The notes under the pieces: generated by a model | Seen by the model: only the letters and a program-made list of their open reading frames with translations | The model's database searches: none | Told to the model about the DNA's origin: nothing | Assembly: GCA_016298185.1 (NCBI GenBank) | Contig: JAEDDA010000002.1 | Location: 6,674-70,673 of the forward strand | DNA: 64,000 bases | Direction: 5' to 3' | Source of the DNA: Bacilli bacterium | GTDB lineage: Bacteria; Bacillota_I; Bacilli_A; RFN20; CAG-826 | Part shown: piece by piece, positions 1 to 64,000 of the stretch | Layout: every line of letters starts with the position of its first letter | Position numbering within the stretch: position 1 is the stretch's first letter | Position numbers and translations under genes: made by a program

Positions 1-1
1 T

Positions 2-163
2 TCTGCTGGAGATCAATATGATGATATTTCCATGTTTAAAGAAACTGGTATTTCTATTGCCATGGGAAATGGTGTGGATATTGCTAAAGAAAATGCTTCC
101 ATTGTGGCACCAGGTATTGGTGAGCATGGTTTAGCTCGAGTTTTAAAAGATATGCTTCAGTAA
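2..163 (+). CDS. 3' end of a Cof-type HAD-IIB phosphatase gene (5' part outside window)
   Basis: Frame open from window edge to TAA 161-163; translates SAGDQYDDISMFKETGISIAMGNGVDIAKENASIVAP..., the GDxxND-like motif IV and AMGNG block of Cof/YidA-type hydrolases. Confidence 0.6.
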   Translation, partial: SAGDQYDDISMFKETGISIAMGNGVDIAKENASIVAPGIGEHGLARVLKDMLQ

Positions 164-170
164 TAATTAT

Positions 171-200
171 TTGTTAAATAATTCTTAATAGTGATACAAT
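171..200 (+). promoter_or_regulatory. candidate sigma-A promoter of malQ
   Basis: TTGTTA (171-176), 18-nt spacer, extended -10 TGaTACAAT (192-200), about 22 nt upstream of ATG 223. Confidence 0.4.
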
Positions 201-222
201 TTTTAAAAAGGAAGTCCATCAT

Positions 223-1635
223 ATGAAAAATAATGTTGGTATTTTGCTCCCGGTCGCATCATTACCGGGAAATCATGGCATCGGCGATTTTGGTCCTAAC
301 GCCTATGCTTTTATTCGTTGGCTCAAAAAGAGCAATTATAAATATTGGCAAGTATTGCCACTTAATCCTGTAGGCCCAGGTAACTCACCATATATGTCTA
401 CATGTAGCGAAGCCATTGAACCTCGTTACATCAACTTAGACATGTTAGTGAAACAAGGACTATTAAAAAGAGTGCCTAAGTTCCAACCAAAAACAAATTT
501 CATCCATTATGGTGAAGTGGAAAATTTCAAAGAAAAATATTTATGGAAAGCTTTCCAAAACTTCTTAAAAACTCCGATGAGAGGATATAAGAAATTTAAG
601 AAAGATAATCCATGGCTAATCGCATACGCAACATTCACCGTTTTCCGCAGGAAAAGAAACTATCAACAATGGAACTATTGGCCAAAAGAAATGATTCATT
701 ATTTCGATGAACATAAAGAAGTTCCTAAGGAATATGAAATGGAATGTGAGTTCCATATGTTTATGCAATTTATCGCTTATAAGCAATGGATGCGCTTATG
801 GGCGTACGCGAAGAAGATGGGTATTATCATTATCGCTGACTGCCCATTCTATGTTGGTATCGATTCAACAGATTGTTGGTTAAACAAAGACCAATTCTTA
901 ATGGATGAAAATTACCATCCAACCTTAGTCAGTGGTTGCCCACCAGATGCTTTCTCAGATGATGGCCAATTATGGGGCACACCAATCTATGACTTCAATA
1001 AGATGAAAGAAGATCATTATAAGTTCTTAGTTCATAGAATTGGCTATTTAGCCAATACTTGTGACTTACTTAGACTTGACCACTTCCGTGCGTGGGATAC
1101 ATATTGCGTTATTCCTGCGGAAGACACAAATGCCAGACGTGGTGTGTGGTGGGAAGGTCCAAGATATGACTTCTTTGATGAGTTATATAGACAATATCCA
1201 AACATCAATTTAATCGCTGAAGATTTAGGTGACTTGTTCCAAGGCGTTCATGATTTAAGAGATCACTATAAATTACCAGGTATGTATATTTGTGAATTTA
1301 CAATCTTTGATTTAAATGCACAATCAAAGCCCACACAAATTGTTTATCCAGGTACTCATGATAATGAGACATTGTATGGATGGCTCAAATCTCTTCCACA
1401 GGAAAACATCGATTTCTTAAATTGGAGATTCAATAATCCAAAAGACTTATATAAGACAATCTTTGAATACATTTGGAACTTACCATCTTTGATGACTATC
1501 TTCCAACTTCAAGATTTGATTAAACTCGATAACCGTGGTCGTATTAACTGGCCAGGTACAGTTGGTGATCCAAACTGGTGTTTCAAATTCAGAGACTTCT
1601 CTTGGAAAAAGAAAGTTCAATTCTTCAATAAATAA
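223..1635 (+). CDS. malQ: 4-alpha-glucanotransferase (amylomaltase, GH77)
   Basis: 470-aa ORF with AAGGAAG SD; GILLPVASLPGNHGIGDFG N-terminus, LRLDHFRAW and YPGTHDNETL blocks are GH77 signatures. Confidence 0.9.
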   Translation: MKNNVGILLPVASLPGNHGIGDFGPNAYAFIRWLKKSNYKYWQVLPLNPVGPGNSPYMSTCSEAIEPRYINLDMLVKQGLLKRVPKFQPKTNFIHYGEVENFKEKYLWKAFQNFLKTPMRGYKKFKKDNPWLIAYATFTVFRRKRNYQQWNYWPKEMIHYFDEHKEVPKEYEMECEFHMFMQFIAYKQWMRLWAYAKKMGIIIIADCPFYVGIDSTDCWLNKDQFLMDENYHPTLVSGCPPDAFSDDGQLWGTPIYDFNKMKEDHYKFLVHRIGYLANTCDLLRLDHFRAWDTYCVIPAEDTNARRGVWWEGPRYDFFDELYRQYPNINLIAEDLGDLFQGVHDLRDHYKLPGMYICEFTIFDLNAQSKPTQIVYPGTHDNETLYGWLKSLPQENIDFLNWRFNNPKDLYKTIFEYIWNLPSLMTIFQLQDLIKLDNRGRINWPGTVGDPNWCFKFRDFSWKKKVQFFNK

Positions 1636-1636
1636 T

Positions 1637-1668
1637 AAAAGAGGCTATGCCTCTTTTTCTTTTTACAA
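1637..1668 (+). terminator. rho-independent terminator after malQ
   Basis: AAAGAGGC-tat-GCCTCTTT hairpin followed by a T-run. Confidence 0.6.
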
Positions 1669-1713
1669 AACACATAAATCTTTTACTATGTAAAAAATAT
1701 TATTTATCTTCTT

Positions 1714-1730
1714 TATACAATATTTGTATA
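1714..1730. repeat. 7-3-7 palindrome TATACAA-TAT-TTGTATA in the malQ/pullulanase spacer
   Basis: Perfect inverted repeat read directly; lies in a 215-nt AT-rich spacer about 120 nt upstream of the pullulanase ATG. Confidence 0.3.
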
Positions 1731-1850
1731 CAAAAAAATTACGATAATGAATATAATAAAATAGTATTTTATGTAATAAGAATGACTTCGAGGCGTATAG
1801 AACCAAAAAACATTCTTTTCTTACATGATTAGTAACTAGGGGGATCTCCT

Positions 1851-4800
1851 ATGAAAAAAGGAAAATTATTATTATTCTCCTTCTTAGCTGGAGTGCTAGG
1901 CTTTTCAGTGACTTTTGAAGTGGCAAAAAACATCAAATATAGTGATGACAATGTCACATACGACACTCCTGTTATTAGAGATATTAATCGTCCAGACTTC
2001 GTAAGAGCGGGCGATGATGAAATCCCAGATGTTAAAACCGTTGAACTCCATTATCATAACGACAATGGTGGATGCGGTAATGATACAACTACACTTGGTA
2101 CCGCAGGTGGACGTGCTTTCTATATTTGGACAACTGGTGTTAATGGTACTGAATGCATGCCTGACCACGTCGCTAACGACGGTCAAGACATGGACATCAC
2201 AATTGATTTAACTAGCGAAAAGTTCTCTAAATATGCTGGTAGAACCTCTTTGTTATTCATCATCAAATACCGTATGAATAGCGCAAGCGATGAAAACTGG
2301 GGTGGACAATCCTCGGATACAGAACTCAATTTTTTTGAATTTCCACCAGATGAAGATGGTAAAGTCGTCGCTTGGACAACAACCGGTTCTGGTAGTGATA
2401 TCGCTGTTTTCCATACCGAAGCTGAAACCAAAGTCCTTGGTGTTAAATCCGCAGAATTTGTTGATTGGAAAACAATTAGATGCAACAATACCGCAGAAAA
2501 CGTCAAATGGGAAATGTATGCGTTTGATGAAACGTTCTATAAGAGAGACGCCAAAACAAGAGATACATTTAAGAAATGGTATTTAATCATGAATGGTACC
2601 AATAGTGGTCCAACATTTGATATCACCTTCCCAAAGATGGCGCATATTAATATCGTTTATTGCATTGAATCAGTTGATTTAGCATCCACAACTGGGTTAA
2701 AGAAAACCTGCTATGTGACATTCGATAAGTTATATAACGATCCAAGATTCTTGGAACATTATGTATATAACGGCAACGATTTAGGATGCACAGTTACAGA
2801 TAATAGTACAACCTTTAAAGTTTGGGCTCCAACCGCAGCGAATATGTCATTACTCATTTATGGTACTGGCTTATCACTCGACTTTGGTGGTTCCAATAAA
2901 TCCACAGGTTATCATATGTTCTATCAACCTGGTGGTATCTGGGAAATTACATTTAATAGAAAACTTTCCGGTAGTTATTACACATATCAAGTTTCTAACT
3001 CCGGCGGTACACAAGAAAGTATGGACCCATACGCAAAAGCATGTGGTCTTAATGGTGTGAGAGGCTATGTTTTTACATCTTCTTTTACAAACCCAGAAGG
3101 ATGGGATGAACTCCCAGAAATCTGGGATGGCAATACCACGTTTAAGTGGGATTCCTCTAATCCAAAAGAAGTTAGTGGTTTAGATATTAAAACTCCTCAA
3201 GAATTAACCATTTACGAAGTGCATGTTCAAGATTTCACTGGTGATGCATCTTGGAATGGTACTGAATCTAAAAGAGGTACATACGAAGGTTTCATAGAAA
3301 GAGGTACACATGTTGAAGGTCATGAAGATGCTTCAACAGGCTATGATCACTTAAACGAATTAGGTGTTAGAGCGGTGCAATTATTACCAATCTTTGACCA
3401 CGATAACAATGAAATTGAAGAAGATGGTTATAACTGGGGTTACAATCCTCTTAACTACAACTGTGTTGAAGGTGCTTATTCTAGCGACCCTACCAATCCT
3501 TCTAAGAGAATTAGAGAATTCAAAAATCTCGTTTTACAAATGAGCAAAACAAATAACCACACACGTGTCATTATGGACGTTGTCTATAACCACGTTTCTC
3601 GTGCTTCTGCTTCCTCATTTACAAAATTAATGCCTAAATATTATTTCCGCTATTCAAGAACTGGTGAATACACAAATGGTTCTGGTTGTTCTAATGAAGT
3701 TAAATCAGAAAACTATATGGTGAGAAAATTCATCGTTGATAGCGTCATGTATTGGGCCAAAGAATACAAGATTAAAGGCTTTAGATTTGACCTTATGGGT
3801 TTAATTGATACTGAAACCATGAGAGCAGTCAAAGACTCCTTATATGCCTATGACAAAGACATTTATGTCTATGGTGAAGGTTGGACCGGTGGTGGATATG
3901 GTGAAATGATTGAAGTTTCTCCAGGTAACTGGCAAACCGTTCCTGAAACCGTTAACGGCACACATGGCACCACAACTGGTGCGGTTTATTCCGAGCTTTA
4001 TCCATCAGCTACATCCCCAGGTTATCTCGGTGGATTTAACGATAGTGGTCGTAACGCTTTAAGAGGTGGAAATGATCAAGGTTGGGGCTCAAGCAGTCAC
4101 TTACCAGGTTGGGGCTTTATGCAAAAAGGTAGCGATGCCTCCGCTGATGATAGAGGTAGGGTAGCCGATATGATTTGGGGTATTTGCTCAGGTCAAGGTG
4201 GTAACCCAAAACAAACCATTAACTATGCATCTTGTCACGATAACTGGACAGTATTTGATCAACTTTATTACACATTAGGTGATTCTAATGATGGAATAGC
4301 GCCTGATTATGAATATGTTATGAATGGAGTCACAACCGCTCACGCATTAATTTTTGCCTCTAATGGTGCAGCATTTATGTTAGGCGGGGAAGAAATCTTT
4401 AGAACTAAAGAATTAAGTGCTACCGATAGAGAAAAAGTTTCTCCAAATACATATGAACAATTGTATAGCAGATATTGCTCACATAACTCATACAATTCAC
4501 CATTAACTGTTAACTCATTTAAATGGGGTAATAAAATTACCGCTCATGGTGTCAGCTATGCTGGCTACTTTGAAGCATTCCAAAATATGGTGAAATTACA
4601 TCACGATATGGAAAAATTCCCATATCAATCTTCTGGTTTCCCATACCATCAAACTTCCGCAGGTAATCCAATTGATAACACCTCTTGGGCTGGTGGCGGA
4701 AAAGATGGTAATTATGAAGGTGCCGCTGGCTTCCAATTAGATGAATATTTCATCTTCGCAGCAGGCCGTAACTGGGGGTATATTAGTAGTGATGCACATA

Positions 4801-4919
4801 CATGGACTAAATTATTTGAATTTGGTACATGGAAACATGGCGATTATGGCAATACCGTTGATGTTGGCGATTATTCCACTAACAAAGGCTGTGCTATTGT
4901 TATATTTAAAAGAGGATAA
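1851..4919 (+). CDS. type I pullulanase (GH13), membrane-anchored or secreted, with long N-terminal non-catalytic region
   Basis: 1022 aa; N-terminal hydrophobic segment LLLFSFLAGVLGFSV; GH13 blocks YNWGYNP, VIMDVVYNHV, GFRFDLMG, YGEGW, YASCHDN. Confidence 0.9.
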   Translation: MKKGKLLLFSFLAGVLGFSVTFEVAKNIKYSDDNVTYDTPVIRDINRPDFVRAGDDEIPDVKTVELHYHNDNGGCGNDTTTLGTAGGRAFYIWTTGVNGTECMPDHVANDGQDMDITIDLTSEKFSKYAGRTSLLFIIKYRMNSASDENWGGQSSDTELNFFEFPPDEDGKVVAWTTTGSGSDIAVFHTEAETKVLGVKSAEFVDWKTIRCNNTAENVKWEMYAFDETFYKRDAKTRDTFKKWYLIMNGTNSGPTFDITFPKMAHINIVYCIESVDLASTTGLKKTCYVTFDKLYNDPRFLEHYVYNGNDLGCTVTDNSTTFKVWAPTAANMSLLIYGTGLSLDFGGSNKSTGYHMFYQPGGIWEITFNRKLSGSYYTYQVSNSGGTQESMDPYAKACGLNGVRGYVFTSSFTNPEGWDELPEIWDGNTTFKWDSSNPKEVSGLDIKTPQELTIYEVHVQDFTGDASWNGTESKRGTYEGFIERGTHVEGHEDASTGYDHLNELGVRAVQLLPIFDHDNNEIEEDGYNWGYNPLNYNCVEGAYSSDPTNPSKRIREFKNLVLQMSKTNNHTRVIMDVVYNHVSRASASSFTKLMPKYYFRYSRTGEYTNGSGCSNEVKSENYMVRKFIVDSVMYWAKEYKIKGFRFDLMGLIDTETMRAVKDSLYAYDKDIYVYGEGWTGGGYGEMIEVSPGNWQTVPETVNGTHGTTTGAVYSELYPSATSPGYLGGFNDSGRNALRGGNDQGWGSSSHLPGWGFMQKGSDASADDRGRVADMIWGICSGQGGNPKQTINYASCHDNWTVFDQLYYTLGDSNDGIAPDYEYVMNGVTTAHALIFASNGAAFMLGGEEIFRTKELSATDREKVSPNTYEQLYSRYCSHNSYNSPLTVNSFKWGNKITAHGVSYAGYFEAFQNMVKLHHDMEKFPYQSSGFPYHQTSAGNPIDNTSWAGGGKDGNYEGAAGFQLDEYFIFAAGRNWGYISSDAHTWTKLFEFGTWKHGDYGNTVDVGDYSTNKGCAIVIFKRG

Positions 4920-4933
4920 GGAGGAAAAGACGG

Positions 4934-5326
4934 ATGAAAAAACTTTTATTGTTGCTTGTTCCTGCCGCTTTATTAGCGTTAAGCGCATGCCAACCAAATA
5001 CAGAAGATAATCCTGGTGGAGATGATGACATTCCTGTTGTTGATCCAGACCGTAAAAAGGATTTAACTGTCAATTTCTTCTTAAACTATTCTCATTCAGA
5101 AGAACCATTCTTTGTTTATGATTGGTATACATTAATTCCGATGGGTAAATGCCCAGAAGAAGCAATGCTTACTTCTGAAGATGCAAGCGATCCATTATTC
5201 CCTGTCTTTGTGTGTTGGTCTGAATATCCATCATCTATTGATGATAGTCATGCATGGAACTTCAAAACCGATTCCAAGACAAGCAAAATATTAAATCTTT
5301 ATGGCATTTGGACTAGTGCTGAATAA
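4934..5326 (+). CDS. small surface lipoprotein, unknown function (single degenerate Listeria-Bacteroides-repeat-like module)
   Basis: 130 aa; signal peptide with lipobox LALSAC; SD GGAGGA upstream; tail FVCWSEYPSS..HAWNFKTDSKTSKILNLYGIW resembles the GWY...W.F..D.....LYA.W repeat. Confidence 0.7.
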   Translation: MKKLLLLLVPAALLALSACQPNTEDNPGGDDDIPVVDPDRKKDLTVNFFLNYSHSEEPFFVYDWYTLIPMGKCPEEAMLTSEDASDPLFPVFVCWSEYPSSIDDSHAWNFKTDSKTSKILNLYGIWTSAE

Positions 5327-5340
5327 TTAGGAGGATAATT

Positions 5341-8013
5341 ATGAAAAAAATAAGTCTTCTATTTATGGTAGCCATGAGCTTATCTGTCATTGGCTGCAAT
5401 CCAACTAAAGGTGGAGGCGGAGAAACTCCTGAACCACCAACACCCGAACCACCAAGTCCTGGTGAAAGACACGATGTTGATATTGATGTTCCTGAACTCG
5501 TTGCACTTAGTGAACCAGCAGTTTATTTCCATTATTGGAGACAAGATTGCACTTACACTAACTGGGATATGTGGATTTGGGAAAAAGACCATGATGGTGC
5601 CGCTTTTAACTTCAACTACAAGGATAATTGGGGTGTTGTCGCAGCCTATACTTTAAGTAGTTGGGAAGATCCACTCGCGAATACATTGGGATTTATCGTG
5701 AGAAAAGGTGGCGATACCTGGGCAGATAAAGACTTAGGTGGTAGTGATAAGTACTTAGACTTTTCATTATTTACCGCTGATGAAAATGGCTCTTATCACG
5801 TATATTTAATTTCTGGTCAAACCGATATCTATATTGACCCAGAAGGACACGTGAAAGGCACAATTAAACAAGCTTCATTCCCAAAAGTCAACATTTTAAG
5901 TGCTTCTGCTAACTTAGGTATGACTTCTTGGTCACTTAGAGAAAACGGTGTGGAAATTATGGGTAACCCATCCACAAAAAATATCAGACGTATTTATCAA
6001 ACATTACCTGAAGGCAAAACAGTTGATTTTGCTAAGAAATACGAATTATATGTCACATTTGAAGATGAAACTTCCGCTAATGCATTAGTCAGTAAGTTCT
6101 TACTCTTCGGTAGTGAAGAATTCGGTAATTTATATAACTATGAAGGTGATGATCTCGGTGTTGAAGTGGATGCCAATGGAACAACATTTAAAGTTTGGTC
6201 TCCATTATCTTCATCCGTGAAATTAAGAGTCTATGATAGTGGTACTCCTGCCGCTTTAACTGGTGGCGATGATACACATCAAGAATACGAAATGACTAAA
6301 GAGGAAAAAGGCGTTTGGTCATATCATTCCACAAATCAGTTATATGGCAAATACTACACATACGTAGTCACAAACGAAGCATATACAGAAAAAGAAACAG
6401 TTGACCCATACGCAAAGAGCGCAGGTATCAATGGTTCTCGTGGAGCGATTGTTAACTTTGAAGAAACTAACCCAACTGAATGGGATTCCATACAACCACT
6501 TCCATTTGATAGAAAAGAAATGGTGGTTTACGAAACTCACGTTGCTGATGTGACCTCTTCTTCCACATGGACTGGTACAGAAACTAACCGTAAACTCTTC
6601 AATGGTATGTATGAAAAAGGCACAAAATACACCGAAAATGGCAATATAGTTTCTACTGGCTTTGATCATATCGCTAGTTTAGGTGTTAACGCCGTACAAA
6701 TCCTTCCACTTTACGACCAAGCTAATGATGAAGTTAACCCATCATTTAACTGGGGCTATAATCCTCTTAACTATAATGTTATTGAAGGTTCTTATTCGTC
6801 CAATCCATATGATGCTGCAGTGAGAGTGAGAGAGTTCAAAGAACTTGTTAAAGCTTATAACAAAGAAGGCATGAACATCATTATGGACGTTGTTTATAAC
6901 CACGTTGCCGGCGCACAAGGCTGCAATTTTGATGTCTTAGTGCCAGGTTATTACTTCCGTTATAACGACAATGGTTCTTATAGTAATGGTTCAGGTTGTG
7001 GTAACGAAACCGCAAGTGAACATTTCATGATGAGAAAATTCATGATTGATAGCGCATGTTTCTGGACCAAAGAATATAAACTCGGTGGTTTTAGATTTGA
7101 CCTTATGGGATTACATGATTTAGAAACCATGGCTCAATTAACCTCTGCTGTTAAACAATTAAATCCAAGCGCTGTTATTTATGGCGAACCTTGGAGTGGT
7201 GGAACATCTCCATTACCAGATAGCGAATCCGCAAAACAAATTAATGGTAATAAATACCAAGGTTATGGCGCCTTTAACGATAAGATTAGGGACGGTTTAA
7301 TCAAAGGTGGTTTAGCGGGTCCAACAGAATTAGGTTGGATTACCAATAACAAGACCAATATCGGTAATGATATCAATATGATTACCAGAGGTATTAAAGG
7401 TATTACCGCTGCTGGTACGGCAATCAATGATCCAGACAAGACCGTTAACTATGTTACATGTCACGATAACCGCACATTATATGATAGATTTATCGCAACA
7501 AAGAAATTCACCGCAGAACAAGACGAATTATTAGAAAAGATGAACGTCTTAGCCAATGCAGTCATTATGTTATCTGAAGGTACATCCTTCATGCTTGCTG
7601 GTGAAGAATTCTTAAGAACAAAACAAGGCAATGAAAACTCCTATAACGCTTCTTATGAAGTTAATGAGTTAGATTATTCCCTAAAGATTAAACATCCACG
7701 CATGATGGAAAATTATCAAAAACTTATTCAAATGAAGACATTATCTGGTGCCTTACATTTAGATCAAGAAAAAGCTTCCGCGATTAACATCAAAGCTTCT
7801 TCTGATGGTTCAATGATTTCTTATAAGATTGTTGAAGAAGATATTAATAGAGAAACATACATCATCCACGCGAATGGTTTACCAGTTGAAAACACAGTTG
7901 ATTTAACTGGTTACACATTATATTGGTCCACATTAGAAGGAAACGCCAAGGAAATCTCTGCGGCCACACCTGTGGGACAATATGAAACAATCATTGCTTA
8001 CAGAAATTTGTAA
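5341..8013 (+). CDS. type I pullulanase (GH13) lipoprotein
   Basis: 890 aa; lipobox LSVIGC followed by Gly/Pro linker; blocks FNWGYNP, IIMDVVYNHV, GFRFDLMG, YGEPW, YVTCHDN. Confidence 0.9.
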   Translation: MKKISLLFMVAMSLSVIGCNPTKGGGGETPEPPTPEPPSPGERHDVDIDVPELVALSEPAVYFHYWRQDCTYTNWDMWIWEKDHDGAAFNFNYKDNWGVVAAYTLSSWEDPLANTLGFIVRKGGDTWADKDLGGSDKYLDFSLFTADENGSYHVYLISGQTDIYIDPEGHVKGTIKQASFPKVNILSASANLGMTSWSLRENGVEIMGNPSTKNIRRIYQTLPEGKTVDFAKKYELYVTFEDETSANALVSKFLLFGSEEFGNLYNYEGDDLGVEVDANGTTFKVWSPLSSSVKLRVYDSGTPAALTGGDDTHQEYEMTKEEKGVWSYHSTNQLYGKYYTYVVTNEAYTEKETVDPYAKSAGINGSRGAIVNFEETNPTEWDSIQPLPFDRKEMVVYETHVADVTSSSTWTGTETNRKLFNGMYEKGTKYTENGNIVSTGFDHIASLGVNAVQILPLYDQANDEVNPSFNWGYNPLNYNVIEGSYSSNPYDAAVRVREFKELVKAYNKEGMNIIMDVVYNHVAGAQGCNFDVLVPGYYFRYNDNGSYSNGSGCGNETASEHFMMRKFMIDSACFWTKEYKLGGFRFDLMGLHDLETMAQLTSAVKQLNPSAVIYGEPWSGGTSPLPDSESAKQINGNKYQGYGAFNDKIRDGLIKGGLAGPTELGWITNNKTNIGNDINMITRGIKGITAAGTAINDPDKTVNYVTCHDNRTLYDRFIATKKFTAEQDELLEKMNVLANAVIMLSEGTSFMLAGEEFLRTKQGNENSYNASYEVNELDYSLKIKHPRMMENYQKLIQMKTLSGALHLDQEKASAINIKASSDGSMISYKIVEEDINRETYIIHANGLPVENTVDLTGYTLYWSTLEGNAKEISAATPVGQYETIIAYRNL

Positions 8014-8035
8014 ACTTAAATCGATTTATATAAAC

Positions 8036-8066
8036 AAAGGGGTGTTTCGGCACCTCTTTTAATTTT
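8036..8066 (+). terminator. rho-independent terminator after second pullulanase
   Basis: AAAGGGGTG-tttcgg-CACCTCTTT hairpin (one G-U) then T-rich tail. Confidence 0.6.
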
Positions 8067-8089
8067 ATTAAAATAATTTCAAAAATGTT

Positions 8090-8117
8090 TTGTATTTTTT
8101 TGTAGTGTAGTTATAAT
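8090..8117 (+). promoter_or_regulatory. candidate promoter of the ABC importer operon
   Basis: TTGTAT (8090-8095), 16-nt spacer, TATAAT (8112-8117); about 100-nt leader to ATG 8215. Confidence 0.35.
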
Positions 8118-8214
8118 AGACCCATAGGATACATTCAACGAACCTTAGTACTTATTTATTAAAAAAAGTATTCTTTTATTTGTTGAATGCAAAAAACGAA
8201 AGGAGATTTCATTG

Positions 8215-9750
8215 ATGAAATTAAAGAAAGTCCTATTTCCATGTGCCGTCGCAGCATTAATGCTCGCAGGTTGTACTGGCCAAAAACAAGGCGGTGACAA
8301 CTTAAAAGGCACATACAATGTCACACTTTGGGTTTCCGAAGTTGCTGGTGTTGCCGATCAATTCAGAGCTCAAATCAGAGCATTTGAAGCCGAAAACGAA
8401 GGCATCAAAATCGTCGAAACAATTGAAGGCGTTTCCGAATCCAGCTCCGCAACTCAAGTTTTGACAGATATCGACGCTGCCGCCGATATTTACTGTTTCG
8501 CACAAGACCAAACAGCTCGTTTGATCGAAGGTGGTGCTTTAGCAAAATTAGGTAAAGCTGCCGCTGAACAAGTCAAAGCAGAAAATGACGCAGGTTCCAT
8601 CCTCGCAGTCACAGGTGGAAATGATTTATACGCATATCCACTAACATCCGACAACGGTTACTTCATGTACTATGACAAGAGCGTCATTACAGAAGACGTT
8701 GACATCACAAATTTCGAGGCAATTCTCGCAAAATGTGAAACTTCAGGCCACACATTCACAATGGAAGCCGCAGGCTCTGCTTGGTACATCGCCAGCTGGT
8801 TCTTCGGCACAGGTTGTACATCTACATGGACAACTGACAATGAAGGCAAAATCAACGGTGTCGTTGATACATTCAATGACCCAGTTAAAGGTTTAGCAGC
8901 AGCTAAAGGTTTATACAAACTCGTTAAATCCACAGCTCACAAAGACAATTCTTCTGTCGCTTCATTTGAAGATGCTACACCAGCCGCAGTCGTCGTTTCC
9001 GGTATGTGGGACTACACCACAGCATCCGCAATTTTAGGCGAAAACTTAGGCGTTGCTGAATTACCATACTTCCACGTTGGTGAAGAAGCATACCACTTAG
9101 GTTCCTTCTCTGGTAACAAATTATTAGGTGTTAAACCACAATCTGATGCCAAGAGAGCCGCTGTTATGTCCAAATTAGCCTTATACTTAACAGGCGAAAA
9201 ATGTCAACAAGAAAGATTTGACGAATTTGCTTGGGGTCCATCCAACAAAGTCGTTCAAAATTCTGAAGCCGTTAAAGCTAACCCAGCACTTGCTGCCTTA
9301 GCAAAACAAAACCAATATGGTACACCACAAGGCCAAATTCATGGTTCTTGGTGGGATATCGCGAAAGTTATCGCAACAGATGTCAAAGCCACAGATGGTT
9401 CCGATGAACAATTACAAGCTGCTTTAGATGCTTATGCTGCAAAATTAGCAGACATCTTTGAAGTTCACCCATGGGGTCTTGTCGGTAATATGGCAGAATC
9501 CAATTGGTCCACAAACATTGAAATGACACTCAATGCAAACGGAACATGGGAAATCACCTATGAATTCTTAGCAAATGCTGAATTCAAAGTTCGTTGTGGT
9601 GGTGACTGGGATTCCTTCGCCACATTAAAACTTACCTTACCAGAAGGTATGGAACAAATCGAAGGTGGCAACATCAAAGTTAACACAGCTGGTACATACA
9701 AGGTCGTCGTTGATCCAGTTGCATTAACATTAGTCATTACAGCTCAATAA
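8215..9750 (+). CDS. ABC sugar (maltodextrin-type) solute-binding lipoprotein with extra C-terminal CBM-like beta-sandwich domain
   Basis: ORF track starts at TTG 8212, but AAAGGAG SD (8198-8204) fits ATG 8215. Lipobox MLAGC; family-1 SBP body; last ~95 aa WGLVGNMAESNWSTNIEMTLNANGTWEITYEFLANAEFKVRCGGDWD... is not part of an SBP fold. Confidence 0.85.
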   Translation: MKLKKVLFPCAVAALMLAGCTGQKQGGDNLKGTYNVTLWVSEVAGVADQFRAQIRAFEAENEGIKIVETIEGVSESSSATQVLTDIDAAADIYCFAQDQTARLIEGGALAKLGKAAAEQVKAENDAGSILAVTGGNDLYAYPLTSDNGYFMYYDKSVITEDVDITNFEAILAKCETSGHTFTMEAAGSAWYIASWFFGTGCTSTWTTDNEGKINGVVDTFNDPVKGLAAAKGLYKLVKSTAHKDNSSVASFEDATPAAVVVSGMWDYTTASAILGENLGVAELPYFHVGEEAYHLGSFSGNKLLGVKPQSDAKRAAVMSKLALYLTGEKCQQERFDEFAWGPSNKVVQNSEAVKANPALAALAKQNQYGTPQGQIHGSWWDIAKVIATDVKATDGSDEQLQAALDAYAAKLADIFEVHPWGLVGNMAESNWSTNIEMTLNANGTWEITYEFLANAEFKVRCGGDWDSFATLKLTLPEGMEQIEGGNIKVNTAGTYKVVVDPVALTLVITAQ

Positions 9751-9761
9751 TTGAGTTATTT

Positions 9762-9796
9762 AGGGCTGGGGTCTTTTAGCCCCAGCCCTTTGTTTT
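9762..9796 (+). terminator. strong GC-rich intra-operon hairpin (attenuator / mRNA stabiliser) between SBP and permease genes
   Basis: AGGGCTGGGG-tcttttag-CCCCAGCCCT perfect 10-bp stem followed by TTTGTTTT. Confidence 0.6.
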
Positions 9797-9828
9797 ATTA
9801 AACAAAAGTTTAAAGTTTAGGAGGAATT

Positions 9829-11538
9829 ATGAAACAATATACCGACCTAGAATACTTAAAACTTAGTGGCCCAGAGAAATTCGCTAATCGATTCTCTAGA
9901 TTCTTCTTTGGAATCCCAAGGGCATTACTAAAATTTTTAAAGGCGATTGGAAGATTCTTCGCTAATATTGGAAGAAAAATCGCTAATGTATTTGTTAACA
10001 TTTATCGCACATTCGCAAATGGCGATTGGAAAACAAGAGTCTCTTATTTCGTAATGGGATTTGGCAACTTATCTCGTGGTCAAATTCTAAGAGGTTTATT
10101 ATTCCTTATTTTCCAAATTATTTTTATTGTGTACATGGCCGTATGGGGCTGGAAGTGGCTCTCACAAATGGGCTCTCTCGGCGTCATGGGTCCTGAAGAA
10201 ATTTATGACGAAGTATATGATACATATACTACTATCTATCACGATAATTCATTTAAAATCTTACTTTATTCTGTTTTAACACTTTTCTTCATCGTTGGAT
10301 TTATCGTTACTTGGTACTTCAACATTGAACAAAATAGAATCGCGGAACAAATCATTGGTTCTAGTCAAAGAAAGGCTTTAAGAATTTCTTGTAAAAAAGA
10401 GATCAAACTTCTTAAAAATGAATACAAAACAGTGCTCAAAGCCAAAGAACCAGATCCAAATGAACTTGCTCAATATAAAGAGAAAGAAAATGATATTAAG
10501 GCCCGCTATCAGGCTGAAATCGAAGCCGTTCCTGTTAAGAAGCTTAAGAGTGGCAAAGATGATATGAGATCATTAGTGGATGATCAATTCCACAAAACTC
10601 TTCTTGCTCTTCCATTACTTGGTATTTTGATTTTTACTGTTATGCCAATTATCTTCATGATTCTTGTCGCATTCACCAACTATGATGGTGCGCATAACGG
10701 TTATTCAAATAACTTATTCCACTGGGTAGGATGGGACAACTTCAATACCATGCTTAACTGGCAAACCGGAAACAAAGCTTATTCCGCTGCTTTCGGTGAA
10801 ATCTTATCATGGACATTAATGTGGTCAGTATTCGCAACATTTACCTGCTACTTCTTAGGTATGTTCGTTGCGATTTTGATAAATAAGAAAGGAATTAAGT
10901 TAAAGAAACTTTGGAGAACAATTCTTATTCTTACAATTGCTATTCCACAATTTATTTCCTTACTATACGTTTCTAAATTATTTGCTGATAAAGGTATCGT
11001 CCTTACATATTTACAAAAATGGTTCCACGTTCCGGAAACATTCTCATTCTATGGTCCTAACGCATCCGCTTGGACCGCAAGAATCACTGTTATTGTTATT
11101 AATATTTGGATTGGTATTCCATACCTCATGTTAATGGCAACAGGTATCTTGATGAACATTCCAGAAGACTTATATGAATCCGCCAAGATCGACGGCGCAA
11201 ACGTCTTCCAACAATATGTGAAGATTACTCTTCCATACATTATGTTCATTACTGGACCATATCTATTAACCAGCTTTATCGGTAACATGAATAACTTCAA
11301 CGTTATCTTCTTGCTGACCGGTGGTGCTCCAACAAATGCTTCAGCTTCAGCTGCATCTGGTTCTGTTGGTTACACAGACTTATTAATTACATGGTTATTT
11401 AAAATCACAACAGGCGCGAACTCCGAATACTATATGGCGTCAGTCATCGGTATTTTGATCTTCGTTGTCACTGCATTTATCGCGATGATTGTCTATAACG
11501 TGATGCCATCCACAAAGAATGAGGAGGATTTTCAATAA
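9829..11538 (+). CDS. ABC sugar transporter permease (MalF-like) with long N-terminal extension and charged insert
   Basis: 569 aa; AGGAGG SD; multiple TM segments; EAA-type loop ESAKIDGANVFQQYVKITLP; Lys/Glu-rich insert between early TM segments. Confidence 0.85.
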   Translation: MKQYTDLEYLKLSGPEKFANRFSRFFFGIPRALLKFLKAIGRFFANIGRKIANVFVNIYRTFANGDWKTRVSYFVMGFGNLSRGQILRGLLFLIFQIIFIVYMAVWGWKWLSQMGSLGVMGPEEIYDEVYDTYTTIYHDNSFKILLYSVLTLFFIVGFIVTWYFNIEQNRIAEQIIGSSQRKALRISCKKEIKLLKNEYKTVLKAKEPDPNELAQYKEKENDIKARYQAEIEAVPVKKLKSGKDDMRSLVDDQFHKTLLALPLLGILIFTVMPIIFMILVAFTNYDGAHNGYSNNLFHWVGWDNFNTMLNWQTGNKAYSAAFGEILSWTLMWSVFATFTCYFLGMFVAILINKKGIKLKKLWRTILILTIAIPQFISLLYVSKLFADKGIVLTYLQKWFHVPETFSFYGPNASAWTARITVIVINIWIGIPYLMLMATGILMNIPEDLYESAKIDGANVFQQYVKITLPYIMFITGPYLLTSFIGNMNNFNVIFLLTGGAPTNASASAASGSVGYTDLLITWLFKITTGANSEYYMASVIGILIFVVTAFIAMIVYNVMPSTKNEEDFQ

Positions 11539-12458
11539 TGAGTGAAGAATTAAATCAAGTCGTTGTTGAACAAGTCCCTGTTCAAAAACCCAAAAAAGAA
11601 AAGAGACATATGGGCATCAAAGCCAAGAGAATTATTAGCAATACCTTTGTCTATATTCTCTTAGTTATTATGAGCATTATTTGGCTCGCTCCATTTGTCT
11701 GTATTGTTTTACAATCATTCCGTTGTGAATCCACATGGATGACAGGTTACATCATTCCAAAACAATGGGGATTTGATAACTATGTAAGATTATTTACAAA
11801 AACAAAATTCCCAAGATGGTTCTTAAATACCACAATTATTTCAATTGCAACTGCAGCGTTGCAGTTAATCATCATACTTTGTATGAGTTATACCCTTTCT
11901 CGTTTGAGATTTAAAGGTAGAAAAGCTTTAATGAACGCCATGCTTGTCTTGGGTTTATTCCCTGGCATCCTTGGCATGATCATTCTTTATCGTATTCTCG
12001 CAGATTTACATCTGACTCAACAGAACGCGATACCGGGATTAATTCTCGTTTATACCGCGAGTAGTGGTATGGGCTACTACGTATCCAAAGGCTTCTTTGA
12101 TACATTACCAAAGAGTTTGGACGAAGCTGCCCGCGTCGATGGTGCTAATAGAGCACAAGTCCTCTTCAAGGTCATCTTACCACTCTCAAAACCAATCATT
12201 ATTTATACCTTATTAACATCATTTATGGGCCCATGGGGCGACTTCGTATTCGCACGTTATGTTTCATTCGGTCATAGTGATGGTATGAACGTCGCTGTTG
12301 GTTTACAGAACATGTTAGGTTCTGCAGCTAGCATTAATGCTAACTACACAACATTCTGTGCTGGCGGTGTAATCGTCGCAATTCCAATCACAATCTTATT
12401 TATGTGCTTGCAAAAATACTACGTCGAAGGTGTTACCGGCGGCGCGGTTAAAGGATAG
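11538..12458 (+). CDS. ABC sugar transporter permease (MalG-like)
   Basis: 306 aa; start overlaps upstream stop (TAATG); EAA loop DEAARVDGANRAQVLFKVILPLSKP. Confidence 0.9.
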   Translation: MSEELNQVVVEQVPVQKPKKEKRHMGIKAKRIISNTFVYILLVIMSIIWLAPFVCIVLQSFRCESTWMTGYIIPKQWGFDNYVRLFTKTKFPRWFLNTTIISIATAALQLIIILCMSYTLSRLRFKGRKALMNAMLVLGLFPGILGMIILYRILADLHLTQQNAIPGLILVYTASSGMGYYVSKGFFDTLPKSLDEAARVDGANRAQVLFKVILPLSKPIIIYTLLTSFMGPWGDFVFARYVSFGHSDGMNVAVGLQNMLGSAASINANYTTFCAGGVIVAIPITILFMCLQKYYVEGVTGGAVKG

Positions 12459-12470
12459 GAGAATTAATTT

Positions 12471-13634
12471 ATGGCAAGAGTAAAATTAACTAATGTTAAG
12501 AAAATCTATCAAGGCAATGTTACTGCCGTTCATGATTTTAACCTTGATATCGCGGATAAAGAATTTATCGTTTTCGTCGGTCCTTCTGGATGTGGTAAAT
12601 CCACAACCTTAAGAATGGTTGCCGGCTTAGAAGATATCAGTGAAGGTACAGTGGAAATCGATGGTGAAGTCGTTAACGACTTACAGCCAAAAGACCGTCA
12701 CATTTCCATGGTCTTCCAAAACTATGCGTTATATCCACACTTAACAGTTTTCGAAAACATGGCATTCCCACTTAGATTATTACGCCATCCAAAGATGAGT
12801 AATGATGAAATCTATCGCCGTGTTACTGAAGCTGCTGAAGTTTTAGGTATTACGCAATTCTTAAATAGAAAACCAAAAGCCCTTTCTGGTGGTCAAAGAC
12901 AACGTGTCGCTATCGGTAGAGCCATGGTTAAAAACTGTAAAGTTTTCTTAATGGACGAACCATTATCTAACTTAGATGCTAAGTTACGTAACCAAATGAG
13001 AGCGGAAATCATCTTACTCCGTAAGAAGATTAATACCACATTCATCTATGTTACACACGACCAAACAGAAGCTATGACATTAGGCGATAGAATCGTCATT
13101 ATGAAAGATGGTTTCATTATGCAAGTTGGTAGCCCATCTCAAGTCTTTGATAAACCAGATAACTTATTCGTTGCAGAATTTATCGGTGCTCCAAAGATGA
13201 ATATCGCTAAAACAAACCTTGTTAAAGAAGGTGGCAAATACTATGTCACTCCATTTGGCAGCAAAATCTTAGTCGATGGTGAAAAAGGTGCGGAACTTAA
13301 GAAGAGAGGATATGAATCTCAAGAAATCATACTTGGTTTCCGTCCAGAACATACCGTTTTATCTAATAAAGCGGAAGGTGCATGTCATGCAACAATCACA
13401 GTTAACGAAATGATGGGTAGTGAATTACACTTACACGTCGTTACCGATGATGGCTCACCAGTTATTATTAGAGTTCCAACCATTCAACTCACTGATAAAG
13501 AAAGAGAAGAAATGGTGGCGGGTAAAGAAATTTACTTCACATTTGAAGGAAAAGTCATGCACTTCTTCAATCCTGAAACTGAAGTTTCATTATTCTATGA
13601 TGCTCCAGCTCCAGTAGAAGAAAAACCAGAATAG
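12471..13634 (+). CDS. sugar ABC transporter ATPase (MsmX/MalK type)
   Basis: 387 aa; Walker A GPSGCGKST, signature LSGGQRQRV, Walker B FLMDEPLS, C-terminal MalK-type regulatory domain. Confidence 0.9.
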   Translation: MARVKLTNVKKIYQGNVTAVHDFNLDIADKEFIVFVGPSGCGKSTTLRMVAGLEDISEGTVEIDGEVVNDLQPKDRHISMVFQNYALYPHLTVFENMAFPLRLLRHPKMSNDEIYRRVTEAAEVLGITQFLNRKPKALSGGQRQRVAIGRAMVKNCKVFLMDEPLSNLDAKLRNQMRAEIILLRKKINTTFIYVTHDQTEAMTLGDRIVIMKDGFIMQVGSPSQVFDKPDNLFVAEFIGAPKMNIAKTNLVKEGGKYYVTPFGSKILVDGEKGAELKKRGYESQEIILGFRPEHTVLSNKAEGACHATITVNEMMGSELHLHVVTDDGSPVIIRVPTIQLTDKEREEMVAGKEIYFTFEGKVMHFFNPETEVSLFYDAPAPVEEKPE

Positions 13635-13648
13635 AAAAGGATTAAATT

Positions 13649-14050
13649 ATGGCTGAAGAAAAGAAAAATTCAAGTGGCATATTTAAAAACTTAACTATCA
13701 TCCTCAGCTCTATTGTTTGTTTTGGTGTAGCATTAGCAGGAATTATATTAGCGTTTCTCGCTATTTCTAAGACCAAAACACCTCAAACTTGGATGATGTT
13801 CTGGATTTATCTAGGGGTCGCCGTTGTTTATGTTATTTGGCTTGTTATCTTCTTAGCGTTCATCGGAATGAATAAGAAAGCTCTCGTCGTGGGAATCATT
13901 AATGTCATTCTCACCGGTGTATTAGGTGGTATCTTCTTCTTTTTCTGGAATCCTGATCCAATGCACAATCCTGGATTTTTGGAAGAAGAAATTAAGAACA
14001 AGAAAGACAATTCCTTCGATAGTGTACTTGGTGTTAGCAACCCTGAATAA
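13649..14050 (+). CDS. small polytopic membrane protein, unknown function (last gene of importer operon)
   Basis: 133 aa, 3-4 hydrophobic segments, AAAGGA SD, followed directly by a terminator. Confidence 0.6.
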   Translation: MAEEKKNSSGIFKNLTIILSSIVCFGVALAGIILAFLAISKTKTPQTWMMFWIYLGVAVVYVIWLVIFLAFIGMNKKALVVGIINVILTGVLGGIFFFFWNPDPMHNPGFLEEEIKNKKDNSFDSVLGVSNPE

Positions 14051-14067
14051 TATATAAAAATCTAATT

Positions 14068-14096
14068 AGGTGGTCTTCGGACCATCTTTTTATTTT
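14068..14096 (+). terminator. rho-independent terminator ending the importer operon
   Basis: AGGTGGTC-ttcg-GACCATCT hairpin then TTTTTATTTT. Confidence 0.7.
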
Positions 14097-14142
14097 CTAA
14101 AGAAATAAATTGAAATAGAATAAAAGTAAGAGAGAAATTTAT

Positions 14143-15948
14143 ATGAAAACGAAATTTGTTGTTAACATTATTCATCGTCCAGAATTATCTCCTGAATACG
14201 CAGAAAAATCTTCTGGCGTAAAAGAGAAATCCGTACAAGATGAATCACTAGAAATTTTTAAATTCCAACAAGAAACCGCACACAAAAACGGTTTAAAAAC
14301 GACTATACAAATAACTTACGCTTCTTTGTTTAGTGATGTGATAGTGAATATCGCAAAAGAACACCATGAAAAGTATGGTGATGAAATCGGTTTATCGTTA
14401 TTAGGCCTTCCTTGTAAAGAATTTAGAGCCAAATATAAAACAGAAGACTTCTGTATTTGGATGTTCTCCGATAAACAAAAAGAAGAAATTGTCGACGATG
14501 TCTTTAAGATGTTCTACGACAAATTTGGTTTTTACCCCGAATCAACAGGCAGCTATTTTATGGATGCCTATACAATTAATTATATTAAAAAGAAATACCC
14601 TAGCGTGAAATGCGCAATCGCGACATGTTGGGAAGAAGGACCAAAAGCCTATCATACATGTAACAACTCTTGGTATACATTTATGGATGGTGGTCCATGG
14701 AATCCTTGGATTCCAAGTAAGGTGAATTCCCATTGTCCAGCATTAAATAAAGATGATGACAGCGGTATTGTTGCTATTCCTCACTTATCTCGTGACTTAC
14801 TTGCTTGCTTTGATGGCAATGGTTCTAACTTTGGTACCCATCCACAGAACGTTTTAAGAGGCATGATTTACTATAAAGATGGCGACAAGATTGAATACCC
14901 ATATTTATATAACCTCATCGATCAATATCGTCATTTAGGTAAATACAATAATGGTTATGCCTACAATATGATGTTTGTTGGCCCAGGTTGGTTAAACCAA
15001 AAAGGTCGTTGGGAATGCCCATATGAATTATTAAAGCAATCATACGAAGATGGCATGAGATACTACGGCAACCTCAAAAAACAAGGTGAATTATTAGATT
15101 TAACAATGAGTGAATTCGCTGATTTCTATCGCGAACAACATAGAGATTATTTAGATAGCGAAAATGCCTTATGGAAAGATATTCTTTACGGCAGTCAAAA
15201 ACAATATTTCTGGTACGCTGACCCATTCTTTAGAACTTGCTTAGACTTCAACCAAGGTGGTGCGATGATTGACTTACGTCCATATGTCGCTAGAATCCCA
15301 CAAAATATTGGTATTGGTCATGATCAAGTTTACGATGCAAGTTATCCATATTTAATCCAAGCCAATTACCGCGCTGGATACTTTACGCATTATGCAGGCG
15401 CAGGTACAGTGGAATCTTGCAAGATTTCTTATCACGGACAAGAAACCGATCTTTGCTTATGCCGCACATTAGCTAAATTTGAAAAGATTGATGGTGATGT
15501 TGTTATTACCGCAAATCCTGTCAGTGTGGTACTCGATGGCTTAGAAATCGTCATACAGTCCGTTTTCACCTTCAAAAAAGGTAAAGGGGAATTAGTTATT
15601 GAAAGAAAGATAATTAACGACCTAAAGGGCGAAAAAGTGACATTTAAGGAATATTTCACCGGCGCTTTCGGTTTGAACGAATATCAATCTGACTTATCTA
15701 AGGTCACCTTAGGCGTTGATAATGAAGAAATGAAATACCAATACTTAGGCAGAAAGATTAATAAAGCCGGTAAAAAGGCTTATGTGAATATCCCAGATGT
15801 TTTAACAAATATCTCTTATAGCGGTGATGTTGATGCTTTTGAAGTGGAAGAAGGTATTGCTTTCTCCCCATGCTATAAACTCGCTGCTTATAAAACTATC
15901 GATAAAGGAGGAATTAAAACATGTCTCAATCTAGTAAAGGCAAATTAA
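14143..15948 (+). CDS. uncharacterised cytoplasmic 601-aa protein, possible carbohydrate-active enzyme
   Basis: Long uninterrupted ORF, no signal peptide; aromatic-rich blocks NSWYTFMDGGPWNPWIPS and GPGWLNQKGRWECPYE; no family signature I can name; first gene of the galactan unit. Confidence 0.8.
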   Translation: MKTKFVVNIIHRPELSPEYAEKSSGVKEKSVQDESLEIFKFQQETAHKNGLKTTIQITYASLFSDVIVNIAKEHHEKYGDEIGLSLLGLPCKEFRAKYKTEDFCIWMFSDKQKEEIVDDVFKMFYDKFGFYPESTGSYFMDAYTINYIKKKYPSVKCAIATCWEEGPKAYHTCNNSWYTFMDGGPWNPWIPSKVNSHCPALNKDDDSGIVAIPHLSRDLLACFDGNGSNFGTHPQNVLRGMIYYKDGDKIEYPYLYNLIDQYRHLGKYNNGYAYNMMFVGPGWLNQKGRWECPYELLKQSYEDGMRYYGNLKKQGELLDLTMSEFADFYREQHRDYLDSENALWKDILYGSQKQYFWYADPFFRTCLDFNQGGAMIDLRPYVARIPQNIGIGHDQVYDASYPYLIQANYRAGYFTHYAGAGTVESCKISYHGQETDLCLCRTLAKFEKIDGDVVITANPVSVVLDGLEIVIQSVFTFKKGKGELVIERKIINDLKGEKVTFKEYFTGAFGLNEYQSDLSKVTLGVDNEEMKYQYLGRKINKAGKKAYVNIPDVLTNISYSGDVDAFEVEEGIAFSPCYKLAAYKTIDKGGIKTCLNLVKAN

Positions 15949-16181
15949 ATTATCGCTGTCCGTCCTGTTTCATGAGAGACATCGACATGGATATGTTCTT
16001 CGATGAAGAAAAGAAAGAATATTATTGTTTGAGATGTGGCTTCCATGGACAAGAGGAAGAAGTCCTTCGTTTAAACGAGCAGGCTAAATATCGTTATAAA
16101 GCCATGAAAAAGAGAGTGGTGTCTTTTGGCGAAGACAATGAACCACTTATCATGAAGGACCATAAAGCGGGAGAACAATAA
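15921..16181 (+). CDS. small zinc-ribbon protein (CxxC...CxxC)
   Basis: 86 aa; strong SD AAAGGAGG (15904-15911) 9 nt before ATG; CPSC-x19-CLRC; 28-nt overlap with upstream ORF and 1-nt overlap (TAATG) with the downstream GH53 gene. Confidence 0.65.
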   Translation: MSQSSKGKLNYRCPSCFMRDIDMDMFFDEEKKEYYCLRCGFHGQEEEVLRLNEQAKYRYKAMKKRVVSFGEDNEPLIMKDHKAGEQ

Positions 16182-17287
16182 TGTTTTTAGGTATTGATGT
16201 ATCAACATATTTTGATGAGCAAGAAATCGGTGCTAAATATTATTTAAATGGCCAAGAAGTTGATCCAATGAAACTCCTTGTTGAACAAGGCGTTAAATAT
16301 ATGCGTATTCGCGTATGGCACAATCCATATGACGAAGAAGGTCATCCTTATTTAGCAGGAACAAATGATATTAAAAAATTCATCATGCTTTCTGAATTAG
16401 CGGTGAAGTATGGTTTAAGAATTATTTTAGATATCCATTATAGTGATTTCTGGGCAGACCCCGGAAAACAGTTTCTTCCAAAAGCCTGGAAAGATTTATC
16501 TTTTGAAGAAGTAGAGCAAAAAGTCTATGAACACACAAAGGATATATTTAAGGTAATCCATGAACATAATTTCCCTGTCGACTATGTCCAAGTGGGTAAC
16601 GAAATCACAAACGGTATGCTTTGGCCTCATGGTAGACTTGATGAATCTGTTTCCCCTAGGGGAAATTATGAAGGCTTAGCCAAATTATTAAAGCAAGGTG
16701 TTAAAGCCGTTAGAGAAGAAAGCAACGCAAAAATTATCATTCACTTAGAAAGAAGTTACGATCAACCTGCCTATTTTGAATATTTTTCTAATATAATTAG
16801 ATTAGGCGTTGATTTCGATATAATCGGTTTCTCATATTATCCATATTGGCATGGAACATTTGACCAATTCTTCGCTAATGTAAAAATGTGCAAGGATAAC
16901 TTCCACAAAGAAGTGATGGTTATGGAACTCGGTTATGGTTTCACCCTTGAAGATTACATCAAGAACGGTAGCCAAGCTCAACTTGTGATTAACGCAGATA
17001 AAACTGATTTCCTCGCTAATCTTCCCTATCCAATATCTCCAGAAGGACAAGCTTTATTCATTAGAGAATTCTTAAAGAGAGCAAAAGATGCTGGAATGGT
17101 GGGAGTGAATTATTGGGAACCACTTTGGATTCCAGGTCCTGGCATTTGCTGGGCCTCTGAAGCCGCGCAAAAGTATATTCATGAAGAAGGAAAATCAACG
17201 AGAAACGAATGGGCGAACCAATGCTTATTCGATTATCAAGGCAATGCCTTACCAGCATTGAAGGAGTTTAAAATTGATGGAAAATAA
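16181..17287 (+). CDS. arabinogalactan endo-beta-1,4-galactanase (GH53), no signal peptide (cytoplasmic)
   Basis: 368 aa; GIDVS, IRVWHNP, DIHYSDFWADPGKQ, VQVGNEITNG, SYYPYWHG, MVMELGY blocks of GH53. Confidence 0.9.
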   Translation: MFLGIDVSTYFDEQEIGAKYYLNGQEVDPMKLLVEQGVKYMRIRVWHNPYDEEGHPYLAGTNDIKKFIMLSELAVKYGLRIILDIHYSDFWADPGKQFLPKAWKDLSFEEVEQKVYEHTKDIFKVIHEHNFPVDYVQVGNEITNGMLWPHGRLDESVSPRGNYEGLAKLLKQGVKAVREESNAKIIIHLERSYDQPAYFEYFSNIIRLGVDFDIIGFSYYPYWHGTFDQFFANVKMCKDNFHKEVMVMELGYGFTLEDYIKNGSQAQLVINADKTDFLANLPYPISPEGQALFIREFLKRAKDAGMVGVNYWEPLWIPGPGICWASEAAQKYIHEEGKSTRNEWANQCLFDYQGNALPALKEFKIDGK

Positions 17288-17765
17288 AAAAGAAAAATCA
17301 TTCTTCATCATCTTAACTATTGTTCTTGCTTTATTAGCGATTGGATCAATTGTCGCTTTTATCTATGCCTGCTATGACGCAAATCAAAAAGGCATCTTTT
17401 TTGGTGTCACCTTTGAACTCGTTTATATGGGACTATTTTTCATCGTGCAATTCTTTGCGTTTTTGATGTCTTTAAAAGCGGTAAAAAATGGTTCGTTTAT
17501 TTTTTCTGAACTTACGCACATTCGTAATAATGCAAAAATAAGAAGCAAACCCGCAGCGGGCATTGCTTTGGCATTTGGAACGATTGGTTTGGCGTTATTA
17601 ATTTATTCACTTTTAGTGATATTTAATGTTGCTCCAACAATCTTTAATTTCCCACTTACTTTATATATTGCTGCTTTACCAACTTCAGTCACTATTTTAG
17701 TGGTGGCAGCTTTCTTTTATATCTATCCATTTTTGTTTTTAAAGGGAGGAAAAAAACAATCATGA
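17274..17765 (+). CDS. 4-TM membrane protein, unknown function
   Basis: 163 aa, four hydrophobic segments; overlaps both flanking genes (translational coupling). Confidence 0.6.
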   Translation: MMENKKEKSFFIILTIVLALLAIGSIVAFIYACYDANQKGIFFGVTFELVYMGLFFIVQFFAFLMSLKAVKNGSFIFSELTHIRNNAKIRSKPAAGIALAFGTIGLALLIYSLLVIFNVAPTIFNFPLTLYIAALPTSVTILVVAAFFYIYPFLFLKGGKKQS

Positions 17766-19747
17766 AAAAATCATTCTTCATTATCCCTATGTTAGCATTA
17801 GGAATGCTCACTGGATGTAACAGAGGTTATGTCGAACCAGACATGACTAGAGATGATAGCAAAGTCGCTTCTGAATCCTTATTTGTGAAGAAAGTCGAAA
17901 ACATTCCAGAGGGCTTTATTATGGGTGTTGATGCTTCAAGCATCATTGCCGAAGAACAAAGCGGTGTCAAATACTATAATTTTGAAGGTGAAGAAGAGGA
18001 TGGTTTAAAAATCCTTTCTGATAATGGTGTTAACTATATCCGTGTCCGTATTTGGAATGACCCATATGACGCAAACGGAAAAGGTTATGGTGGTGGTAAC
18101 AACGATTTAGCGAAAGCTATTGAAATTGGTAGACGCGCTGCTAAATACAAAATGAAATTATTAGTCGACTTCCATTATTCCGATTTCTGGGCTGATCCAG
18201 CGAAACAATACGCTCCAAAAGCTTGGGTAGATATGGAACTCGAAGATAAAAAACAAGCTTTATATGATTTTACTAAAGACTGCTTAAAACAACTACAAAA
18301 AGGTGGAGCAGTTGTTGGCATGGTACAAATTGGTAATGAAACCAATGGTGGCCATATGGCGGGTGAAACTAGATTCTCTTATTTTGCTGCATTATTCAAC
18401 GAAGGTTCAAAGGCGGTTAGAGAAGTTTGGCCAAAAGCTTATGTTGCTTGTCACTTTGCTAATCCAGAAAAAACCGCGAACTATTATGACTGGGCAGCGA
18501 AGATGAAACAATATGATGTCGATTACGATGTCTTTGGTTCTTCTTACTATCCATATTGGCATGGAACATTAGAGAATTTAGGAACAGTTTTAGATACTAT
18601 TGCGAAGCAATATGATAAGAAAGTTATGGTTATGGAAACATCCTATGCCTACACAACTGAAAACACCGATTTCTGGAATAACACAATCGGTGACAACGGT
18701 GATGTAGCTAAACCATATCCATATTCCATTGCTGGACAAGCAAACTCAGTTAGAGAAATTACTGATACAGTTGTTAACCATATGACCAACGGTATTGGTA
18801 TTTGCTATTGGGAAGGCACATGGATTTCTGTTGGCAATGAATCCTTAGAAGCTAACCAACTCAAATGGGAAAAATATGGTTCTGGTTGGGCCAGTAGTTA
18901 TGCTAAAGATTACGATCCAAAAGATGCTGGTGCATGGTATGGTGGATGTGCAGTAGAAAATCAAGCCTTCTTTGATGAACACGGCAAAGCCCTTGAATCG
19001 TTAAAAGTTTTTAACTTAATGAGATATGGTAACGACGCTCCTAAATACATAGATGGTATCGAAGATGTCCAAGTTAGTTACTATAACTACGAAGACTTCG
19101 CACTTCCTGAAACAGTCAATGTTATTTATAACGATAACAGTAGAAGCGCTATTGCAGTGACGTGGGATGATTTCGACATCGATGCCGCGAAAGCAGCCGG
19201 TAATGCTAAATACGTAATTAATGGTGTTGCTGGCGGACAAGCCGTTAAATGCTATCTTACCATCATGGAAGAAAACTTCGTCAAAAACTATAGTTTTGAA
19301 AATGGCATGGATCCATGGGTTTTGACTAATAATGGTGCGGCATTAAGTGATGTTCATAAAGCCCAAATTACTAAAGAAAATCCACAAACAGGTACATCAG
19401 CATTCCACTTCTGGTCACAAGAAGCTGATTGTGTCAATTTCGAAGTTGAACAAACAGTGACAGTTCCTGCGACAGGTACATATAAATTTCAAATCTCCGT
19501 TATGGGTGGTGCGGATACCGGTGCAGCTGATGCTTCAAAACAAGATATCTATGCTTATGTCAAAGTAAACGACACCGTTTATCAACAATCCGGTAAGATC
19601 ACTTCTTATGGCGCCTGGGCTGATATTAAAATCACTGGTATTAATTACACCATAGGTGATACAATAAAAGTTGGCATTCACGTCAATTGTTCCGAAGAAA
19701 AGGTTTGGGGCGATATCGATGACGCAATGCTCAATTTGGTTCTCTAA
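17762..19747 (+). CDS. surface lipoprotein endo-beta-1,4-galactanase (GH53) with C-terminal Ig-like and CBM-like domains
   Basis: 661 aa; lipobox MLTGC; VRIWNDP, DFHYSDFWADPAKQ, VQIGNETNGG, SSYYPYWHG, MVMETSY; tail LPETVNVIYNDNSRSAIAVTWD (Big_4-like) plus beta-sandwich. Confidence 0.9.
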   Translation: MKKSFFIIPMLALGMLTGCNRGYVEPDMTRDDSKVASESLFVKKVENIPEGFIMGVDASSIIAEEQSGVKYYNFEGEEEDGLKILSDNGVNYIRVRIWNDPYDANGKGYGGGNNDLAKAIEIGRRAAKYKMKLLVDFHYSDFWADPAKQYAPKAWVDMELEDKKQALYDFTKDCLKQLQKGGAVVGMVQIGNETNGGHMAGETRFSYFAALFNEGSKAVREVWPKAYVACHFANPEKTANYYDWAAKMKQYDVDYDVFGSSYYPYWHGTLENLGTVLDTIAKQYDKKVMVMETSYAYTTENTDFWNNTIGDNGDVAKPYPYSIAGQANSVREITDTVVNHMTNGIGICYWEGTWISVGNESLEANQLKWEKYGSGWASSYAKDYDPKDAGAWYGGCAVENQAFFDEHGKALESLKVFNLMRYGNDAPKYIDGIEDVQVSYYNYEDFALPETVNVIYNDNSRSAIAVTWDDFDIDAAKAAGNAKYVINGVAGGQAVKCYLTIMEENFVKNYSFENGMDPWVLTNNGAALSDVHKAQITKENPQTGTSAFHFWSQEADCVNFEVEQTVTVPATGTYKFQISVMGGADTGAADASKQDIYAYVKVNDTVYQQSGKITSYGAWADIKITGINYTIGDTIKVGIHVNCSEEKVWGDIDDAMLNLVL

Positions 19748-19749
19748 TT

Positions 19750-21342
19750 ATGAAAAAAACAGCTTTTAATCTCATTGCTATTTTAGCGGTTTCATCAACA
19801 TTAATTTGTGGTTGCACTCCAAAAGATAAAGGACCCGTCGATGACGATCCTATTCCTATGGAGTTTGAAAAGAATGATGACTACGTCTATGAAAACATTC
19901 CTAACGACAATAGATCCACTGGATACGAGATATTTGTCCGTTCCTATTACGATAGTGATGGTGATGGTGTTGGCGATTTAAATGGTGTTAAAGCAAAAAT
20001 TCCATATCTCGCAGATTTAGGCATAAAAACCGTTTGGTTAATGCCGATTTTCCCGTCCTCAACATATCATGGATATGATGTCACTAATTACTACGAAGTT
20101 AATAGCCAATACGGCACATTAGATGACTTTGATGCTTTAGTCGCAGAAGCTAATAAATATAACATGGACATCATGCTTGATATGGTGTTTAACCATTGTT
20201 CAAAGCGACATCAATGGTTCAAAGACGCCAAACAAGATTTTGATAACAACAATACAAGTCCTGATTCCAAAAAAGATTGGTTCAATTTTAACTCTGACGG
20301 ATCTTATGAATGTGGCTTTGGCAGTGATATGCCAGACTTCAATCTCGATTGCGAAGCGGTGAGAAATGAACTTGAAAAAATTACCGAATTCTGGATTAAT
20401 CACGGCTGCAAAGGTTTTAGATTAGATGCTGTTCTTTATTACTATCGTGATAATGTTTCTAAGAATGCTCAATTCTTAAACTGGTTAAGAGATACCGCAC
20501 ATAAATATGATCCAAACTTCTACTTTGTTGGTGAATGTTGGACCACAGACGCTTCATTAAATAGCTATTTCGCTTCTGAGTGTGATTCATTCTTTAGATT
20601 CTCAACCGCAATGGGTGGTGACTATTGCTTCGTTAACTACATGAAAGGTAGAGGTTCAGCAAAGACATTGCTCAATGTAATTGAGAAGAATGAAAAATAC
20701 GCCAAGAGCAGAAATCCAAATAGTTATTCCTCATATTTCTTAAGCAATCACGATCAAGATCGTGTTGGACATAATTTTGATGAAATGCAAAATAAATGTG
20801 CAGCTTCATTCTATATGCTACTTCCAGGCACTCCATATATGTACTATGGTGAAGAAATTGGCTTATTAGGTAAGAGAATTACTTCTCCTGACGACTACTC
20901 CGATGCCAGAAGAAGACTTCCAATGATTTGGTCAAAAGATAATAAGACTGGTCAATGTAAATTCCCAGAAGCAAATCGTCCAGATTTAAATCACAATGCC
21001 CAAGTCGAACTCGGTGCGGACGACCGTTTACAAGAAAAGTTCTCCGTATTAAAACACTATAAGAAAGTGCTCAATATTCGTAACAAATATAATGTCTTCA
21101 AACATGGTACATTTGAAAACTTATATTCCAGTCTTAATGTCACTGAAAATTACATTTATGCCTTTAAAGTTTCTCTTGGTGATGACTATGTCATCGTTGT
21201 TCATAATGCTGGTACGAATAACATCAAAGTGACAGCACCTGGAACAGAGATTATTGAGCAAATTAATACTTCTCATAGAATTCCAACATTAAATGGTGAA
21301 GAATTAACACTTGGTGCTTACTCCACAGTCTTGATGAAGTAA
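19750..21342 (+). CDS. alpha-amylase family (GH13) lipoprotein
   Basis: 530 aa; lipobox LICGC; GDLNGVKAKIPYLADLGIKTVWLMPIF, DMVFNHCS, GFRLDAV, VGECW, FLSNHDQDR. Confidence 0.85.
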   Translation: MKKTAFNLIAILAVSSTLICGCTPKDKGPVDDDPIPMEFEKNDDYVYENIPNDNRSTGYEIFVRSYYDSDGDGVGDLNGVKAKIPYLADLGIKTVWLMPIFPSSTYHGYDVTNYYEVNSQYGTLDDFDALVAEANKYNMDIMLDMVFNHCSKRHQWFKDAKQDFDNNNTSPDSKKDWFNFNSDGSYECGFGSDMPDFNLDCEAVRNELEKITEFWINHGCKGFRLDAVLYYYRDNVSKNAQFLNWLRDTAHKYDPNFYFVGECWTTDASLNSYFASECDSFFRFSTAMGGDYCFVNYMKGRGSAKTLLNVIEKNEKYAKSRNPNSYSSYFLSNHDQDRVGHNFDEMQNKCAASFYMLLPGTPYMYYGEEIGLLGKRITSPDDYSDARRRLPMIWSKDNKTGQCKFPEANRPDLNHNAQVELGADDRLQEKFSVLKHYKKVLNIRNKYNVFKHGTFENLYSSLNVTENYIYAFKVSLGDDYVIVVHNAGTNNIKVTAPGTEIIEQINTSHRIPTLNGEELTLGAYSTVLMK

Positions 21343-21361
21343 CTAATCATTTATCACAATT

Positions 21362-21387
21362 AAGCGGACTTGATTCCGCTTTTTTTA
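21362..21387 (+). terminator. rho-independent terminator
   Basis: AAGCGGA-cttgat-TCCGCTT hairpin followed by T7. Confidence 0.75.
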
Positions 21388-21460
21388 ACTAAACTATTCC
21401 TTGTGCATACACGTGTGCTAAAATGTAAATAGCAAATTTTTATTTGCTTGAGGTTTTCTT

Positions 21461-23335
21461 ATGGCTTATGGATTAACATATGACTTCTTAATGGGTCAAT
21501 GTATTGACGCTCACAACTATTTTGGCGCGCACTTTATAAAACAAAATGGTGTTGATGGAGTTATCTTTAGATTATACGCTCCATGCGCAAACGATGTTTC
21601 TGTCATCGGTGAATGGAACGGCTGGGATGTCGGTGCTAATAAAATGAACAAAATCGATGATTGCGGTATCTGGGAAGTGTTTGTTCCTGGACTTAGCAAT
21701 TATCAAACCTATAAATTCCATTTCTTGAATGCAAAAGGTAAATATGTCGATAAGATTGACCCATTTGCTTTCTTTGCGGAAGTAAGACCAGGAACATGCT
21801 CCAAGTTATTTGATAATACAAACTTTGTTTGGCATGATGATCCATGGATGAAAAGCAGAACCCGTAACTTTGATAGTGCCATGTCAATTTATGAAATGCA
21901 CTTAGGTTCTTGGTATGGCAAAGCCGAAGACGGCCATACATTAAGCTATGAAGAAATCGCTGATAAATTAATTCCATATATTAAAGGTATGGGCTATACC
22001 CATGTTGAATTTATGCCATTAATCCAACATCCATTTGATGGTTCTTGGGGATATCAAGGAACTGGATTCTTTGCCGTTGATAGCAAATACGGAAACCCAT
22101 TCCAATTAATGTCTTTAATCGATAGATTACATCAAGCTGGAATCGGTGCGATTATCGACTTCGCTCCTGTCCACTTCGCAAAAGATAAATGGGGACTTGC
22201 GGAATATGATGGCACAAAGATGTTTGAATACGGCAATAGATGGAGAGTCTCTCCTTGGGGTTCATATCAATTTGATTTAGGAAAAGATCCCGTTAGAAGC
22301 TTTTTAATGAGTGCGATCAATTACTTCGTCGACTATTTCCATTTCGATGGCGTACGCGTCGATGCGGTCAGCAATATCATTTATTACAATGGTGATTCCT
22401 CTATCGGAATCAACGAAGGCGCAGTGGAATTCATCAAAAGACTTAATGCAAAAATTCATATCGCTCATGACTCAGTGATGATGATTGCAGAAGATAGTAC
22501 CGCATTTGCAGGAACCACAAAACCAACCGAGCAAGGTGGTTTAGGATTTGACTACAAGTGGGATTTAGGTTGGATGAATGACACACTTAAATACTACTCG
22601 CTTGACCCAATCTTTAAGAAATATGACCACAATAAACTCACATTCTCGATGGCGTATTTTTACTCAGATAACTTTATGCTTCCTCTTTCTCATGACGAAG
22701 TTGTCCACGGAAAAGGAACAATTATTAATAAGATGTGGGGCGATTATGATCAAAAATTTGCCTTATTAAGAAACTTATATACATATCAATTCGGTCACCC
22801 AGGAAAGAAACTCAACTTCATGGGTAATGAATTAGGAACATTTGATGAATGGAACGAAAATCGTGGATTACAATGGAATTTGAAACAATTCCCAAAACAC
22901 GACTCTTTGAGTCGTATGATTCATGACTTAAATGAAATCTATAAGTATCATAAAGCCATGCATTATCAAGAACACAATCCAGAGAGATTCCATTGGTTAA
23001 TGGTGGATAATAAAGACCAATCTGTCTTCGCTTTTGAAAGAAAAGTTGATGATGATGTTTTGGTATTTGTTTACAACATGACCACAAATTATTATGATTA
23101 CATAAGTATTCCAGTCATTGAACAGGGTGAATATGAAGAAATATTCAACTCTGACAAAGACGTCTATAGTGGCTGGGGTCAATATAATGGTTTGCCTGTT
23201 AAGAGTGAACCAGGTAGTTTTGAAGGCTTACCAGCACACATTAGCATTAAGCTTGCTTGTTTAGGTGCTTGTATCTTCCGTTTAAAACCAGTGGAAAAGA
23301 AGAAAACCACGAGAAAAACTACTAAGAAAAAATAG
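21461..23335 (+). CDS. glgB: 1,4-alpha-glucan branching enzyme (GH13_9)
   Basis: 624 aa; DFAPVHF, GVRVDAVSN, MIAEDST, PLSHDEVVHGKG blocks; Lys-rich C-terminal tail. Confidence 0.9.
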   Translation: MAYGLTYDFLMGQCIDAHNYFGAHFIKQNGVDGVIFRLYAPCANDVSVIGEWNGWDVGANKMNKIDDCGIWEVFVPGLSNYQTYKFHFLNAKGKYVDKIDPFAFFAEVRPGTCSKLFDNTNFVWHDDPWMKSRTRNFDSAMSIYEMHLGSWYGKAEDGHTLSYEEIADKLIPYIKGMGYTHVEFMPLIQHPFDGSWGYQGTGFFAVDSKYGNPFQLMSLIDRLHQAGIGAIIDFAPVHFAKDKWGLAEYDGTKMFEYGNRWRVSPWGSYQFDLGKDPVRSFLMSAINYFVDYFHFDGVRVDAVSNIIYYNGDSSIGINEGAVEFIKRLNAKIHIAHDSVMMIAEDSTAFAGTTKPTEQGGLGFDYKWDLGWMNDTLKYYSLDPIFKKYDHNKLTFSMAYFYSDNFMLPLSHDEVVHGKGTIINKMWGDYDQKFALLRNLYTYQFGHPGKKLNFMGNELGTFDEWNENRGLQWNLKQFPKHDSLSRMIHDLNEIYKYHKAMHYQEHNPERFHWLMVDNKDQSVFAFERKVDDDVLVFVYNMTTNYYDYISIPVIEQGEYEEIFNSDKDVYSGWGQYNGLPVKSEPGSFEGLPAHISIKLACLGACIFRLKPVEKKKTTRKTTKKK

Positions 23336-23357
23336 ATATTAAGGGAGTTTATTATAT

Positions 23358-25763
23358 ATGTTTGAAAACAAAGCCGCTTTCAAGAAAGCCTTTACCGAGC
23401 GCATGCTCGAGCGTTATGGCGTGTCCGTAAATGATAGCCACATTTCCGAAAGATACGCAATTTTAGGTGAAATGGTCCGCGACTACGCAAACGTCGACTG
23501 GGGCCACACTAGAAGCAAATCCATTAAAAGAGACCAAAAGACATTAATTTATTTCTCTATGGAATTCTTAATTGGCCGTCTTTTAATTAACAACATGCAA
23601 AACATGGGTATCTACGAAGTAGCCAAAGAAGGCTTAAAAGATATGGGTATGAATATCCATGAACTCGAAGAACAAGAAACCGATGCCGGTTTAGGTAACG
23701 GTGGTTTAGGCCGTTTAGCTGCCTGCTTCTTAGATTCCATCGCCTCTTTAGGTTATTTAGGTCATGGTAACTGCATCCGTTATCAATATGGTTTCTTCCG
23801 TCAAAGAATTATTGATGGAAAACAAAAGGAATTCCCAGATCAATGGTTAACCAATGGTAACGTTTGGGAAATTAGAAGACCAAAATATGAAGTTGAAGTT
23901 TCTTTCTATGGAAACCCAGAAACTTATTTAAAACCAGATGGATCATATGCGATTAGAACTGCTAATGCAGTTGTCGTCCGTGCGGTTCCATATGATATTC
24001 CAGTTGTTGGTTATAGAAATCACGTCACAAACTCTTTAAGACTTTGGAACGCTGAACCAACCACACACCATTTGCCAAAAGATGTTTCTTTCGAAGACTA
24101 CTTAAGAACATTAGAAGAATTATGCCACGGCTTATATCCAGATGATTCCACAGAACATGGTCGTATTTTACGCTTAAGACAACAATACTTCCTCGTTAGT
24201 AGTGGTATTCAATGTACTTTAAAGAGTTATTTCAAACATCATGGTACATTAAAAGGAATCCATGAACACTATGTGTTCCAACTTAACGATACTCACCCAA
24301 TCTTAGCTATTCCGGAAATGATGAGAGTCATGATGGATGAATACGGTATGGGATGGGACGAATCTTGGGAAGAAGTCAGACAATGTATGGCTTATACAAA
24401 CCACACTGTTATGGCGGAAGCCTTAGAAAAATGGCCAGTTAACTATGTCCAAAACTTAATCCCACGTTGTTTCATGATCATTGAAGAAATCAATCGTCGT
24501 TTCAATATCGAAATGAACGCTATGGGTGTCAGTGATGGTGAAAGATATGCGATGAACATCATCAAAGATGGTCAAATCCATATGACAAACTTAGCGATTT
24601 ATACATCATTCTCCGTGAATGGTGTTGCCGCTTTACATACTGAAATCTTGAAGGCTAGTACTTTTAAAGAATTCTATAAATTCATGCCTGAAAAGTTCAA
24701 CAACAAGACAAACGGTGTTACTCATCGTAGATGGTTAATGAATTCCAACCCAGAACTCGCAAAATTAATCACCTCTAAAATTGGTGAATCTTGGTACACC
24801 AATATGGAAAAGATTAAGGGTTTTGAAAAATACGCTGATAACAAGGAAGTTTTAAAAGAACTTGGTAAGATTAAACTCAACAATAAGAAAGCATTAGCGA
24901 AATACGTCAAAGAAAACTTTGATATCGACCTCGATGTGAATTCCATCTTTGATGTTCAAATTAAGCGTCTACACGCCTATAAACGTCAATTGCTCAATAT
25001 TTTCCACATTATGTATCTCTATCAGAGAATGAAATCTGATCCAAGTTTCAGAATTTATCCTCACACATACATCTTTGGCGCGAAAGCCGCACCTAGCTAT
25101 GTGTACGCGAAAAAGATTATCGAATTAATCCTCGCTGTTGCTAATGTTGTTAATAATGATGAAGAAATCAGCAAATACCTTAAGGTAGTCTTCATTGAAA
25201 ACTATGGTGTCTCCTTAGCCGAACTCATTATTCCTGCCGCAGATGTTTCTGAACAAATCTCTACCGCCGGTAAAGAAGCAAGTGGTACTTCTAACATGAA
25301 ACTCATGATGAATGGTGCTGTCACTTTAGGAACAATGGATGGTGCGAATATTGAAATCGCTGAATCCGCAGGTGAAGAAAACGAAGTTATTTTCGGTTTA
25401 AGAAATGAAGATGTTGAAGAACTCAATAGAAATGGTTCTTATAATCCATGGGATATTTATAATTCTGATTACAGAGTGAAGAATGTCTTGGATTCTTTAT
25501 TCTCTGGTGAATGGACAAATTATCGTCCAGATAAATTCAGAATGATTTTTGATGAAATCATGAACAATCATGATAATTACTTCATCCTCAAAGACTTTGA
25601 CGCTTATGTTAGAGCACAAGAAAAAGTCGCTGAATTATATCAAAACAAACTTGCCTGGCAACGTATGTGCTTAATGAATATTGCTAATAGTGGTAAGTTC
25701 ACAAGCGATAGGACCATCAAACAATACGCTGAAGAAATTTGGAACCTAGAAAAGGTTAAATAA
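23358..25763 (+). CDS. glgP: alpha-glucan (glycogen/maltodextrin) phosphorylase (GT35)
   Basis: 801 aa; NGGLGRLAAC and the PLP-lysine block EASGTSNMKLMMNGA. Confidence 0.92.
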   Translation: MFENKAAFKKAFTERMLERYGVSVNDSHISERYAILGEMVRDYANVDWGHTRSKSIKRDQKTLIYFSMEFLIGRLLINNMQNMGIYEVAKEGLKDMGMNIHELEEQETDAGLGNGGLGRLAACFLDSIASLGYLGHGNCIRYQYGFFRQRIIDGKQKEFPDQWLTNGNVWEIRRPKYEVEVSFYGNPETYLKPDGSYAIRTANAVVVRAVPYDIPVVGYRNHVTNSLRLWNAEPTTHHLPKDVSFEDYLRTLEELCHGLYPDDSTEHGRILRLRQQYFLVSSGIQCTLKSYFKHHGTLKGIHEHYVFQLNDTHPILAIPEMMRVMMDEYGMGWDESWEEVRQCMAYTNHTVMAEALEKWPVNYVQNLIPRCFMIIEEINRRFNIEMNAMGVSDGERYAMNIIKDGQIHMTNLAIYTSFSVNGVAALHTEILKASTFKEFYKFMPEKFNNKTNGVTHRRWLMNSNPELAKLITSKIGESWYTNMEKIKGFEKYADNKEVLKELGKIKLNNKKALAKYVKENFDIDLDVNSIFDVQIKRLHAYKRQLLNIFHIMYLYQRMKSDPSFRIYPHTYIFGAKAAPSYVYAKKIIELILAVANVVNNDEEISKYLKVVFIENYGVSLAELIIPAADVSEQISTAGKEASGTSNMKLMMNGAVTLGTMDGANIEIAESAGEENEVIFGLRNEDVEELNRNGSYNPWDIYNSDYRVKNVLDSLFSGEWTNYRPDKFRMIFDEIMNNHDNYFILKDFDAYVRAQEKVAELYQNKLAWQRMCLMNIANSGKFTSDRTIKQYAEEIWNLEKVK

Positions 25764-25764
25764 T

Positions 25765-26259
25765 ATGGCGAAAATCATCCTTGATGAATTATTCAAAGCG
25801 CAAGCTGAACTCGATGCCACAATCGCCAAAAATCACGGCATCAGTTACGAGACCACAAGACATAGACGCTTAATGGCGTGTATCGTTGAAATCGGTGAAC
25901 TTGCTAACGCCACAAGATGTTTCAAATACTGGTCCAACAAAGGCCCGGAAGCAGAAGAAATCATCCTTGATGAATATGCGGATGGATTACATTTCTTCCT
26001 ATCTCTCGGCGTGGATATTAAAACTTCTAAAAGAAGTTATAACATCACCAAACATGAAGATAATCTAACCGATCAATTCTTGGAAGTTTATCATCGCTTA
26101 GATGTCTTTAGGAAAAAACAAGATGATGCAAGTTTCATTAAAGCTTTTCAAGCTTTCCTGAATCTTCTTCCATTACTCGGTTATCGTTGGAAAAAACTAG
26201 AAAAAGCATATTATAAAAAACTTGGCGTTAATTACAACCGCCAAGAAACAAACTATTGA
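25765..26259 (+). CDS. all-alpha dimeric dUTPase-like NTP pyrophosphohydrolase (dUTPase_2-like)
   Basis: 164 aa; starts 2 nt after glgP stop; EIGELANATRCFKYW and EYADGLHFFLSLG blocks resemble dimeric dUTPases. Confidence 0.55.
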   Translation: MAKIILDELFKAQAELDATIAKNHGISYETTRHRRLMACIVEIGELANATRCFKYWSNKGPEAEEIILDEYADGLHFFLSLGVDIKTSKRSYNITKHEDNLTDQFLEVYHRLDVFRKKQDDASFIKAFQAFLNLLPLLGYRWKKLEKAYYKKLGVNYNRQETNY

Positions 26260-26274
26260 TAAATTTGTATTAGT

Positions 26275-26706
26275 TTAAAGTAGGGTATCAATTTCCTCTT
26301 CTGAGAGGACGGTGATACCTTTTCTTTTTAATAATTCTGCTGTAACTCCCATGCCGTTAACGAGCTTGCCTGAGAATGTACCATCATAAACTTTGTGTGT
26401 ACCACATGATGGGGAGTTTTCTTTTAAAATAGCAATCTTGATTCCTAAGTATAAGCAAATATTTAATGCAAGTTCCGCACCGGCTTCGAAGTTTTTTGTA
26501 ACATCTTTACCATCGCTCATCTTCACGCGATCTTTAACTCTTTCGCTTGGCTTTCTTGGGGATTTTAATCCGCCTTCCATTTCAGGACAAAATGGAACAA
26601 GCTCGTATTTCTCTAATAATTGAGGAATTTTATCACTGAGATTGTTTTTACCATTGTACTTGGTGTTATCACCAACTAAACATGCTGAGATAAGAATCTT
26701 TTCCAT
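26275..26706 (-). CDS. DUF523 family protein (TudS-like thiouracil desulfurase family)
   Basis: 143 aa; ILISACLVG..KYNG, FCPEMEGGL..PR, LKENSPSCG Cys motifs typical of DUF523. Confidence 0.7.
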   Translation of the reverse strand: MEKILISACLVGDNTKYNGKNNLSDKIPQLLEKYELVPFCPEMEGGLKSPRKPSERVKDRVKMSDGKDVTKNFEAGAELALNICLYLGIKIAILKENSPSCGTHKVYDGTFSGKLVNGMGVTAELLKRKGITVLSEEEIDTLL

Positions 26707-26760
26707 AAACCGTAAATATTCTATATTTCGGGCGCTTGTTAATCAAGTTATAATATTTCT

Positions 26761-27408
26761 ATGTCCGTAAAAGAATTCACTTATATACATAAGGGTAAGG
26801 AATATTGTCTTGTTGTCACTCGTAAACATATGAAGAGTGTCCGCTACACATATAAAGATGGTGTTTTTAAAGTCAGCGCGCCTATCTTTTTTGTTACACA
26901 AAAACAGATTGAAGAAGGATTAGATAAATACGCAGATAAATTGCTCGCTTTAGATGTGAGAACTAAAGCCTCTGATGATAGCTATATTTATATTCTTGGA
27001 AAGCAAGTTCCTCTCCAAGAAAGTGGTGAAATAAAATTTAACGATGAAACCTCTATCGTTTATAAAAATCGTGAGGACTTAAACAAGAAACTATTGAAAT
27101 GGTTTCTAGTTCTTATTGAAAAAAGACATCGTTATTACGAAAATATTATGGGTATCAAAAAGCCATATAAGGTTCGCGTTAGAAAAGTGAGAACTAGATA
27201 TGGATCTAATTCATACCAAACTCATTCGATAACTTATTCATCAATTTTGATGCATTACACAGTGGATGTAATTGACTCCGTTATCGTTCACGAATTAGCG
27301 CATGAATTTGTGAGAGATCATTCAAATAAATTCTATAGTGTAGTGTATAAATATTGTCCAAATTATAAAGCGCTTCACAAGAGACTTAGGAAAGGAGAAT
27401 TCGCATGA
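26761..27408 (+). CDS. YgjP-like DUF45 metallopeptidase
   Basis: 215 aa; VRTRYGSNS...VIVHELAHEFVRDHSNKFY (HExxH plus the downstream H..F signature). Confidence 0.75.
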   Translation: MSVKEFTYIHKGKEYCLVVTRKHMKSVRYTYKDGVFKVSAPIFFVTQKQIEEGLDKYADKLLALDVRTKASDDSYIYILGKQVPLQESGEIKFNDETSIVYKNREDLNKKLLKWFLVLIEKRHRYYENIMGIKKPYKVRVRKVRTRYGSNSYQTHSITYSSILMHYTVDVIDSVIVHELAHEFVRDHSNKFYSVVYKYCPNYKALHKRLRKGEFA

Positions 27409-28124
27409 TTAAAGAGATTACTAGTAAAGATAATAACAAGCTCAAACATGCTGCTTCATTAAAAGAGGCTAAATACCGCAAAGAGTATAACGAGTTCCTT
27501 TCTGAAGGTAAGAAATCTTTAGATATGGCTTTACAAGCGGGCAATGTAAAAGAGATCTTTACTGTTAAACCAATCAAAAATATTCCTGATGATATTACTC
27601 AATATTTAGTGAAAGAAGAACTCCTTAAAAAAGTGAGTTCAGTTAAAAATCCAGAAGGAATTGTTTTTGTTTGTAACATCGTAAATAGAAAACCAAAGAA
27701 ATTAAACAAAGTAGTGTATCTCGACCATATCAATGACCCAGGTAATATGGGCACGATTATGAGAACTGCATTAGCCTTTGATTATGATGCGATTATCGTT
27801 AGTGAAGGAAGTTGTGATGTTTATAACGACAAGGCTGTCGCGGCGAGCAAAGGTGCGATATTCTCATTACCAGTTTTATTTGGTGATATTAATGAATTTA
27901 GAGAAGGAAGACAAGTCATTGTCTCTGCATTAAATGAGAAAGCAGTGGACATTAATGATCTCGAAAAACCAAAATCTTTCATTCTCGTTGTGGGTAATGA
28001 AGCCAATGGTGTGACAAAGGAAATCCTTGATTCCGCAGATATTGCGACAAAGATAGAAATTAAAAATATAGATTCATTGAACGTGGCAATTGCTACAGGA
28101 ATTTTAATGGATCATCTAAGATAG
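27405..28124 (+). CDS. TrmH/SpoU family RNA 2'-O-methyltransferase
   Basis: 239 aa; DPGNMGTIMRTA, LVVGNEANGV, LNVAIATGILM SpoU motifs; ATGA overlap with upstream gene. Confidence 0.85.
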   Translation: MIKEITSKDNNKLKHAASLKEAKYRKEYNEFLSEGKKSLDMALQAGNVKEIFTVKPIKNIPDDITQYLVKEELLKKVSSVKNPEGIVFVCNIVNRKPKKLNKVVYLDHINDPGNMGTIMRTALAFDYDAIIVSEGSCDVYNDKAVAASKGAIFSLPVLFGDINEFREGRQVIVSALNEKAVDINDLEKPKSFILVVGNEANGVTKEILDSADIATKIEIKNIDSLNVAIATGILMDHLR

Positions 28125-28149
28125 CTTGAGTGACTCTCAAGCTTTTTAA
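28123..28149 (+). terminator. rho-independent terminator
   Basis: AGCTTGAG-tgact-CTCAAGCT perfect stem then TTTTT. Confidence 0.7.
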
Positions 28150-28248
28150 ATGTTTTTTATAGACCAGATATTGTTTTTCCATATTTAAAAATATGAACGC
28201 TATGATATAATCGTTTTACGTGTAAATTTGATGTTGGAGGAAACGCTT

Positions 28249-29286
28249 ATGCAAAATGAAAAACTAAAAGCGATTCTAGAAGAGGGTCTTAAGCAGATTG
28301 AAAACGCTAATAACCTCGATGATATTAACGAACTTAGAAACCGTTATTTAGGTAAGAAAAGCGAATTAGCTTCAATGGGAAGCATCATTGCCACATTACC
28401 TGTTGAAGAAAAGAAAACTTTTGGTCAAGAAATGAATGAGACCAAAACAACCTTAGCGAATGCTATTGAAAGCAGAATGAATGCTCTGAAAGCCAAAGCT
28501 TTAGAAGAAAAATTACAAAAGGAAACAATTGATATTTCTCTTCCTGGTAGAGAAAGCAACCTCGGTGCGAGAAACCCATTCCATATCGTTGAAGACGAAA
28601 TGACAGAAATCTTTTTGGGTATGGGATTTGAAGTAGCTGATGGACCAGAAATTGAAACCGATAACTATAACTTCGAATTATTAAATATTCCAAAAGATCA
28701 TCCTGCAAGAGATATGCAAGATACCTTTTACATTGATGAGAACACGTTATTAAGAACCCATACTTCCCCAGTTCAAGCGAGAACTATGGAAAAGGCTCAA
28801 GGCAAACCAGTTCGTATTATTTGCCCAGGCAAAACCTATCGTAGGGATGACGATGATGCGACACATTCACATCAATTCGCCCAAATCGAAGGCTTAGTTA
28901 TTGATAAAAATATCAATATCGGACATTTAAAAGCGACATTAGAACTCTTTGCCAAGAAGATGTTTGGTGAGAAGAGAGAAATTCGTTTAAGAAGTTCTTA
29001 CTTCCCATTCACAGAACCTTCAGTTGAAGTTGATATTACCTGTGCAAACTGCGGTGGTAAAGGCTGCAACATGTGTAAAGGCACTGGTTACATTGAAATC
29101 TTAGGTGGTGGCATGGTCCATCCAAACGTTTTAAAAATGAACGGATATGATCCAGAACAATATAGTGGCTTTGCTTTCGGTATCGGTATCGAAAGAGTGG
29201 CTATCTTACGTTATGGTATCGACGATATCCGTAAATTCTATAACAACGATGTAAGATTCTTACATCAATTCAAAAAGAAAGGCTAA
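28249..29286 (+). CDS. pheS: phenylalanine-tRNA ligase alpha subunit
   Basis: ORF track starts at TTG 28228, but GGAGG (28236-28240) sits 8 nt before ATG 28249 (MQNEKLKAILEE...). Class II motifs FYIDENTLLRTHTSP and GFAFGIGIERVA. Confidence 0.92.
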   Translation: MQNEKLKAILEEGLKQIENANNLDDINELRNRYLGKKSELASMGSIIATLPVEEKKTFGQEMNETKTTLANAIESRMNALKAKALEEKLQKETIDISLPGRESNLGARNPFHIVEDEMTEIFLGMGFEVADGPEIETDNYNFELLNIPKDHPARDMQDTFYIDENTLLRTHTSPVQARTMEKAQGKPVRIICPGKTYRRDDDDATHSHQFAQIEGLVIDKNINIGHLKATLELFAKKMFGEKREIRLRSSYFPFTEPSVEVDITCANCGGKGCNMCKGTGYIEILGGGMVHPNVLKMNGYDPEQYSGFAFGIGIERVAILRYGIDDIRKFYNNDVRFLHQFKKKG

Positions 29287-29303
29287 GAGAGGAGGAAAGT
29301 ATC

Positions 29304-31700
29304 ATGTTAGTTAGTTTAAAGAATATTAAAGAATATGTTTCTCTTGAAGGACTTACCGCAGAAGAAATCGCAAATGGATTAACATTTGCTGGCGTGGAAG
29401 TAGAAGAGATTAGAAAACTCGCCTCCGGAACAAACTTAGTCATTGGCGAAATTAAAACATGTGTTGCTCACCCAGATAGTGATCACCTTCACATTTTAAA
29501 TGTCGATTTAGGTGAAAAATATGGTGTTGAACAAATCGTGTGTGGCGCACCTAATGCACGCGCTGGCTTAAAAGTTATCGTGGCCCGTGTGGGCGCAAAA
29601 CTTCCAGGTGGAGAAATTAAAGCGGGTGTTATTCGCGGACAATCCTCAAATGGTATGTGCTGTTCCTTATTAGAATTAGGCGTCGACGCCAAATATTTAA
29701 GCGAATATCAGCAAGCCGGTATTGAAGAATTACCAGAAGACGCACCAGTTGGTGAAGAAAATGTCTTAGGTTATTTAGGACTTGATGATGAAGTTTTAAA
29801 CCTCAAAGTCTTAGCCAATAGACCTGACTTATTATCATTATTTAATGTCGCACGTGAAATAGGCGCTATCTTTGAACGCAAAGTGACAATCCCTGAAGTT
29901 GATGAAAAAGCCGATTTTGAAACCGACTTAGTAGTGGGCAGCAAAACCGATAAATGTACACAATTTTCTGGTAAAGAAATTAGAGATATCACCGTTAAAG
30001 ATTCGCCAAAATGGATGAAAGAATACTTGATGGCGATGGGTGTCAGAAGCATTAACAATATCGTAGATATTGGTAACTATGTTATGCTCACAACTGGTCA
30101 GCCATTACATATGTATGACGCAGATAAATTAAGTGCCGCTAACTTAACCGCTAGAGATGACTATGAAGGTGATTTCGTTGCTTTAGATGAAAAGACCTAT
30201 AAAGTCATTCCAGGAGATATCGTTATTTGCTGTAACAAAAAACCTATGTGTTTAGGTGGTGTGATGGGTAGTTTAGAATGCGCAGTTGATGAAAACACCA
30301 AGAATATTTATATCGAATCCGCATCATTTGATGGTGCAACCATTCGTCATACATCTTCCCGTTTAGGTTTAGCAAGTGAATCTTCTTCACGTTTCGTGAA
30401 AGGCACAAACCATTTCCAAGCGGAATATGTATTAAATTATGCGGCTTCTTTAATTAGAAAATACTGCGAAGGTGAATCGTTCTCTGATATCGTTACATAT
30501 CAAGCAGAAGAATATATCGATAAGAAGATTACATCTTCCGTTGAAAGAATTAACGGTAGATTAGGTACATCCTTCACCCCAAAGCAAATTAAAGAAACAT
30601 TAGAAAGATTACATTTCAAAGTATTTATGGGCGATAAGACATTTGTCGCTGCGGTCCCATCTTGGAGACTTGATGTCACTTGTGATGCTGACTTAAGCGA
30701 AGAAGTGATCCGTTTATTAGGTTTTGAAAATGTGAAATCTGAACTCCCATGTTTAGATACTAGAGTCGGTGCTTTAACTCTTGAACAAGGTAGATTAAAG
30801 AACATCCGTTACTTACTCTTAGACAAAGGTTTAGATGAATGCTTAACATACTCATTAATCAGTAAGAAAGAAGAAAACTTATTTAATTTATTAAATAATG
30901 ATGAACACTATAGCATCTTAAATCCACTTACCGATGAAAGAGAAGTGTTTAGAACTCACATCCTTCATTCCTTACTTAAAGTTGCTACATATAACGTTGC
31001 TAGACAAAATAAGAATCTCGCTTTATTCGAGACTTCTCATATGATTAGCAAATCTAGCAAATCCACAAACTTAGCAATCGTTTTAGTGGGCAAAGAAGCT
31101 AGACAAAAAGAAATGGAAGGCATTCCATACGACTTCTATCATATGAAAGGCTTAGTGGAAGCGATTATGGATATGTTAGGTGTTGAAGCATCTAGATATA
31201 GATTCGATAGAAACAAAGAACACTTAGATGAATTGCATCCAGGTAAATCTGCGACAATCGTCTTCCAAAACCAAGTTATCGGTAGATTCGGAGAATTGCA
31301 TCCAAACAAGATTGCGGAATACGATTTAGGTAAATCATCCGCGGTGGTTCTTGAAATGAACTTAGATAGCTTACTTTCCGCGAAAGTCAGCACAATCAAA
31401 ATGAGTCCAATTTCTCGTTTCCCAAGCGTCTCTCGTGATTTAGCGTTCGTGGTCGATAAAACCGTGGAAGCTAAAGACTTAATCAAAGCCATTAAATTCG
31501 CTGGTAAGTCACTTGTGAGCGAAGCTCAAGTATTTGATGTTTACGAAGGCGAACACGTCGGAGAAGGTAAGAAGAGTATTGCGATTTCCGTCACATATTC
31601 TTGTGATAATCACACCTTAATCGATAAGGAAATCATCGAAGTTGAAAATAAGATTAAGTTCGAATTAACCAAACAATTTAAAGCTGAATTAAGAGGCTAA
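29304..31700 (+). CDS. pheT: phenylalanine-tRNA ligase beta subunit
   Basis: 798 aa; N-terminal tRNA-binding domain, B3/4, B5 and C-terminal FDX-ACB-like architecture; follows pheS. Confidence 0.92.
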   Translation: MLVSLKNIKEYVSLEGLTAEEIANGLTFAGVEVEEIRKLASGTNLVIGEIKTCVAHPDSDHLHILNVDLGEKYGVEQIVCGAPNARAGLKVIVARVGAKLPGGEIKAGVIRGQSSNGMCCSLLELGVDAKYLSEYQQAGIEELPEDAPVGEENVLGYLGLDDEVLNLKVLANRPDLLSLFNVAREIGAIFERKVTIPEVDEKADFETDLVVGSKTDKCTQFSGKEIRDITVKDSPKWMKEYLMAMGVRSINNIVDIGNYVMLTTGQPLHMYDADKLSAANLTARDDYEGDFVALDEKTYKVIPGDIVICCNKKPMCLGGVMGSLECAVDENTKNIYIESASFDGATIRHTSSRLGLASESSSRFVKGTNHFQAEYVLNYAASLIRKYCEGESFSDIVTYQAEEYIDKKITSSVERINGRLGTSFTPKQIKETLERLHFKVFMGDKTFVAAVPSWRLDVTCDADLSEEVIRLLGFENVKSELPCLDTRVGALTLEQGRLKNIRYLLLDKGLDECLTYSLISKKEENLFNLLNNDEHYSILNPLTDEREVFRTHILHSLLKVATYNVARQNKNLALFETSHMISKSSKSTNLAIVLVGKEARQKEMEGIPYDFYHMKGLVEAIMDMLGVEASRYRFDRNKEHLDELHPGKSATIVFQNQVIGRFGELHPNKIAEYDLGKSSAVVLEMNLDSLLSAKVSTIKMSPISRFPSVSRDLAFVVDKTVEAKDLIKAIKFAGKSLVSEAQVFDVYEGEHVGEGKKSIAISVTYSCDNHTLIDKEIIEVENKIKFELTKQFKAELRG

Positions 31701-31705
31701 AAAAT

Positions 31706-32200
31706 ATGAAAATCAATCGTGCATTATTGCAAAACGGAGTCTCAAAAACGTTTGAAGAAACGATTGATTTTTCATCTGTCGAATTTGACCCAACACACAT
31801 TAGGAACATCCCTTTATGTGAAGTAAAAGCAAGAGTCACGGATTATGAAGAAATTCTTCGTGTTGAACTCCACATCAAAGCGGATGTCATCGGAGTGTGT
31901 TCTTATACCCTAGAAGATGTTCCTCTTCACTATGAAATTGATGATGAAATCAGTTTTACTGATGATCCTGACGATGTCGATAATTACTACGAAAAAGGAA
32001 ACCTCATCGAAATGGATCAATATGTCCTTGGAATTCTACTCGCAAATGTGCCAATCAAAATTGTCAAAAAGGGAGCAAAATTGCCAAAAAGTGGGGATGG
32101 ATATCGCGTCATGACGGAGGAAGAACACGAAGCTGAAAAACGTAAAAGAGGAAATCCCGCTTTCGACATTTTAGACAGTGTCGAATTTGACGAAGATTAA
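31706..32200 (+). CDS. yceD: YceD/DUF177 family protein
   Basis: 164 aa acidic protein with DUF177-like layout (two-layer repeat, acidic C-terminus). Confidence 0.7.
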   Translation: MKINRALLQNGVSKTFEETIDFSSVEFDPTHIRNIPLCEVKARVTDYEEILRVELHIKADVIGVCSYTLEDVPLHYEIDDEISFTDDPDDVDNYYEKGNLIEMDQYVLGILLANVPIKIVKKGAKLPKSGDGYRVMTEEEHEAEKRKRGNPAFDILDSVEFDED

Positions 32201-32233
32201 TCAAACTACGCAGAGCGTAAAATTACTAATTAG

Positions 32234-32262
32234 GTCCTGATTTAATAGTCAGGACTTTTTCT
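32234..32262 (+). terminator. rho-independent terminator
   Basis: GTCCTGA-tttaatag-TCAGGAC then TTTTTCTTTTT. Confidence 0.7.
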
Positions 32263-32286
32263 TTTTAATTTTCTTTTAAAAAATAC

Positions 32287-32316
32287 TTGCGAGTTTAGTT
32301 TGCTTGCACATATAAT
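32287..32316 (+). promoter_or_regulatory. candidate Pmra promoter
   Basis: TTGCGA (32287-32292), 18-nt spacer, TATAAT (32311-32316). Confidence 0.4.
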
Positions 32317-32327
32317 TTAGATACCTA

Positions 32328-32352
32328 GTGGTAGAAAGTGGGAAAAAGTGGT
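32328..32352 (+). promoter_or_regulatory. MraZ operator: three GTGG direct repeats at exact 10-bp spacing
   Basis: GTGGT (32328), GTGGG (32338), GTGGT (32348), each preceded by A-rich spacer (AAAGTGG); between the -10 and mraZ ATG. Confidence 0.6.
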
Positions 32353-32358
32353 AGACAA

Positions 32359-32787
32359 ATGTTTTACGGTTCCTATTCACACAATTTAGACAATAAAGGC
32401 CGTTTAGTCGTACCTAGCAAAATGAGAGATGAATTAGGCGCAAAAGCTTACATCCTCAAAGGTTATGATGGTTGTTTATCAATCTACAAGGAAGCTGACT
32501 TCATGAAATTAATGGAAAAGATTAACTCCTTGTCTTTCACCAAGAAATCCGCTCGTTTATTCATCAGAGCACAATTAGATTCCGTTTGTGAACTCGAAAT
32601 TGATCGCCAAGGCAGAGCCTTATTACCCACTTCATTATTAAATAGATATAGCATTGGAAAAGAAGTCGTCGTTGTTGGTGTTTATGACCATATCGAAGTA
32701 TGGAACAAATCCGATTACGAAGAATTCTCCAAAACCGCTAATTCTTCATTTGAAGAAAACGCTGAAGAATTAGAAGATAACGACTAA
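32359..32787 (+). CDS. mraZ: transcriptional regulator MraZ
   Basis: Canonical N-terminus MFYGSYSHNLDNKGRLVVPSKMR starts at ATG 32359. The GTG 32338 start in the ORF track lies inside the operator repeats. Second half-repeat DRQGRALLP. Confidence 0.9.
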   Translation: MFYGSYSHNLDNKGRLVVPSKMRDELGAKAYILKGYDGCLSIYKEADFMKLMEKINSLSFTKKSARLFIRAQLDSVCELEIDRQGRALLPTSLLNRYSIGKEVVVVGVYDHIEVWNKSDYEEFSKTANSSFEENAEELEDND

Positions 32788-32788
32788 T

Positions 32789-33715
32789 ATGGGAAAACAC
32801 ATTCCTGTATTACTTAATGAGACCATTACTGGTTTAAATATCAAACCAGATGGAATATATGTCGACCTTACTCTTGGTAGAGGCGGTCATAGTGGTGAAA
32901 TTTTGAAGCAACTTCAAAAAGGACACCTATATGGCGTTGATCAAGATGAGGTAGCCATTGAGGAAAGCGGAAGATATTTAGAAACTATTTCAAATAACTT
33001 CACTCTCATCCGCAAAAACTTCTCCTTCCTAGATGAAATCATGAAGGACAATAATATCGAATATGCCGATGGCATTTTGATGGATCTTGGTGTTTCATCT
33101 CCACAATTCGACGAAGGAGATAGGGGATTCTCTTATAGAGAAGATGCTAGACTCGACATGAGAATGGATCAGAGAAATCCTTTAACGGCTTATGACATCG
33201 TTAATTCCTATAGCCTAGATGAGATTTTTAAAATCTTAAGAGACTATGGTGAAGAGAAATTCGCTTATTCAATTGCTAAAAACATTGTGAGAGCTCGTGA
33301 GAGTAAACCAATTGAAACTACCTTCCAATTAGTAGAAATCATTAAAAAGAGCAAGCCAATGAAAGAATTAGCGAAAGCAGGTCATCCTGCAAAACAAAGT
33401 TTCCAAGCCCTTCGTATCGCGGTTAATGATGAACTTAATGTTCTACAGATCGCTCTTAAAAAAGCTCTTAAAGCTTTAAGACCTAATGGAGGTCGATTGG
33501 CAGTCATCACGTTCCATTCATTGGAAGATAGAATTGTGAAGAACGTGTTCAAAGATGCCGCAGTTAGCGAAGGCAACAGATACGATATCCCAGCTCTTGT
33601 AGAAGAGAAGGAATACCAACTCGTTACTCGTAAGCCTATCGTGGCTAACGAGCAAGAGTTAGAAAATAATCACCGCTCCATAAGTGCCAAACTGAGAATA
33701 ATTGAAAGAAAGTAG
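32789..33715 (+). CDS. rsmH: 16S rRNA (cytosine1402-N4)-methyltransferase
   Basis: 308 aa; HIPVLLNE, GRGGHS, DLGVSSPQFD motifs. Confidence 0.92.
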   Translation: MGKHIPVLLNETITGLNIKPDGIYVDLTLGRGGHSGEILKQLQKGHLYGVDQDEVAIEESGRYLETISNNFTLIRKNFSFLDEIMKDNNIEYADGILMDLGVSSPQFDEGDRGFSYREDARLDMRMDQRNPLTAYDIVNSYSLDEIFKILRDYGEEKFAYSIAKNIVRARESKPIETTFQLVEIIKKSKPMKELAKAGHPAKQSFQALRIAVNDELNVLQIALKKALKALRPNGGRLAVITFHSLEDRIVKNVFKDAAVSEGNRYDIPALVEEKEYQLVTRKPIVANEQELENNHRSISAKLRIIERK

Positions 33716-33730
33716 AAGGAGGTAAGCGCA

Positions 33731-33970
33731 ATGGTCATGAAAGATAAATTAGTCAAAACCAATCATAAAGCAAGTTATTACTTTATGAAGAAAATTTCTG
33801 TTATTGCTTTAGCTGTAGTAGCAGGTGCTTTTGCCATTGCTGTTCCAACCTACATCGTTCAAAATTCTCTCAATAATAAAACTGCACTAGCGGAAGAAAA
33901 TAAAGAAGAAGAAAACAAGACCGATAATAGTGGTGAAGATGAGGTAATTTATGAAATTATCCATTATTAA
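33731..33970 (+). CDS. small single-pass membrane protein at the ftsL position
   Basis: 79 aa; AAGGAGG SD 8 nt upstream; one TM (ISVIALAVVAGAFAIAVPTYIV) then acidic tail. Confidence 0.55.
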   Translation: MVMKDKLVKTNHKASYYFMKKISVIALAVVAGAFAIAVPTYIVQNSLNNKTALAEENKEEENKTDNSGEDEVIYEIIHY

Positions 33971-34175
33971 AAAGTTCAACATTGTCGTTTCCCTCTGGTT
34001 ATTAGTAGTGCTCGTGGCACTCATGGTCTTCGGATACGAGCTCGCTAATTACGGATGCTACATAGCCGCAGCGGTCATAGGCGCAATTATAGTCACCAAC
34101 AACCTAATCGTATTAATAAGTGGTTTAATCATTCCAGTTGTTCAAGAAAAAATGGTTTCCAGACAATACAATTAA
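33951..34175 (+). CDS. small two-TM membrane protein
   Basis: 74 aa; GAGG SD 6 nt upstream; overlaps previous ORF by 20 nt. Confidence 0.5.
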   Translation: MKLSIIKKFNIVVSLWLLVVLVALMVFGYELANYGCYIAAAVIGAIIVTNNLIVLISGLIIPVVQEKMVSRQYN

Positions 34176-34186
34176 ATCTTCGGAAT

Positions 34187-34216
34187 AAATAGTACAAAAA
34201 TAGTAGTTAAATAGTA
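34187..34216 (+). repeat. three direct AAATAGTA repeats with 11-bp period
   Basis: AAATAGTA at 34187, 34198, 34209; the third overlaps a weak AT-rich hairpin (AGTAGT...ACTACT + T6, 34213-34242). Confidence 0.5.
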
Positions 34217-34263
34217 GTGTTTACGAAAATAACTACTTTTTTATTAACAAATATTGTTAATTC

Positions 34264-34292
34264 TTGTATATTCATTTGTAAGTTATTAAAAT
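34264..34292 (+). promoter_or_regulatory. candidate ftsA-ftsZ promoter
   Basis: TTGTAT (34264-34269), 17-nt spacer, TAAAAT (34287-34292), 21 nt before ftsA ATG. Confidence 0.4.
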
Positions 34293-34313
34293 AACCTTGA
34301 TTGGAAACAAATT

Positions 34314-35516
34314 ATGGAAAAATACGTAGCAGCAATTGAATTCGGAAGCAAGAAAATTAAACTTGTCGTGGGATATGAATTGGACGGTAAGGTCTATGTC
34401 CTTTACGCACTCACAAAACCTTATGGTCACATCGTGGAAGCAGGTAGCGTTACCAATCAACAAAAACTCGCTCAATCAATCGCAGATGTGCGCAAATTTT
34501 CTGATCCATCCGCTAAACTAAAAGTTTCCATTTCAGAAGCTCTTCTTTGCTTACCTCCATTTGGTTTAGAAATCTTTGAAACCAAACAAGTAACCACAGT
34601 TATTTCTGATGAAGCAAAAATTGGCAACTTAGATATTAAAAATATCTACTCATTAATCAAAAATGGTGCATTACCATTAGAGAACCAACTCATTGATGTT
34701 GCGCCTCAAAGATATGTACTTGATCAAGGACGTTCATTTTTAAAACCTCCACTAAATGAAACAAGTAGCACACTTACAGTGTTTGCCAAAGTTCACACCT
34801 TACCAAAACGTATTATCGGTGAATTCAAAGCAGCAATGGCCGCTGGTGGACTTAACATTAAACGTTCTGTGGTTGCACCTTTCGCAGCATCTGAATTATT
34901 ATCCACATACGAGGATATACCTAGCGATTACATACTCGTAGACATAGGTTCTAATATCACAACTGTGTCACTCGTAGGCGATAAAGAATTATTTGCTTCT
35001 AGATTCTTCGAATGGGGTGGAGATAGAATCACTGAAAGAATCGTTGAATCATTTAATATTAATGAAGCTGATGCCGAAAAGTACAAAATTACATACGGTA
35101 TTGATAAACGCGAAATGAACTTCAAAGCACCTATTTGCATCACTGATGATGGCGAAGGTAACGAAGTTAAACATTATACAGATGAACTTAACGCCATCAT
35201 TAAGAATGAATTAGACTTATTTGTTAAACAACTTAATGGCGCGATTGATGAATTACTAAAACCTTATGATAGTAGTTCCAAAGCTCTTCCAATGATTCTT
35301 ATCGGTGGAGGAAGCCGCTTAAATGGATTAATTGAATTCGTTGAACCAAAGGTTCAATCCGAAACTGTTAGAGCTGTTGCCCCTCGTTCACTTGGAGCGA
35401 GAAATCCAACATTCACAAACTGCTTGGGCATGATCATTGCTAATAGCAGATATCCAAACGTCTATGACGAAACCCACCCACGCGTTGGTCAATTACAACG
35501 CGAGCCAAATAAATAG
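34314..35516 (+). CDS. ftsA: cell division protein FtsA
   Basis: 400 aa actin-fold; LVDIGSNITTVSL and ILIGGGSRLNGL phosphate/adenosine motifs; precedes ftsZ. Confidence 0.9.
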   Translation: MEKYVAAIEFGSKKIKLVVGYELDGKVYVLYALTKPYGHIVEAGSVTNQQKLAQSIADVRKFSDPSAKLKVSISEALLCLPPFGLEIFETKQVTTVISDEAKIGNLDIKNIYSLIKNGALPLENQLIDVAPQRYVLDQGRSFLKPPLNETSSTLTVFAKVHTLPKRIIGEFKAAMAAGGLNIKRSVVAPFAASELLSTYEDIPSDYILVDIGSNITTVSLVGDKELFASRFFEWGGDRITERIVESFNINEADAEKYKITYGIDKREMNFKAPICITDDGEGNEVKHYTDELNAIIKNELDLFVKQLNGAIDELLKPYDSSSKALPMILIGGGSRLNGLIEFVEPKVQSETVRAVAPRSLGARNPTFTNCLGMIIANSRYPNVYDETHPRVGQLQREPNK

Positions 35517-35530
35517 GAGGAAACCTAACT

Positions 35531-36649
35531 ATGGAAAATTATGATTTAGATAATTTCGAACCCGCTGCCAAAATAGTTGTTATTGGTGTTGGCGGAGCTG
35601 GTAATAACGCTGTCAATCGTATGATTGATGAAGAAATCCAGAATGTTGAATTCTTCGTTGCGAATACAGATAAACAAGCTCTTTCGACCAGCAAAGCAAC
35701 AAATAGAATCATCTTAGGTGAATCCATTACTGGTGGTTTAGGTGCTGGTGGCGAACCAGAGATCGGTGAAAAAGCCGCTGAAGCAAGCGCAGACACAATT
35801 AGAGAAATTGTTAAAGATGCGAATATGGTTTTCGTTGCTGCAGGTATGGGCGGTGGCACAGGCACAGGCGCTGCTCCAGTTATCGCTAAAATTGCTAGAG
35901 ATGCCGGTGCATTAGTCGTCGCTATCGTTACAAGACCATTTACCTTTGAAGGTAAAAAACGTGTCGTTAATTCCATTGATGGCTTAAATAAATTAAGAAA
36001 CAATGTCGATAGTATTATTGTTGTTAGCAACGATAAATTATTAATGACAAGCGGTAACGCTCCAATCAGCCAAGCATTCAATGATTCTGATAACGTTTTA
36101 GCCCAATCTGTTAAAACAGTCGTTAACTTAATTCTTTTACCAGCAGTCATCAACTTAGACTTCGCTGATGTGAGAAATACATTAAAAGATGCCGGCGTTT
36201 CTTTAATCGGATTCGGTATGGGTTCTGGAAATAACAGAGCTAAAGATGCCGCAAACGCCGCCTTATCTTCTCCATTACTTGAAGCCTCTATTACCGGTGC
36301 TAGAAGAGCGATCGTTTCTGTCACATGTGGACCAAATGTTAGCCTATTTGATGCTCAAGAAACTGTTAACCTATTAATCGATGCATCCGGTCATGATATT
36401 GATGTCAAATTCGGCGTTGCCATTAATGACCAATTGGATGATGAAATCTTAGTTAGTGTAATCGCCAGTGACTTTGAAGAAGAAGTTGACTTCTCTAAAC
36501 CAAGCGTCTTTAAAGTTCCAACTAGAGAACAAGAAGAAGTATTCAAAACACCAGAAGTTCCAAACTTTGGTGAACAAAGTCAAGAAGCCAAGAAAGAAGA
36601 AACATCTATTACCGATGATAGTATCTTACCAAGCTTCTTAAGAGACTAA
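35531..36649 (+). CDS. ftsZ: cell division GTPase FtsZ
   Basis: 372 aa; GVGGAGNNAVNRM and tubulin signature GGGTGTGAAPVIA. Confidence 0.95.
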   Translation: MENYDLDNFEPAAKIVVIGVGGAGNNAVNRMIDEEIQNVEFFVANTDKQALSTSKATNRIILGESITGGLGAGGEPEIGEKAAEASADTIREIVKDANMVFVAAGMGGGTGTGAAPVIAKIARDAGALVVAIVTRPFTFEGKKRVVNSIDGLNKLRNNVDSIIVVSNDKLLMTSGNAPISQAFNDSDNVLAQSVKTVVNLILLPAVINLDFADVRNTLKDAGVSLIGFGMGSGNNRAKDAANAALSSPLLEASITGARRAIVSVTCGPNVSLFDAQETVNLLIDASGHDIDVKFGVAINDQLDDEILVSVIASDFEEEVDFSKPSVFKVPTREQEEVFKTPEVPNFGEQSQEAKKEETSITDDSILPSFLRD

Positions 36650-36667
36650 TTAATTTATTAAATAATT

Positions 36668-36695
36668 AGAGCGGGGAAACTCGCTCTTTTTTATT
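36668..36695 (+). terminator. rho-independent terminator after ftsZ
   Basis: AGAGCG-gggaaact-CGCTCT then TTTTTTATTTT. Confidence 0.7.
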
Positions 36696-36769
36696 TTCCC
36701 ATTTTGTGAGAAAATAAACCTGTATGGGCTTTCGCGCTCATAAACATGTTATTGAAGGAGTTATGCTCT

Positions 36770-39523
36770 ATGGATTATAAAGATACATTATTGATGCTTA
36801 AAACAAACTTTGAAATGCGTGGCAATCTCGCACAAAAAGAACCTGTCTTAGTAGAAAAATGGAAAGCAGAAAATTTATATGAAGAAATGAATCGTAACCG
36901 CAAGGATGCGATTGAATTTGTTTTACATGATGGCCCTCCATACGCAAACGGTGATATGCACTGTGGCCATATGCTCAATAGAGTCCTAAAGGATTTTGTC
37001 GTGCGTTATAAGAATATGCAAGGCTATAAGACACCATTTGTTTTTGGCTGGGATACACATGGTCTTCCAATTGAAAACCAAGTCACAAAATCTGGTGTTA
37101 ATAGAAAAACTACACCAATCGCGGAATTCCGTAAGAAATGTGAAGAATATGCTCATAAGCAAGTCGAAAGACAAAAAGAGCAAATTAGAAGATTGGGTTT
37201 AGTTGGTGATTTTGATCATCCATACTTAACTCTTCAAAAAGAATTTGAAGCTAAACAAATTGAAGTCTTTGCCAAAATGGCATTAAGAGGACTTATCTAT
37301 AAAGGATTAAAACCAGTTTATTGGTCTCCAAGTAGTGAATCCGCATTAGCGGAAGCAGAAATTGAATATAAGGATGTAACAAGTCATTCCATCTATGTTG
37401 CCTTCCCAGTTAGAGATGGTAAAGGTGTCGTGGATAATGATGCGAGATTTGTCATTTGGACAACAACTCCTTGGACATTACCTGCTAACTTAGCAATTTC
37501 CGCCCACCCAGACTTTGTCTATGGTGAATATATGACTAATAAAGGAAAACTTGTTTTCCTTCAAGAATTCGCTGAAAAACTCACCGAAGAATTAGAATTA
37601 GGCGAAATCAAATTATTAAAGACAATGAAAGGCAGCGATTTAGAATTCGTTGTTTGCAAACACCCATTCTATGATCGCGATTCCTTAGTTATCGTTGGTA
37701 CCCACGTTACAAATGACGCTGGTACTGGTTTGGTCCATACTGCTCCAGGACATGGTGTGGAAGACTATCAAGTCTGCTTAAAATATCCTGGAAGAGGATT
37801 GGAACCATACTGCCCTGTTGATGAACATGGTTATATGATGGAAGGAACAGGCGAAGGAATCGAAGGTTTGTTCTATGAACAAGCAAACGATGCTGTCCTT
37901 AAAATTATCAAAGAAAATGGTTCATTATTAAAACATCAAACATTCGTTCACTCCTATCCACATGACTGGAGAACAGGCAAACCATTAATCTTCAGAGCCA
38001 CAAATCAATGGTTTTGCTCAATTGAACCAATTAGAGAAGAAACCCTTAAGATTATTCATGATACAAAATGGTACCCAGCTTGGGGCGAAACAAGAATGGT
38101 CAATATGATTAAAGACCGTGCTGATTGGTGTATTTCTCGTCAAAGAGCATGGGGTGTCCCGATCCCAATCTTCTATGCGGAAGATGGCACTCCAATTATT
38201 GAAAAAGAAGTCTTCGCGCATGTCGCAAATCTCTTTAGAGAATACGGCAGTAATATTTGGTATGAAAAGAGTGCAAAAGAATTATTGCCAGAAGGATATA
38301 AGAACGAACATTCACCTAATGGTGAATTCACTAAAGAAAATGACATTATGGATGTCTGGTTTGATAGTGGTTCCTCTTGGGCTGGTGTCTTACAAGATAG
38401 AGGTATTAAATACCCATCCGATTTATATCTTGAAGGCAGTGACCAATATAGAGGTTGGTTTAACTCCAGCTTAATCGTTTCCGTTGCTACTGAAGATAAA
38501 GCCCCATACAAGGCTGTTGTGAGCCATGGTTGGGTATTAGATGAACACGGAGAACAAATGCACAAATCCAAAGGTAACGGCGTTGATCCGAGCAAGATTG
38601 CTAATGTTTATGGCGCTGATATCTTAAGACTTTGGGTTGCTAGTGTTGACTATCAACAAGATGTTCGTATCGGTGATAACTTAATCAAACAAATCGCTGA
38701 TCAATATAGAAAGATTAGAAATACCCTAAAGTTCATCTCTTGGAACTTAGTGGATTTCGAACCAGTAAAATCAGTTTCTTCATTTGAGAAAGTTGACTTA
38801 TTCATTTTGAATAAGTTAGATGAAGTGACAAACTTCGTTATTGATTCATTTGATAAATATGACTTCAGCAGTGCAATCAGCGCGATTATGACATTTATGT
38901 CCGCTGATTTATCTTCATTCTATTTGGATATCAATAAGGATGTCTTATACTGCGAAAGTAAAGATAGTGTGAGAAGATTACAAGTTCAAACAGCTTTATA
39001 TAGAATTGGTGAAGTTTTATTAAGACTCTTGAACCCAATCCTTCCATTTACAATGGATGAATTCAATAACAACCTCCCAGGTAGAAGAGAAAAGAATGTT
39101 CAATTCCTCGATTATCCAAAGCATCGCATTAGAGGCGATAAAGAAGCCAAAATCGAAGCGGAATATCAACTCCTCAAGTCATTACGTAGTGATGTCTTAA
39201 AGAGCCTAGAAGAGGCCAGAAATAACAAAGTTATTGGCTCTAGCCAAGAAGCAAAAGTGGAATTAGTTATTGTTAATGATAAAGAAGCATACACTAAGTT
39301 ATTAGAGCAAATTAACGTAGAACAACTCGCAAAGATCTTTGTGGTGTCTGAAGTGGTCTTGAAAGAAGACTTGGATGCTCCTGTATTAGAGGTTGCAAAA
39401 GTAAAAGTGCTTAGACACGCTGGTCACTTCTGCGAACGCTGCTGGAACTATGAAGATGATGCATCATTACAAGAAGATGGCACATACTTATGTAAACGCT
39501 GCCAGAAAGTCGTAGGTAAATAA
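36770..39523 (+). CDS. ileS: isoleucine-tRNA ligase
   Basis: GAAGGAG SD (36754-36760) 9 nt before ATG 36770 (MDYKDTLLM...). The ORF-track start 36746 has no SD. Class I HIGH-type PYANGDMHCGH, KMSKS-type HKSKGNG, C-terminal CxxC...CxxC zinc finger. Confidence 0.93.
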   Translation: MDYKDTLLMLKTNFEMRGNLAQKEPVLVEKWKAENLYEEMNRNRKDAIEFVLHDGPPYANGDMHCGHMLNRVLKDFVVRYKNMQGYKTPFVFGWDTHGLPIENQVTKSGVNRKTTPIAEFRKKCEEYAHKQVERQKEQIRRLGLVGDFDHPYLTLQKEFEAKQIEVFAKMALRGLIYKGLKPVYWSPSSESALAEAEIEYKDVTSHSIYVAFPVRDGKGVVDNDARFVIWTTTPWTLPANLAISAHPDFVYGEYMTNKGKLVFLQEFAEKLTEELELGEIKLLKTMKGSDLEFVVCKHPFYDRDSLVIVGTHVTNDAGTGLVHTAPGHGVEDYQVCLKYPGRGLEPYCPVDEHGYMMEGTGEGIEGLFYEQANDAVLKIIKENGSLLKHQTFVHSYPHDWRTGKPLIFRATNQWFCSIEPIREETLKIIHDTKWYPAWGETRMVNMIKDRADWCISRQRAWGVPIPIFYAEDGTPIIEKEVFAHVANLFREYGSNIWYEKSAKELLPEGYKNEHSPNGEFTKENDIMDVWFDSGSSWAGVLQDRGIKYPSDLYLEGSDQYRGWFNSSLIVSVATEDKAPYKAVVSHGWVLDEHGEQMHKSKGNGVDPSKIANVYGADILRLWVASVDYQQDVRIGDNLIKQIADQYRKIRNTLKFISWNLVDFEPVKSVSSFEKVDLFILNKLDEVTNFVIDSFDKYDFSSAISAIMTFMSADLSSFYLDINKDVLYCESKDSVRRLQVQTALYRIGEVLLRLLNPILPFTMDEFNNNLPGRREKNVQFLDYPKHRIRGDKEAKIEAEYQLLKSLRSDVLKSLEEARNNKVIGSSQEAKVELVIVNDKEAYTKLLEQINVEQLAKIFVVSEVVLKEDLDAPVLEVAKVKVLRHAGHFCERCWNYEDDASLQEDGTYLCKRCQKVVGK

Positions 39524-39525
39524 TT

Positions 39526-40227
39526 ATGCAAGGTAACGAAATTTGGAACAAAGTCCTAAAAGGACTTAAGTGGTTCTTGCATTCATATATTTGGATATTT
39601 GTCATTTTCTTTGCATGTGACTTAACCACCAAATTATGTATTGTTAATAATATGAACCCTGGTGATTCAATCACCCTTATTCCTTCTTGGAATAGCGCAA
39701 AACCATTCTTAGCTATCACATACACAGTGAATACAAACGCCGCATTCAGTTTTGGTGTCGGCTCTCACTTAGCCAATAGAATCTTCTATAGCATTATTGC
39801 CACATGTGGTTTCATTATCATTGTCACATTCTTTATTTGGAAATATAAGAAACTCCATGGCGTTGTCAAAGCATGCTTAATGCTTATGGCAGTCGGTGCT
39901 TTAGGAAATTTAGTGGACCGCTTATTTTATAGTGCAGCATTCTTAAAGGCTCCAGAAAATGGTGTTGTTGACTGGATTGATTTTGCAGTTATCTGGCCAT
40001 TTATCTTTAATATTGCTGATAGCTGTGTTGTTATTGGTGTCATCATTATGATTGTTTATTTAATCGTTGATGAGGTTAAAACTGTTAAAGCCAAAAGAAA
40101 AGCCGAAATTAAGGAACATGGCGAAAAAGTTTTATCTAAAGAAGAACTCTCTAGACTTGAAGGTCAAGGCGCCGCTAGTGAAGATATTAATGAAGAAGAA
40201 GACAAACACGGTGTCGAAGGAAAATAA
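39526..40227 (+). CDS. lspA: lipoprotein signal peptidase II with long charged C-terminal tail
   Basis: 233 aa; NTNAAFSFG, GALGNLVDR, VVDWIDF...FNIADS motifs. Confidence 0.85.
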   Translation: MQGNEIWNKVLKGLKWFLHSYIWIFVIFFACDLTTKLCIVNNMNPGDSITLIPSWNSAKPFLAITYTVNTNAAFSFGVGSHLANRIFYSIIATCGFIIIVTFFIWKYKKLHGVVKACLMLMAVGALGNLVDRLFYSAAFLKAPENGVVDWIDFAVIWPFIFNIADSCVVIGVIIMIVYLIVDEVKTVKAKRKAEIKEHGEKVLSKEELSRLEGQGAASEDINEEEDKHGVEGK

Positions 40228-40238
40228 TATATTATTCA

Positions 40239-41144
40239 ATGGAAAAATTTATCGTTAAAGAAACTCAAAATAATATGCGACTAGATAAAGTTCTGGTCGC
40301 TTTTATGAGTGATAAATCAAGAAACTATATCTCTAAACTTATTGATGATGGTAAATGCTTTGTTAATGACAAAGTAGCAAAAGCATCATTAAAGGTTAAA
40401 CCAGAAGATGTCATTTCTATCGATATTCCAGAAGATAAGCCTTTAGATGTTAAAGGGGAAGATATTCCATTAAATATCATTTATGAAGATGAAGACATTC
40501 TCATTATTGATAAACAACAAGGACTTGTCGTTCATCCATCCAATGGACATTGGGAACATACGTTAGTGAATGCAATTATGCATCACTGCAAAGATTTAAG
40601 CGCGATTAATGGCGTGATTAGACCTGGTATCGTTCATCGTATTGATAAAGATACTTCTGGCCTTATTTGTGTAGCAAAAAACGATGTTGCGCACAATTTT
40701 TTAGCCGAACAACTCAAAGACCACACAATGAGCAGAACATATGTGGCCTTAGTAAGAGGTGTCATTAAAGAAAACCATGGCACAATTAACATGCCAATTG
40801 GTAGAGATAGCAGAAATCGTCAAAAGATGGCGGTTACTAGAAATAACTCTAAAGAAGCTATCACAAACTTTGATGTTATAAAGAGATTTGCAAATAATAC
40901 ATTAATTGAATGCCACCTAGTGACAGGAAGAACCCACCAAATTAGAGTTCATATGTCATATATCGGATATCCTGTAGAAGGCGATCCATTATATGGTGGT
41001 AGAAACTACAAGAAACTATATGATGGTGGGCAACTTCTCACCGCGGTTAAATTAAAACTCATTCACCCAAGAAGTAAAAAAGAAATGGAGTTTGAAACCA
41101 AACTCCCATCTTACTTCCAAAATATAATTGATAATTTAGAATAA
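40239..41144 (+). CDS. rluD: 23S rRNA pseudouridine synthase RluD family
   Basis: 301 aa; N-terminal S4 domain, catalytic HRIDKDTSGL, HQIRVH block. Confidence 0.88.
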   Translation: MEKFIVKETQNNMRLDKVLVAFMSDKSRNYISKLIDDGKCFVNDKVAKASLKVKPEDVISIDIPEDKPLDVKGEDIPLNIIYEDEDILIIDKQQGLVVHPSNGHWEHTLVNAIMHHCKDLSAINGVIRPGIVHRIDKDTSGLICVAKNDVAHNFLAEQLKDHTMSRTYVALVRGVIKENHGTINMPIGRDSRNRQKMAVTRNNSKEAITNFDVIKRFANNTLIECHLVTGRTHQIRVHMSYIGYPVEGDPLYGGRNYKKLYDGGQLLTAVKLKLIHPRSKKEMEFETKLPSYFQNIIDNLE

Positions 41145-41145
41145 A

Positions 41146-42057
41146 TTATTTGTTAATAACTTCGCTGTAATTGGCGAAGTTTTTCTTTGCCACTTTATAT
41201 AATTCTTCCTCGCCATATTTATCTAAAAATCTCTTAGCGAATTCGGTGACTTTTTTGCTCGCTCCAAATGGGAAATCCATTCCGTATTTTTCTGATAATT
41301 TTTTCATCTCTTTGAGATAGGAATATCTGGCAATCACACTTGCTAATGCAACACATGGGAAATAGGACTCGCCTTTAGTTCTAAAAGTGATGTCTTTTAC
41401 TTGTTCTTCGTTCGCATCATTAAGATATTTATAATATGTCTTTTCTGCGACAAATTGATCAACAAAGATATTAAGGACATCAATATATTCTTTATGCATA
41501 TTAAGAAGCGCTCTATTATGCATTTTGGCTTTCATAGAATTGAGGTTTTCACCCTTATCTAACATCTCATTATATTTCTCGTTGGGAAGTGTTAATTTTG
41601 AGAATTTAAATTGTTTTACAATTTCTGGACCAACTTCGAGTATCTTCTTATCAGTCATTTTCTTGCTGTCGTGGATACCTAATTCAATAAGCTTTTTAAT
41701 ATCTCTTTCACTAACAAATGCGGCCACGACAATCATAGGACCTAAGAAATCACCGACACCGACTTCATCGCTGCCGATTTGATCACCAAAATAAAGCCAA
41801 CCTTCTTTAACTTTTTCTTCCTTTTCTTGCTTCTCAACTTCTGGATTCCACACTCTAGCTTCTTCTAAAGCGTTTTCGCCAAAGAATGTAACTTTCTTAT
41901 TTTCTTTTTTTGAAAGATAAGCGGTGATAATGACATCATTTTTACGCGCTTGAAAATCAACATATTCTCCTTGGCTATTTTCTAAACAGTCAGAATAGTA
42001 TTCTTTCATAACTTCCACTAAAGTGGATGGAACAGTAATAGTGATGTTTTCTTTCAT
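41146..42057 (-). CDS. rnhC: ribonuclease HIII
   Basis: 303 aa; ~85-aa N-terminal substrate-binding domain followed by RNase HII/HIII core with DEVGVGDFLGP catalytic block. Confidence 0.8.
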   Translation of the reverse strand: MKENITITVPSTLVEVMKEYYSDCLENSQGEYVDFQARKNDVIITAYLSKKENKKVTFFGENALEEARVWNPEVEKQEKEEKVKEGWLYFGDQIGSDEVGVGDFLGPMIVVAAFVSERDIKKLIELGIHDSKKMTDKKILEVGPEIVKQFKFSKLTLPNEKYNEMLDKGENLNSMKAKMHNRALLNMHKEYIDVLNIFVDQFVAEKTYYKYLNDANEEQVKDITFRTKGESYFPCVALASVIARYSYLKEMKKLSEKYGMDFPFGASKKVTEFAKRFLDKYGEEELYKVAKKNFANYSEVINK

Positions 42058-42124
42058 ATAAATAACTTTATCATATTTTTCATTACTGATTAAGCATTTC
42101 GCGTATGTGTGATATTATATTTGC

Positions 42125-44428
42125 ATGCAAGACATTTATGCGACATTTGAATTCAATAAAATTCAAGAATCTATTAAAGAATACGCAAAAACCGAATTAG
42201 CAAGAGAACAAATAGATAACTTGAAGATGTTTTCTAACCAAGAAGAAGTCAAATCTTCTCTTTTAGATTTGGATGAAATGATTTCTATTATAAATAGATT
42301 TGGTGTGATGCCTATCGCCACAAGTGCGAACGCTTTATATCTTATTGATCTCGCTAAGAAAACAGGTTTATTAACTCCAAGAGATTTAAACCTTATCGCA
42401 GATGATGTATTAACCAGCCAAGCTATTAATAAATTCGTTACAAAGATTGATATTTCTTATAAACGCATCATGAACAAGATTTCTACTTTTGAAGATTTAT
42501 CTTCATTAGAAAAAGAAATCCATAGAGTTATTACTAATTCTTTAACCGTTAGTGATAACGCCACTCCTGAATTAAAAGAGATTAGACAAAAGATTAGAAA
42601 ATGCGAATCTTCCTTACAACAAAAGGTTGCTTCATTAGCATTTACTTATAGTAAATATTTAAACGATGATAACGCCACAATTAGAGATGGCCACTTTGTC
42701 TTACCTGTTAAAACAGTGGATAAGAGCAAAGTCTTAGGTATTGTCTATGATGTCTCTGATAGCGGTGCAACCACATTCATCGAGCCAATGGAAATTGTCC
42801 AAATCAATAACCAACTCACATCCTTAAAAGTGGAAGAAAACGATGAAGTAAGAAGAATCCTAAAAGGATTAACCGCACTAGTTTTATTACAAGAAAAAGA
42901 AATCATCCATAACAATGCAGTTATTGGTGAACTAGATTATTTAATCGCTAAAGGATTATATGCTAATGAAATTGATGGTATTGTTGCAGATAACCAAAGC
43001 GACCAAATCATCACATTAGATGAAGCAAGACATCCACTCATTGATAAAAACAAAGTGGTGGCTAATTCATATCACTTAGATAGTGAACAAAGAATCGTTA
43101 TTATCTCTGGTCCAAATGCTGGCGGCAAAACCGTTAGTTTAAAAACCGTTGGTATCATTGTTATGATGAATCAATGTGGGTTAGCGGTTCCAGCGAAAAA
43201 AGCCATTTTAGGATTCTTTAAGAATATCTACATTGATATCGGTGATAATCAATCGTTATCCGATAATTTATCCACTTTCTCCGCACACATGAATCAATTA
43301 GGAGAAATCACCCAAAGAATCGGTGGAAAAGATTTATTATTAATCGATGAATTAGGTACAGGTACTGATCCAAAAGAAGGTGAAGCCCTAGCTTTAAGCA
43401 TCATTAAATACTTAGAAGACAGACACTGTTTAGCAATGGTGTCATCTCACTTTGCGGCGTTAAAAGAATACGCATTCTTAAGCAAACATATCGATAACTC
43501 ATCCATGATATTTGATGAAGAAAAACTTCTTCCAACATATCAATTTAGACAAGGCGCTCCTGGTATGAGCTATGCTTTGGATGTCGCCACTAGATATGGC
43601 ATTAATGAAAATATAGTTGCTAATGCAAAGGAATTCTTAAAGAGTCAGAATAAAGATGATGCTAATGAGCTCATATCTATTCTCCAAAAGAAATTAGATG
43701 CTGCGAATAAACTTGAGAATGAACTCAAGAAGAAAGAAAGAGAATATAATGATCGCGCTAACAAGTTAGATGCGGATGAAAAAGCCTATAAAGCAAGAAG
43801 AGAAAAACTCCTTGAAAGCGTTAACGAAGAAAAAGAAGAAATCTTAGAAGCCGCCAAAAAAGAAGTTAGAGAAATCATCGATTCCTTAAAACAAGATGGC
43901 GCTACTCTTCAAGAAGCCCATAAAAAGCTCCACGCTATTGAAGATTTAGAAGAAAGCCAAGAACTTGTTTCATATAACGAAGAACTTAAAGAAAACGATT
44001 ATGTGACCATTCCTGCATATGACATGAATGGTAGGATAAGCAAAATCGAGAAGAATAAAGCTATTGTTATCGGTGATAACGGTATGTCATTTGCTATTAG
44101 TAAAGACAAGTTACATAAGATTAATCCTCCAAGAGTGAACAACGTAAGAAAGAGTCAAAACACTTTCGATATTTCTCTTGGATTAAATGTTGGCTTAGAA
44201 CTTAACATTATTGGATTACGTGTTGAAGAAGCAAAACAAGAACTTATTAAATACATCGATAACTGTCGTCTTAAACACTTTGATCAAGTCCGTATTATTC
44301 ACGGCTATGGAAGCGGTGCTTTAAGAAAGATGACTAGAGAATATCTTGATACACAAAAAGATTGTAAATATCGTCCAGGTGACGCTAACGAAGGTGGCGG
44401 TGGAGCTACTGTGGTAATTTTCAAATGA
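42125..44428 (+). CDS. mutS2: endonuclease MutS2 (MutS-II ATPase with C-terminal Smr domain)
   Basis: 767 aa; GPNAGGKT, DELGTGTDP, coiled-coil linker, Smr block IIHGYGSGALR. Confidence 0.9.
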   Translation: MQDIYATFEFNKIQESIKEYAKTELAREQIDNLKMFSNQEEVKSSLLDLDEMISIINRFGVMPIATSANALYLIDLAKKTGLLTPRDLNLIADDVLTSQAINKFVTKIDISYKRIMNKISTFEDLSSLEKEIHRVITNSLTVSDNATPELKEIRQKIRKCESSLQQKVASLAFTYSKYLNDDNATIRDGHFVLPVKTVDKSKVLGIVYDVSDSGATTFIEPMEIVQINNQLTSLKVEENDEVRRILKGLTALVLLQEKEIIHNNAVIGELDYLIAKGLYANEIDGIVADNQSDQIITLDEARHPLIDKNKVVANSYHLDSEQRIVIISGPNAGGKTVSLKTVGIIVMMNQCGLAVPAKKAILGFFKNIYIDIGDNQSLSDNLSTFSAHMNQLGEITQRIGGKDLLLIDELGTGTDPKEGEALALSIIKYLEDRHCLAMVSSHFAALKEYAFLSKHIDNSSMIFDEEKLLPTYQFRQGAPGMSYALDVATRYGINENIVANAKEFLKSQNKDDANELISILQKKLDAANKLENELKKKEREYNDRANKLDADEKAYKARREKLLESVNEEKEEILEAAKKEVREIIDSLKQDGATLQEAHKKLHAIEDLEESQELVSYNEELKENDYVTIPAYDMNGRISKIEKNKAIVIGDNGMSFAISKDKLHKINPPRVNNVRKSQNTFDISLGLNVGLELNIIGLRVEEAKQELIKYIDNCRLKHFDQVRIIHGYGSGALRKMTREYLDTQKDCKYRPGDANEGGGGATVVIFK

Positions 44429-46182
44429 CCGAAAAAGTAAAAACCTGTATCGCTAATCTTAAACACCTTCCTGGTGTTTATTTGATGCATGATAAAGACG
44501 ACAATATTATTTATGTTGGCAAAGCCAAAGATTTGTTTAAAAGAGTAAGCCAATATTTCTTAAGACCTCAATCTGGTAAGGTTTTTAAGATGGTTACAAA
44601 TGTCGATTATTTCGAAACCATCATTACTGCAAATGAAAAAGAAGCATTAGTGCTCGAAATGAATCTCATTCAGAAATACTATCCGAGATATAACATTCTT
44701 CTTAAAGATGGTAGCCATTATCCATATATTGCTCTAAAGAAGAAAGGTGATCCAATTCTTCAAATCAAAAGAAACAATAAAGATAAGAATTATGATTACT
44801 TTGGACCATTTCCAAATTCTGGTGCGGCTTTTCAAACTATATCTTTATTAAATAAAGTATTTCCTATAAGGAAATGCCAAACATTACCTACAACAACTTG
44901 TTTATATTATCATCTCGGTCAATGCTTAGGCCCATGTGTGAACAAGATTGATGAATCCATCTTTAAACAAATGAGAGAAGACATCAAATCCTTTATGCGT
45001 GGCAATAATCAAAAGCAAAAAGCGGAAATAAAAGAGAAAATGCTTAAAGCAAGCGAAAATCTCGAGTTTGAGACTGCGAATGAATATAAGAAGATACTTG
45101 ACGCAATCGAACATATTAATATCCAACAAAATGTCGAAAATAGTGATAAAAAAGATAGAGATATATTCGCCTTCTCTTCTAGACAAGGCTATCTCGCTCT
45201 AGCGGTTCTCTCTTATAGAAAAGGTTTATTATTAGGCAAACAAGTTTTTACTGTAGAAGAATTTGGAGATAATGAAGAACAAGTTGCGGATTTGATATTG
45301 CAGTTCTATCAAAAATATCCAACACCAAATGAAGTGGTTATTAATAATAAAAATGTCATCGAACTAATTGGTGAATTATTAGATTCTTCTGTTGTGGAAA
45401 TGACCAAAGGTAAAGTTCATGAACTTGTCATTAACGCGAAAGAAAATGCAGATAATGCTTTAGATGAATATTTCTTATCCGCAAGACTTGATTCTAATAA
45501 ATTAGAAATGCTTGAAGAACTTGGAAGAATTATTGATATTCCAACCCCATTACACATCGAGTTATTTGATAATTCCCATATTCAAGGAGCTTTCCCTGTC
45601 GGTGCAATGGTAGCGTTCATAAATGGCGAACCCGCGAAGAAGTTATATCGCCGTTTCTTAATTAATCACGAAGAAGCTCGTGATGACTTAGCGAGTATGA
45701 AAGAAGTTATCTATCGTCATTATAAGAGACTTGTTGATGAAGAAAAGAAACTCCCAGATCTTTTACTCGTCGATGGTGGCCTTAATCAAATTAAAGCCGC
45801 TGCGCTAGCTTTATTAGAAGCGGGTGCTAATGTCCCGTTATTTGGCTTATATAAGAATGATAAACATCAAACATCAGGACTTATTGATGGAAGTGGCAAA
45901 ACATACGAATTAAATGATAAAAATTTATTCTTTATGCTTACTAGAATGCAAGATGAAGTCCATAGATTTGCTATCGCTTTTCATAAGGAAAAGAGAAACA
46001 AAGGCATGAAAGTATCTATCTTAGATGACATTCCAGGACTTGGAGAAAAAAGAAAAGAAATGCTTCTAAGAGCGTATCGTGATTTGAACGCACTTAAGAA
46101 CGCTTCTATAGAAGAGTTCTCACAAATACTCCCACGTGATGTAGCGGAGAATTTATATAATAAACTACTTGAAATAAAGTAG
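44425..46182 (+). CDS. uvrC: excinuclease ABC subunit C
   Basis: 585 aa; GIY-YIG N-terminus (GVYLMHDKDDNIIYVGKAKDL), UVR domain, C-terminal HhH; ATGA overlap with mutS2. Confidence 0.92.
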   Translation: MTEKVKTCIANLKHLPGVYLMHDKDDNIIYVGKAKDLFKRVSQYFLRPQSGKVFKMVTNVDYFETIITANEKEALVLEMNLIQKYYPRYNILLKDGSHYPYIALKKKGDPILQIKRNNKDKNYDYFGPFPNSGAAFQTISLLNKVFPIRKCQTLPTTTCLYYHLGQCLGPCVNKIDESIFKQMREDIKSFMRGNNQKQKAEIKEKMLKASENLEFETANEYKKILDAIEHINIQQNVENSDKKDRDIFAFSSRQGYLALAVLSYRKGLLLGKQVFTVEEFGDNEEQVADLILQFYQKYPTPNEVVINNKNVIELIGELLDSSVVEMTKGKVHELVINAKENADNALDEYFLSARLDSNKLEMLEELGRIIDIPTPLHIELFDNSHIQGAFPVGAMVAFINGEPAKKLYRRFLINHEEARDDLASMKEVIYRHYKRLVDEEKKLPDLLLVDGGLNQIKAAALALLEAGANVPLFGLYKNDKHQTSGLIDGSGKTYELNDKNLFFMLTRMQDEVHRFAIAFHKEKRNKGMKVSILDDIPGLGEKRKEMLLRAYRDLNALKNASIEEFSQILPRDVAENLYNKLLEIK

Positions 46183-46217
46183 ACGTTTGCTTATTATTAT
46201 AAACGCGGTAAAAATAT

Positions 46218-46294
<77 letters not shown>

Positions 46295-46335
46295 TTTCAA
46301 ATTTTCCAAGTCAATAACTTGTGAGAATACAGAAC

Positions 46336-46360
46336 AGTACTACATAGTAGTACTTTTTTG
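46336..46360 (+). terminator. rho-independent terminator after tRNA-Arg
   Basis: AGTACTAC-ata-GTAGTACT perfect 8-bp stem then TTTTTT. Confidence 0.75.
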
Positions 46361-46462
46361 TTTATATGGAGACAATCAATAAGCAAAAGAAAAGCCCAAT
46401 TTATCAAAATGGGCAGAATTCGAACAGTCGGTCAATTAGACCTCAACGCGACTCCAAACCAA

Positions 46463-46485
46463 CTCGAGTCGCGTTTGGGGTACCT
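46463..46485 (+). repeat. degenerate direct copy of the 3' end of tRNA-Arg (possible att scar or tRNA pseudogene fragment)
   Basis: CTCGAGTCGCGTTTGGGGTACCT matches tRNA positions 46272-46294 (TTCGAGTCGCCTCGAGGGTACCA) at 17/23, same orientation. Confidence 0.45.
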
Positions 46486-46815
46486 TTTACCTATTAAAAT
46501 AGATTCCAAAGTCCACGTTGTATAATTGTGCTCTTACTTCGGTTTGTCATTCGAAGTTCAATAAATCTAAATTCTCAACATTCTCGTTTCCAATTATGAA
46601 AGTCAAATCGGTTCTCGACTTGATAATTACCTTTTAAAGAGTTTTCTGAAATTAGGATCATATTCGGTCATTGAGAATTCATTGATTGTTTTCATTGTTT
46701 CTTTAATTGTTCTTTTATAGTTTTAATGCGTTCACATTTTAAACAAGAAAAACAAATAATTAAACCTAATCAGCCTAAATTATTGGTAAAATATTTATAA
46801 GAAGGACAAAGGACA

Positions 46816-47610
46816 ATGACAAAAAGCAAATATGTGATTAACAAAATTACCATTATTGGTTTTCTTCTTTATTTCTTTATTTTATTAATCGAGAGAATTA
46901 TCGCTTTAATCTTATCGGTTAATAATGGAGGGTATATTTCTTTATTATCTGGATCATTCTTTGGGGTTAGCACTTATATTATCACTGCTTGTAGTGTCTT
47001 ATTCGGCGTCTTGCTATTTATTAAACCACTAATAAAATTAGTGAAATGTTTATTTAGTCGAGAGATATATTGTTTTAAAGAAGATAAAAATTTAATCAAC
47101 AGTGTAATTGTTCTCCTTTGTGGAGGGATGATGCATACAGGATTTACTATCGCGCCTATCCAATTTGTGGCTTATGGTTTTTTGATTTTATCTATGATTA
47201 TGCAAGTCATCGATCGTAAAGAAGATAAAGAAAATTTATTCATCAATATTTGTTCGTTAATTTATATCACTTTATTCTCGATGTGTATACCAGTATGTTA
47301 TCCAACTTATTTAGGCACACCGATAAATGTCTTCTTCTATATTGCGGAATACCTCGCAGTGACTTTATTACTCCCTTTATTCAGGTTATTATTGTTAGGA
47401 TTTTTCAAAGAAGGTCATGTGCGTTTTTCTTTGATTCCGTTTTTTGTAATGATTATTAGTTGTGGCTTGGTGATTGGTTTAAAATTTGAAGAAGAGATTA
47501 ATTATTTTGTTTTGATATTTGCAATATTAACCACTTTGTTCTATCTAATCTTCGGCTTGAGGATTCGACAGAAATTAATACATCAAGAAGATAAAAATGA
47601 AGTTAGGTAG
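46816..47610 (+). CDS. polytopic membrane protein, unknown function
   Basis: 264 aa, about 8 hydrophobic segments, AAGGA SD-like upstream. Confidence 0.65.
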   Translation: MTKSKYVINKITIIGFLLYFFILLIERIIALILSVNNGGYISLLSGSFFGVSTYIITACSVLFGVLLFIKPLIKLVKCLFSREIYCFKEDKNLINSVIVLLCGGMMHTGFTIAPIQFVAYGFLILSMIMQVIDRKEDKENLFINICSLIYITLFSMCIPVCYPTYLGTPINVFFYIAEYLAVTLLLPLFRLLLLGFFKEGHVRFSLIPFFVMIISCGLVIGLKFEEEINYFVLIFAILTTLFYLIFGLRIRQKLIHQEDKNEVR

Positions 47611-47965
47611 TCCCTGACATCTTTTTTAAAATGATATTGACGAGATCTAATATATAGGCATCAAATGAATCTCCTGTCCTAAGCAAGACATCAAATTTGC
47701 CAAAACATTTAAAAACAGAAATTCTGCGATTAAATATATGTTTGAATGCTTCGATAAGAAAGGTCTTTTTACTTATGAAGTTAAAGATGAATATAGTTTA
47801 AAAGACAAACACGATATCGAATATGTCATCGATTAATATAATCGTTTTCGTATTGATCGTAATTTTTCAATGATGTAGATAGCCTTCTTTTATTTTTCAA
47901 AAATCATTTATATTATTTTTAAAAAATGCCATACTAAAACCGAAACATTAATACAAGTATTAAAT

Positions 47966-48964
47966 ATGATCGAATTAATTCATTTAACTAAATCCTTTAA
48001 AAAGCCTGTGCGTAAGCCTGGTATTATTGGTATGTTCACATCTTTATTTTCTCGTAAATACACAGTAACTACCGCGGTTAACGATATTTCATTTAAGATA
48101 AATGATGGAGAAATCGTTGGTTATATCGGGGCAAATGGAGCAGGTAAATCTACGACGATTAAGATGATGTGCGGGATATTAAATCCCACAAGTGGTAAGG
48201 TTTTACTTAATGGTGTAGAACCTTATAAAAAAAGAAGAGAAATCGCTAAAAGTGTCGGTGTAGTTTTTGGACAAAAAACGCAATTATGGTGGGATATTCC
48301 TTTAATTGAATCTTTTGTCGTCTTGAAAGAAATGTATCAAATTTCTGATCAAGATTATGAAGAAAGAATGGAATTCTTAAAAAGTACATTAGGAATTAGT
48401 GAATTCTTACATCAACCAGTTAGAACTTTATCTTTAGGGCAAAGAATGCGTGCTGATTTAGCGGCTGCTTGGCTACATAATCCATCGATTTTGTTTTTAG
48501 ATGAACCAACTATCGGTTTAGATGTTTTGGTTAAAGAAAAAATTCGTCAAGCAATTAAAACAATGAACAATAAATACCATACCACAGTGATATTAACCAC
48601 TCATGATATGGAAGATATTGAGAATTTATGTTCGAGAATTATCTTAATTGAGAAAGGCGGCATCATTTATGATGGCTCTTTAAAAGATATTAAACATAAA
48701 TTCGGTGACGCGAAGACTATTTCTGTTCCTTATTTTGGCGATTATGATATCACTTCTTTGGATGATTTTAATCAAAAAGTTAAATACGAACTAAAAGATG
48801 AACATTTGTTGATTAAATTTAACGCTGGACAAGTGCCTTTAGAAAATATTGTCAATTATGTTTTCCATCATCTCCATACGCAAGATTTTGTCATCAGCGA
48901 TATTAATATCGAAGATATCGTTAAAGAAATATTAGCGAAAGAAGAAAACCATGAAAAAATATAA
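47966..48964 (+). CDS. ABC transporter ATP-binding protein
   Basis: 332 aa; GANGAGKST, LSLGQRMR, LFLDEPTIGLD; no obvious SD. Confidence 0.9.
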   Translation: MIELIHLTKSFKKPVRKPGIIGMFTSLFSRKYTVTTAVNDISFKINDGEIVGYIGANGAGKSTTIKMMCGILNPTSGKVLLNGVEPYKKRREIAKSVGVVFGQKTQLWWDIPLIESFVVLKEMYQISDQDYEERMEFLKSTLGISEFLHQPVRTLSLGQRMRADLAAAWLHNPSILFLDEPTIGLDVLVKEKIRQAIKTMNNKYHTTVILTTHDMEDIENLCSRIILIEKGGIIYDGSLKDIKHKFGDAKTISVPYFGDYDITSLDDFNQKVKYELKDEHLLIKFNAGQVPLENIVNYVFHHLHTQDFVISDINIEDIVKEILAKEENHEKI

Positions 48965-49805
48965 ACCTTTCTTCCGAGCAGGAATGATTAATTTTCTCGC
49001 TTATCGATTTTCTTTGTTGACTTGGTTAATTGTCACCGCTTTACAAGTGGTGTGCACAGTTTTCCTTTGGCTTGCTGTTTTTAAAACCTCAGCAGAATAT
49101 CAACATATTGATATTAATGAAGTGGTGATTAATGGATTCACATTAAAAAGCGTGATTGTCTATTTTGTTTTTTCTAACATCTTTTCCTTTATCACTTTTG
49201 GCAGTGACACAATGTGGAATATTAATGAGGATATTCGCGAAGGAAAAATCGCTGTTAATATCATTAAACCGATTTCTTATCGCATTAGATTATTGTTTAC
49301 TGCTTTAGGCACTTCTTTTGGTCCAACATTAATTTTTGGAGTTCCTTTGTATATCATTGCTTATACGGTATTTGTTTTGACTAAAATGCTCATTATCACT
49401 AATATTTGGATGTTTTTGTTTAATATTTTAATATTTATAATATTAACAGTGTTAGCTATGATTCTAAGCGACAGCATCCAATTCTTCTTTGGTGTTTTGT
49501 GCTTTTATACATCTAGTGCTTGGGGTTTATCGATGTTAAAGAATACCATCACTAATTTTCTTTCTGGTAGTTTATTACCATTATCATTCTTTAAATTCGG
49601 TCATTTTGATTTATCAAAAATCGTACAATATTTACCATTTGCTGGCTTAGTGCAAAATCCGATATTAGTGTTGATTAATCAGTCGACAATCAACCAAAGC
49701 ATTCATTATGTCGGATTATCGCTTGCCTGGATTATTATTTTCGAAATAATAAATAAATTGAGTTTTATGCGCGCTTCAAAAGCGATCACGGTACAAGGAG
49801 GATAA
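48951..49805 (+). CDS. ABC-2 type transporter permease
   Basis: 284 aa, 6 TM; overlaps the ATPase gene by 14 nt. Confidence 0.8.
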   Translation: MKKYKPFFRAGMINFLAYRFSLLTWLIVTALQVVCTVFLWLAVFKTSAEYQHIDINEVVINGFTLKSVIVYFVFSNIFSFITFGSDTMWNINEDIREGKIAVNIIKPISYRIRLLFTALGTSFGPTLIFGVPLYIIAYTVFVLTKMLIITNIWMFLFNILIFIILTVLAMILSDSIQFFFGVLCFYTSSAWGLSMLKNTITNFLSGSLLPLSFFKFGHFDLSKIVQYLPFAGLVQNPILVLINQSTINQSIHYVGLSLAWIIIFEIINKLSFMRASKAITVQGG

Positions 49806-49806
49806 T

Positions 49807-50625
49807 ATGGGACATTACATCAAATTATATTTTCTTTGTATCAAAAGAAGCATCATTGCGAAATTAGAATATAAAAAAGACACATTAATCGCATTATTCA
49901 GCTTCGTAATTGCAAATCTTTGTTCCATTTTATCGATTTATTTTTTAGTAAATTCGATTCCTGCATTATCAGAAAATGGGAATAATTGGTCGATATATCA
50001 AATCGGCTTCTTATATGGCTTTTCGATGATTCCGGTTGGAATTGACCATCTTTTTAGTGATGAGTTTTGGTTAGTGGCGTATCGTCGCGTAAGAAACGGA
50101 ACATTAGATCCAGTCTTTTTAAGACCGGCACCTATTATGTTTCAAATCTTTGCCGAAACATTCCAGCCAGAAGGATTTGGGGAATTAATTGTTGGAACCG
50201 CAATGTTAATATTGTGTGGTTTTAATACATCAATCAATTGGAGCTTCCCTTTAATATTCATGTTGATTGTCGCTTCGATATTTGGAGCAATAATCATCAC
50301 CTCTTTAAAAATTATTTTCTCTGGACTAGCATTTGTTTTTAAAACATCTGGCCCTTTATTGCAAGTGGTCTATAATTTTATCTCTTATACAAAATACCCC
50401 ATCGGTATTTATCCATATTTTTTAAGAGCAATGTTAATATTTATTTTCCCGTTTGGCATTATTATCTCTTATCCGATTCAAACTTTATTTTTTGGTAATG
50501 TCTATTCGTGGCTTAATCCTTGGACGCTAAGTTTAATAATCGTTGTCGTTGCGATATTATTCTTCTTTATCGCGATTGTGTCTTGGTCACTTTGCGTTAA
50601 AAAATACGAATCAACCGGTTCATAA
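49807..50625 (+). CDS. ABC-2 type transporter permease (paralogous partner)
   Basis: 272 aa, 6 TM; starts 2 nt after previous stop with GGAGGA SD. Confidence 0.8.
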   Translation: MGHYIKLYFLCIKRSIIAKLEYKKDTLIALFSFVIANLCSILSIYFLVNSIPALSENGNNWSIYQIGFLYGFSMIPVGIDHLFSDEFWLVAYRRVRNGTLDPVFLRPAPIMFQIFAETFQPEGFGELIVGTAMLILCGFNTSINWSFPLIFMLIVASIFGAIIITSLKIIFSGLAFVFKTSGPLLQVVYNFISYTKYPIGIYPYFLRAMLIFIFPFGIIISYPIQTLFFGNVYSWLNPWTLSLIIVVVAILFFFIAIVSWSLCVKKYESTGS

Positions 50626-50652
50626 ATAATAATTTTATACATAGTATAATAA

Positions 50653-50895
50653 ACACCATTTGATTATCAAGATGATGAAAATGTCCGCGATAAATTTGGG
50701 CATAACATTAATGAAGAAGTCAAAAAATGCAAGAAAGAAAAAATGCTCGCTATTATTCAAACCTTGAAGAACGAGCCAGACTCTATCCTAAAATGGGATA
50801 AGAGAATTTGGATAATGATGGTGAAGAATGCAAATGTCCATAGAGATAAAAGCATTACATTCAAGTTCTATTGCGGTGAAGAAGTTAGAGTTTAA
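50653..50895 (+). pseudogene. C-terminal remnant of a large serine recombinase
   Basis: 80-codon frame without usable start: ...EPDSILKWDKRIWIMMVKNANVHRDKSITFKFYCGEEVRV*. It resembles the conserved ...W..LV.K..V..D..I.F.F..G.E.. tail of large serine recombinases. No catalytic domain upstream. Confidence 0.5.
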
Positions 50896-50919
50896 CAGCT
50901 CTAGCTTTTTCGATATAAT
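50892..50919 (+). promoter_or_regulatory. candidate orphan promoter
   Basis: TTAACA (50892-50897), 16-nt spacer, TATAAT (50914-50919). Confidence 0.35.
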
Positions 50920-50943
50920 AACTTTATAAAACACTCTTAAACC

Positions 50944-50980
50944 ATAGGGGTATGCAAAAAACACCTAGGGTATGCAGTGT
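50944..50980 (+). repeat. direct repeats sharing a TATGCA core (third copy at 51108-51120)
   Basis: ccATAGGGGTATGCA (50942-50956), ccTAGGGTATGCAGTGT (50964-50980), gatTATGCAGTGTg (51108-51120). Confidence 0.5.
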
Positions 50981-51015
50981 ATCAAAATGGGTAAACGGAG
51001 GCATTATAGAGATGC

Positions 51016-51051
51016 AGAGATAATACGTAGTTATTGTCTCTTTTATTTTTT
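51016..51051 (+). terminator. rho-independent terminator with no ORF upstream
   Basis: AGAGATAATA-cgtagt-TATTGTCTCT 10-bp stem (one G-U) followed by TTTTATTTTTT. Confidence 0.6.
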
Positions 51052-51071
51052 AAGGTTTTTGGATTAAAACA

Positions 51072-51090
51072 AATAGTATAAAATACTATT
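51072..51090. repeat. perfect palindrome AATAGTAT-AAA-ATACTATT
   Basis: 8-bp arms read directly; about 130 nt upstream of the CBS gene. Confidence 0.3.
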
Positions 51091-51220
51091 AGATTTAATA
51101 TAAACCGATTATGCAGTGTGCTATGTTTTATAAGGAAAAAGACAATAAAGCATACATTAACGCGAATTTTTTACAAATGCTGTTTCATGTATAATAATAA
51201 AAAAAGGATGAGATAATGTT

Positions 51221-51634
51221 ATGAATTTGTTCAATTTTTTTACCCCAAAAGACAAAACATTCTATTTGTTGTCAAATTCTACCATTAGACAAGCTTTAGA
51301 AAAATTTGATGCTCATAAGTTCAGTGTTGTGTCTTTACTAGATGATGATGGAAGGTTTGTAGGAACCGTTTCCGAAGGTGACATTTTGAGATTCATTAAG
51401 AACGTATATAACTTTGATATCAGCAGAGCTGAAAACATAAAAATCTCGGAAATTGAAAAATATAGACCCTATTCTGCAATCAATGTTGAAAGTTCTATTG
51501 ATGATGCGATAACTCTTGCGCTAGACCAAAACTTTGTACCGGTTGTAGATGATAGAGGAATATACATAGGTATTTTAAAAAGAAAAACCATCTTAGAATA
51601 TTTGATAGCTAAAAATATCGAAAAAAATAATTAA
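51221..51634 (+). CDS. stand-alone CBS-pair domain protein
   Basis: 137 aa; two CBS-like repeats (VVSLLDDDGRFVGTVSEGDILRF; VPVVDDRGIYIGILKRKTILEY); extended -10 TGTATAAT at 51188-51195. Confidence 0.8.
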   Translation: MNLFNFFTPKDKTFYLLSNSTIRQALEKFDAHKFSVVSLLDDDGRFVGTVSEGDILRFIKNVYNFDISRAENIKISEIEKYRPYSAINVESSIDDAITLALDQNFVPVVDDRGIYIGILKRKTILEYLIAKNIEKNN

Positions 51635-51738
51635 AAATTATCAAATAGCATTAGAACGCTATCTTTACACGACTTGAACTTAATAAAAGTATTAGAAAGT
51701 GGTATTCTTCTTGTATCAAAATTAAAACATCTATATTG

Positions 51739-51764
51739 AAGCGGGGAAATACCTCGCTTTTTTG
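51739..51764 (+). terminator. rho-independent terminator
   Basis: AAGCGGGG-aaata-CCTCGCTT then TTTTT. Confidence 0.7.
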
Positions 51765-51917
51765 TTGATGCTTTCTAGAAAATATATTAAAAATCTATTA
51801 ATTATTACTACACCGTTCATGTACGTTTGTCATATTCCTTTATATGCAATATTTATAATAACGTTTGCTATATTCCAACAAAAATTGATCTTCCTAGCAC
51901 AACAATGAAGAATTTAT

Positions 51918-52229
51918 TTGGAACATTTCTTGGTTTATACGCTTAAATTTTTCTGTTATTGGCGAGTTCTCTATTTTAAAGGCAAAGAATCGCCCACTAA
52001 GACGACAATGGCGTTAATTCCTTTGATGATATGCACAACATATGTGTATATGCTTGCGACAAGTTTGTCTGATATTTCTTGGGCAGTTCATTCATTAATA
52101 AAAAGAGAACCAATTAATAAAGGATTACTAATTACCTCAATGGTATTACAATTCTTCTTCTGTTTAGACATCGCTGGTGCGATTATGCATTATGCCGCAG
52201 AAAGAAATATGATTAAGAACTCCCATTAG
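51918..52229 (+). CDS. possible small membrane protein or truncated gene (start uncertain; ATG at 52008 more plausible than TTG 51918)
   Basis: Two hydrophobic segments in the last 73 codons; stop embedded in a terminator hairpin; no SD seen. Confidence 0.3.
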   Translation: MEHFLVYTLKFFCYWRVLYFKGKESPTKTTMALIPLMICTTYVYMLATSLSDISWAVHSLIKREPINKGLLITSMVLQFFFCLDIAGAIMHYAAERNMIKNSH

Positions 52230-52243
52230 GGAGTTTTCTTTTA
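52218..52243 (+). terminator. rho-independent terminator
   Basis: AACTCCC-atta-GGGAGTT then TTCTTTT. Confidence 0.6.
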
Positions 52244-52268
52244 TATAAATAATTTTATCGAAAAATGT

Positions 52269-52298
52269 TTGACAAGTTAACTTGGCGGGATTTACTAT
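52269..52298 (+). promoter_or_regulatory. candidate promoter of membrane-protein/XRE pair
   Basis: TTGACA (52269-52274), 18-nt spacer, TACTAT (52293-52298). Confidence 0.45.
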
Positions 52299-52338
52299 AT
52301 TGCTGTACCAAGCGAACTTGGCAAAAGGAGATAAGATT

Positions 52339-52665
52339 ATGGAAAGAGAAGAAATCTTAGCAAAAGCTCAAAAAGAAAATAAAGGTAAAGATATAGTGGA
52401 ATTAGACGCGCAAAAAAGAAGTACCTATGTTGCCTTCACAGTGAGTGGTCTATTAATCATCGCTATTGCAATTGTGGAATTCATCGTTACTAAAAGATTT
52501 CCATTCGGTGTTATTGCTGGATTACAAGGCATGCTTGCGACTGCTTTCCTTGTTAAATACATTACATTAAGAAAGAAACATGAATTAGTGGTGACCATCT
52601 GCTATAGCTTATTATTTGTCGGATTTTTGGCTTTATGGATTTATCAATTAATTAAGGGGTTATAA
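52339..52665 (+). CDS. small 3-TM membrane protein partnered with an XRE regulator
   Basis: AAAGGAG SD 8 nt before ATG 52339 (MEREEILAKAQ...). The ORF-track TTG 52282 lies inside the predicted promoter. Confidence 0.65.
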   Translation: MEREEILAKAQKENKGKDIVELDAQKRSTYVAFTVSGLLIIAIAIVEFIVTKRFPFGVIAGLQGMLATAFLVKYITLRKKHELVVTICYSLLFVGFLALWIYQLIKGL

Positions 52666-52666
52666 T

Positions 52667-52873
52667 ATGGATGAATCATTAGTTCTACATAATAATGTAG
52701 CGGAAGCGAGAAAAGAGCAAAAACTGTCTCAATCTGAACTCGCCTCATTAGTGGGTGTTTCAAGAAACACAATTAGTTCTATAGAAACCGGACAATATCA
52801 ACCAACCGCCAAACTTGCATTATTGTTATGCGTTGCGTTAAAAAAGAAATTCGAAGAGTTATTCTATTTCTAA
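52667..52873 (+). CDS. XRE-family helix-turn-helix transcriptional regulator
   Basis: 68 aa; LSQSELASLVGVSRNTISSIETGQ HTH; start 2 nt after previous stop. Confidence 0.85.
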   Translation: MDESLVLHNNVAEARKEQKLSQSELASLVGVSRNTISSIETGQYQPTAKLALLLCVALKKKFEELFYF

Positions 52874-52876
52874 TAT

Positions 52877-52910
52877 GAGGCATTCTTAATTCGGAATGTC
52901 TTTTTATTTT
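52877..52910 (+). terminator. rho-independent terminator
   Basis: GAGGCATTC-(8 nt)-GAATGTCTT stem with G-U pairs then TTTTATTTT; contains the ORF-track ATG 52896. Confidence 0.6.
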
Positions 52911-52943
52911 CCCTATGATAAAATAAATACAGAGGTAATAAGT

Positions 52944-53846
52944 ATGTCAAAAGAAGAATTATCACTTTTAAGTGAGGAGGGATATACTCTTTCGTTATGT
53001 GTTTATTCCGCTGTTCACGCTAAAGGAAATATTATGTTCGTGCATGGCATGGAAGAACATAAAGAAAGATATGATGAATTTGCATCATTCCTACAAGAAC
53101 ATGGTTATAACATCGTTTTAAGTGATTTAAGAGGTCATGGTAAAAATGCTCCGTTGTTATCTCATATCGCTGATAAAGATGGAGATAAGTTACTCCTTGA
53201 AGATCAAAAGAAAATCAGAAAATTTATGGAAGAAAAATTTCCTAATTTACCAAATATGATTTTTGCTCACTCAATGGGCACAATTATTACTCGTAATTTA
53301 TTACAAGAATGCTCTAATGATTTCACAAAAGTAGCATTAAGCGGATATGTTAATCCTAATGGTGCATCTGGTATCGCAGTGGCCTTAGGCAACATAATTA
53401 AAGCCTTTAAAAAACCAAAAGGCCATTCCAAGATGTTAACCAATTTAACCACCGGCTCATTTAATAGAGCGGTGAAGAATCCAAAGACCGACTCTGACTG
53501 GATTTCATATAATGAAGAGAATATCCAAAAGTTTGTTGATGACCCACTTTGTGGTGCGGAATTTACCGTTGGTAGTTACTGCGCATTATTTAGACTTTTA
53601 CATAACATGGCTAAGGTAAAGAGATATAAAAATGTAAATTCTGAATTACCATTCTTGCTCATCTCTGGTAAAGACGATCCATGTACTGGTGGAGAAAAAG
53701 GTAGAAATGCTTCTTTAAAGGTTCTCCAAAAAGCGGGATTCAAAGATATTTCTGTAGTCACATTTGATGGCATGAGACATGAAATTTTAAACGAAGTAGA
53801 TAAACAAAAAGTCTATGACGAAATTCTCTCATTCTTTGATAAATAG
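52944..53846 (+). CDS. alpha/beta hydrolase (lysophospholipase / monoacylglycerol lipase-like)
   Basis: GAGG SD before ATG 52944 (MSKEELSLL...); HGMEEH oxyanion region, nucleophile elbow AHSMGT, C-terminal GMRHEIL. Confidence 0.85.
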   Translation: MSKEELSLLSEEGYTLSLCVYSAVHAKGNIMFVHGMEEHKERYDEFASFLQEHGYNIVLSDLRGHGKNAPLLSHIADKDGDKLLLEDQKKIRKFMEEKFPNLPNMIFAHSMGTIITRNLLQECSNDFTKVALSGYVNPNGASGIAVALGNIIKAFKKPKGHSKMLTNLTTGSFNRAVKNPKTDSDWISYNEENIQKFVDDPLCGAEFTVGSYCALFRLLHNMAKVKRYKNVNSELPFLLISGKDDPCTGGEKGRNASLKVLQKAGFKDISVVTFDGMRHEILNEVDKQKVYDEILSFFDK

Positions 53847-54010
53847 TTATATTTTAAAAAATGTGTTATAGTTCATATGAGCCTCCTTAGTTTTATGTTT
53901 TGCTATCTAAATTATAGAGGCTCTTTTTAATTGAAAAAATTTAAAAGCTATCAAAAAGAACGGGGTAGGCTTCCTGTTACTCCACGTTTAATTTGAAAGG
54001 ACCAGAAAAC

Positions 54011-54034
54011 ACAACCCTATGGGTTGTTTTTTTC
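54011..54034 (+). terminator. rho-independent terminator in the hydrolase/degV spacer
   Basis: ACAACCC-tat-GGGTTGT then TTTTTTT. Confidence 0.7.
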
Positions 54035-54144
54035 TTATTTCCCTTTAGTAGAGAAGACTACTGACTTAATAGAGTTATATGAATGAATCGTAGATTGCAT
54101 TATATAATGGACTTTGACACAATCTTTCTAGCGAGGTGAAAATT

Positions 54145-55089
54145 ATGGGAGTTAAGATTTATGCCGATGCTGGAAGTAACCTCTTTCCAGAAGTATTAAA
54201 AGCGAAAGACTTAGATATTAAAGTCGTGAGAATGAAACTCTATATTAGAGATCAAGAATATAACTGCTATGATGAGAACTTTAATACTAAAGAAATAAGC
54301 AAATTATTTTATGAAGAACTAAGTGGGAATAATAACATTCGCACTAGTTTAATTAATCCAAACGATTATTTAGAAGCATTTAAAGATGATATCTCTAAAG
54401 GACATCAAATTATATGCGTCACAATGGCAAAAGGTATTTCTGGTACCTATCAATCCGCTTGTATTGCTAGAGATATGATCAATGAAGAATTAGGAAGAGA
54501 AATGGTGTATGTTCTAGATTCCGCAACCGCGGGATTTGGTGAAGGTATTCAAGCCATTAAACTTGCTAAGGAAGCAGAATATGGAAAAGACTTTTCTTCT
54601 TTAGTAAAAGAAGCAGAAGAATTTAAATATAAAGTTAGAAGCGAATTTACCGTCGATGATATTAACTTTTTAGCGAGAACCGGAAGAGTGAATAAAGTTG
54701 TTGCCAAAATCGCTAATGCATTAAAAATTAAAGTCTTATTAAAAGGTAGCAATGAATCCACAATTGTATCTACCGCGAAAGTTCCTGGTAGAAAGTTATG
54801 TTTAAAGAAACTTGCAAAGCAATGTGTTGATTATATTAGAAAACCAGAGAAACAAACCGTTTATATCACACATTGTAATTGTTTAGATGATGCGAATAAG
54901 ATGAAAGACGAATTAACAAAAAACGGAATTAACAACGTGGAAATTTATGATTACGATTTAGTAACAGGAAGTCACTTAGGGCCAAATGCCTTAGCCATCT
55001 TCTATGTCGGTGATAATAGAGAATTCGATAAAGGCTTATCCTTATCGCTTAATAAGGAAAAAGTAAGACAAAACAAATTAGCAAAATAA
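54145..55089 (+). CDS. DegV family fatty-acid-binding protein
   Basis: GAGGTG SD before ATG 54145 (MGVKIYADAGSNL...); GISGTYQSA block typical of DegV. Confidence 0.85.
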   Translation: MGVKIYADAGSNLFPEVLKAKDLDIKVVRMKLYIRDQEYNCYDENFNTKEISKLFYEELSGNNNIRTSLINPNDYLEAFKDDISKGHQIICVTMAKGISGTYQSACIARDMINEELGREMVYVLDSATAGFGEGIQAIKLAKEAEYGKDFSSLVKEAEEFKYKVRSEFTVDDINFLARTGRVNKVVAKIANALKIKVLLKGSNESTIVSTAKVPGRKLCLKKLAKQCVDYIRKPEKQTVYITHCNCLDDANKMKDELTKNGINNVEIYDYDLVTGSHLGPNALAIFYVGDNREFDKGLSLSLNKEKVRQNKLAK

Positions 55090-55120
55090 AAAGTCGGACC
55101 GATTGGTTCGACTTTCTTTT
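55089..55120. terminator. bidirectional terminator between convergent degV and COG0523 genes
   Basis: AAAAGTCGGACC-gatt-GGTTCGACTTT with A-run upstream and T-run downstream. Confidence 0.75.
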
Positions 55121-55121
55121 A

Positions 55122-56384
55122 TTAGATTCTATCTAATTCTTTTTTAATTCCTTCTTTATCGAGGTTTTGGCCAATGAAAACTAATTTTATTAGTTTGTCA
55201 CCGTATTCTTCATCCCAGTCATGACGGAAGTTCTCATCATTTTCTAATAAGAACTGAATTTGTTTCTTGGATAATTTACCAGAATACCATTCACCAGTTC
55301 TTTCGAGTTTTCTTTGTCTTCCTGCGGATTCATATACGCATGCGTATTTTTCTTCTTTTAAGAAATATAAGATGCCTTTAGCACGGATGATATTTCTGCC
55401 GTTATTTTCCACCCATTGAATGAACTTTTCTTTATCAAATGGTCTTCTACGGTAATAAACGAATGTGTTGATGTCATATTCATCAGCGGTTCCTTCATCA
55501 TCGTTTTCATCGACGCCATTTTCGTGGTGGTGATGGTGATGATGGTGATGGTGTTCATGTTCGTGTTCATGTTCGTGATGATGGTGATGGTGTTCTTCTT
55601 CCTCGTCATCATCGTGATCATGATGTTCTTTATCTGCGTCAACTTCATTACTCCAGTCTTCGAACTCTCTAATCCAAGCTGCAGAAGTGGACGCGGTTTC
55701 GAAGTTAAATAAGTGTGTATCGATTAATTCATCAATATCGACATCACAGTAATCACATTCAATGATTTTTGCGCTTGGTTGTAAAGCTTTAACTGCGATT
55801 TTCACTTTTCTTAATTCTTCTTTAGAGATATTGCCGACCTTATTTAATAAAACAACATCACAGAATTCGATTTGTTGAATAACCAGATTCTCTAAATCTT
55901 CTTCTCCTCTCACTGTGTCTTTGAAGACATCGCCACAGGAGAATTCATCAACAAGACGCAAAGCGTCTGTGACAGAGATAATCGCATCAAGTGTGTAAAA
56001 CTTAGGAAGATTTTGTTTTTTGAATTCTTCTTCCATATAGCAAATTGTTTGAGCGATTGGGACTGGTTCACAAATACCAGAAGCTTCAATTAAGATGTGA
56101 TCAAATTTTTGAGAAGAGACCAAATCTGCGAGTTGTTGAATTAAGTCTTTTTTAAGTGTGCAGCAGATACATCCGTTTTGAAGTGGGACTAAACTGTCAT
56201 CCTTAGAATTAACAACACCGCCTTGAGCGATGAGTTCGGCATCGATATTGACTTCACCGATATCATTGACGATGACCGCCATACGATGTCCTTTAGCGTT
56301 TTTTAAGATATGGTTAAGTAAAGTGGTTTTGCCACTTCCGAGATAACCAGTAATTAATGTAATTGGTACTGTTTTTGGTTGCAT
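55122..56384 (-). CDS. COG0523 (CobW/ZigA/YciC-type) metallochaperone GTPase with extended His-rich insert
   Basis: 420 aa; P-loop GYLGSGKTT, metal-binding GCICCTL, His/Asp/Glu tract HHDHDDDEEEEHHHHHHEHEHEHEHHHHHHHHHH, CobW_C-like tail. Confidence 0.88.
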   Translation of the reverse strand: MQPKTVPITLITGYLGSGKTTLLNHILKNAKGHRMAVIVNDIGEVNIDAELIAQGGVVNSKDDSLVPLQNGCICCTLKKDLIQQLADLVSSQKFDHILIEASGICEPVPIAQTICYMEEEFKKQNLPKFYTLDAIISVTDALRLVDEFSCGDVFKDTVRGEEDLENLVIQQIEFCDVVLLNKVGNISKEELRKVKIAVKALQPSAKIIECDYCDVDIDELIDTHLFNFETASTSAAWIREFEDWSNEVDADKEHHDHDDDEEEEHHHHHHEHEHEHEHHHHHHHHHHENGVDENDDEGTADEYDINTFVYYRRRPFDKEKFIQWVENNGRNIIRAKGILYFLKEEKYACVYESAGRQRKLERTGEWYSGKLSKKQIQFLLENDENFRHDWDEEYGDKLIKLVFIGQNLDKEGIKKELDRI

Positions 56385-56406
56385 AAAATTTTTCTCCGTG
56401 TTCTAT

Positions 56407-56433
56407 TCTATCACTTTTGTATAAATTGATAGA
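56407..56433. promoter_or_regulatory. palindromic operator candidate TCTATCA-N13-TGATAGA overlapping the COG0523 promoter
   Basis: On the minus strand the arms coincide with an extended -10 (TGATAGAAT, 56413-56405) and the -35 position (TCTATC, 56433-56428). Confidence 0.4.
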
Positions 56434-56503
56434 AAAAATGCTCTTTTTTTGCTTAAATATAACGAATATTTAAAAAGTAATTACTTTGTAATTATAAAAA
56501 TAA

Positions 56504-56530
56504 TTAGCACTCTTACTTGCCGAGTGCTAA
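56504..56530 (+). promoter_or_regulatory. CIRCE (HrcA operator)
   Basis: TTAGCACTC-ttacttgcc-GAGTGCTAA, perfect match to the TTAGCACTC-N9-GAGTGCTAA consensus. Confidence 0.85.
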
Positions 56531-56544
56531 ATTTGTGCTACAAT
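56517..56544 (+). promoter_or_regulatory. candidate clpB promoter overlapping CIRCE
   Basis: TTGCCG (56517-56522), 16-nt spacer, extended -10 TGcTACAAT (56536-56544). Confidence 0.5.
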
Positions 56545-56571
56545 AGAGTTGTAAAAAGGAGGACAACAACT

Positions 56572-58686
56572 ATGAAAATGGAACAAATGCCCGACTATGA
56601 AAATGATAAAGATGTCCTTCAAAAGTTTGGACGCAATATCAATGAAGAAGTCAAAAAAGGAAAAATAGATCCTGTCATTGGGCGTGACGAGGAAATTAGA
56701 AAGATTATTGAAATCTTAGCCAGAAAAACTAAGAACAACGTCATTCTTTTAGGTGAACCTGGTGTTGGTAAGACCGCAATCTTAGAAGGTCTTGCGGAAC
56801 GTATTGTCAAAGATGATGCGCCTACAATTTTAAAAGATAAAACCATTTATGAATTAGATATGGGTGCATTAGTTGCTGGCGCCAAATACCGTGGTGAATT
56901 TGAAGAAAGACTAAAAGCAGTCCTTAATAAAATTAAGGAAAGTGAAGGTAAAATCATTCTCTTTATCGATGAGATTCACTTAATTGTTGGCGCGGGTAGA
57001 ACTGATGGCGCACTCGATGCTTCTAACATGCTTAAACCTATGTTAGCGAGAGGCGAAATCGATTGTATCGGTGCCACGACCTTAAAAGAATATCGCGAAT
57101 ATATTGAGAAAGACCGCGCACTTGAAAGAAGATTCCAACCTGTTTTAATTAACGAACCAAGCGTGGAAGATACAATTACCATTCTTAGAGGTTTAAAAAA
57201 TAGATTTGAATCATTCCATGGCGTGAAGATTACTGACAACGCATTAATCGCTGCTTCCACATTATCTAATAGATATCTCACTTCTAGATTCTTACCAGAT
57301 AAGGCTATTGACTTAGTGGACGAAGCCTGTGCTTCCATCAAAGTGGAACTCGCTTCTATGCCTGGTGAACTCGATGAACTTGAGAGAAAGATTAGACAAC
57401 TTGAAATCGAAAAAGCCGCGCTTAAAAAGGAAAGCGATGAAGCCAGTAAAAAGAGACTTGCAGATCTTGAAGGTGAACTCAGTTCTCTTTTAGAGAAAGA
57501 AAAAGAACTTAAAGAAGAATGGTCTAAAGAAAAAGACCAAATCTTAAAAGTCAAAGCGGTAAAAGAAAAACTCGAAAAAGCGAGATTTGACTTAGATGTT
57601 GCTTTAAGCCATTCCGAATATGAAAAAGCGGGTGAACTTCAGTATAAAACCATCCCTGAACTAGAGAAGAAACTCAAAGACTCTGATTCTAAAGTCGGAG
57701 ATAAGAAATTATTATCCGAAGTGGTGGATGAAGAACAAATCGCCAAGATTATTTCTCGTATGACTAATATTCCTCTTAGCAAGATTGAAAAAGGTGATCG
57801 AGAAAAAGTCTTAGATTTGAAGAAGACTTTATCAAGAAGAGTTATCGGACAAGATGAAGCCTTAACTTTAGTTAGTGACGCAATTCTCCGTCAAAGAGCA
57901 GGTATTAAAGATAGCAATAGACCAATTGGTTCATTCTTATTCTTAGGACCAACTGGTGTTGGTAAAACCGAAGTCGCCAGAGCGCTCGCAGAATCATTAT
58001 TTGATTCAGAAAGCCATATCATCCGCATCGATATGTCGGAATATATGGAAAAATATAGCACCTCAAGATTAATCGGTGCCCCTCCAGGATATGTCGGATA
58101 TGAAGAAGGTGGACAGCTTACTGAGAAGGTAAGAAGAAATCCTTATTCTATCGTTTTATTCGATGAAATCGAAAAAGCCCATCCAGAAGTATTTAACTTA
58201 TTATTACAAATGCTTGACGATGGAAGACTTACCGATAGTCAAGGAAGAGTCGTGGACTTCAAGAACACAATTATCATTATGACTAGTAACTTAGGCAGTG
58301 AATATTTGCTTAATAACGAAAGAGATAAAGTCGAAGCGTTATTACATCAAACATTTAAACCAGAGTTCTTAAATCGTATTGATGAAATCGTCTACTTCTC
58401 ACCATTAAGCAAAGAAACACAATCAAAGATTGTTGATAAAATGTTATCTAATCTCAACAATAGATTAAAAGAATCATATTATTCATTTGAATTCTCTGAT
58501 GCTTTGAAATCTTGGATCTTAGAAAGCGCTTATTCACCAATCTATGGTGCCAGACCAATTAAGAGATTTATTCAAAATAAAGTGGAAACTATTATTGCTA
58601 GTAAGATTATCTCTCAAGAAGTTGATACAGAGCATAAGTACTTAGTGGACTATAACGGCAAAGAAGTTATCGTCAAACAAGAATAA
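56572..58686 (+). CDS. clpB: ClpB disaggregase lacking the N-terminal domain
   Basis: AAGGAGG SD 9 nt before ATG 56572. The ORF-track start 56449 would read through CIRCE and the promoter. Walker [10 protein letters not shown] and GPTGVGKTE, coiled-coil M-domain; 704 aa. Confidence 0.9.
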
Positions 58687-58691
58687 TTATG

Positions 58692-58716
58692 AAAGCCACC
58701 TTCGGGTGGTTTTTTA
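58692..58716 (+). terminator. rho-independent terminator after clpB
   Basis: AAAGCCACC-ttcg-GGTGGTTT then T-run. Confidence 0.8.
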
Positions 58717-58971
58717 TAATATGAAGAAGAAATATTTTTGGACGCTGATAAATTAGTAGCCTTAAAAGCTGGTGCCAAAAGAATGGAATATATCTCTTTA
58801 GCGGATAAAAATGTTTTTCTCTGTTTCTAGCTAAGAAATCCAAGAATTGTTAGATAGATCAATTCAATGTGGTCTTGCGGAACCATATGCCATAAATGAA
58901 GTCCATTTTAAAATAAGGCGATAATAATTTTATTGATAAATAAATAACTTTTATCTAATATTATTTTCGTT

Positions 58972-60159
58972 ATGGAAAACGAAGAACTAAAAACAGTGGA
59001 AAACACTGAACAAAATAAAGAAGAAAAGAAAGACAATAAATTTGTCTCTTTCTTGAAAAATGCAAAAGCAATATTGATGAAGACCACAAATGGTATGTCC
59101 ATCGGTCTTTTTGGTACTTTAATCATTGGTACCGTTATTGCTTTATTCGCGAAAATTCCTGGACTTGGTCATATCGCTGACTGGGCCAAAATCATCCAAG
59201 GTTTAATGGGTGCCGGTATCGGCTTAGGTGTCGGTCTCGCTCTTAAAAGAGATGGTATAACCATCGTTACCTTAATGGCTGCTGGATTTGTTGGCAATTA
59301 CGCTTGGGAATGGTTAGCCTTTAAAGAAATCATTTCTAATGGTGTTTCATTAGGTATGGGTGGTGAAGTTGGCGTACAATTCACTGTTAACTCCATTGGT
59401 GATCCATTATCTTGTTATATTTCCGTTATGTTAGCCGCAATCGCGCTTAAATACATAATGATCAAGAAAACCCCAGTGGATTTAATCTTAATCCCACTTG
59501 TGGGATTGTTCATGGCCATTTCCTATTCCTTCGTCTTAGCGGAATGGGTCCATTATGTAACTATCGCTATTCAATTTGTCATTAAAGCAAGTTTCAGCAT
59601 CCATCCATCATTATCTATATTCATGTGCATTATCGTCTCTACCCTTATGGGTTTGGCGCTTACCGCACCTATTTCTTCTGTGGCTATCTGTGTCGCTATT
59701 AATATTGGTAGTGTTCCAATGGCGGCCGCGGCAGCATTAATAGGATGCTGCACACAAATGGTGGGCTTTGCGGTTCATACTGCAAGAGACAATAAATGGG
59801 GTAGTGTTGTGGCCGTTGGTATTGGCACATCGATGCTTCAATTTAAGAACATTCTAAAGAAACCATTAATCTGGGTTCCAACCATTGTGACTTCCGCAGT
59901 TCTTGGTCCAATAGCTATGCTATTCCCATATGATAAATTAGCGAGTAGCACTGGCTTATCCGTTGGTGCAGGTATGGGTACATGTGGTTTAGTCGGACCA
60001 CTTAACTTCTTTGATGCTTTTAACTATAACTGGTTAGTAGTGGTTATCGTCTTAGGAATCATAGTTGTTTCTGGCTTACTAGTGTTCCTCATCGACTTAT
60101 TATTTAGAAAACTCGGATGGTTTAAAAAAGGCGATTTTTCCTTATCCAACAATCTATAA
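58972..60159 (+). CDS. polytopic membrane protein, PTS EIIC-like (PF13303-type) permease, acidic/basic N-terminal tail
   Basis: 395 aa, about 10 Gly-rich TM segments (GAGIGLGVGLAL, VGAGMGTCGLVGP). Family assignment from memory of EIIC_2-type proteins, not verified. Confidence 0.6.
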   Translation: MENEELKTVENTEQNKEEKKDNKFVSFLKNAKAILMKTTNGMSIGLFGTLIIGTVIALFAKIPGLGHIADWAKIIQGLMGAGIGLGVGLALKRDGITIVTLMAAGFVGNYAWEWLAFKEIISNGVSLGMGGEVGVQFTVNSIGDPLSCYISVMLAAIALKYIMIKKTPVDLILIPLVGLFMAISYSFVLAEWVHYVTIAIQFVIKASFSIHPSLSIFMCIIVSTLMGLALTAPISSVAICVAINIGSVPMAAAAALIGCCTQMVGFAVHTARDNKWGSVVAVGIGTSMLQFKNILKKPLIWVPTIVTSAVLGPIAMLFPYDKLASSTGLSVGAGMGTCGLVGPLNFFDAFNYNWLVVVIVLGIIVVSGLLVFLIDLLFRKLGWFKKGDFSLSNNL

Positions 60160-60209
60160 ATTTATTTATTTGCGATTAAATTACTATTCGTTTATTATTT
60201 AGCTAGAGA

Positions 60210-60355
60210 GATACATCCTCTCACTATTAACCGAGGTCTAGCTAACGAGGGTCAATAGTAACGCGGCGATTATCACTAGGATGATCGTCTTTTTCATTAA
60301 GCGCATTACCTCATCACCTCCATATGAGTATGAAGAGCGATGAGAGGAATGTATC
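60210..60355. repeat. 14/15-bp inverted repeat bracketing a small ORF
   Basis: GATACATCCTCTCA (60210-60223) versus reverse complement of TGAGAGGAATGTATC (60341-60355) = GATACATTCCTCTCA. Confidence 0.6.
60238..60306 (-). CDS. 22-codon hydrophobic peptide ORF (type I toxin-like candidate)
   Basis: Minus strand GGAGGTGATGAGG SD then ATG 60306: MRLMKKTIILVIIAALLLTLVS, stop TAG 60240-60238; too short for the ORF track. Confidence 0.35.
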   Translation of the reverse strand: MRLMKKTIILVIIAALLLTLVS

Positions 60356-60427
60356 CCACCGATTTCTCGGCATTACTAATTTCTTTTTTATTCACTTAAA
60401 TGAATAAGTGTATTAAGATTATTTTAT

Positions 60428-61219
60428 ATGCGAAAGAAACTTGTCATATTTGACATGGACGGCACGATTTATCTAGGTAAAAACCTTTTTGATGGTGCTT
60501 TAGAATGTTTTAAATATCTTAAAGATCATAATATTGATTATGTCTTCTTTACCAATAACTCATCCCATGATTTAGAGTTCTATCATCGAAAGATGACTAA
60601 TTTTGGTATTGAATGCGATTTAAAGAAGAATTTCTATTCCTCAACAGAAGTAACTATTGATCACTTATTAAATCTTGGTGTTAAAGATATTTATGCTATC
60701 GGCAATAAATGCCTTAAAGACAAATTAGCGAAACATTTTAATTTAATTAATGAATTTATACCTAATAAGAAAATAGACGCCTTAATCGCGGGATTTTCCA
60801 CTGAACTCACCTATAAGGAATTACAAGATGGCTGTTTGTATTTACAAACTAACAACTGCTTATTCATCGCCACAAATGGTGATTGGCGTTGTCCAATTGA
60901 AGATGGCTTATATATTCCTGATTGTGGTGGTATGTGCGAATGGATTTATCGCTGCACTGGTAAAACCGCGACAGTTATGGGTAAACCAAATGAAGAAATC
61001 ATTTACTATCTCGCCAAGCAATTTAACGTTTCACTCGATGAAGTGTTGGTTGTTGGCGATAGATTATATACAGATATCCAAGTTGCGATTAACGCAAAAG
61101 TGGATTCTTTAGCGGTTCTTTCAGGTGAATCTTCTTTAGAAGATATTAATAATTATCCTGAAAAACCAACTTACATATTAGATTCAATCAAACAACTTCC
61201 AGAATTATTAAAAAAATAG
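60428..61219 (+). CDS. HAD-IIA family phosphatase (NagD-like)
   Basis: 263 aa; motif I FDMDGTIY, FFTNNSS, motif IV VGDRLYTD. No SD; TTCACT-17-TAAGAT (60391-60419) ends 8 nt before the ATG, so possibly leaderless. Confidence 0.85.
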   Translation: MRKKLVIFDMDGTIYLGKNLFDGALECFKYLKDHNIDYVFFTNNSSHDLEFYHRKMTNFGIECDLKKNFYSSTEVTIDHLLNLGVKDIYAIGNKCLKDKLAKHFNLINEFIPNKKIDALIAGFSTELTYKELQDGCLYLQTNNCLFIATNGDWRCPIEDGLYIPDCGGMCEWIYRCTGKTATVMGKPNEEIIYYLAKQFNVSLDEVLVVGDRLYTDIQVAINAKVDSLAVLSGESSLEDINNYPEKPTYILDSIKQLPELLKK

Positions 61220-61231
61220 GAGGAAAATAAT

Positions 61232-62731
61232 ATGGAAAGTAGCGCAAGCGCAAAACCATTGAAGCTCAACTATAAGCGCACAATGCTTATCGGCTTTGCT
61301 TTCTTTGGTATTTTGCTATTATGGCAGGTTTATGACTCCTGGTGCCCTACATTATTATCCGAATTATTTGCTCGTGCATTTAATTCCAATTATGTCGCAC
61401 TTCGTCAAGTCAATACCCTAGAAGCCATCGCGGAGTGTAACAAGATTATTAAGGATCAACAATACCTCGTTGGTGTTGTTATGGCTCTTGATAACTTAGC
61501 CGCATTAATTTTATTGCCAATATTTGGTAGATTGTCTGATAAGACAAGAACACCAATTGGTAAGAGAATGCCTTATATTTTAGTCGGTACATTTGTGTGT
61601 GCGGTCGCATTCCCATTCATTCCAGTTATTTATCACACAACAAATAATGTTGTTGGTGTTGTTGTTATGATGGCGGTTGTCGTCTTATTCGCAATGATGT
61701 ATCGTAACCCAGCAGTTGCTTTAATGCCTGATGTCACACCAAAACCTTTACGTAGTAAAGCGAATGGTATCATCAATATCATGGGTTATATTGGTGGTGC
61801 TTGCGCCACATTAGTAGGTTTAGCATTCGTCCTCTCCGATTACTTAGGAACAAAAATTGATAAAGACACTAAATTATATGCTGCACATACATGGGCACAT
61901 AACAATATTTGGGCAATTGAATTACCATTCTTAATCGCTTCTGTTTTAATGCTTGTTTCTGCGATCGTTTTATTCTTTACAGTCAGAGAAAACGAATTAG
62001 CGGAACAACTTAAAGATGAAATGGCTAGGGGTGAACAAGAAGCTGAAGTCGCTGATAAAGTGATTGAAGATGCTCCAGTTAGCAAAGCTAACAGAAACAT
62101 GCTCATCTTAATCTTGGCCGCTGAATTCTTCTGGTTCATGGCGGATAACGGTATTGGCACATTTATGGGCAACTACGCCGTTTATTTCTTAGGAGCTAGC
62201 AGTAGTTCCAATATGATCAATACCATCGTTGGTGGTGTTGGTAGTGTTGCTGGTTTCGCTGTTGGTGGTATCATTGCAAGCAAAATTGGCCGTAAATGGA
62301 CACTCTTTAGTGGTCTTGGTTTGTCCGCAGCCGCTTATGCGCTATGGTTCATTCTCACATTTGCTTTATATGGAAAAATTGCTGGAAGTGGTACATTCCC
62401 ATTCTGGATCTATATTGTTTGGTTATTAAAAGGCTTCGGTATGTCTTTAGTTCACGTCAACTCTTATCCAATGGTTGTCGAATTATGCCCAAACAGCAGA
62501 ATTGGCCGTTACACAGGTTACTACTATGCTTCTAGCATGGCTGCACAAACAATTACACCAATCGCTTTAGGTTTATTACTTAAAGTGGAAGGTTTATCTT
62601 GGGAATACTTGCCAGCATATGGCATTATTTGCTTAATCGTTTCCGGAATCATCTTCTTCTTTGTAAAGAATGTTAAATCCAATAAAACAACATTTAAAAA
62701 AGGTTTAGAGGCCTTGGACGCTGATGAATAA
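61232..62731 (+). CDS. MFS-type transporter (12 TM with large central loop)
   Basis: 499 aa; GGAGGA SD; GRLSDKTRTPIGKRMP loop 2-3 motif typical of MFS/GPH-like carriers. Confidence 0.85.
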   Translation: MESSASAKPLKLNYKRTMLIGFAFFGILLLWQVYDSWCPTLLSELFARAFNSNYVALRQVNTLEAIAECNKIIKDQQYLVGVVMALDNLAALILLPIFGRLSDKTRTPIGKRMPYILVGTFVCAVAFPFIPVIYHTTNNVVGVVVMMAVVVLFAMMYRNPAVALMPDVTPKPLRSKANGIINIMGYIGGACATLVGLAFVLSDYLGTKIDKDTKLYAAHTWAHNNIWAIELPFLIASVLMLVSAIVLFFTVRENELAEQLKDEMARGEQEAEVADKVIEDAPVSKANRNMLILILAAEFFWFMADNGIGTFMGNYAVYFLGASSSSNMINTIVGGVGSVAGFAVGGIIASKIGRKWTLFSGLGLSAAAYALWFILTFALYGKIAGSGTFPFWIYIVWLLKGFGMSLVHVNSYPMVVELCPNSRIGRYTGYYYASSMAAQTITPIALGLLLKVEGLSWEYLPAYGIICLIVSGIIFFFVKNVKSNKTTFKKGLEALDADE

Positions 62732-63461
62732 GAAGAAAGTCCTCTCTAAACTTAATCCTTTATTCCTTAAAGGAATTGCCCATCGTGGTTTCCACAATGA
62801 CAAATATACCGAAAATGGTATGAATGCCTTTGGCAACGCCATTAGACACAATCTTCCAATCGAGTTAGATATCCATTTAACAAAAGACAACCAATTAGTG
62901 GTTTGTCACGATGAAGATTTAAAAAGAACCACCGGTAAAAGCGGTATCATCGAAGACTTAACGGTCGAAGAAATTAAAAGAAATTACCATCTCCTTGATG
63001 GTGGAGAAGTTCCAACATTTCTTGAGGTTCTTGATTTTGTCAATGAACAAGTCCCAATGGTCGTGGAATTAAAGGTATTTCGCAAAAACTATAAGCCACT
63101 TGCGAAAAAAGTCATCGAAGTGATGAATGAGAAAGTAAAAGATAAAAAGAACTTCATGTTAATCTCATTTGATCCTCGTAGCTTGTGGCCACTTAAGAAA
63201 CTAGGAATCATTCGTTCCTTACTCGCAACTAGAAGTCATGAATATGTTTATAACTATTTCAGACATTCCGTTGAAAGCGTGGATCTCGACCAGCAACTAT
63301 TCGATGAAAAGAGAATCCAAAAATATCATAAAAAATATTTGGTCAATGCTTGGACTATTGAATCCGAAGAACAATTAAAAGCCATTCTTCCTTATGTCGA
63401 TACAGTCACATTCCAACATATGGATGAAAATGTTGTTCGTGAATTATTAAGCAAAAGATAA
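62724..63461 (+). CDS. glpQ: glycerophosphodiester phosphodiesterase
   Basis: 245 aa; IAHRGFH, ENGMNAF, ELDIHLTKDNQLVVCHD motifs; 8-nt overlap with the MFS gene. Confidence 0.88.
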   Translation: MNKKKVLSKLNPLFLKGIAHRGFHNDKYTENGMNAFGNAIRHNLPIELDIHLTKDNQLVVCHDEDLKRTTGKSGIIEDLTVEEIKRNYHLLDGGEVPTFLEVLDFVNEQVPMVVELKVFRKNYKPLAKKVIEVMNEKVKDKKNFMLISFDPRSLWPLKKLGIIRSLLATRSHEYVYNYFRHSVESVDLDQQLFDEKRIQKYHKKYLVNAWTIESEEQLKAILPYVDTVTFQHMDENVVRELLSKR

Positions 63462-63477
63462 TCTTTATTAATAATAG

Positions 63478-63504
63478 ACCGGTTATCAAATAACCGGTTT
63501 TTTA
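63478..63504 (+). terminator. rho-independent terminator after glpQ
   Basis: ACCGGTTAT-caa-ATAACCGGT perfect 9-bp stem then TTTTTT. Confidence 0.8.
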
Positions 63505-63589
63505 TTATTCAATATTAAATGTGCCAATCGGCACATATATTTTAAGCCCGCAAAAAGATAAATTTATTGTAAATAAAGGAAGAAAATAT

Positions 63590-64000
63590 ATGAAGAAATT
63601 ATTTTTTGTTTAGCTACAACAGCACTCATGACGATTGGCTGTTCAACTAAAGCTAATGCTTACAAAGTTACCGAAAAGAAATTCGAAGAAGAAATTACAA
63701 ATTATGGTTACGTTTTTAACAACAATGCTAAATTTGAAGGTAGCTTTGTTTTGTCTCTTGGTGAAGAAGCCATGATGTCAACCATAGTAATGGAATTTGA
63801 TAGCCAAGGAGAACATCAAAGATTTAGAGTCCACCAAGAAATTGAAGGCGAAGGTGAAATGGATTCTGTTTGCGACCTCCACAAATTAGAAAGCGGAGAT
63901 TACAACATTGATTGGTATAGGAAAGGCTATGGCGACACAAAGTATGAATTAGTCACGATAGAAAACCTTCCATATGATACAATGAAAAGTTATATGAACG
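63590..64000 (+). pseudogene. lipoprotein gene interrupted by a -1 frameshift at a T6 tract (phase-variable, pseudogene, or sequencing error); 3' end outside window
   Basis: AAGGAAG SD, ATG 63590, MKKLFFV, then TAG 63611. The frame starting at 63607 stays open to 64000 (CLATTALMTIGCSTKANAYKV...). One extra T in 63602-63607 restores MKKLFFCLATTALMTIGC with a lipobox. Confidence 0.6.

Follow-up and report, generated by a model that had tools for sequence, protein, structure and literature searches.

As dietary fibres and prebiotics, pectic galactan and galacto-oligosaccharides are of major importance, and the accepted pathway for galactan in Firmicutes consists of an extracellular GH53, an ABC importer and a cytoplasmic GH42. 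In the ganSPQAB system of Bacillus subtilis, the genes of an extracellular GH53 and of a Gan/Mal-type ABC importer accompany that of the cytoplasmic GH42 enzyme GanA, and the 601-aa protein described here is encoded in the same kind of setting, frequently with a LacI regulator. It differs from GanA in being unrelated in sequence and fold (PF02449 and PF08532 were not matched), in having a zinc-ribbon partner and an accompanying cytoplasmic GH53, and in occurring alongside a true GH42 in some operons. By predicted fold the closest described proteins are others. The best structural match is the DUF3863 protein BDI_3119 of Parabacteroides distasonis (3lm3), a structural-genomics entry annotated as 'putative glycoside hydrolase/deacetylase'. 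The GH57 4-alpha-glucanotransferase of Thermococcus litoralis (1k1x) shares the two-domain layout of a distorted barrel and a C-terminal beta-sandwich, and is likewise a cytoplasmic enzyme with imported oligosaccharides as substrate, while the GH38 alpha-mannosidases (Bl_Man38A, 7ufr; 2wyh) share the barrel plus beta-sandwich architecture of the superfamily. A literature search covering DUF3863, 3LM3, BDI_3119, new galactan GH families and GH38/GH57-like beta-galactosidases returned nothing relevant.

In the window, the whole stretch of 64,000 nucleotides that was analysed, two terminator-like hairpins bound a unit of six genes (Table 1), in agreement with the earlier note. The upstream importer resembles those adjoining the 601-aa and zinc-ribbon genes (hereafter the pair) in closer related loci, with about 38-57% identity for the substrate-binding protein (SBP) and 57-73% for Perm2, and together with the lipoprotein GH53 its SBP, two permeases and MalK provide the features of a Gan-type locus. 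No GH2, GH35 or GH42 was present in the window, as had been claimed: all ORFs of at least 500 aa fell into other families and a GH42 query found nothing, while the same Pfam tool recognized the GH42 of a related locus (L054) at E=3e-141. The cytoplasmic GH53 was kept adjoining the pair in related loci, and a GH13 with SusG_C was found within the fetched flanks of 36 of 84 related loci, often beside the extracellular GH53. The membrane protein encoded between the two GH53 genes is lineage-specific and probably not part of the core.

Table 1. Features of the six-gene unit and the upstream importer in the window.
Feature	Position	Strand	Remarks
ABC importer: lipoprotein SBP, two permeases, MalK-type ATPase	8212..13634	+	homology to importers of related loci
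Terminator-like hairpin and T-run, end of upstream ABC-transporter unit	14068..14096 (hairpin 14068-14087)	+	
Putative large subunit, 601 aa, cytoplasmic	14143..15948	+	ATG start; predicted barrel ~1-335, predicted galactose-mutarotase-like beta-sandwich ~340-600
AGGAGG Shine-Dalgarno of zinc-ribbon ORF	15906..15911	+	within 3' end of 601-aa gene; translational coupling
Putative small subunit, zinc ribbon (CxxC...CxxC), 86 aa	15921..16181	+	C13, P14, C16, C36, C39 invariant
Signal-less (cytoplasmic) GH53 endo-beta-1,4-galactanase homologue, 368 aa	16181..17287	+	PF07745, E=4e-98
Hydrophobic multi-pass membrane protein, 163 aa	17274..17765	+	in only 4 related loci
Lipoprotein GH53 + Big_4, extracellular endo-galactanase, 661 aa	17762..19747	+	lipobox LTGC
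Lipoprotein GH13 + SusG_C, 530 aa	19750..21342	+	lipobox LICGC
Terminator-like hairpin, end of six-gene unit	21362..21381	+	

The 601-aa protein starts with MKTKFVVNIIHRPE, lacks a signal peptide and contains all three aromatic-rich motifs quoted in the earlier note. Searches of Pfam and NCBIfam gave no matches and PDB sequences returned noise only, so that, judged by sequence, the protein appears to lie outside every described family, as the absence of a nameable signature had suggested. The ORF is nevertheless a real conserved gene, since 2452 database clusters match it at E<=1e-3, and the family is present in at least 597 species genomes, the hosts being gut and rumen Firmicutes. In an alignment of 34 sequences the residues E81, E165, G166, G183, W186, P191, R217, R239, Y254, N269, R364, D377, R379, G390 and P402 were invariant, and the acidic, aromatic and arginine residues stayed so even at 22% identity. 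The same alignment contained no invariant histidine, with H11, H214 and H233 each substituted in some members.

The AlphaFold model of the protein (pLDDT 90.9, pTM 0.91) replaced an earlier one built on a shallow alignment (pLDDT 73, poor conserved loops), for which 3lm3 was missing among the 50 Foldseek matches listed. With the second model, 3lm3 ranked first (E=7.5e-16, TMt 0.64, 15% identity), the GH57 enzyme 1k1x_A aligned over both domains (E=5e-14, 9% identity), GH38 mannosidases matched at E=4e-9 to 1e-4, the CE4 deacetylases 3qbu and 3rxz matched the barrel at E of about 1e-6 to 1e-5, and the C-terminal half matched GalM-like sandwiches. GH2 beta-galactosidases appeared only with low TM scores and E values between about 1e-4 and 2e-3, matches that we read as falling on the C-terminal beta-sandwich of the model. 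The predicted fold is thus best described as a GH38/GH57/CE4-type barrel followed by a beta-sandwich, as in carbohydrate-active enzymes. This bears out the enzyme-like appearance remarked on earlier, and no confident match to a non-carbohydrate family, which had been named as grounds for abandoning the proposal, was obtained. The clan GH-A (beta/alpha)8 TIM barrel of a classical beta-galactosidase, in contrast, was not matched, the best matches of the N-terminal barrel being 3lm3, GH57, GH38 and CE4.

Likeness to 3lm3 extends to a GxPxxPxYPS....PA loop motif common to both, and an independent weak profile match (E=0.009) fell on the corresponding GGPWxPWxPS..PA motif of the 601-aa family. The differences are considerable: PF12979 (DUF3863) gave no match with the 601-aa protein and only weak ones with 2 of 34 family members (E>=0.0036), the PHLxRD motif (H214, R217, D218) next to the loop is not conserved in 3lm3, and 3lm3 has 434 aa with a DUF3864 tail of its own and, to our knowledge, no zinc-ribbon partner. 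A seeded DUF3863 search yielded only two fragments, both from a frameshift-ridden assembly locus. The protein also failed to match PF03065 of GH57, although 'IHRPE', where strand 1 ends, may loosely resemble the GH57 'HQP' region. The substrates of GH57 enzymes are alpha-glucans or alpha-galactosides, in contrast to the beta-1,4-galactan indicated by the gene neighbourhood of the 601-aa protein. GH38 enzymes are much larger and carry a His/Asp zinc site in the catalytic centre, unlike the 601-aa family with its lack of an invariant histidine and of a Pfam GH38 match.

The 86-aa ORF, listed as a separate gene in the earlier note, lies in the -1 frame relative to the 601-aa gene and shares 28 nt with it. 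Across loci the overlap spans 22-28 nt, the frame is always -1 and the Shine-Dalgarno sequence of the small ORF is internal to the large gene. The zinc-ribbon ORF was found in 52 of 52 well-flanked loci as well as in distant branches, and in two distant homologues (P0190/P0195) it is fused to the large subunit, with invariant cysteines (BLASTP, E=1e-6). Because the small ORF is always present, is translationally coupled and is fused in these two homologues, the two products are predicted from sequence to form one two-subunit protein in which the zinc ribbon is an obligate partner, a feature that we do not know from any glycosidase. The conserved overlap, the constant frame and the natural fusions also hinted at programmed -1 frameshifting; this was ruled out, as the small ORF has a canonical Shine-Dalgarno sequence and ATG in every locus and a slippery heptamer is absent. 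Translational coupling accounts for the arrangement.

The zinc ribbon and its basic helical tail, which are atypical of glycosidases, raise the question of a non-glycosidic function, be it as a carbohydrate esterase or deacetylase, as some other glycoside hydrolase/deacetylase superfamily enzyme, or as a sugar sensor whose ribbon binds nucleic acid or protein. Such a function would also fit the CE4 matches of the barrel, a nearest structural neighbour (3lm3) without known activity and the GDSL esterases and YdjC found in some distant loci. We consider it unlikely, however. The two-domain architecture resembles GH57 and GH38 and not the single-domain CE4 enzymes, LacI or AraC/two-component regulators are already encoded in the loci, and we know of no substantial esterification of pectic beta-1,4-galactan. 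For a CE4-type metallo-deacetylase in particular, the Asp-His-His metal site is not conserved in a family that has no invariant histidine, and Pfam Polysacc_deac_1 was not matched, which led us to reject this candidate.

To place the pair in its genomic context, a scan of genomes with a 9-sequence alignment supplied the closest 80 loci; the more distant members were placed through a metagenome scan and single look-ups, several contigs of which were too short to inform. The counts given here rest on the 52 loci of the window's subfamily that were well flanked, with a reach of 10 kb for GH42. The survey for co-occurrence with GH53 that had been proposed earlier found GH53 in 51 and ABC permeases in 49 of these loci, the next most recurrent neighbours being GalK, GalT, GalE and GalM. 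One locus (L100) forms a closed LacI-regulated operon with the order LacI-612aa-Zn-GH53-SBP-perm-perm-GH53/Big_4 and no further enzyme, likewise with the features of a Gan-type locus. Another (L076) consists of the importer, the 601-aa gene and the zinc ribbon without GH53 within 10 kb, and the pair may therefore be able to work without a locally encoded GH53. Distant members of the family adjoin GH26/GH5, GH16, GH28/GH43/GH36/GH2 or housekeeping genes. The claimed linkage to galactan consequently holds for the window's subfamily, where GH53 and importer are hardly ever missing, but not for these members in non-galactan loci; since other glycan loci harbour the distant subfamilies, the family is probably polyspecific.

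Alpha-glucan genes (GH13, GH77 or pullulanase) lie near the pair in the window and in 27 of the 52 related loci. Combined with the structural likeness to the GH57 4-alpha-glucanotransferase, and with the homology between Gan-type and maltodextrin-type ABC importers, this could indicate a GH57-like amylase or 4-alpha-glucanotransferase acting on maltodextrins, its association with GH53 being incidental to mixed starch/galactan loci. The distribution makes such an activity very improbable: 25 well-flanked loci contain GH53 without an alpha-glucan gene and only one shows the reverse, the closed operon of L100 is devoted to GH53, Pfam GH57 was not matched, and the recurrent extra neighbours are Leloir genes and not those of maltose or glycogen metabolism.

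GH42 was within 10 kb in only 8 of the 52 loci. It is out of reach in the remaining 44; as galK/galT/galM directly adjoin the pair in several of these, galactose must be released there by some other enzyme. Three loci (L037, L041 and L043) have the order GalT-GalK-GalE-601aa-Zn-GH53-transporter, GalM preceding the 601-aa gene in L037 and L043, and no GH42 in reach. On these grounds our preferred reading, to which we assign a probability of about 45%, is that the pair is an intracellular glycosidase that frees galactose from imported beta-1,4-galacto-oligosaccharides. The lipoprotein GH53 would cut beta-1,4-galactan outside the cell, the oligosaccharides would enter through the ABC importer and be shortened by the cytoplasmic GH53, and the 601-aa/zinc enzyme would convert galactobiose and galactotriose to free galactose, feeding the Leloir pathway. 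It would probably use two of the conserved carboxylates, E165 with E81, D218 or D377, as candidate catalytic residues in a pocket lined by aromatics and arginines. Fold class, genomic linkage, cytoplasmic location and partnership with the zinc ribbon are observed, and substrate, cleaved bond, hydrolytic chemistry and catalytic residues are inferred. Counting against this reading, the characterised glycosidases with this barrel known to us (GH38, GH57) act on alpha-linkages, which would make a beta-galactosidase unprecedented, and carrier genomes could encode a beta-galactosidase elsewhere.

A further complication is that in seven Lachnospiraceae-type operons a bona fide GH42 directly follows the pair, with the cytoplasmic GH53 in the same operon. 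The 44 loci lacking GH42 support the proposal that the 601-aa protein occupies the place of the beta-galactosidase, but given these seven operons the pair is no simple substitute for GH42 and may do something that GH42 does not; the co-occurrence suggests a non-redundant role. It is conceivable, if doubtful, that the pair complements a beta-galactosidase on imported type-I (arabino)galactan fragments, dealing with what is beyond GH42 and GH53, such as L-arabinosyl caps or branches or a non-beta-1,4 galactosyl linkage, or with a particular chain length only. In its favour, arabinofuranosidase and arabinopyranosidase families were not seen in the surveyed loci, and one distant member (L103) sits among the debranching enzymes GH43, GH36, GH2 and GH28. 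On the other hand, the neighbourhood survey revealed no recurrent arabinose-catabolic genes, and the 44 loci without GH42 in reach, several of them contiguous with galactose genes, call for a different galactose-releasing enzyme.

Similarly, the pair could act on beta-1,4-galacto-oligosaccharides as a phosphorylase or transglycosylase, so that not only free galactose but galactose 1-phosphate, or chains of altered length through disproportionation, would result. The hosts are strict anaerobes, which commonly break down imported oligosaccharides by phosphorolysis (GH94, GH112, GH130), the four invariant arginines R217, R239, R364 and R379 could bind phosphate, GalT recurs in the loci, and over its full length the protein is structurally closest to a glucanotransferase. 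Conserved arginines are also frequent in ordinary glycosidases, however, no known phosphorylase has this fold, and the recurrence of GalK and the mutarotase GalM beside the gene fits free beta-galactose as the product, all of which leaves this chemistry improbable. Hydrolytic release of galactose remains the reading that we prefer.

Taken together, the 601-aa protein and its zinc ribbon represent a widespread, enzyme-like family that is a good candidate for a new carbohydrate-cleaving family. More tentatively, the pair may found a new glycoside hydrolase/phosphorylase family. With it, a GH38/GH57-type barrel would for the first time be seen to cleave beta-galactosidic bonds, and a glycosidase to have a zinc ribbon as an obligate subunit. 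Hundreds of uncultured Firmicutes species of gut and rumen would rely mainly on it to turn galactan oligosaccharides into galactose in the cytoplasm, and sister subfamilies would act on other plant glycans. The accepted scheme of GH53, importer and GH42 does not fit the loci of several hundred species or more from gut and rumen, of which the majority are uncultured. Should galactose indeed be released by the pair, CAZyme-based predictions of galactan users would be incomplete in a systematic way. The pair would then define a new GH family in which the relationship of fold to linkage is unusual and a metal-ribbon subunit is present, and the sister subfamilies beside GH26/GH5, GH16 or GH28/GH43/GH36/GH2 would become immediate targets.

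The large protein is encoded by an ATG-initiated reading frame of 601 codons whose translation contains the three aromatic-rich motifs described in the earlier note and no signal peptide, the N-terminus leading directly into the first beta-strand of the structure model. All six genes previously listed for the unit were recovered, and the two hairpins that flank them together delimit it (see table). The region upstream carries genes for a GH77, a CBM48 protein and a pullulanase-like GH13, together with an ABC importer whose components are a lipoprotein SBP, two permeases and a MalK-type ATPase; GlgB and GlgP are encoded downstream, and the other 36 kb of the window is housekeeping, including PheT, IleS, MutS2, UvrC, Clp and FtsA/FtsZ. 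The reported absence of GH42, GH2 and GH35 from the window was borne out, since every ORF big enough was already assigned elsewhere, and a GH42 query gave zero matches. Likewise, the lack of a nameable family signature was upheld in searches of the 601-aa protein against Pfam, NCBIfam and PDB sequences, which it matched nowhere. The earlier observation held in all its details.

Features of the window discussed in the text
Feature	Position	Strand	Remarks
Secreted 1022-aa protein	1851-4919		CBM48 alone in Pfam
ABC solute-binding lipoprotein	8212-9750		C-terminal extension
133-aa hydrophobic protein	13649-14050		no family assignment
Terminator-like hairpin and T-run	14068-14096		upstream edge of six-gene unit
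601-aa large protein	14143-15948	+	ATG-initiated ORF, 601 codons
86-aa ORF	15921-16181		CxxC...CxxC; second gene of unit
GH53, signal-less	16181-17287		PF07745, E=4e-98
163-aa hydrophobic protein	17274-17765		no family assignment
GH53+Big_4 lipoprotein	17762-19747		
GH13+SusG_C lipoprotein	19750-21342		
Terminator-like hairpin	21362-21381		downstream edge of six-gene unit

Two further proteins of the window were conspicuous. The 1022-aa protein, in which Pfam detects no catalytic domain, is pullulanase-like judged by tblastn cross-hits with the 890-aa protein next to it; it could be a GH13 that has diverged, or serve in binding. The extension of the solute-binding lipoprotein gave a sub-threshold SusE/SusF-like match (PF16411, E=3.4e-5); a glycan-binding appendage of this kind would be unusual on the SBP of a Gram-positive bacterium.

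The 601-aa protein is a real, conserved, cytoplasmic member of a sequence family new to Pfam, NCBIfam and PDB sequences. It matched 2452 clusters (90% identity), all unnamed or 'hypothetical' and none with Pfam domains. When the representatives at 50% identity were searched exhaustively, 525 matched (E<=1e-3); some 35 were full length (570-676 aa), with identities down to 22-26%. Relatives occurred in at least 597 genomes scanned at one genome per species; hosts among the 80 loci listed were almost all uncultured Firmicutes of gut and rumen (Clostridia, Christensenellaceae, Oscillospiraceae, Lachnospiraceae, Erysipelotrichaceae and 'Bacilli' MAGs). Across 34 diverse members E81, E165, G166, G183, W186, P191, R217, R239, Y254, N269, R364, D377, R379, G390 and P402 were invariant and Q42, T54, D141, C162, E164, W177, H214, D218, W283, W357, R410 and E503 were among the near-invariant positions, with no invariant histidine.

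A structure model built on a shallow alignment was of middling quality (pLDDT 73), and one from a diverse alignment was confident (pLDDT 90.9, pTM 0.91). Foldseek against the PDB ranked first 3lm3 (BDI_3119 of Parabacteroides distasonis, DUF3863), a 'putative glycoside hydrolase/deacetylase' (E=7.5e-16, TMt 0.64), followed by the GH57 4-alpha-glucanotransferase 1k1x with both domains aligned (E=5e-14), GH38 mannosidases, CE4 deacetylases (barrel only) and galactose-mutarotase-like sandwiches (C-terminal half). Independently of the model, the family sequence profile gave a weak hit to the GGPWxPWxPS..PA loop of 3lm3 (E=0.009), and two of the 34 members weakly touched PF12979. Together, the Foldseek and profile matches place the protein, as modelled, in the barrel superfamily of glycoside hydrolases and deacetylases, its two domains being arranged as in GH57 and GH38, so that the check for a barrel fold led to a carbohydrate-active superfamily of GH38/GH57/DUF3863 type. 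Despite this structural likeness the protein failed the sequence-membership tests for GH57, GH38 and DUF3863, the PHLxRD motif beside the shared loop has no counterpart in 3lm3, and the metal triad of CE4 is missing; on sequence criteria the protein stands outside all four families. That it is a non-glycosidic enzyme or a sensor is considered improbable.

The 86-aa zinc-ribbon ORF followed the large gene in all 52 well-flanked loci of the window's subfamily and also in distant branches (30-44% identity). It represents a conserved family of 1292 clusters, with a length of 86 aa in all 120 listed. The most distant homologues of the large protein, the fused P0190 and P0195, bear the same CxxC...CxxC module as a C-terminal extension (BLASTP against the 86-aa ORF, E=1e-6), and C13, P14, C16, C36 and C39 are invariant in free and fused forms. 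Gene content shows the zinc-ribbon protein to be an obligate partner in the window's subfamily, and the two proteins would form a complex with it as second subunit. In 18 of 18 loci inspected the small ORF was in frame -1 and, in most cases, shared 22-28 nt with the large gene; an AGGAGG/GGAGG box stood ~9 nt 5' of the small ORF's ATG, and a slippery heptamer was lacking. This points to translational coupling; programmed frameshifting was rejected on account of the Shine-Dalgarno-type box and ATG together with the missing heptamer. A 28-nt overlap in the -1 frame with internal AGGAGG is kept at 15906-15948 of the window and in seven related loci (L001, L004, L054, L063, L100, L103 and L104) although the proteins are only ~40-75% identical, so the large gene's final nine codons and the small gene's initial nine co-evolve in two frames.

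Genomic context was surveyed for the window's subfamily (at least 55% identity) in 52 loci flanked by 5 kb or more on either side. GH53 was present in 51 and ABC permeases in 49, which establishes a near-absolute link to GH53 and a sugar importer; one locus, L076, has importer and pair with GH53 absent within 10 kb. Alpha-glucan genes occurred in 27 loci; GH53 without any of them was found in 25, the converse in one, and a GH57-like alpha-glucan enzyme is considered very unlikely. In an unbiased survey of otherwise unexplained neighbours LacI ranked first, followed by galactokinase, Gal-1-P uridylyltransferase, UDP-glucose 4-epimerase and aldose 1-epimerase, so that Leloir genes recur. Three loci (L037, L041 and L043) show the co-directional order GalT-GalK-GalE-(GalM in L037 and L043)-601aa-Zn-GH53-SBP-perm-perm-MalK with no GH42 in reach. 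We propose, at a probability of roughly 0.45, that the pair would cleave imported, GH53-trimmed beta-1,4-galacto-oligosaccharides, yielding galactose. A phosphorylase or transglycosylase, suggested by the anaerobic lifestyle of the hosts and by four arginines that are invariant, is weakened by the GalK/GalM neighbours and appears slightly less probable still than a non-glycosidic role.

The proposed galactose release would put the pair at the pathway position of GanA, the GH42 beta-galactosidase of Bacillus subtilis, to which it is unrelated. The closed operon L100 (LacI, 612aa, Zn, a 372-aa GH53, SBP, two permeases, GH53/Big_4) follows gan in layout, except that the pair and a cytoplasmic GH53 replace GanA. 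The idea that the 601-aa protein sits at the beta-galactosidase place was only partly sustained: it holds for L100, and GH42 occurs in only 8 of the 52 loci, but seven Lachnospiraceae-type operons have a genuine GH42 (PF02449, E=3e-141) immediately behind the zinc-ribbon gene and ahead of GH53, which counts against a simple 'GH42 replacement'. This coexistence prompts the alternative of a glycosidase with a complementary task, the cleavage of fragments that are substituted or resistant for other reasons; we hold it to be unlikely, if less so than the other alternatives.

Several features accompany these operons. The signal-less GH53, presumably cytoplasmic, has kept its place beside the pair in the majority of related loci, and two separate GH53 genes occur in 44 of 87; the B. 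subtilis gan paradigm has no intracellular endo-galactanase. The GH13 lipoprotein directly follows the GH53 lipoprotein, and a GH13 homologue lay inside the fetched flanks of 36 of 84 related loci, in many cases adjacent to the extracellular GH53; an alpha-amylase-like enzyme and a galactanase, both at the surface, make a puzzling combination. The 163-aa protein is encoded between the two GH53 genes, overlaps both and recurs in only four related loci (L005, L016, L025 and L030). In five Lachnospiraceae-type loci the galactan operon is followed by a Peripla_BP sugar-binding domain fused to a GGDEF diguanylate cyclase (L054, 15409-17343), which hints at galactan-responsive c-di-GMP signalling.

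Distant subfamilies were found in other surroundings: beside GH26+CBM11, GH5+CBM4_9, an apiosidase-like protein, an ABC importer and a two-component system (L090/L091), a giant GH16-like protein (L092), GH123, GH36, GH43, GH28 and GH2 (L103), or an ABC importer and a giant SLH/CBM4_9 protein (L105). The fused form lies near two giant GH42 proteins in L106, and at L098 the large protein, with no small zinc-ribbon ORF seen, is near GH28, a GH63-like protein, YdjC and GDSL; L093 is a single case in housekeeping context. Such a distribution is typical of a polyspecific CAZyme family in which each subfamily follows its own plant glycan. Upstream of P0190 (L106, 1-7085) the two giants (1185 and 1301 aa) are separated by several unannotated ORFs. 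An apiosidase-like protein (PF13204) neighbours distant members in two otherwise different loci (L091, 5362-6624; L098, 8173-9837) and may be a second conserved partner there.

In the library searched, no paper mentioned DUF3863 or BDI_3119, the three full-text matches to '3LM3' being unrelated, and none described such an enzyme in galactan loci. We rate the pair as a probably new CAZyme-like family that has an unusual subunit and falls within a fold superfamily already known. New GH families turn up regularly; the present one has spread very widely among gut Firmicutes and would fill a visible gap in the textbook pathway, and its odd fold-to-linkage relationship and zinc-ribbon subunit add to its interest.

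Follow-up and report, generated by a model that had tools for sequence, protein, structure and literature searches.

A candidate type I toxin–antitoxin-like module encoding a 22-residue hydrophobic peptide in an intergenic spacer of uncultured rumen/gut Bacilli

The spacer between a PTS EIIC gene and a HAD hydrolase gene of an uncultured Bacilli bacterium probably contains a chromosomal type I toxin–antitoxin-like module, which would constitute a new family built on a known Gram-positive architecture. The module combines a short ORF on the minus strand—encoding a hydrophobic peptide whose toxicity is assumed by analogy—with a predicted antisense RNA on the plus strand. The narrower claim, that the spacer specifies a small-peptide mRNA with a cis-antisense partner, deserves more confidence than the type I reading as a whole. 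We know of no described type I system in this uncultured rumen/gut Bacilli lineage. Herein, the window denotes the whole 64-kb stretch of DNA that was analyzed, and all positions refer to it.

The spacer is flanked by the PTS_EIIC_2 gene (58972-60159, plus strand) and the HAD-IIA hydrolase gene (60428-61219, plus strand). A preliminary description of this DNA had called the spacer visibly richer in GC than its surroundings. This is correct with respect to the remaining spacer and the HAD gene (0.23-0.31, compared with 0.42-0.43 for the element) but not with respect to the EIIC gene (0.40-0.49). The element is bracketed by an inverted repeat with arms at 60210-60223 and 60341-60355, which on direct reading pair over 14 bp with one bulged base. 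The coordinates first given for this repeat are right, and the stem is kept in relatives with two compensatory pairs. The minus-strand fold of the element has an energy of -53.1 kcal/mol (z = -4.0), and none of 200 shuffled sequences folds as well; the plus-strand fold also beats shuffled sequence (z = -3.0).

Related EIIC-HAD spacers were gathered by means of the flanking proteins and from one metagenome pattern match. The relatives are uncultured rumen/gut "Bacilli bacterium" MAGs, the best match being locus L001 (JAFZRR010000025) with an EIIC that is 92% identical. The full module occurs in the window and in five other lineages, namely L081, L001, L213-216, L217, and L135. Two loci of one further lineage, L211 and L212, carry a 5'-truncated remnant, and in L209 the spacer holds an IS200/IS605-type Y1 transposase gene. 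Nine loci (L002, L082, L083-85, L206-208, and L210) are empty sites of 64-87 nt with a plain terminator hairpin. The presence of the module does not track the EIIC tree—the EIIC of L135 is 86% identical to that of the empty L083 and 82% to that of the window—and the module is therefore dispensable and has been repeatedly lost or gained. The remnant keeps the plus-strand unit with its promoter and the body of the ORF (ending in KKTIIWTIIAALLLWLVS and the stop codon) and has lost the SD, the ATG, the hairpin that covers the SD, and the 5' arm of the terminal stem, which is the pattern expected for decay of a toxin gene with retention of its antitoxin.

The spacer is modular. Module A, seen in L081 and L001, adds a plus-strand hairpin that leads into a T7 run; its standing as a separate sRNA gene is uncertain, and one portion shares homology with the plain terminator that follows EIIC at the empty site of L206. 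Module B is a second small minus-strand ORF in L081, and module D is a 117-nt segment with a long AT-rich hairpin that is present in every full copy except that of the window. The second hydrophobic ORF of L081 stands in tandem with the first and is unrelated to it; it repeats the layout of the first, with AAAGGAGG as its SD, ends that pair 5' to 3', and a hairpin RNA converging on it from the plus strand. The covariance model R1 does not recognize this second module as a homologue.

The ORF runs from 60306 to 60238 on the minus strand, with the stop codon TAG at 60240-60238, and encodes the candidate toxin MRLMKKTIILVIIAALLLTLVS of 22 residues. The stretch GGAGGTGATGAGG (60321-60309, minus strand) carries the SD region 5' of the ATG. 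Direct reading confirmed the positions that the preliminary description had assigned to both. Start and stop are kept in six of six full copies, in which the SD GGAGG, the ATG, and the TAG are all invariant. The peptide has a short basic N terminus followed by a single hydrophobic helix, and in the six copies it follows the plan MRL(M/I)KK and then 16 apolar residues, with a total of 22-23 residues. The window and L081 share MRLMKKTIILVIIAALLLTLVS, L001 and L213-216 encode MRLIKKTIILVIIAALLLTLVS, L135 encodes MRLIKKTIIFLVIAALLLFLFS, and L217 encodes MRLIKKTIIILVIAALLLTLCVS, which contains one extra codon in frame. Hence, a small ORF (< ~60 residues) for a hydrophobic single-helix peptide—the generic feature of type I toxin genes—is present in all six copies. 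Codon 1 is taken as the start because the internal ATG at codon 4 reads ATA in four of the six.

The mode of sequence change points to a translated product. The 16 variable columns of the ORF are split 7:1:8 over codon positions 1:2:3 in the six copies, and a binomial estimate for one or fewer variable columns at codon position 2 gives P ~0.014. All replacements among the six copies are hydrophobic. Between the window and L135, pN/pS is 0.37, and an intact ORF without a polar residue at positions 7-22 was kept in 1.7% of random-substitution trials. With the skewed columns, the hydrophobic replacements, and the in-frame codon of L217, the small hydrophobic ORF that had been noticed in the preliminary description looks coding. 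Searches with the peptides gave no match to toxin families in Pfam or NCBIfam. A 55-residue extended ORF had zero candidates among 5.8 billion proteins (gene finders do not call ORFs this short), and a back-translated KKTIILVIIAA pattern gave 0 matches in viral contigs. A looser back-translated pattern yielded one true homologue, L135, among the metagenome matches listed; it is too permissive to inform on copy number in metagenomes, as nearly all the matches listed, at least 120, are ordinary signal peptides beginning with MKKT.

An unguided RNAalifold prediction on four sequences placed six helices on the minus strand, namely P0, P1, P2, a start-codon helix, P3, and P4. P0 is a small 5'-terminal hairpin (60359-60370, CCGA-GAAA-UCGG) with one compensatory pair, AU to GC, in L135. 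P1 is a terminal stem of 15 pairs between a 5' arm at 60342-60357 and a 3' arm at 60208-60222, and corresponds to the right and left arms of the inverted repeat plus two further pairs. Its assignment draws on RNAalifold, a strand test, and pair counts: 100% of its cells are paired in the six copies, two pairs are compensatory, and seven cells can pair on the minus strand only. The end-to-end pairing that had been proposed for a minus-strand transcript is thus borne out by the alignment. The start-codon helix joins AAUGCG (60302-60307) to CGCGUU (60260-60265) by six invariant pairs; one of these is a U.G pair, which makes the helix specific to the minus strand, and it shows no covariation. P4 (60223-60259) extends from the last codons over the stop codon into the 3' UTR. 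It has 10 pairs, four of them with compensatory changes, and can form on both strands, being equivalent to the hairpin SL2 of the antisense RNA described below.

Over seven sequences and 348 cells, 96% are standard pairs, and in 10 pairs (18 cells) both partners have changed. In 500 shuffles, these values for pairing and both-side changes were never reached, and slid controls give 0-3 such pairs; the seven sequences represent about four independent lineages, and related sequences can outscore shuffles even without structure. The folding and covariation analysis that the preliminary description had called for hence turned out in favor of the minus-strand structure, to which covariation lends good support, short of proof. 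The strand on which each helix can form is indicated by its wobble pairs. Twenty-seven cells in P1 (seven), P2 (14), and the start-codon helix (six) pair only on the minus strand, with no plus-only cell among them; in P3, 11 cells are plus-only vs two minus-only. Therefore, selection acts both on the fold of a minus-strand RNA and on a hairpin of the plus strand that leads into a U-run. A scan of the spacer for a terminator on the minus strand found none.

The hairpin P2 (60313-60341, minus strand) provides the kind of SD-sequestering fold that is characteristic of type I toxin mRNAs. It is delineated by fold energy, the strand test, and one compensatory pair. P2 alone has an energy of -15.6 kcal/mol (z = -5.1), and it is conserved. 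Herein, the SD GGAGG (60321-60317) pairs with an anti-SD CUCUUC (60337-60332). The SD is buried, as had been proposed, but its partner is this local CUCUUC and not the repeat arm: CCTCTCATC, to which the pairing had been attributed, contributes only the outer CAUC/GAUG pairs of P2. In silico, P2 forms in an 82-nt nascent RNA and persists in a 3'-truncated RNA. The comparison drawn earlier with the translational lock of hok and AapA mRNAs accordingly fails, as the SD hairpin is local and survives removal of the 3' end. The tandem SD of the preliminary description is likewise not meaningful. The only usable SD is the first GGAGG, located 10 nt before the ATG; the second motif, GAGG, is 2 nt away from the ATG and reads GAGA in L001 and L217. 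The stability of P2 also counts against the type I reading, as it may be an obstacle to any start of translation.

Upstream of the predicted 5' end, the alignment shows TTGATT, 17 nt, and (TGA)GAAATT or (TGA)GATATT in L081, L001, L213, L217, and L135. This is a weak match to the consensus and the best candidate for a minus-strand promoter; in the window, its -10-like GAAATT is read from the alignment at 60378-60383 (minus strand). In the window, deletion of the 117-nt module D has taken away the -35 element and the TG, so that TATTCA-17-GAAATT is left. Therefore, the window copy may be expressed more weakly than the copies of its relatives. The weak promoter and the loss of these elements in the window count against the type I reading.

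On the plus strand, a promoter scan found a promoter-like site at 60170-60198 with -35 TTGCGA (60170-75), a 17-nt spacer, and -10 TATTAT (60193-98). According to the alignment, this site is present in seven of seven loci as TTGCGA, TTGCGG, or TTGCCA, 17 nt, and TATTAT or TAATAT, with varying letters in the spacer; in L211 the scan detects it as well, and in L217 and L135, where promoter and terminator fall below the scan thresholds, conservation is an alignment reading. The terminator scan found an intrinsic terminator at 60265-60294 (plus strand), the hairpin P3, composed of GGCGATTATC and GATGATCGTC and followed by TTTTT. P3 is the sole terminator-like site that the scan found in the spacer after the EIIC stop codon, and it has two compensatory pairs. 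Promoter and terminator together delimit a predicted antisense RNA of ~90 nt (60205-60295, plus strand), the candidate antitoxin. Its predicted fold (-26.7 kcal/mol, z = -2.8) consists of SL1 (GAGAG/CUCUC), SL2, and the terminator hairpin with U5, and this arrangement of three hairpins recurs in L217, L135, and the L211 remnant. The RNA would be fully antisense to the ORF from codon 4 through codon 22 and the stop codon, to the 3' UTR, and to the 3' arm of P1. We propose it as the candidate cis-antisense partner of the peptide mRNA, a unit with conserved promoter and terminator where previously no antitoxin RNA had been called. The stretch from the EIIC stop codon to P3 contains no terminator in the window, L213-217, or L135; therefore, EIIC transcripts should also carry the antisense sequence. 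It is conceivable, if rather unlikely, that the EIIC mRNA itself serves as the antitoxin via its 3' UTR.

Among known type I systems, the closest layout is found in Gram-positive bacteria. TxpA/RatA, BsrE-G-H, YonT, and SprG are described as having an antisense RNA that lies on the 3' side and covers part of the ORF (PMC8594479), and in those Gram-positive families the duplex recruits RNase III (PMC5848175). With TxpA/RatA, BsrG/SR4, BsrE/SR5, and YonT/SR6 of Bacillus subtilis, the module shares convergent transcription, a small hydrophobic peptide, and an SD within a helix (PMC5848175; PMC8594479). The arrangement of the TxpA/RatA and BsrG/SR4 type recurs here in that the predicted RNA at 60205-60295 overlaps the ORF (60238-60306) and the 3' UTR (PMC8594479). 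However, the toxins TxpA, BsrG, BsrE, and YonT have 38-59 residues as opposed to 22-23 here, and there is no sequence or model homology. They reside on prophages or prophage-like elements, whereas the present module lies between PTS EIIC and HAD genes. The long 5'-3' terminal stem found here is outside the TxpA/BsrG-type mRNA descriptions compared.

In the Gram-positive Fst/RNAII system, a 5' stem-loop limits translation of a short single-helix peptide, and all of this resembles the present module. The two RNAs of Fst/RNAII (par of pAD1) also converge on the terminator region as they do here (layout in PMC8594479), but the antisense RNA overlaps the ORF here and does not do so in Fst/RNAII (PMC8594479). 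Moreover, the peptide has no Pfam match to the Fst/Ldr superfamily, and the DRa/DRb direct repeats are missing. Ibs toxins of Escherichia coli comprise 18-19 residues that are almost wholly hydrophobic, and the cis-antisense RNA Sib covers their ORF. This combination of a very short hydrophobic peptide with an antisense RNA over the ORF resembles the module (PMC8594479); in contrast, Sib is contained wholly in the mRNA and runs the full length of the ORF, Ibs/Sib is a Gram-negative family, and the Pfam scan of the peptide gave no match.

The hok/sok and aapA1/IsoA1 systems share with the module an mRNA that is closed by a long-distance 5'-3' interaction and a sequestered SD (PMC5416894; PMC6733600). 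In hok and AapA1, the SD is hidden by the 5'-3' interaction itself and exposed by 3' processing (PMC5416894). Here, as opposed to this end-to-end masking, the SD is held in a local hairpin that stays intact in silico when the 3' end is cut off. The antisense RNAs of hok/sok and aapA1/IsoA1 overlap the 5' region, the one predicted here the 3' end. The peptide has no Pfam Hok match, a mok-like leader ORF is absent, and there is no AapA homology; both the Hok and the AapA families are Gram-negative. The preliminary description had likened the architecture of the peptide to that of Fst/Ldr, TxpA/BsrG, and Hok toxins; no Pfam or NCBIfam toxin family matches it.

Known RNA families gave no assignment either: in Rfam searches, nothing in the spacer reached the gathering score, and no antitoxin model matched in the window at E <= 10. 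A RatA match in L081 (E = 7.7) is at chance level and falls on a different module. RAGATH-7-associated RNA (RF03105) matched on the plus strand with 20.3 bits and E = 0.52 against a gathering score of 88.5; the L081 copy gives no match, and the hit is regarded as chance. The ends of this match coincide with the ends of the inverted repeat. A literature search for RAGATH-7 found nothing.

Four other explanations were weighed against the type I reading. The peptide could be a harmless small membrane protein—i.e., the product of a real gene under control of the SD hairpin and the antisense RNA that is not part of a toxin–antitoxin pair. This is unlikely, though to be reckoned with. The evidence for coding and for antisense control says nothing about toxicity, such small membrane proteins exist, no toxin family matches, and 22 residues lie at the short end of the range of known toxins. 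Yet the heavy silencing of translation by P2 (-15.6 kcal/mol) and the start-codon helix is typical of type I loci, as is the combination of 5'-3' pairing with a cis-antisense RNA (PMC5416894; PMC8594479). The patchy presence, the antisense-only remnant, and the tandem ORF of L081 are type I-like as well (PMC5416894; PMC8594479).

An improbable explanation is that the plus-strand RNA alone is functional, as the 3' UTR and terminator of EIIC or as an sRNA, and that the ORF is a by-product of the hairpin and its T-run. P3 is indeed the sole terminator downstream of EIIC and works on the plus strand, and the reverse complement of its stem and T-run encodes the peptide segment KKTIILVIIA. Empty-site relatives carry a plain terminator at the same position, and L211 and L212 have retained just the plus-strand part with its promoter. 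This remnant is the best argument for a function of the plus-strand unit in its own right, which may be, e.g., that of the EIIC terminator. However, the 27 cells of P1, P2, and the start-codon helix that pair on the minus strand only do not fit such a view. The SD, the ATG, P2, the 5' arm of P1, and P0 are conserved with covariation and have no role in a plus-strand terminator. The 7:1:8 pattern of codon positions and the in-frame codon insertion likewise favor the minus-strand ORF. The opposite plus-strand ORF (MIVFFIKRI...) is treated as non-coding because no SD precedes it and its length differs between copies (20, 35, or >30 residues).

It is very improbable that the element is a MITE or the remnant of an IS end with 15-bp terminal inverted repeats, in which ORF and hairpins would be incidental—an alternative raised in the preliminary description. 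Patchy presence within one spacer, the modular insertions and deletions A, B, and D, and the Y1 transposase gene in the same spacer of L209 would agree with a mobile element. However, a search with the covariance model R1 gave no further copy in the 64-kb window, in 90 other loci (673 kb), or outside the spacer in L210-L217 (98 loci in total). BLAST against phage and plasmid collections gave chance matches or none, and there is no sign of a target-site duplication. Unlike conserved transposase-binding sites, the arms diverge in the manner of RNA helices, through compensatory substitutions and G.U wobbles.

The other alternative raised there, that the ORF is what is left of a lipoprotein or secreted-protein gene (a beheaded signal peptide), is hardly credible: MKKT, a hydrophobic run, and AA are typical of signal peptides, as the many ordinary ones drawn by the loose pattern and weak, sub-threshold NCBIfam matches to lipoprotein signal regions also illustrate, but six of six copies stop at the same place after 22 or 23 residues, no longer gene exists at any orthologous locus, whether filled or empty, a lipobox is missing (a Cys occurs in L217 only and is preceded by Leu), and EIIC follows immediately downstream on the opposite strand.

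Under the preferred type I reading, the module would work as follows. A minus-strand mRNA of ~165 nt or more would extend from near 60372 to at least 60208. It would be poorly translated, with its SD held in P2, which would form as soon as it is transcribed, and its AUG in a second helix. P1 would close the ends of the mRNA, and the closed molecule is probably nuclease-resistant. A plus-strand RNA of ~90 nt would start from its own promoter at 60170-60198 and end at P3, and read-through from EIIC would give the same antisense sequence. This RNA would pair with the 3' 90-100 nt of the mRNA to form a duplex of ~90 bp, which, by analogy with RatA/txpA, SR4/bsrG, SR5/bsrE, and SR6/yonT, would be cut by RNase III so that the mRNA is removed. 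The sequence features, the conserved and covarying folds with the strand of each helix, the constraint on the ORF, and the patchy distribution are observations; in this scheme, we infer the production of both RNAs, their ends, the decay by RNase III, the opening of P2, and the toxicity of the peptide.

As a well-supported computational candidate, the module overturns nothing in current understanding. T1TAdb lists 24 type I families (PMC8594479), to which the module would add one more if the prediction holds, with a toxin among the shortest known. Two already known devices would meet in a single small mRNA—an SD hairpin that is local, and a stem joining the 5' and 3' ends, with its 3' arm as the site targeted by the antisense RNA. 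The occurrence of one and the same spacer in empty, single-module, tandem, antisense-only, and IS-inserted form provides a record of stages in the gain and decay of such a module. Should the EIIC mRNA indeed act as antitoxin, synthesis of the peptide would be tied to transcription of the sugar transporter and released when EIIC expression stops, and the dedicated promoter would supply basal antisense RNA only. An antitoxin within the 3' UTR of a metabolic gene would then be a new wiring of a type I module to physiology.

Upstream of the peptide mRNA, the related loci that carry the full toxin-antitoxin-like module contain an additional 117-nt segment, module D (L081 2340-2470, L001 3906-4035, L213 about 2880-3000, and L135 466-583). 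The segment forms a long hairpin rich in A+T, TATCCCATATCTATATTT / AAATATAGATATTGGGATA, with T6 after it on the plus strand, and this hairpin is retained with compensatory changes in L135. A plus-strand TATAAT or CATAAT overlaps the -35 proposed for the peptide mRNA. Module D could be read as a divergent sRNA or as an additional terminator insulating HAD. In the window, it is deleted at about 60383/60384.

L081 additionally harbors a second small-ORF module (L081 1884-2100) in tandem to the main element, which has no counterpart in the window. The two modules are alike in layout but differ in sequence, and the second one gives no match to R1, the covariance model built on the main element. Its ORF MKDECKDLIKMLKLALICLLLSLIAWLIR (minus strand, L081 2033..1944) is unrelated to the peptide of the main element; it is served by the minus-strand SD AAAGGAGG, and CCUCUCGG lies upstream. 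The 5' and 3' ends of the module pair with each other, GGAACGGA..CUCUCGGAC with GUCCGAGAG..UCCGUUC. A convergent hairpin RNA on the plus strand has the TG-extended promoter TTGTAA-16-TATAAT, and its T7 run ends at the stop codon of the small ORF.

On the EIIC side of the spacer, the empty site of L206 exhibits a plain EIIC terminator (L206 2118-2200), formed by GAAGCCTCTA-GGAAAA-TAGAGACTTC and then T6. Both flanks are shared with module A, the plus-strand hairpin of L001 and L081 (compared at L001 3580-3660), the loop of which is ~30 nt larger. Either module A is an enlarged native terminator, or the plain terminator is the leftover of a lost module.

On the opposite side, no SD-like sequence precedes the ATG of the HAD gene (..AAGATTATTTTATATG; window 60391-60430). 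Because a weak TTCACT-17-TAAGAT is located in this region just 5' of the start, the HAD mRNA may have no leader, or almost none. This arrangement is kept in the relatives.

Elsewhere in the window, two tandem paralogous stretches, 2800-4260 and 6175-7490, lie about 3.3 kb apart and show 72-97% identity in patches (repeat families D2, D3, D10, D19, and D20); they look like duplicated genes. The ClpB-like AAA+ gene (56449-58686) has, about 5.9 kb upstream of it, a stretch that resembles its N-terminal region (50662-50738 and 56593-56669; also 56749/57943), which suggests a second Clp-type ATPase gene within the window. Just 5' of the ClpB-like gene, short repeats of the GGTGAT/GGTGGT type follow one another at 55502-55594 (family D1).

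In one relative, L209, the part of this spacer that precedes the HAD gene (L209 1-740) contains a gene for a Y1 transposase of the IS200/IS605 type (PF01797, 132 residues) and, next to it, a further short ORF. The EIIC-HAD spacer appears to be an insertion hot spot. The EIIC protein of L001 (L001 2391-3578) is mosaic-looking, with an N terminus of the window type and a central part of the P0124/L210 type, which hints at recombination between lineages around the EIIC locus.
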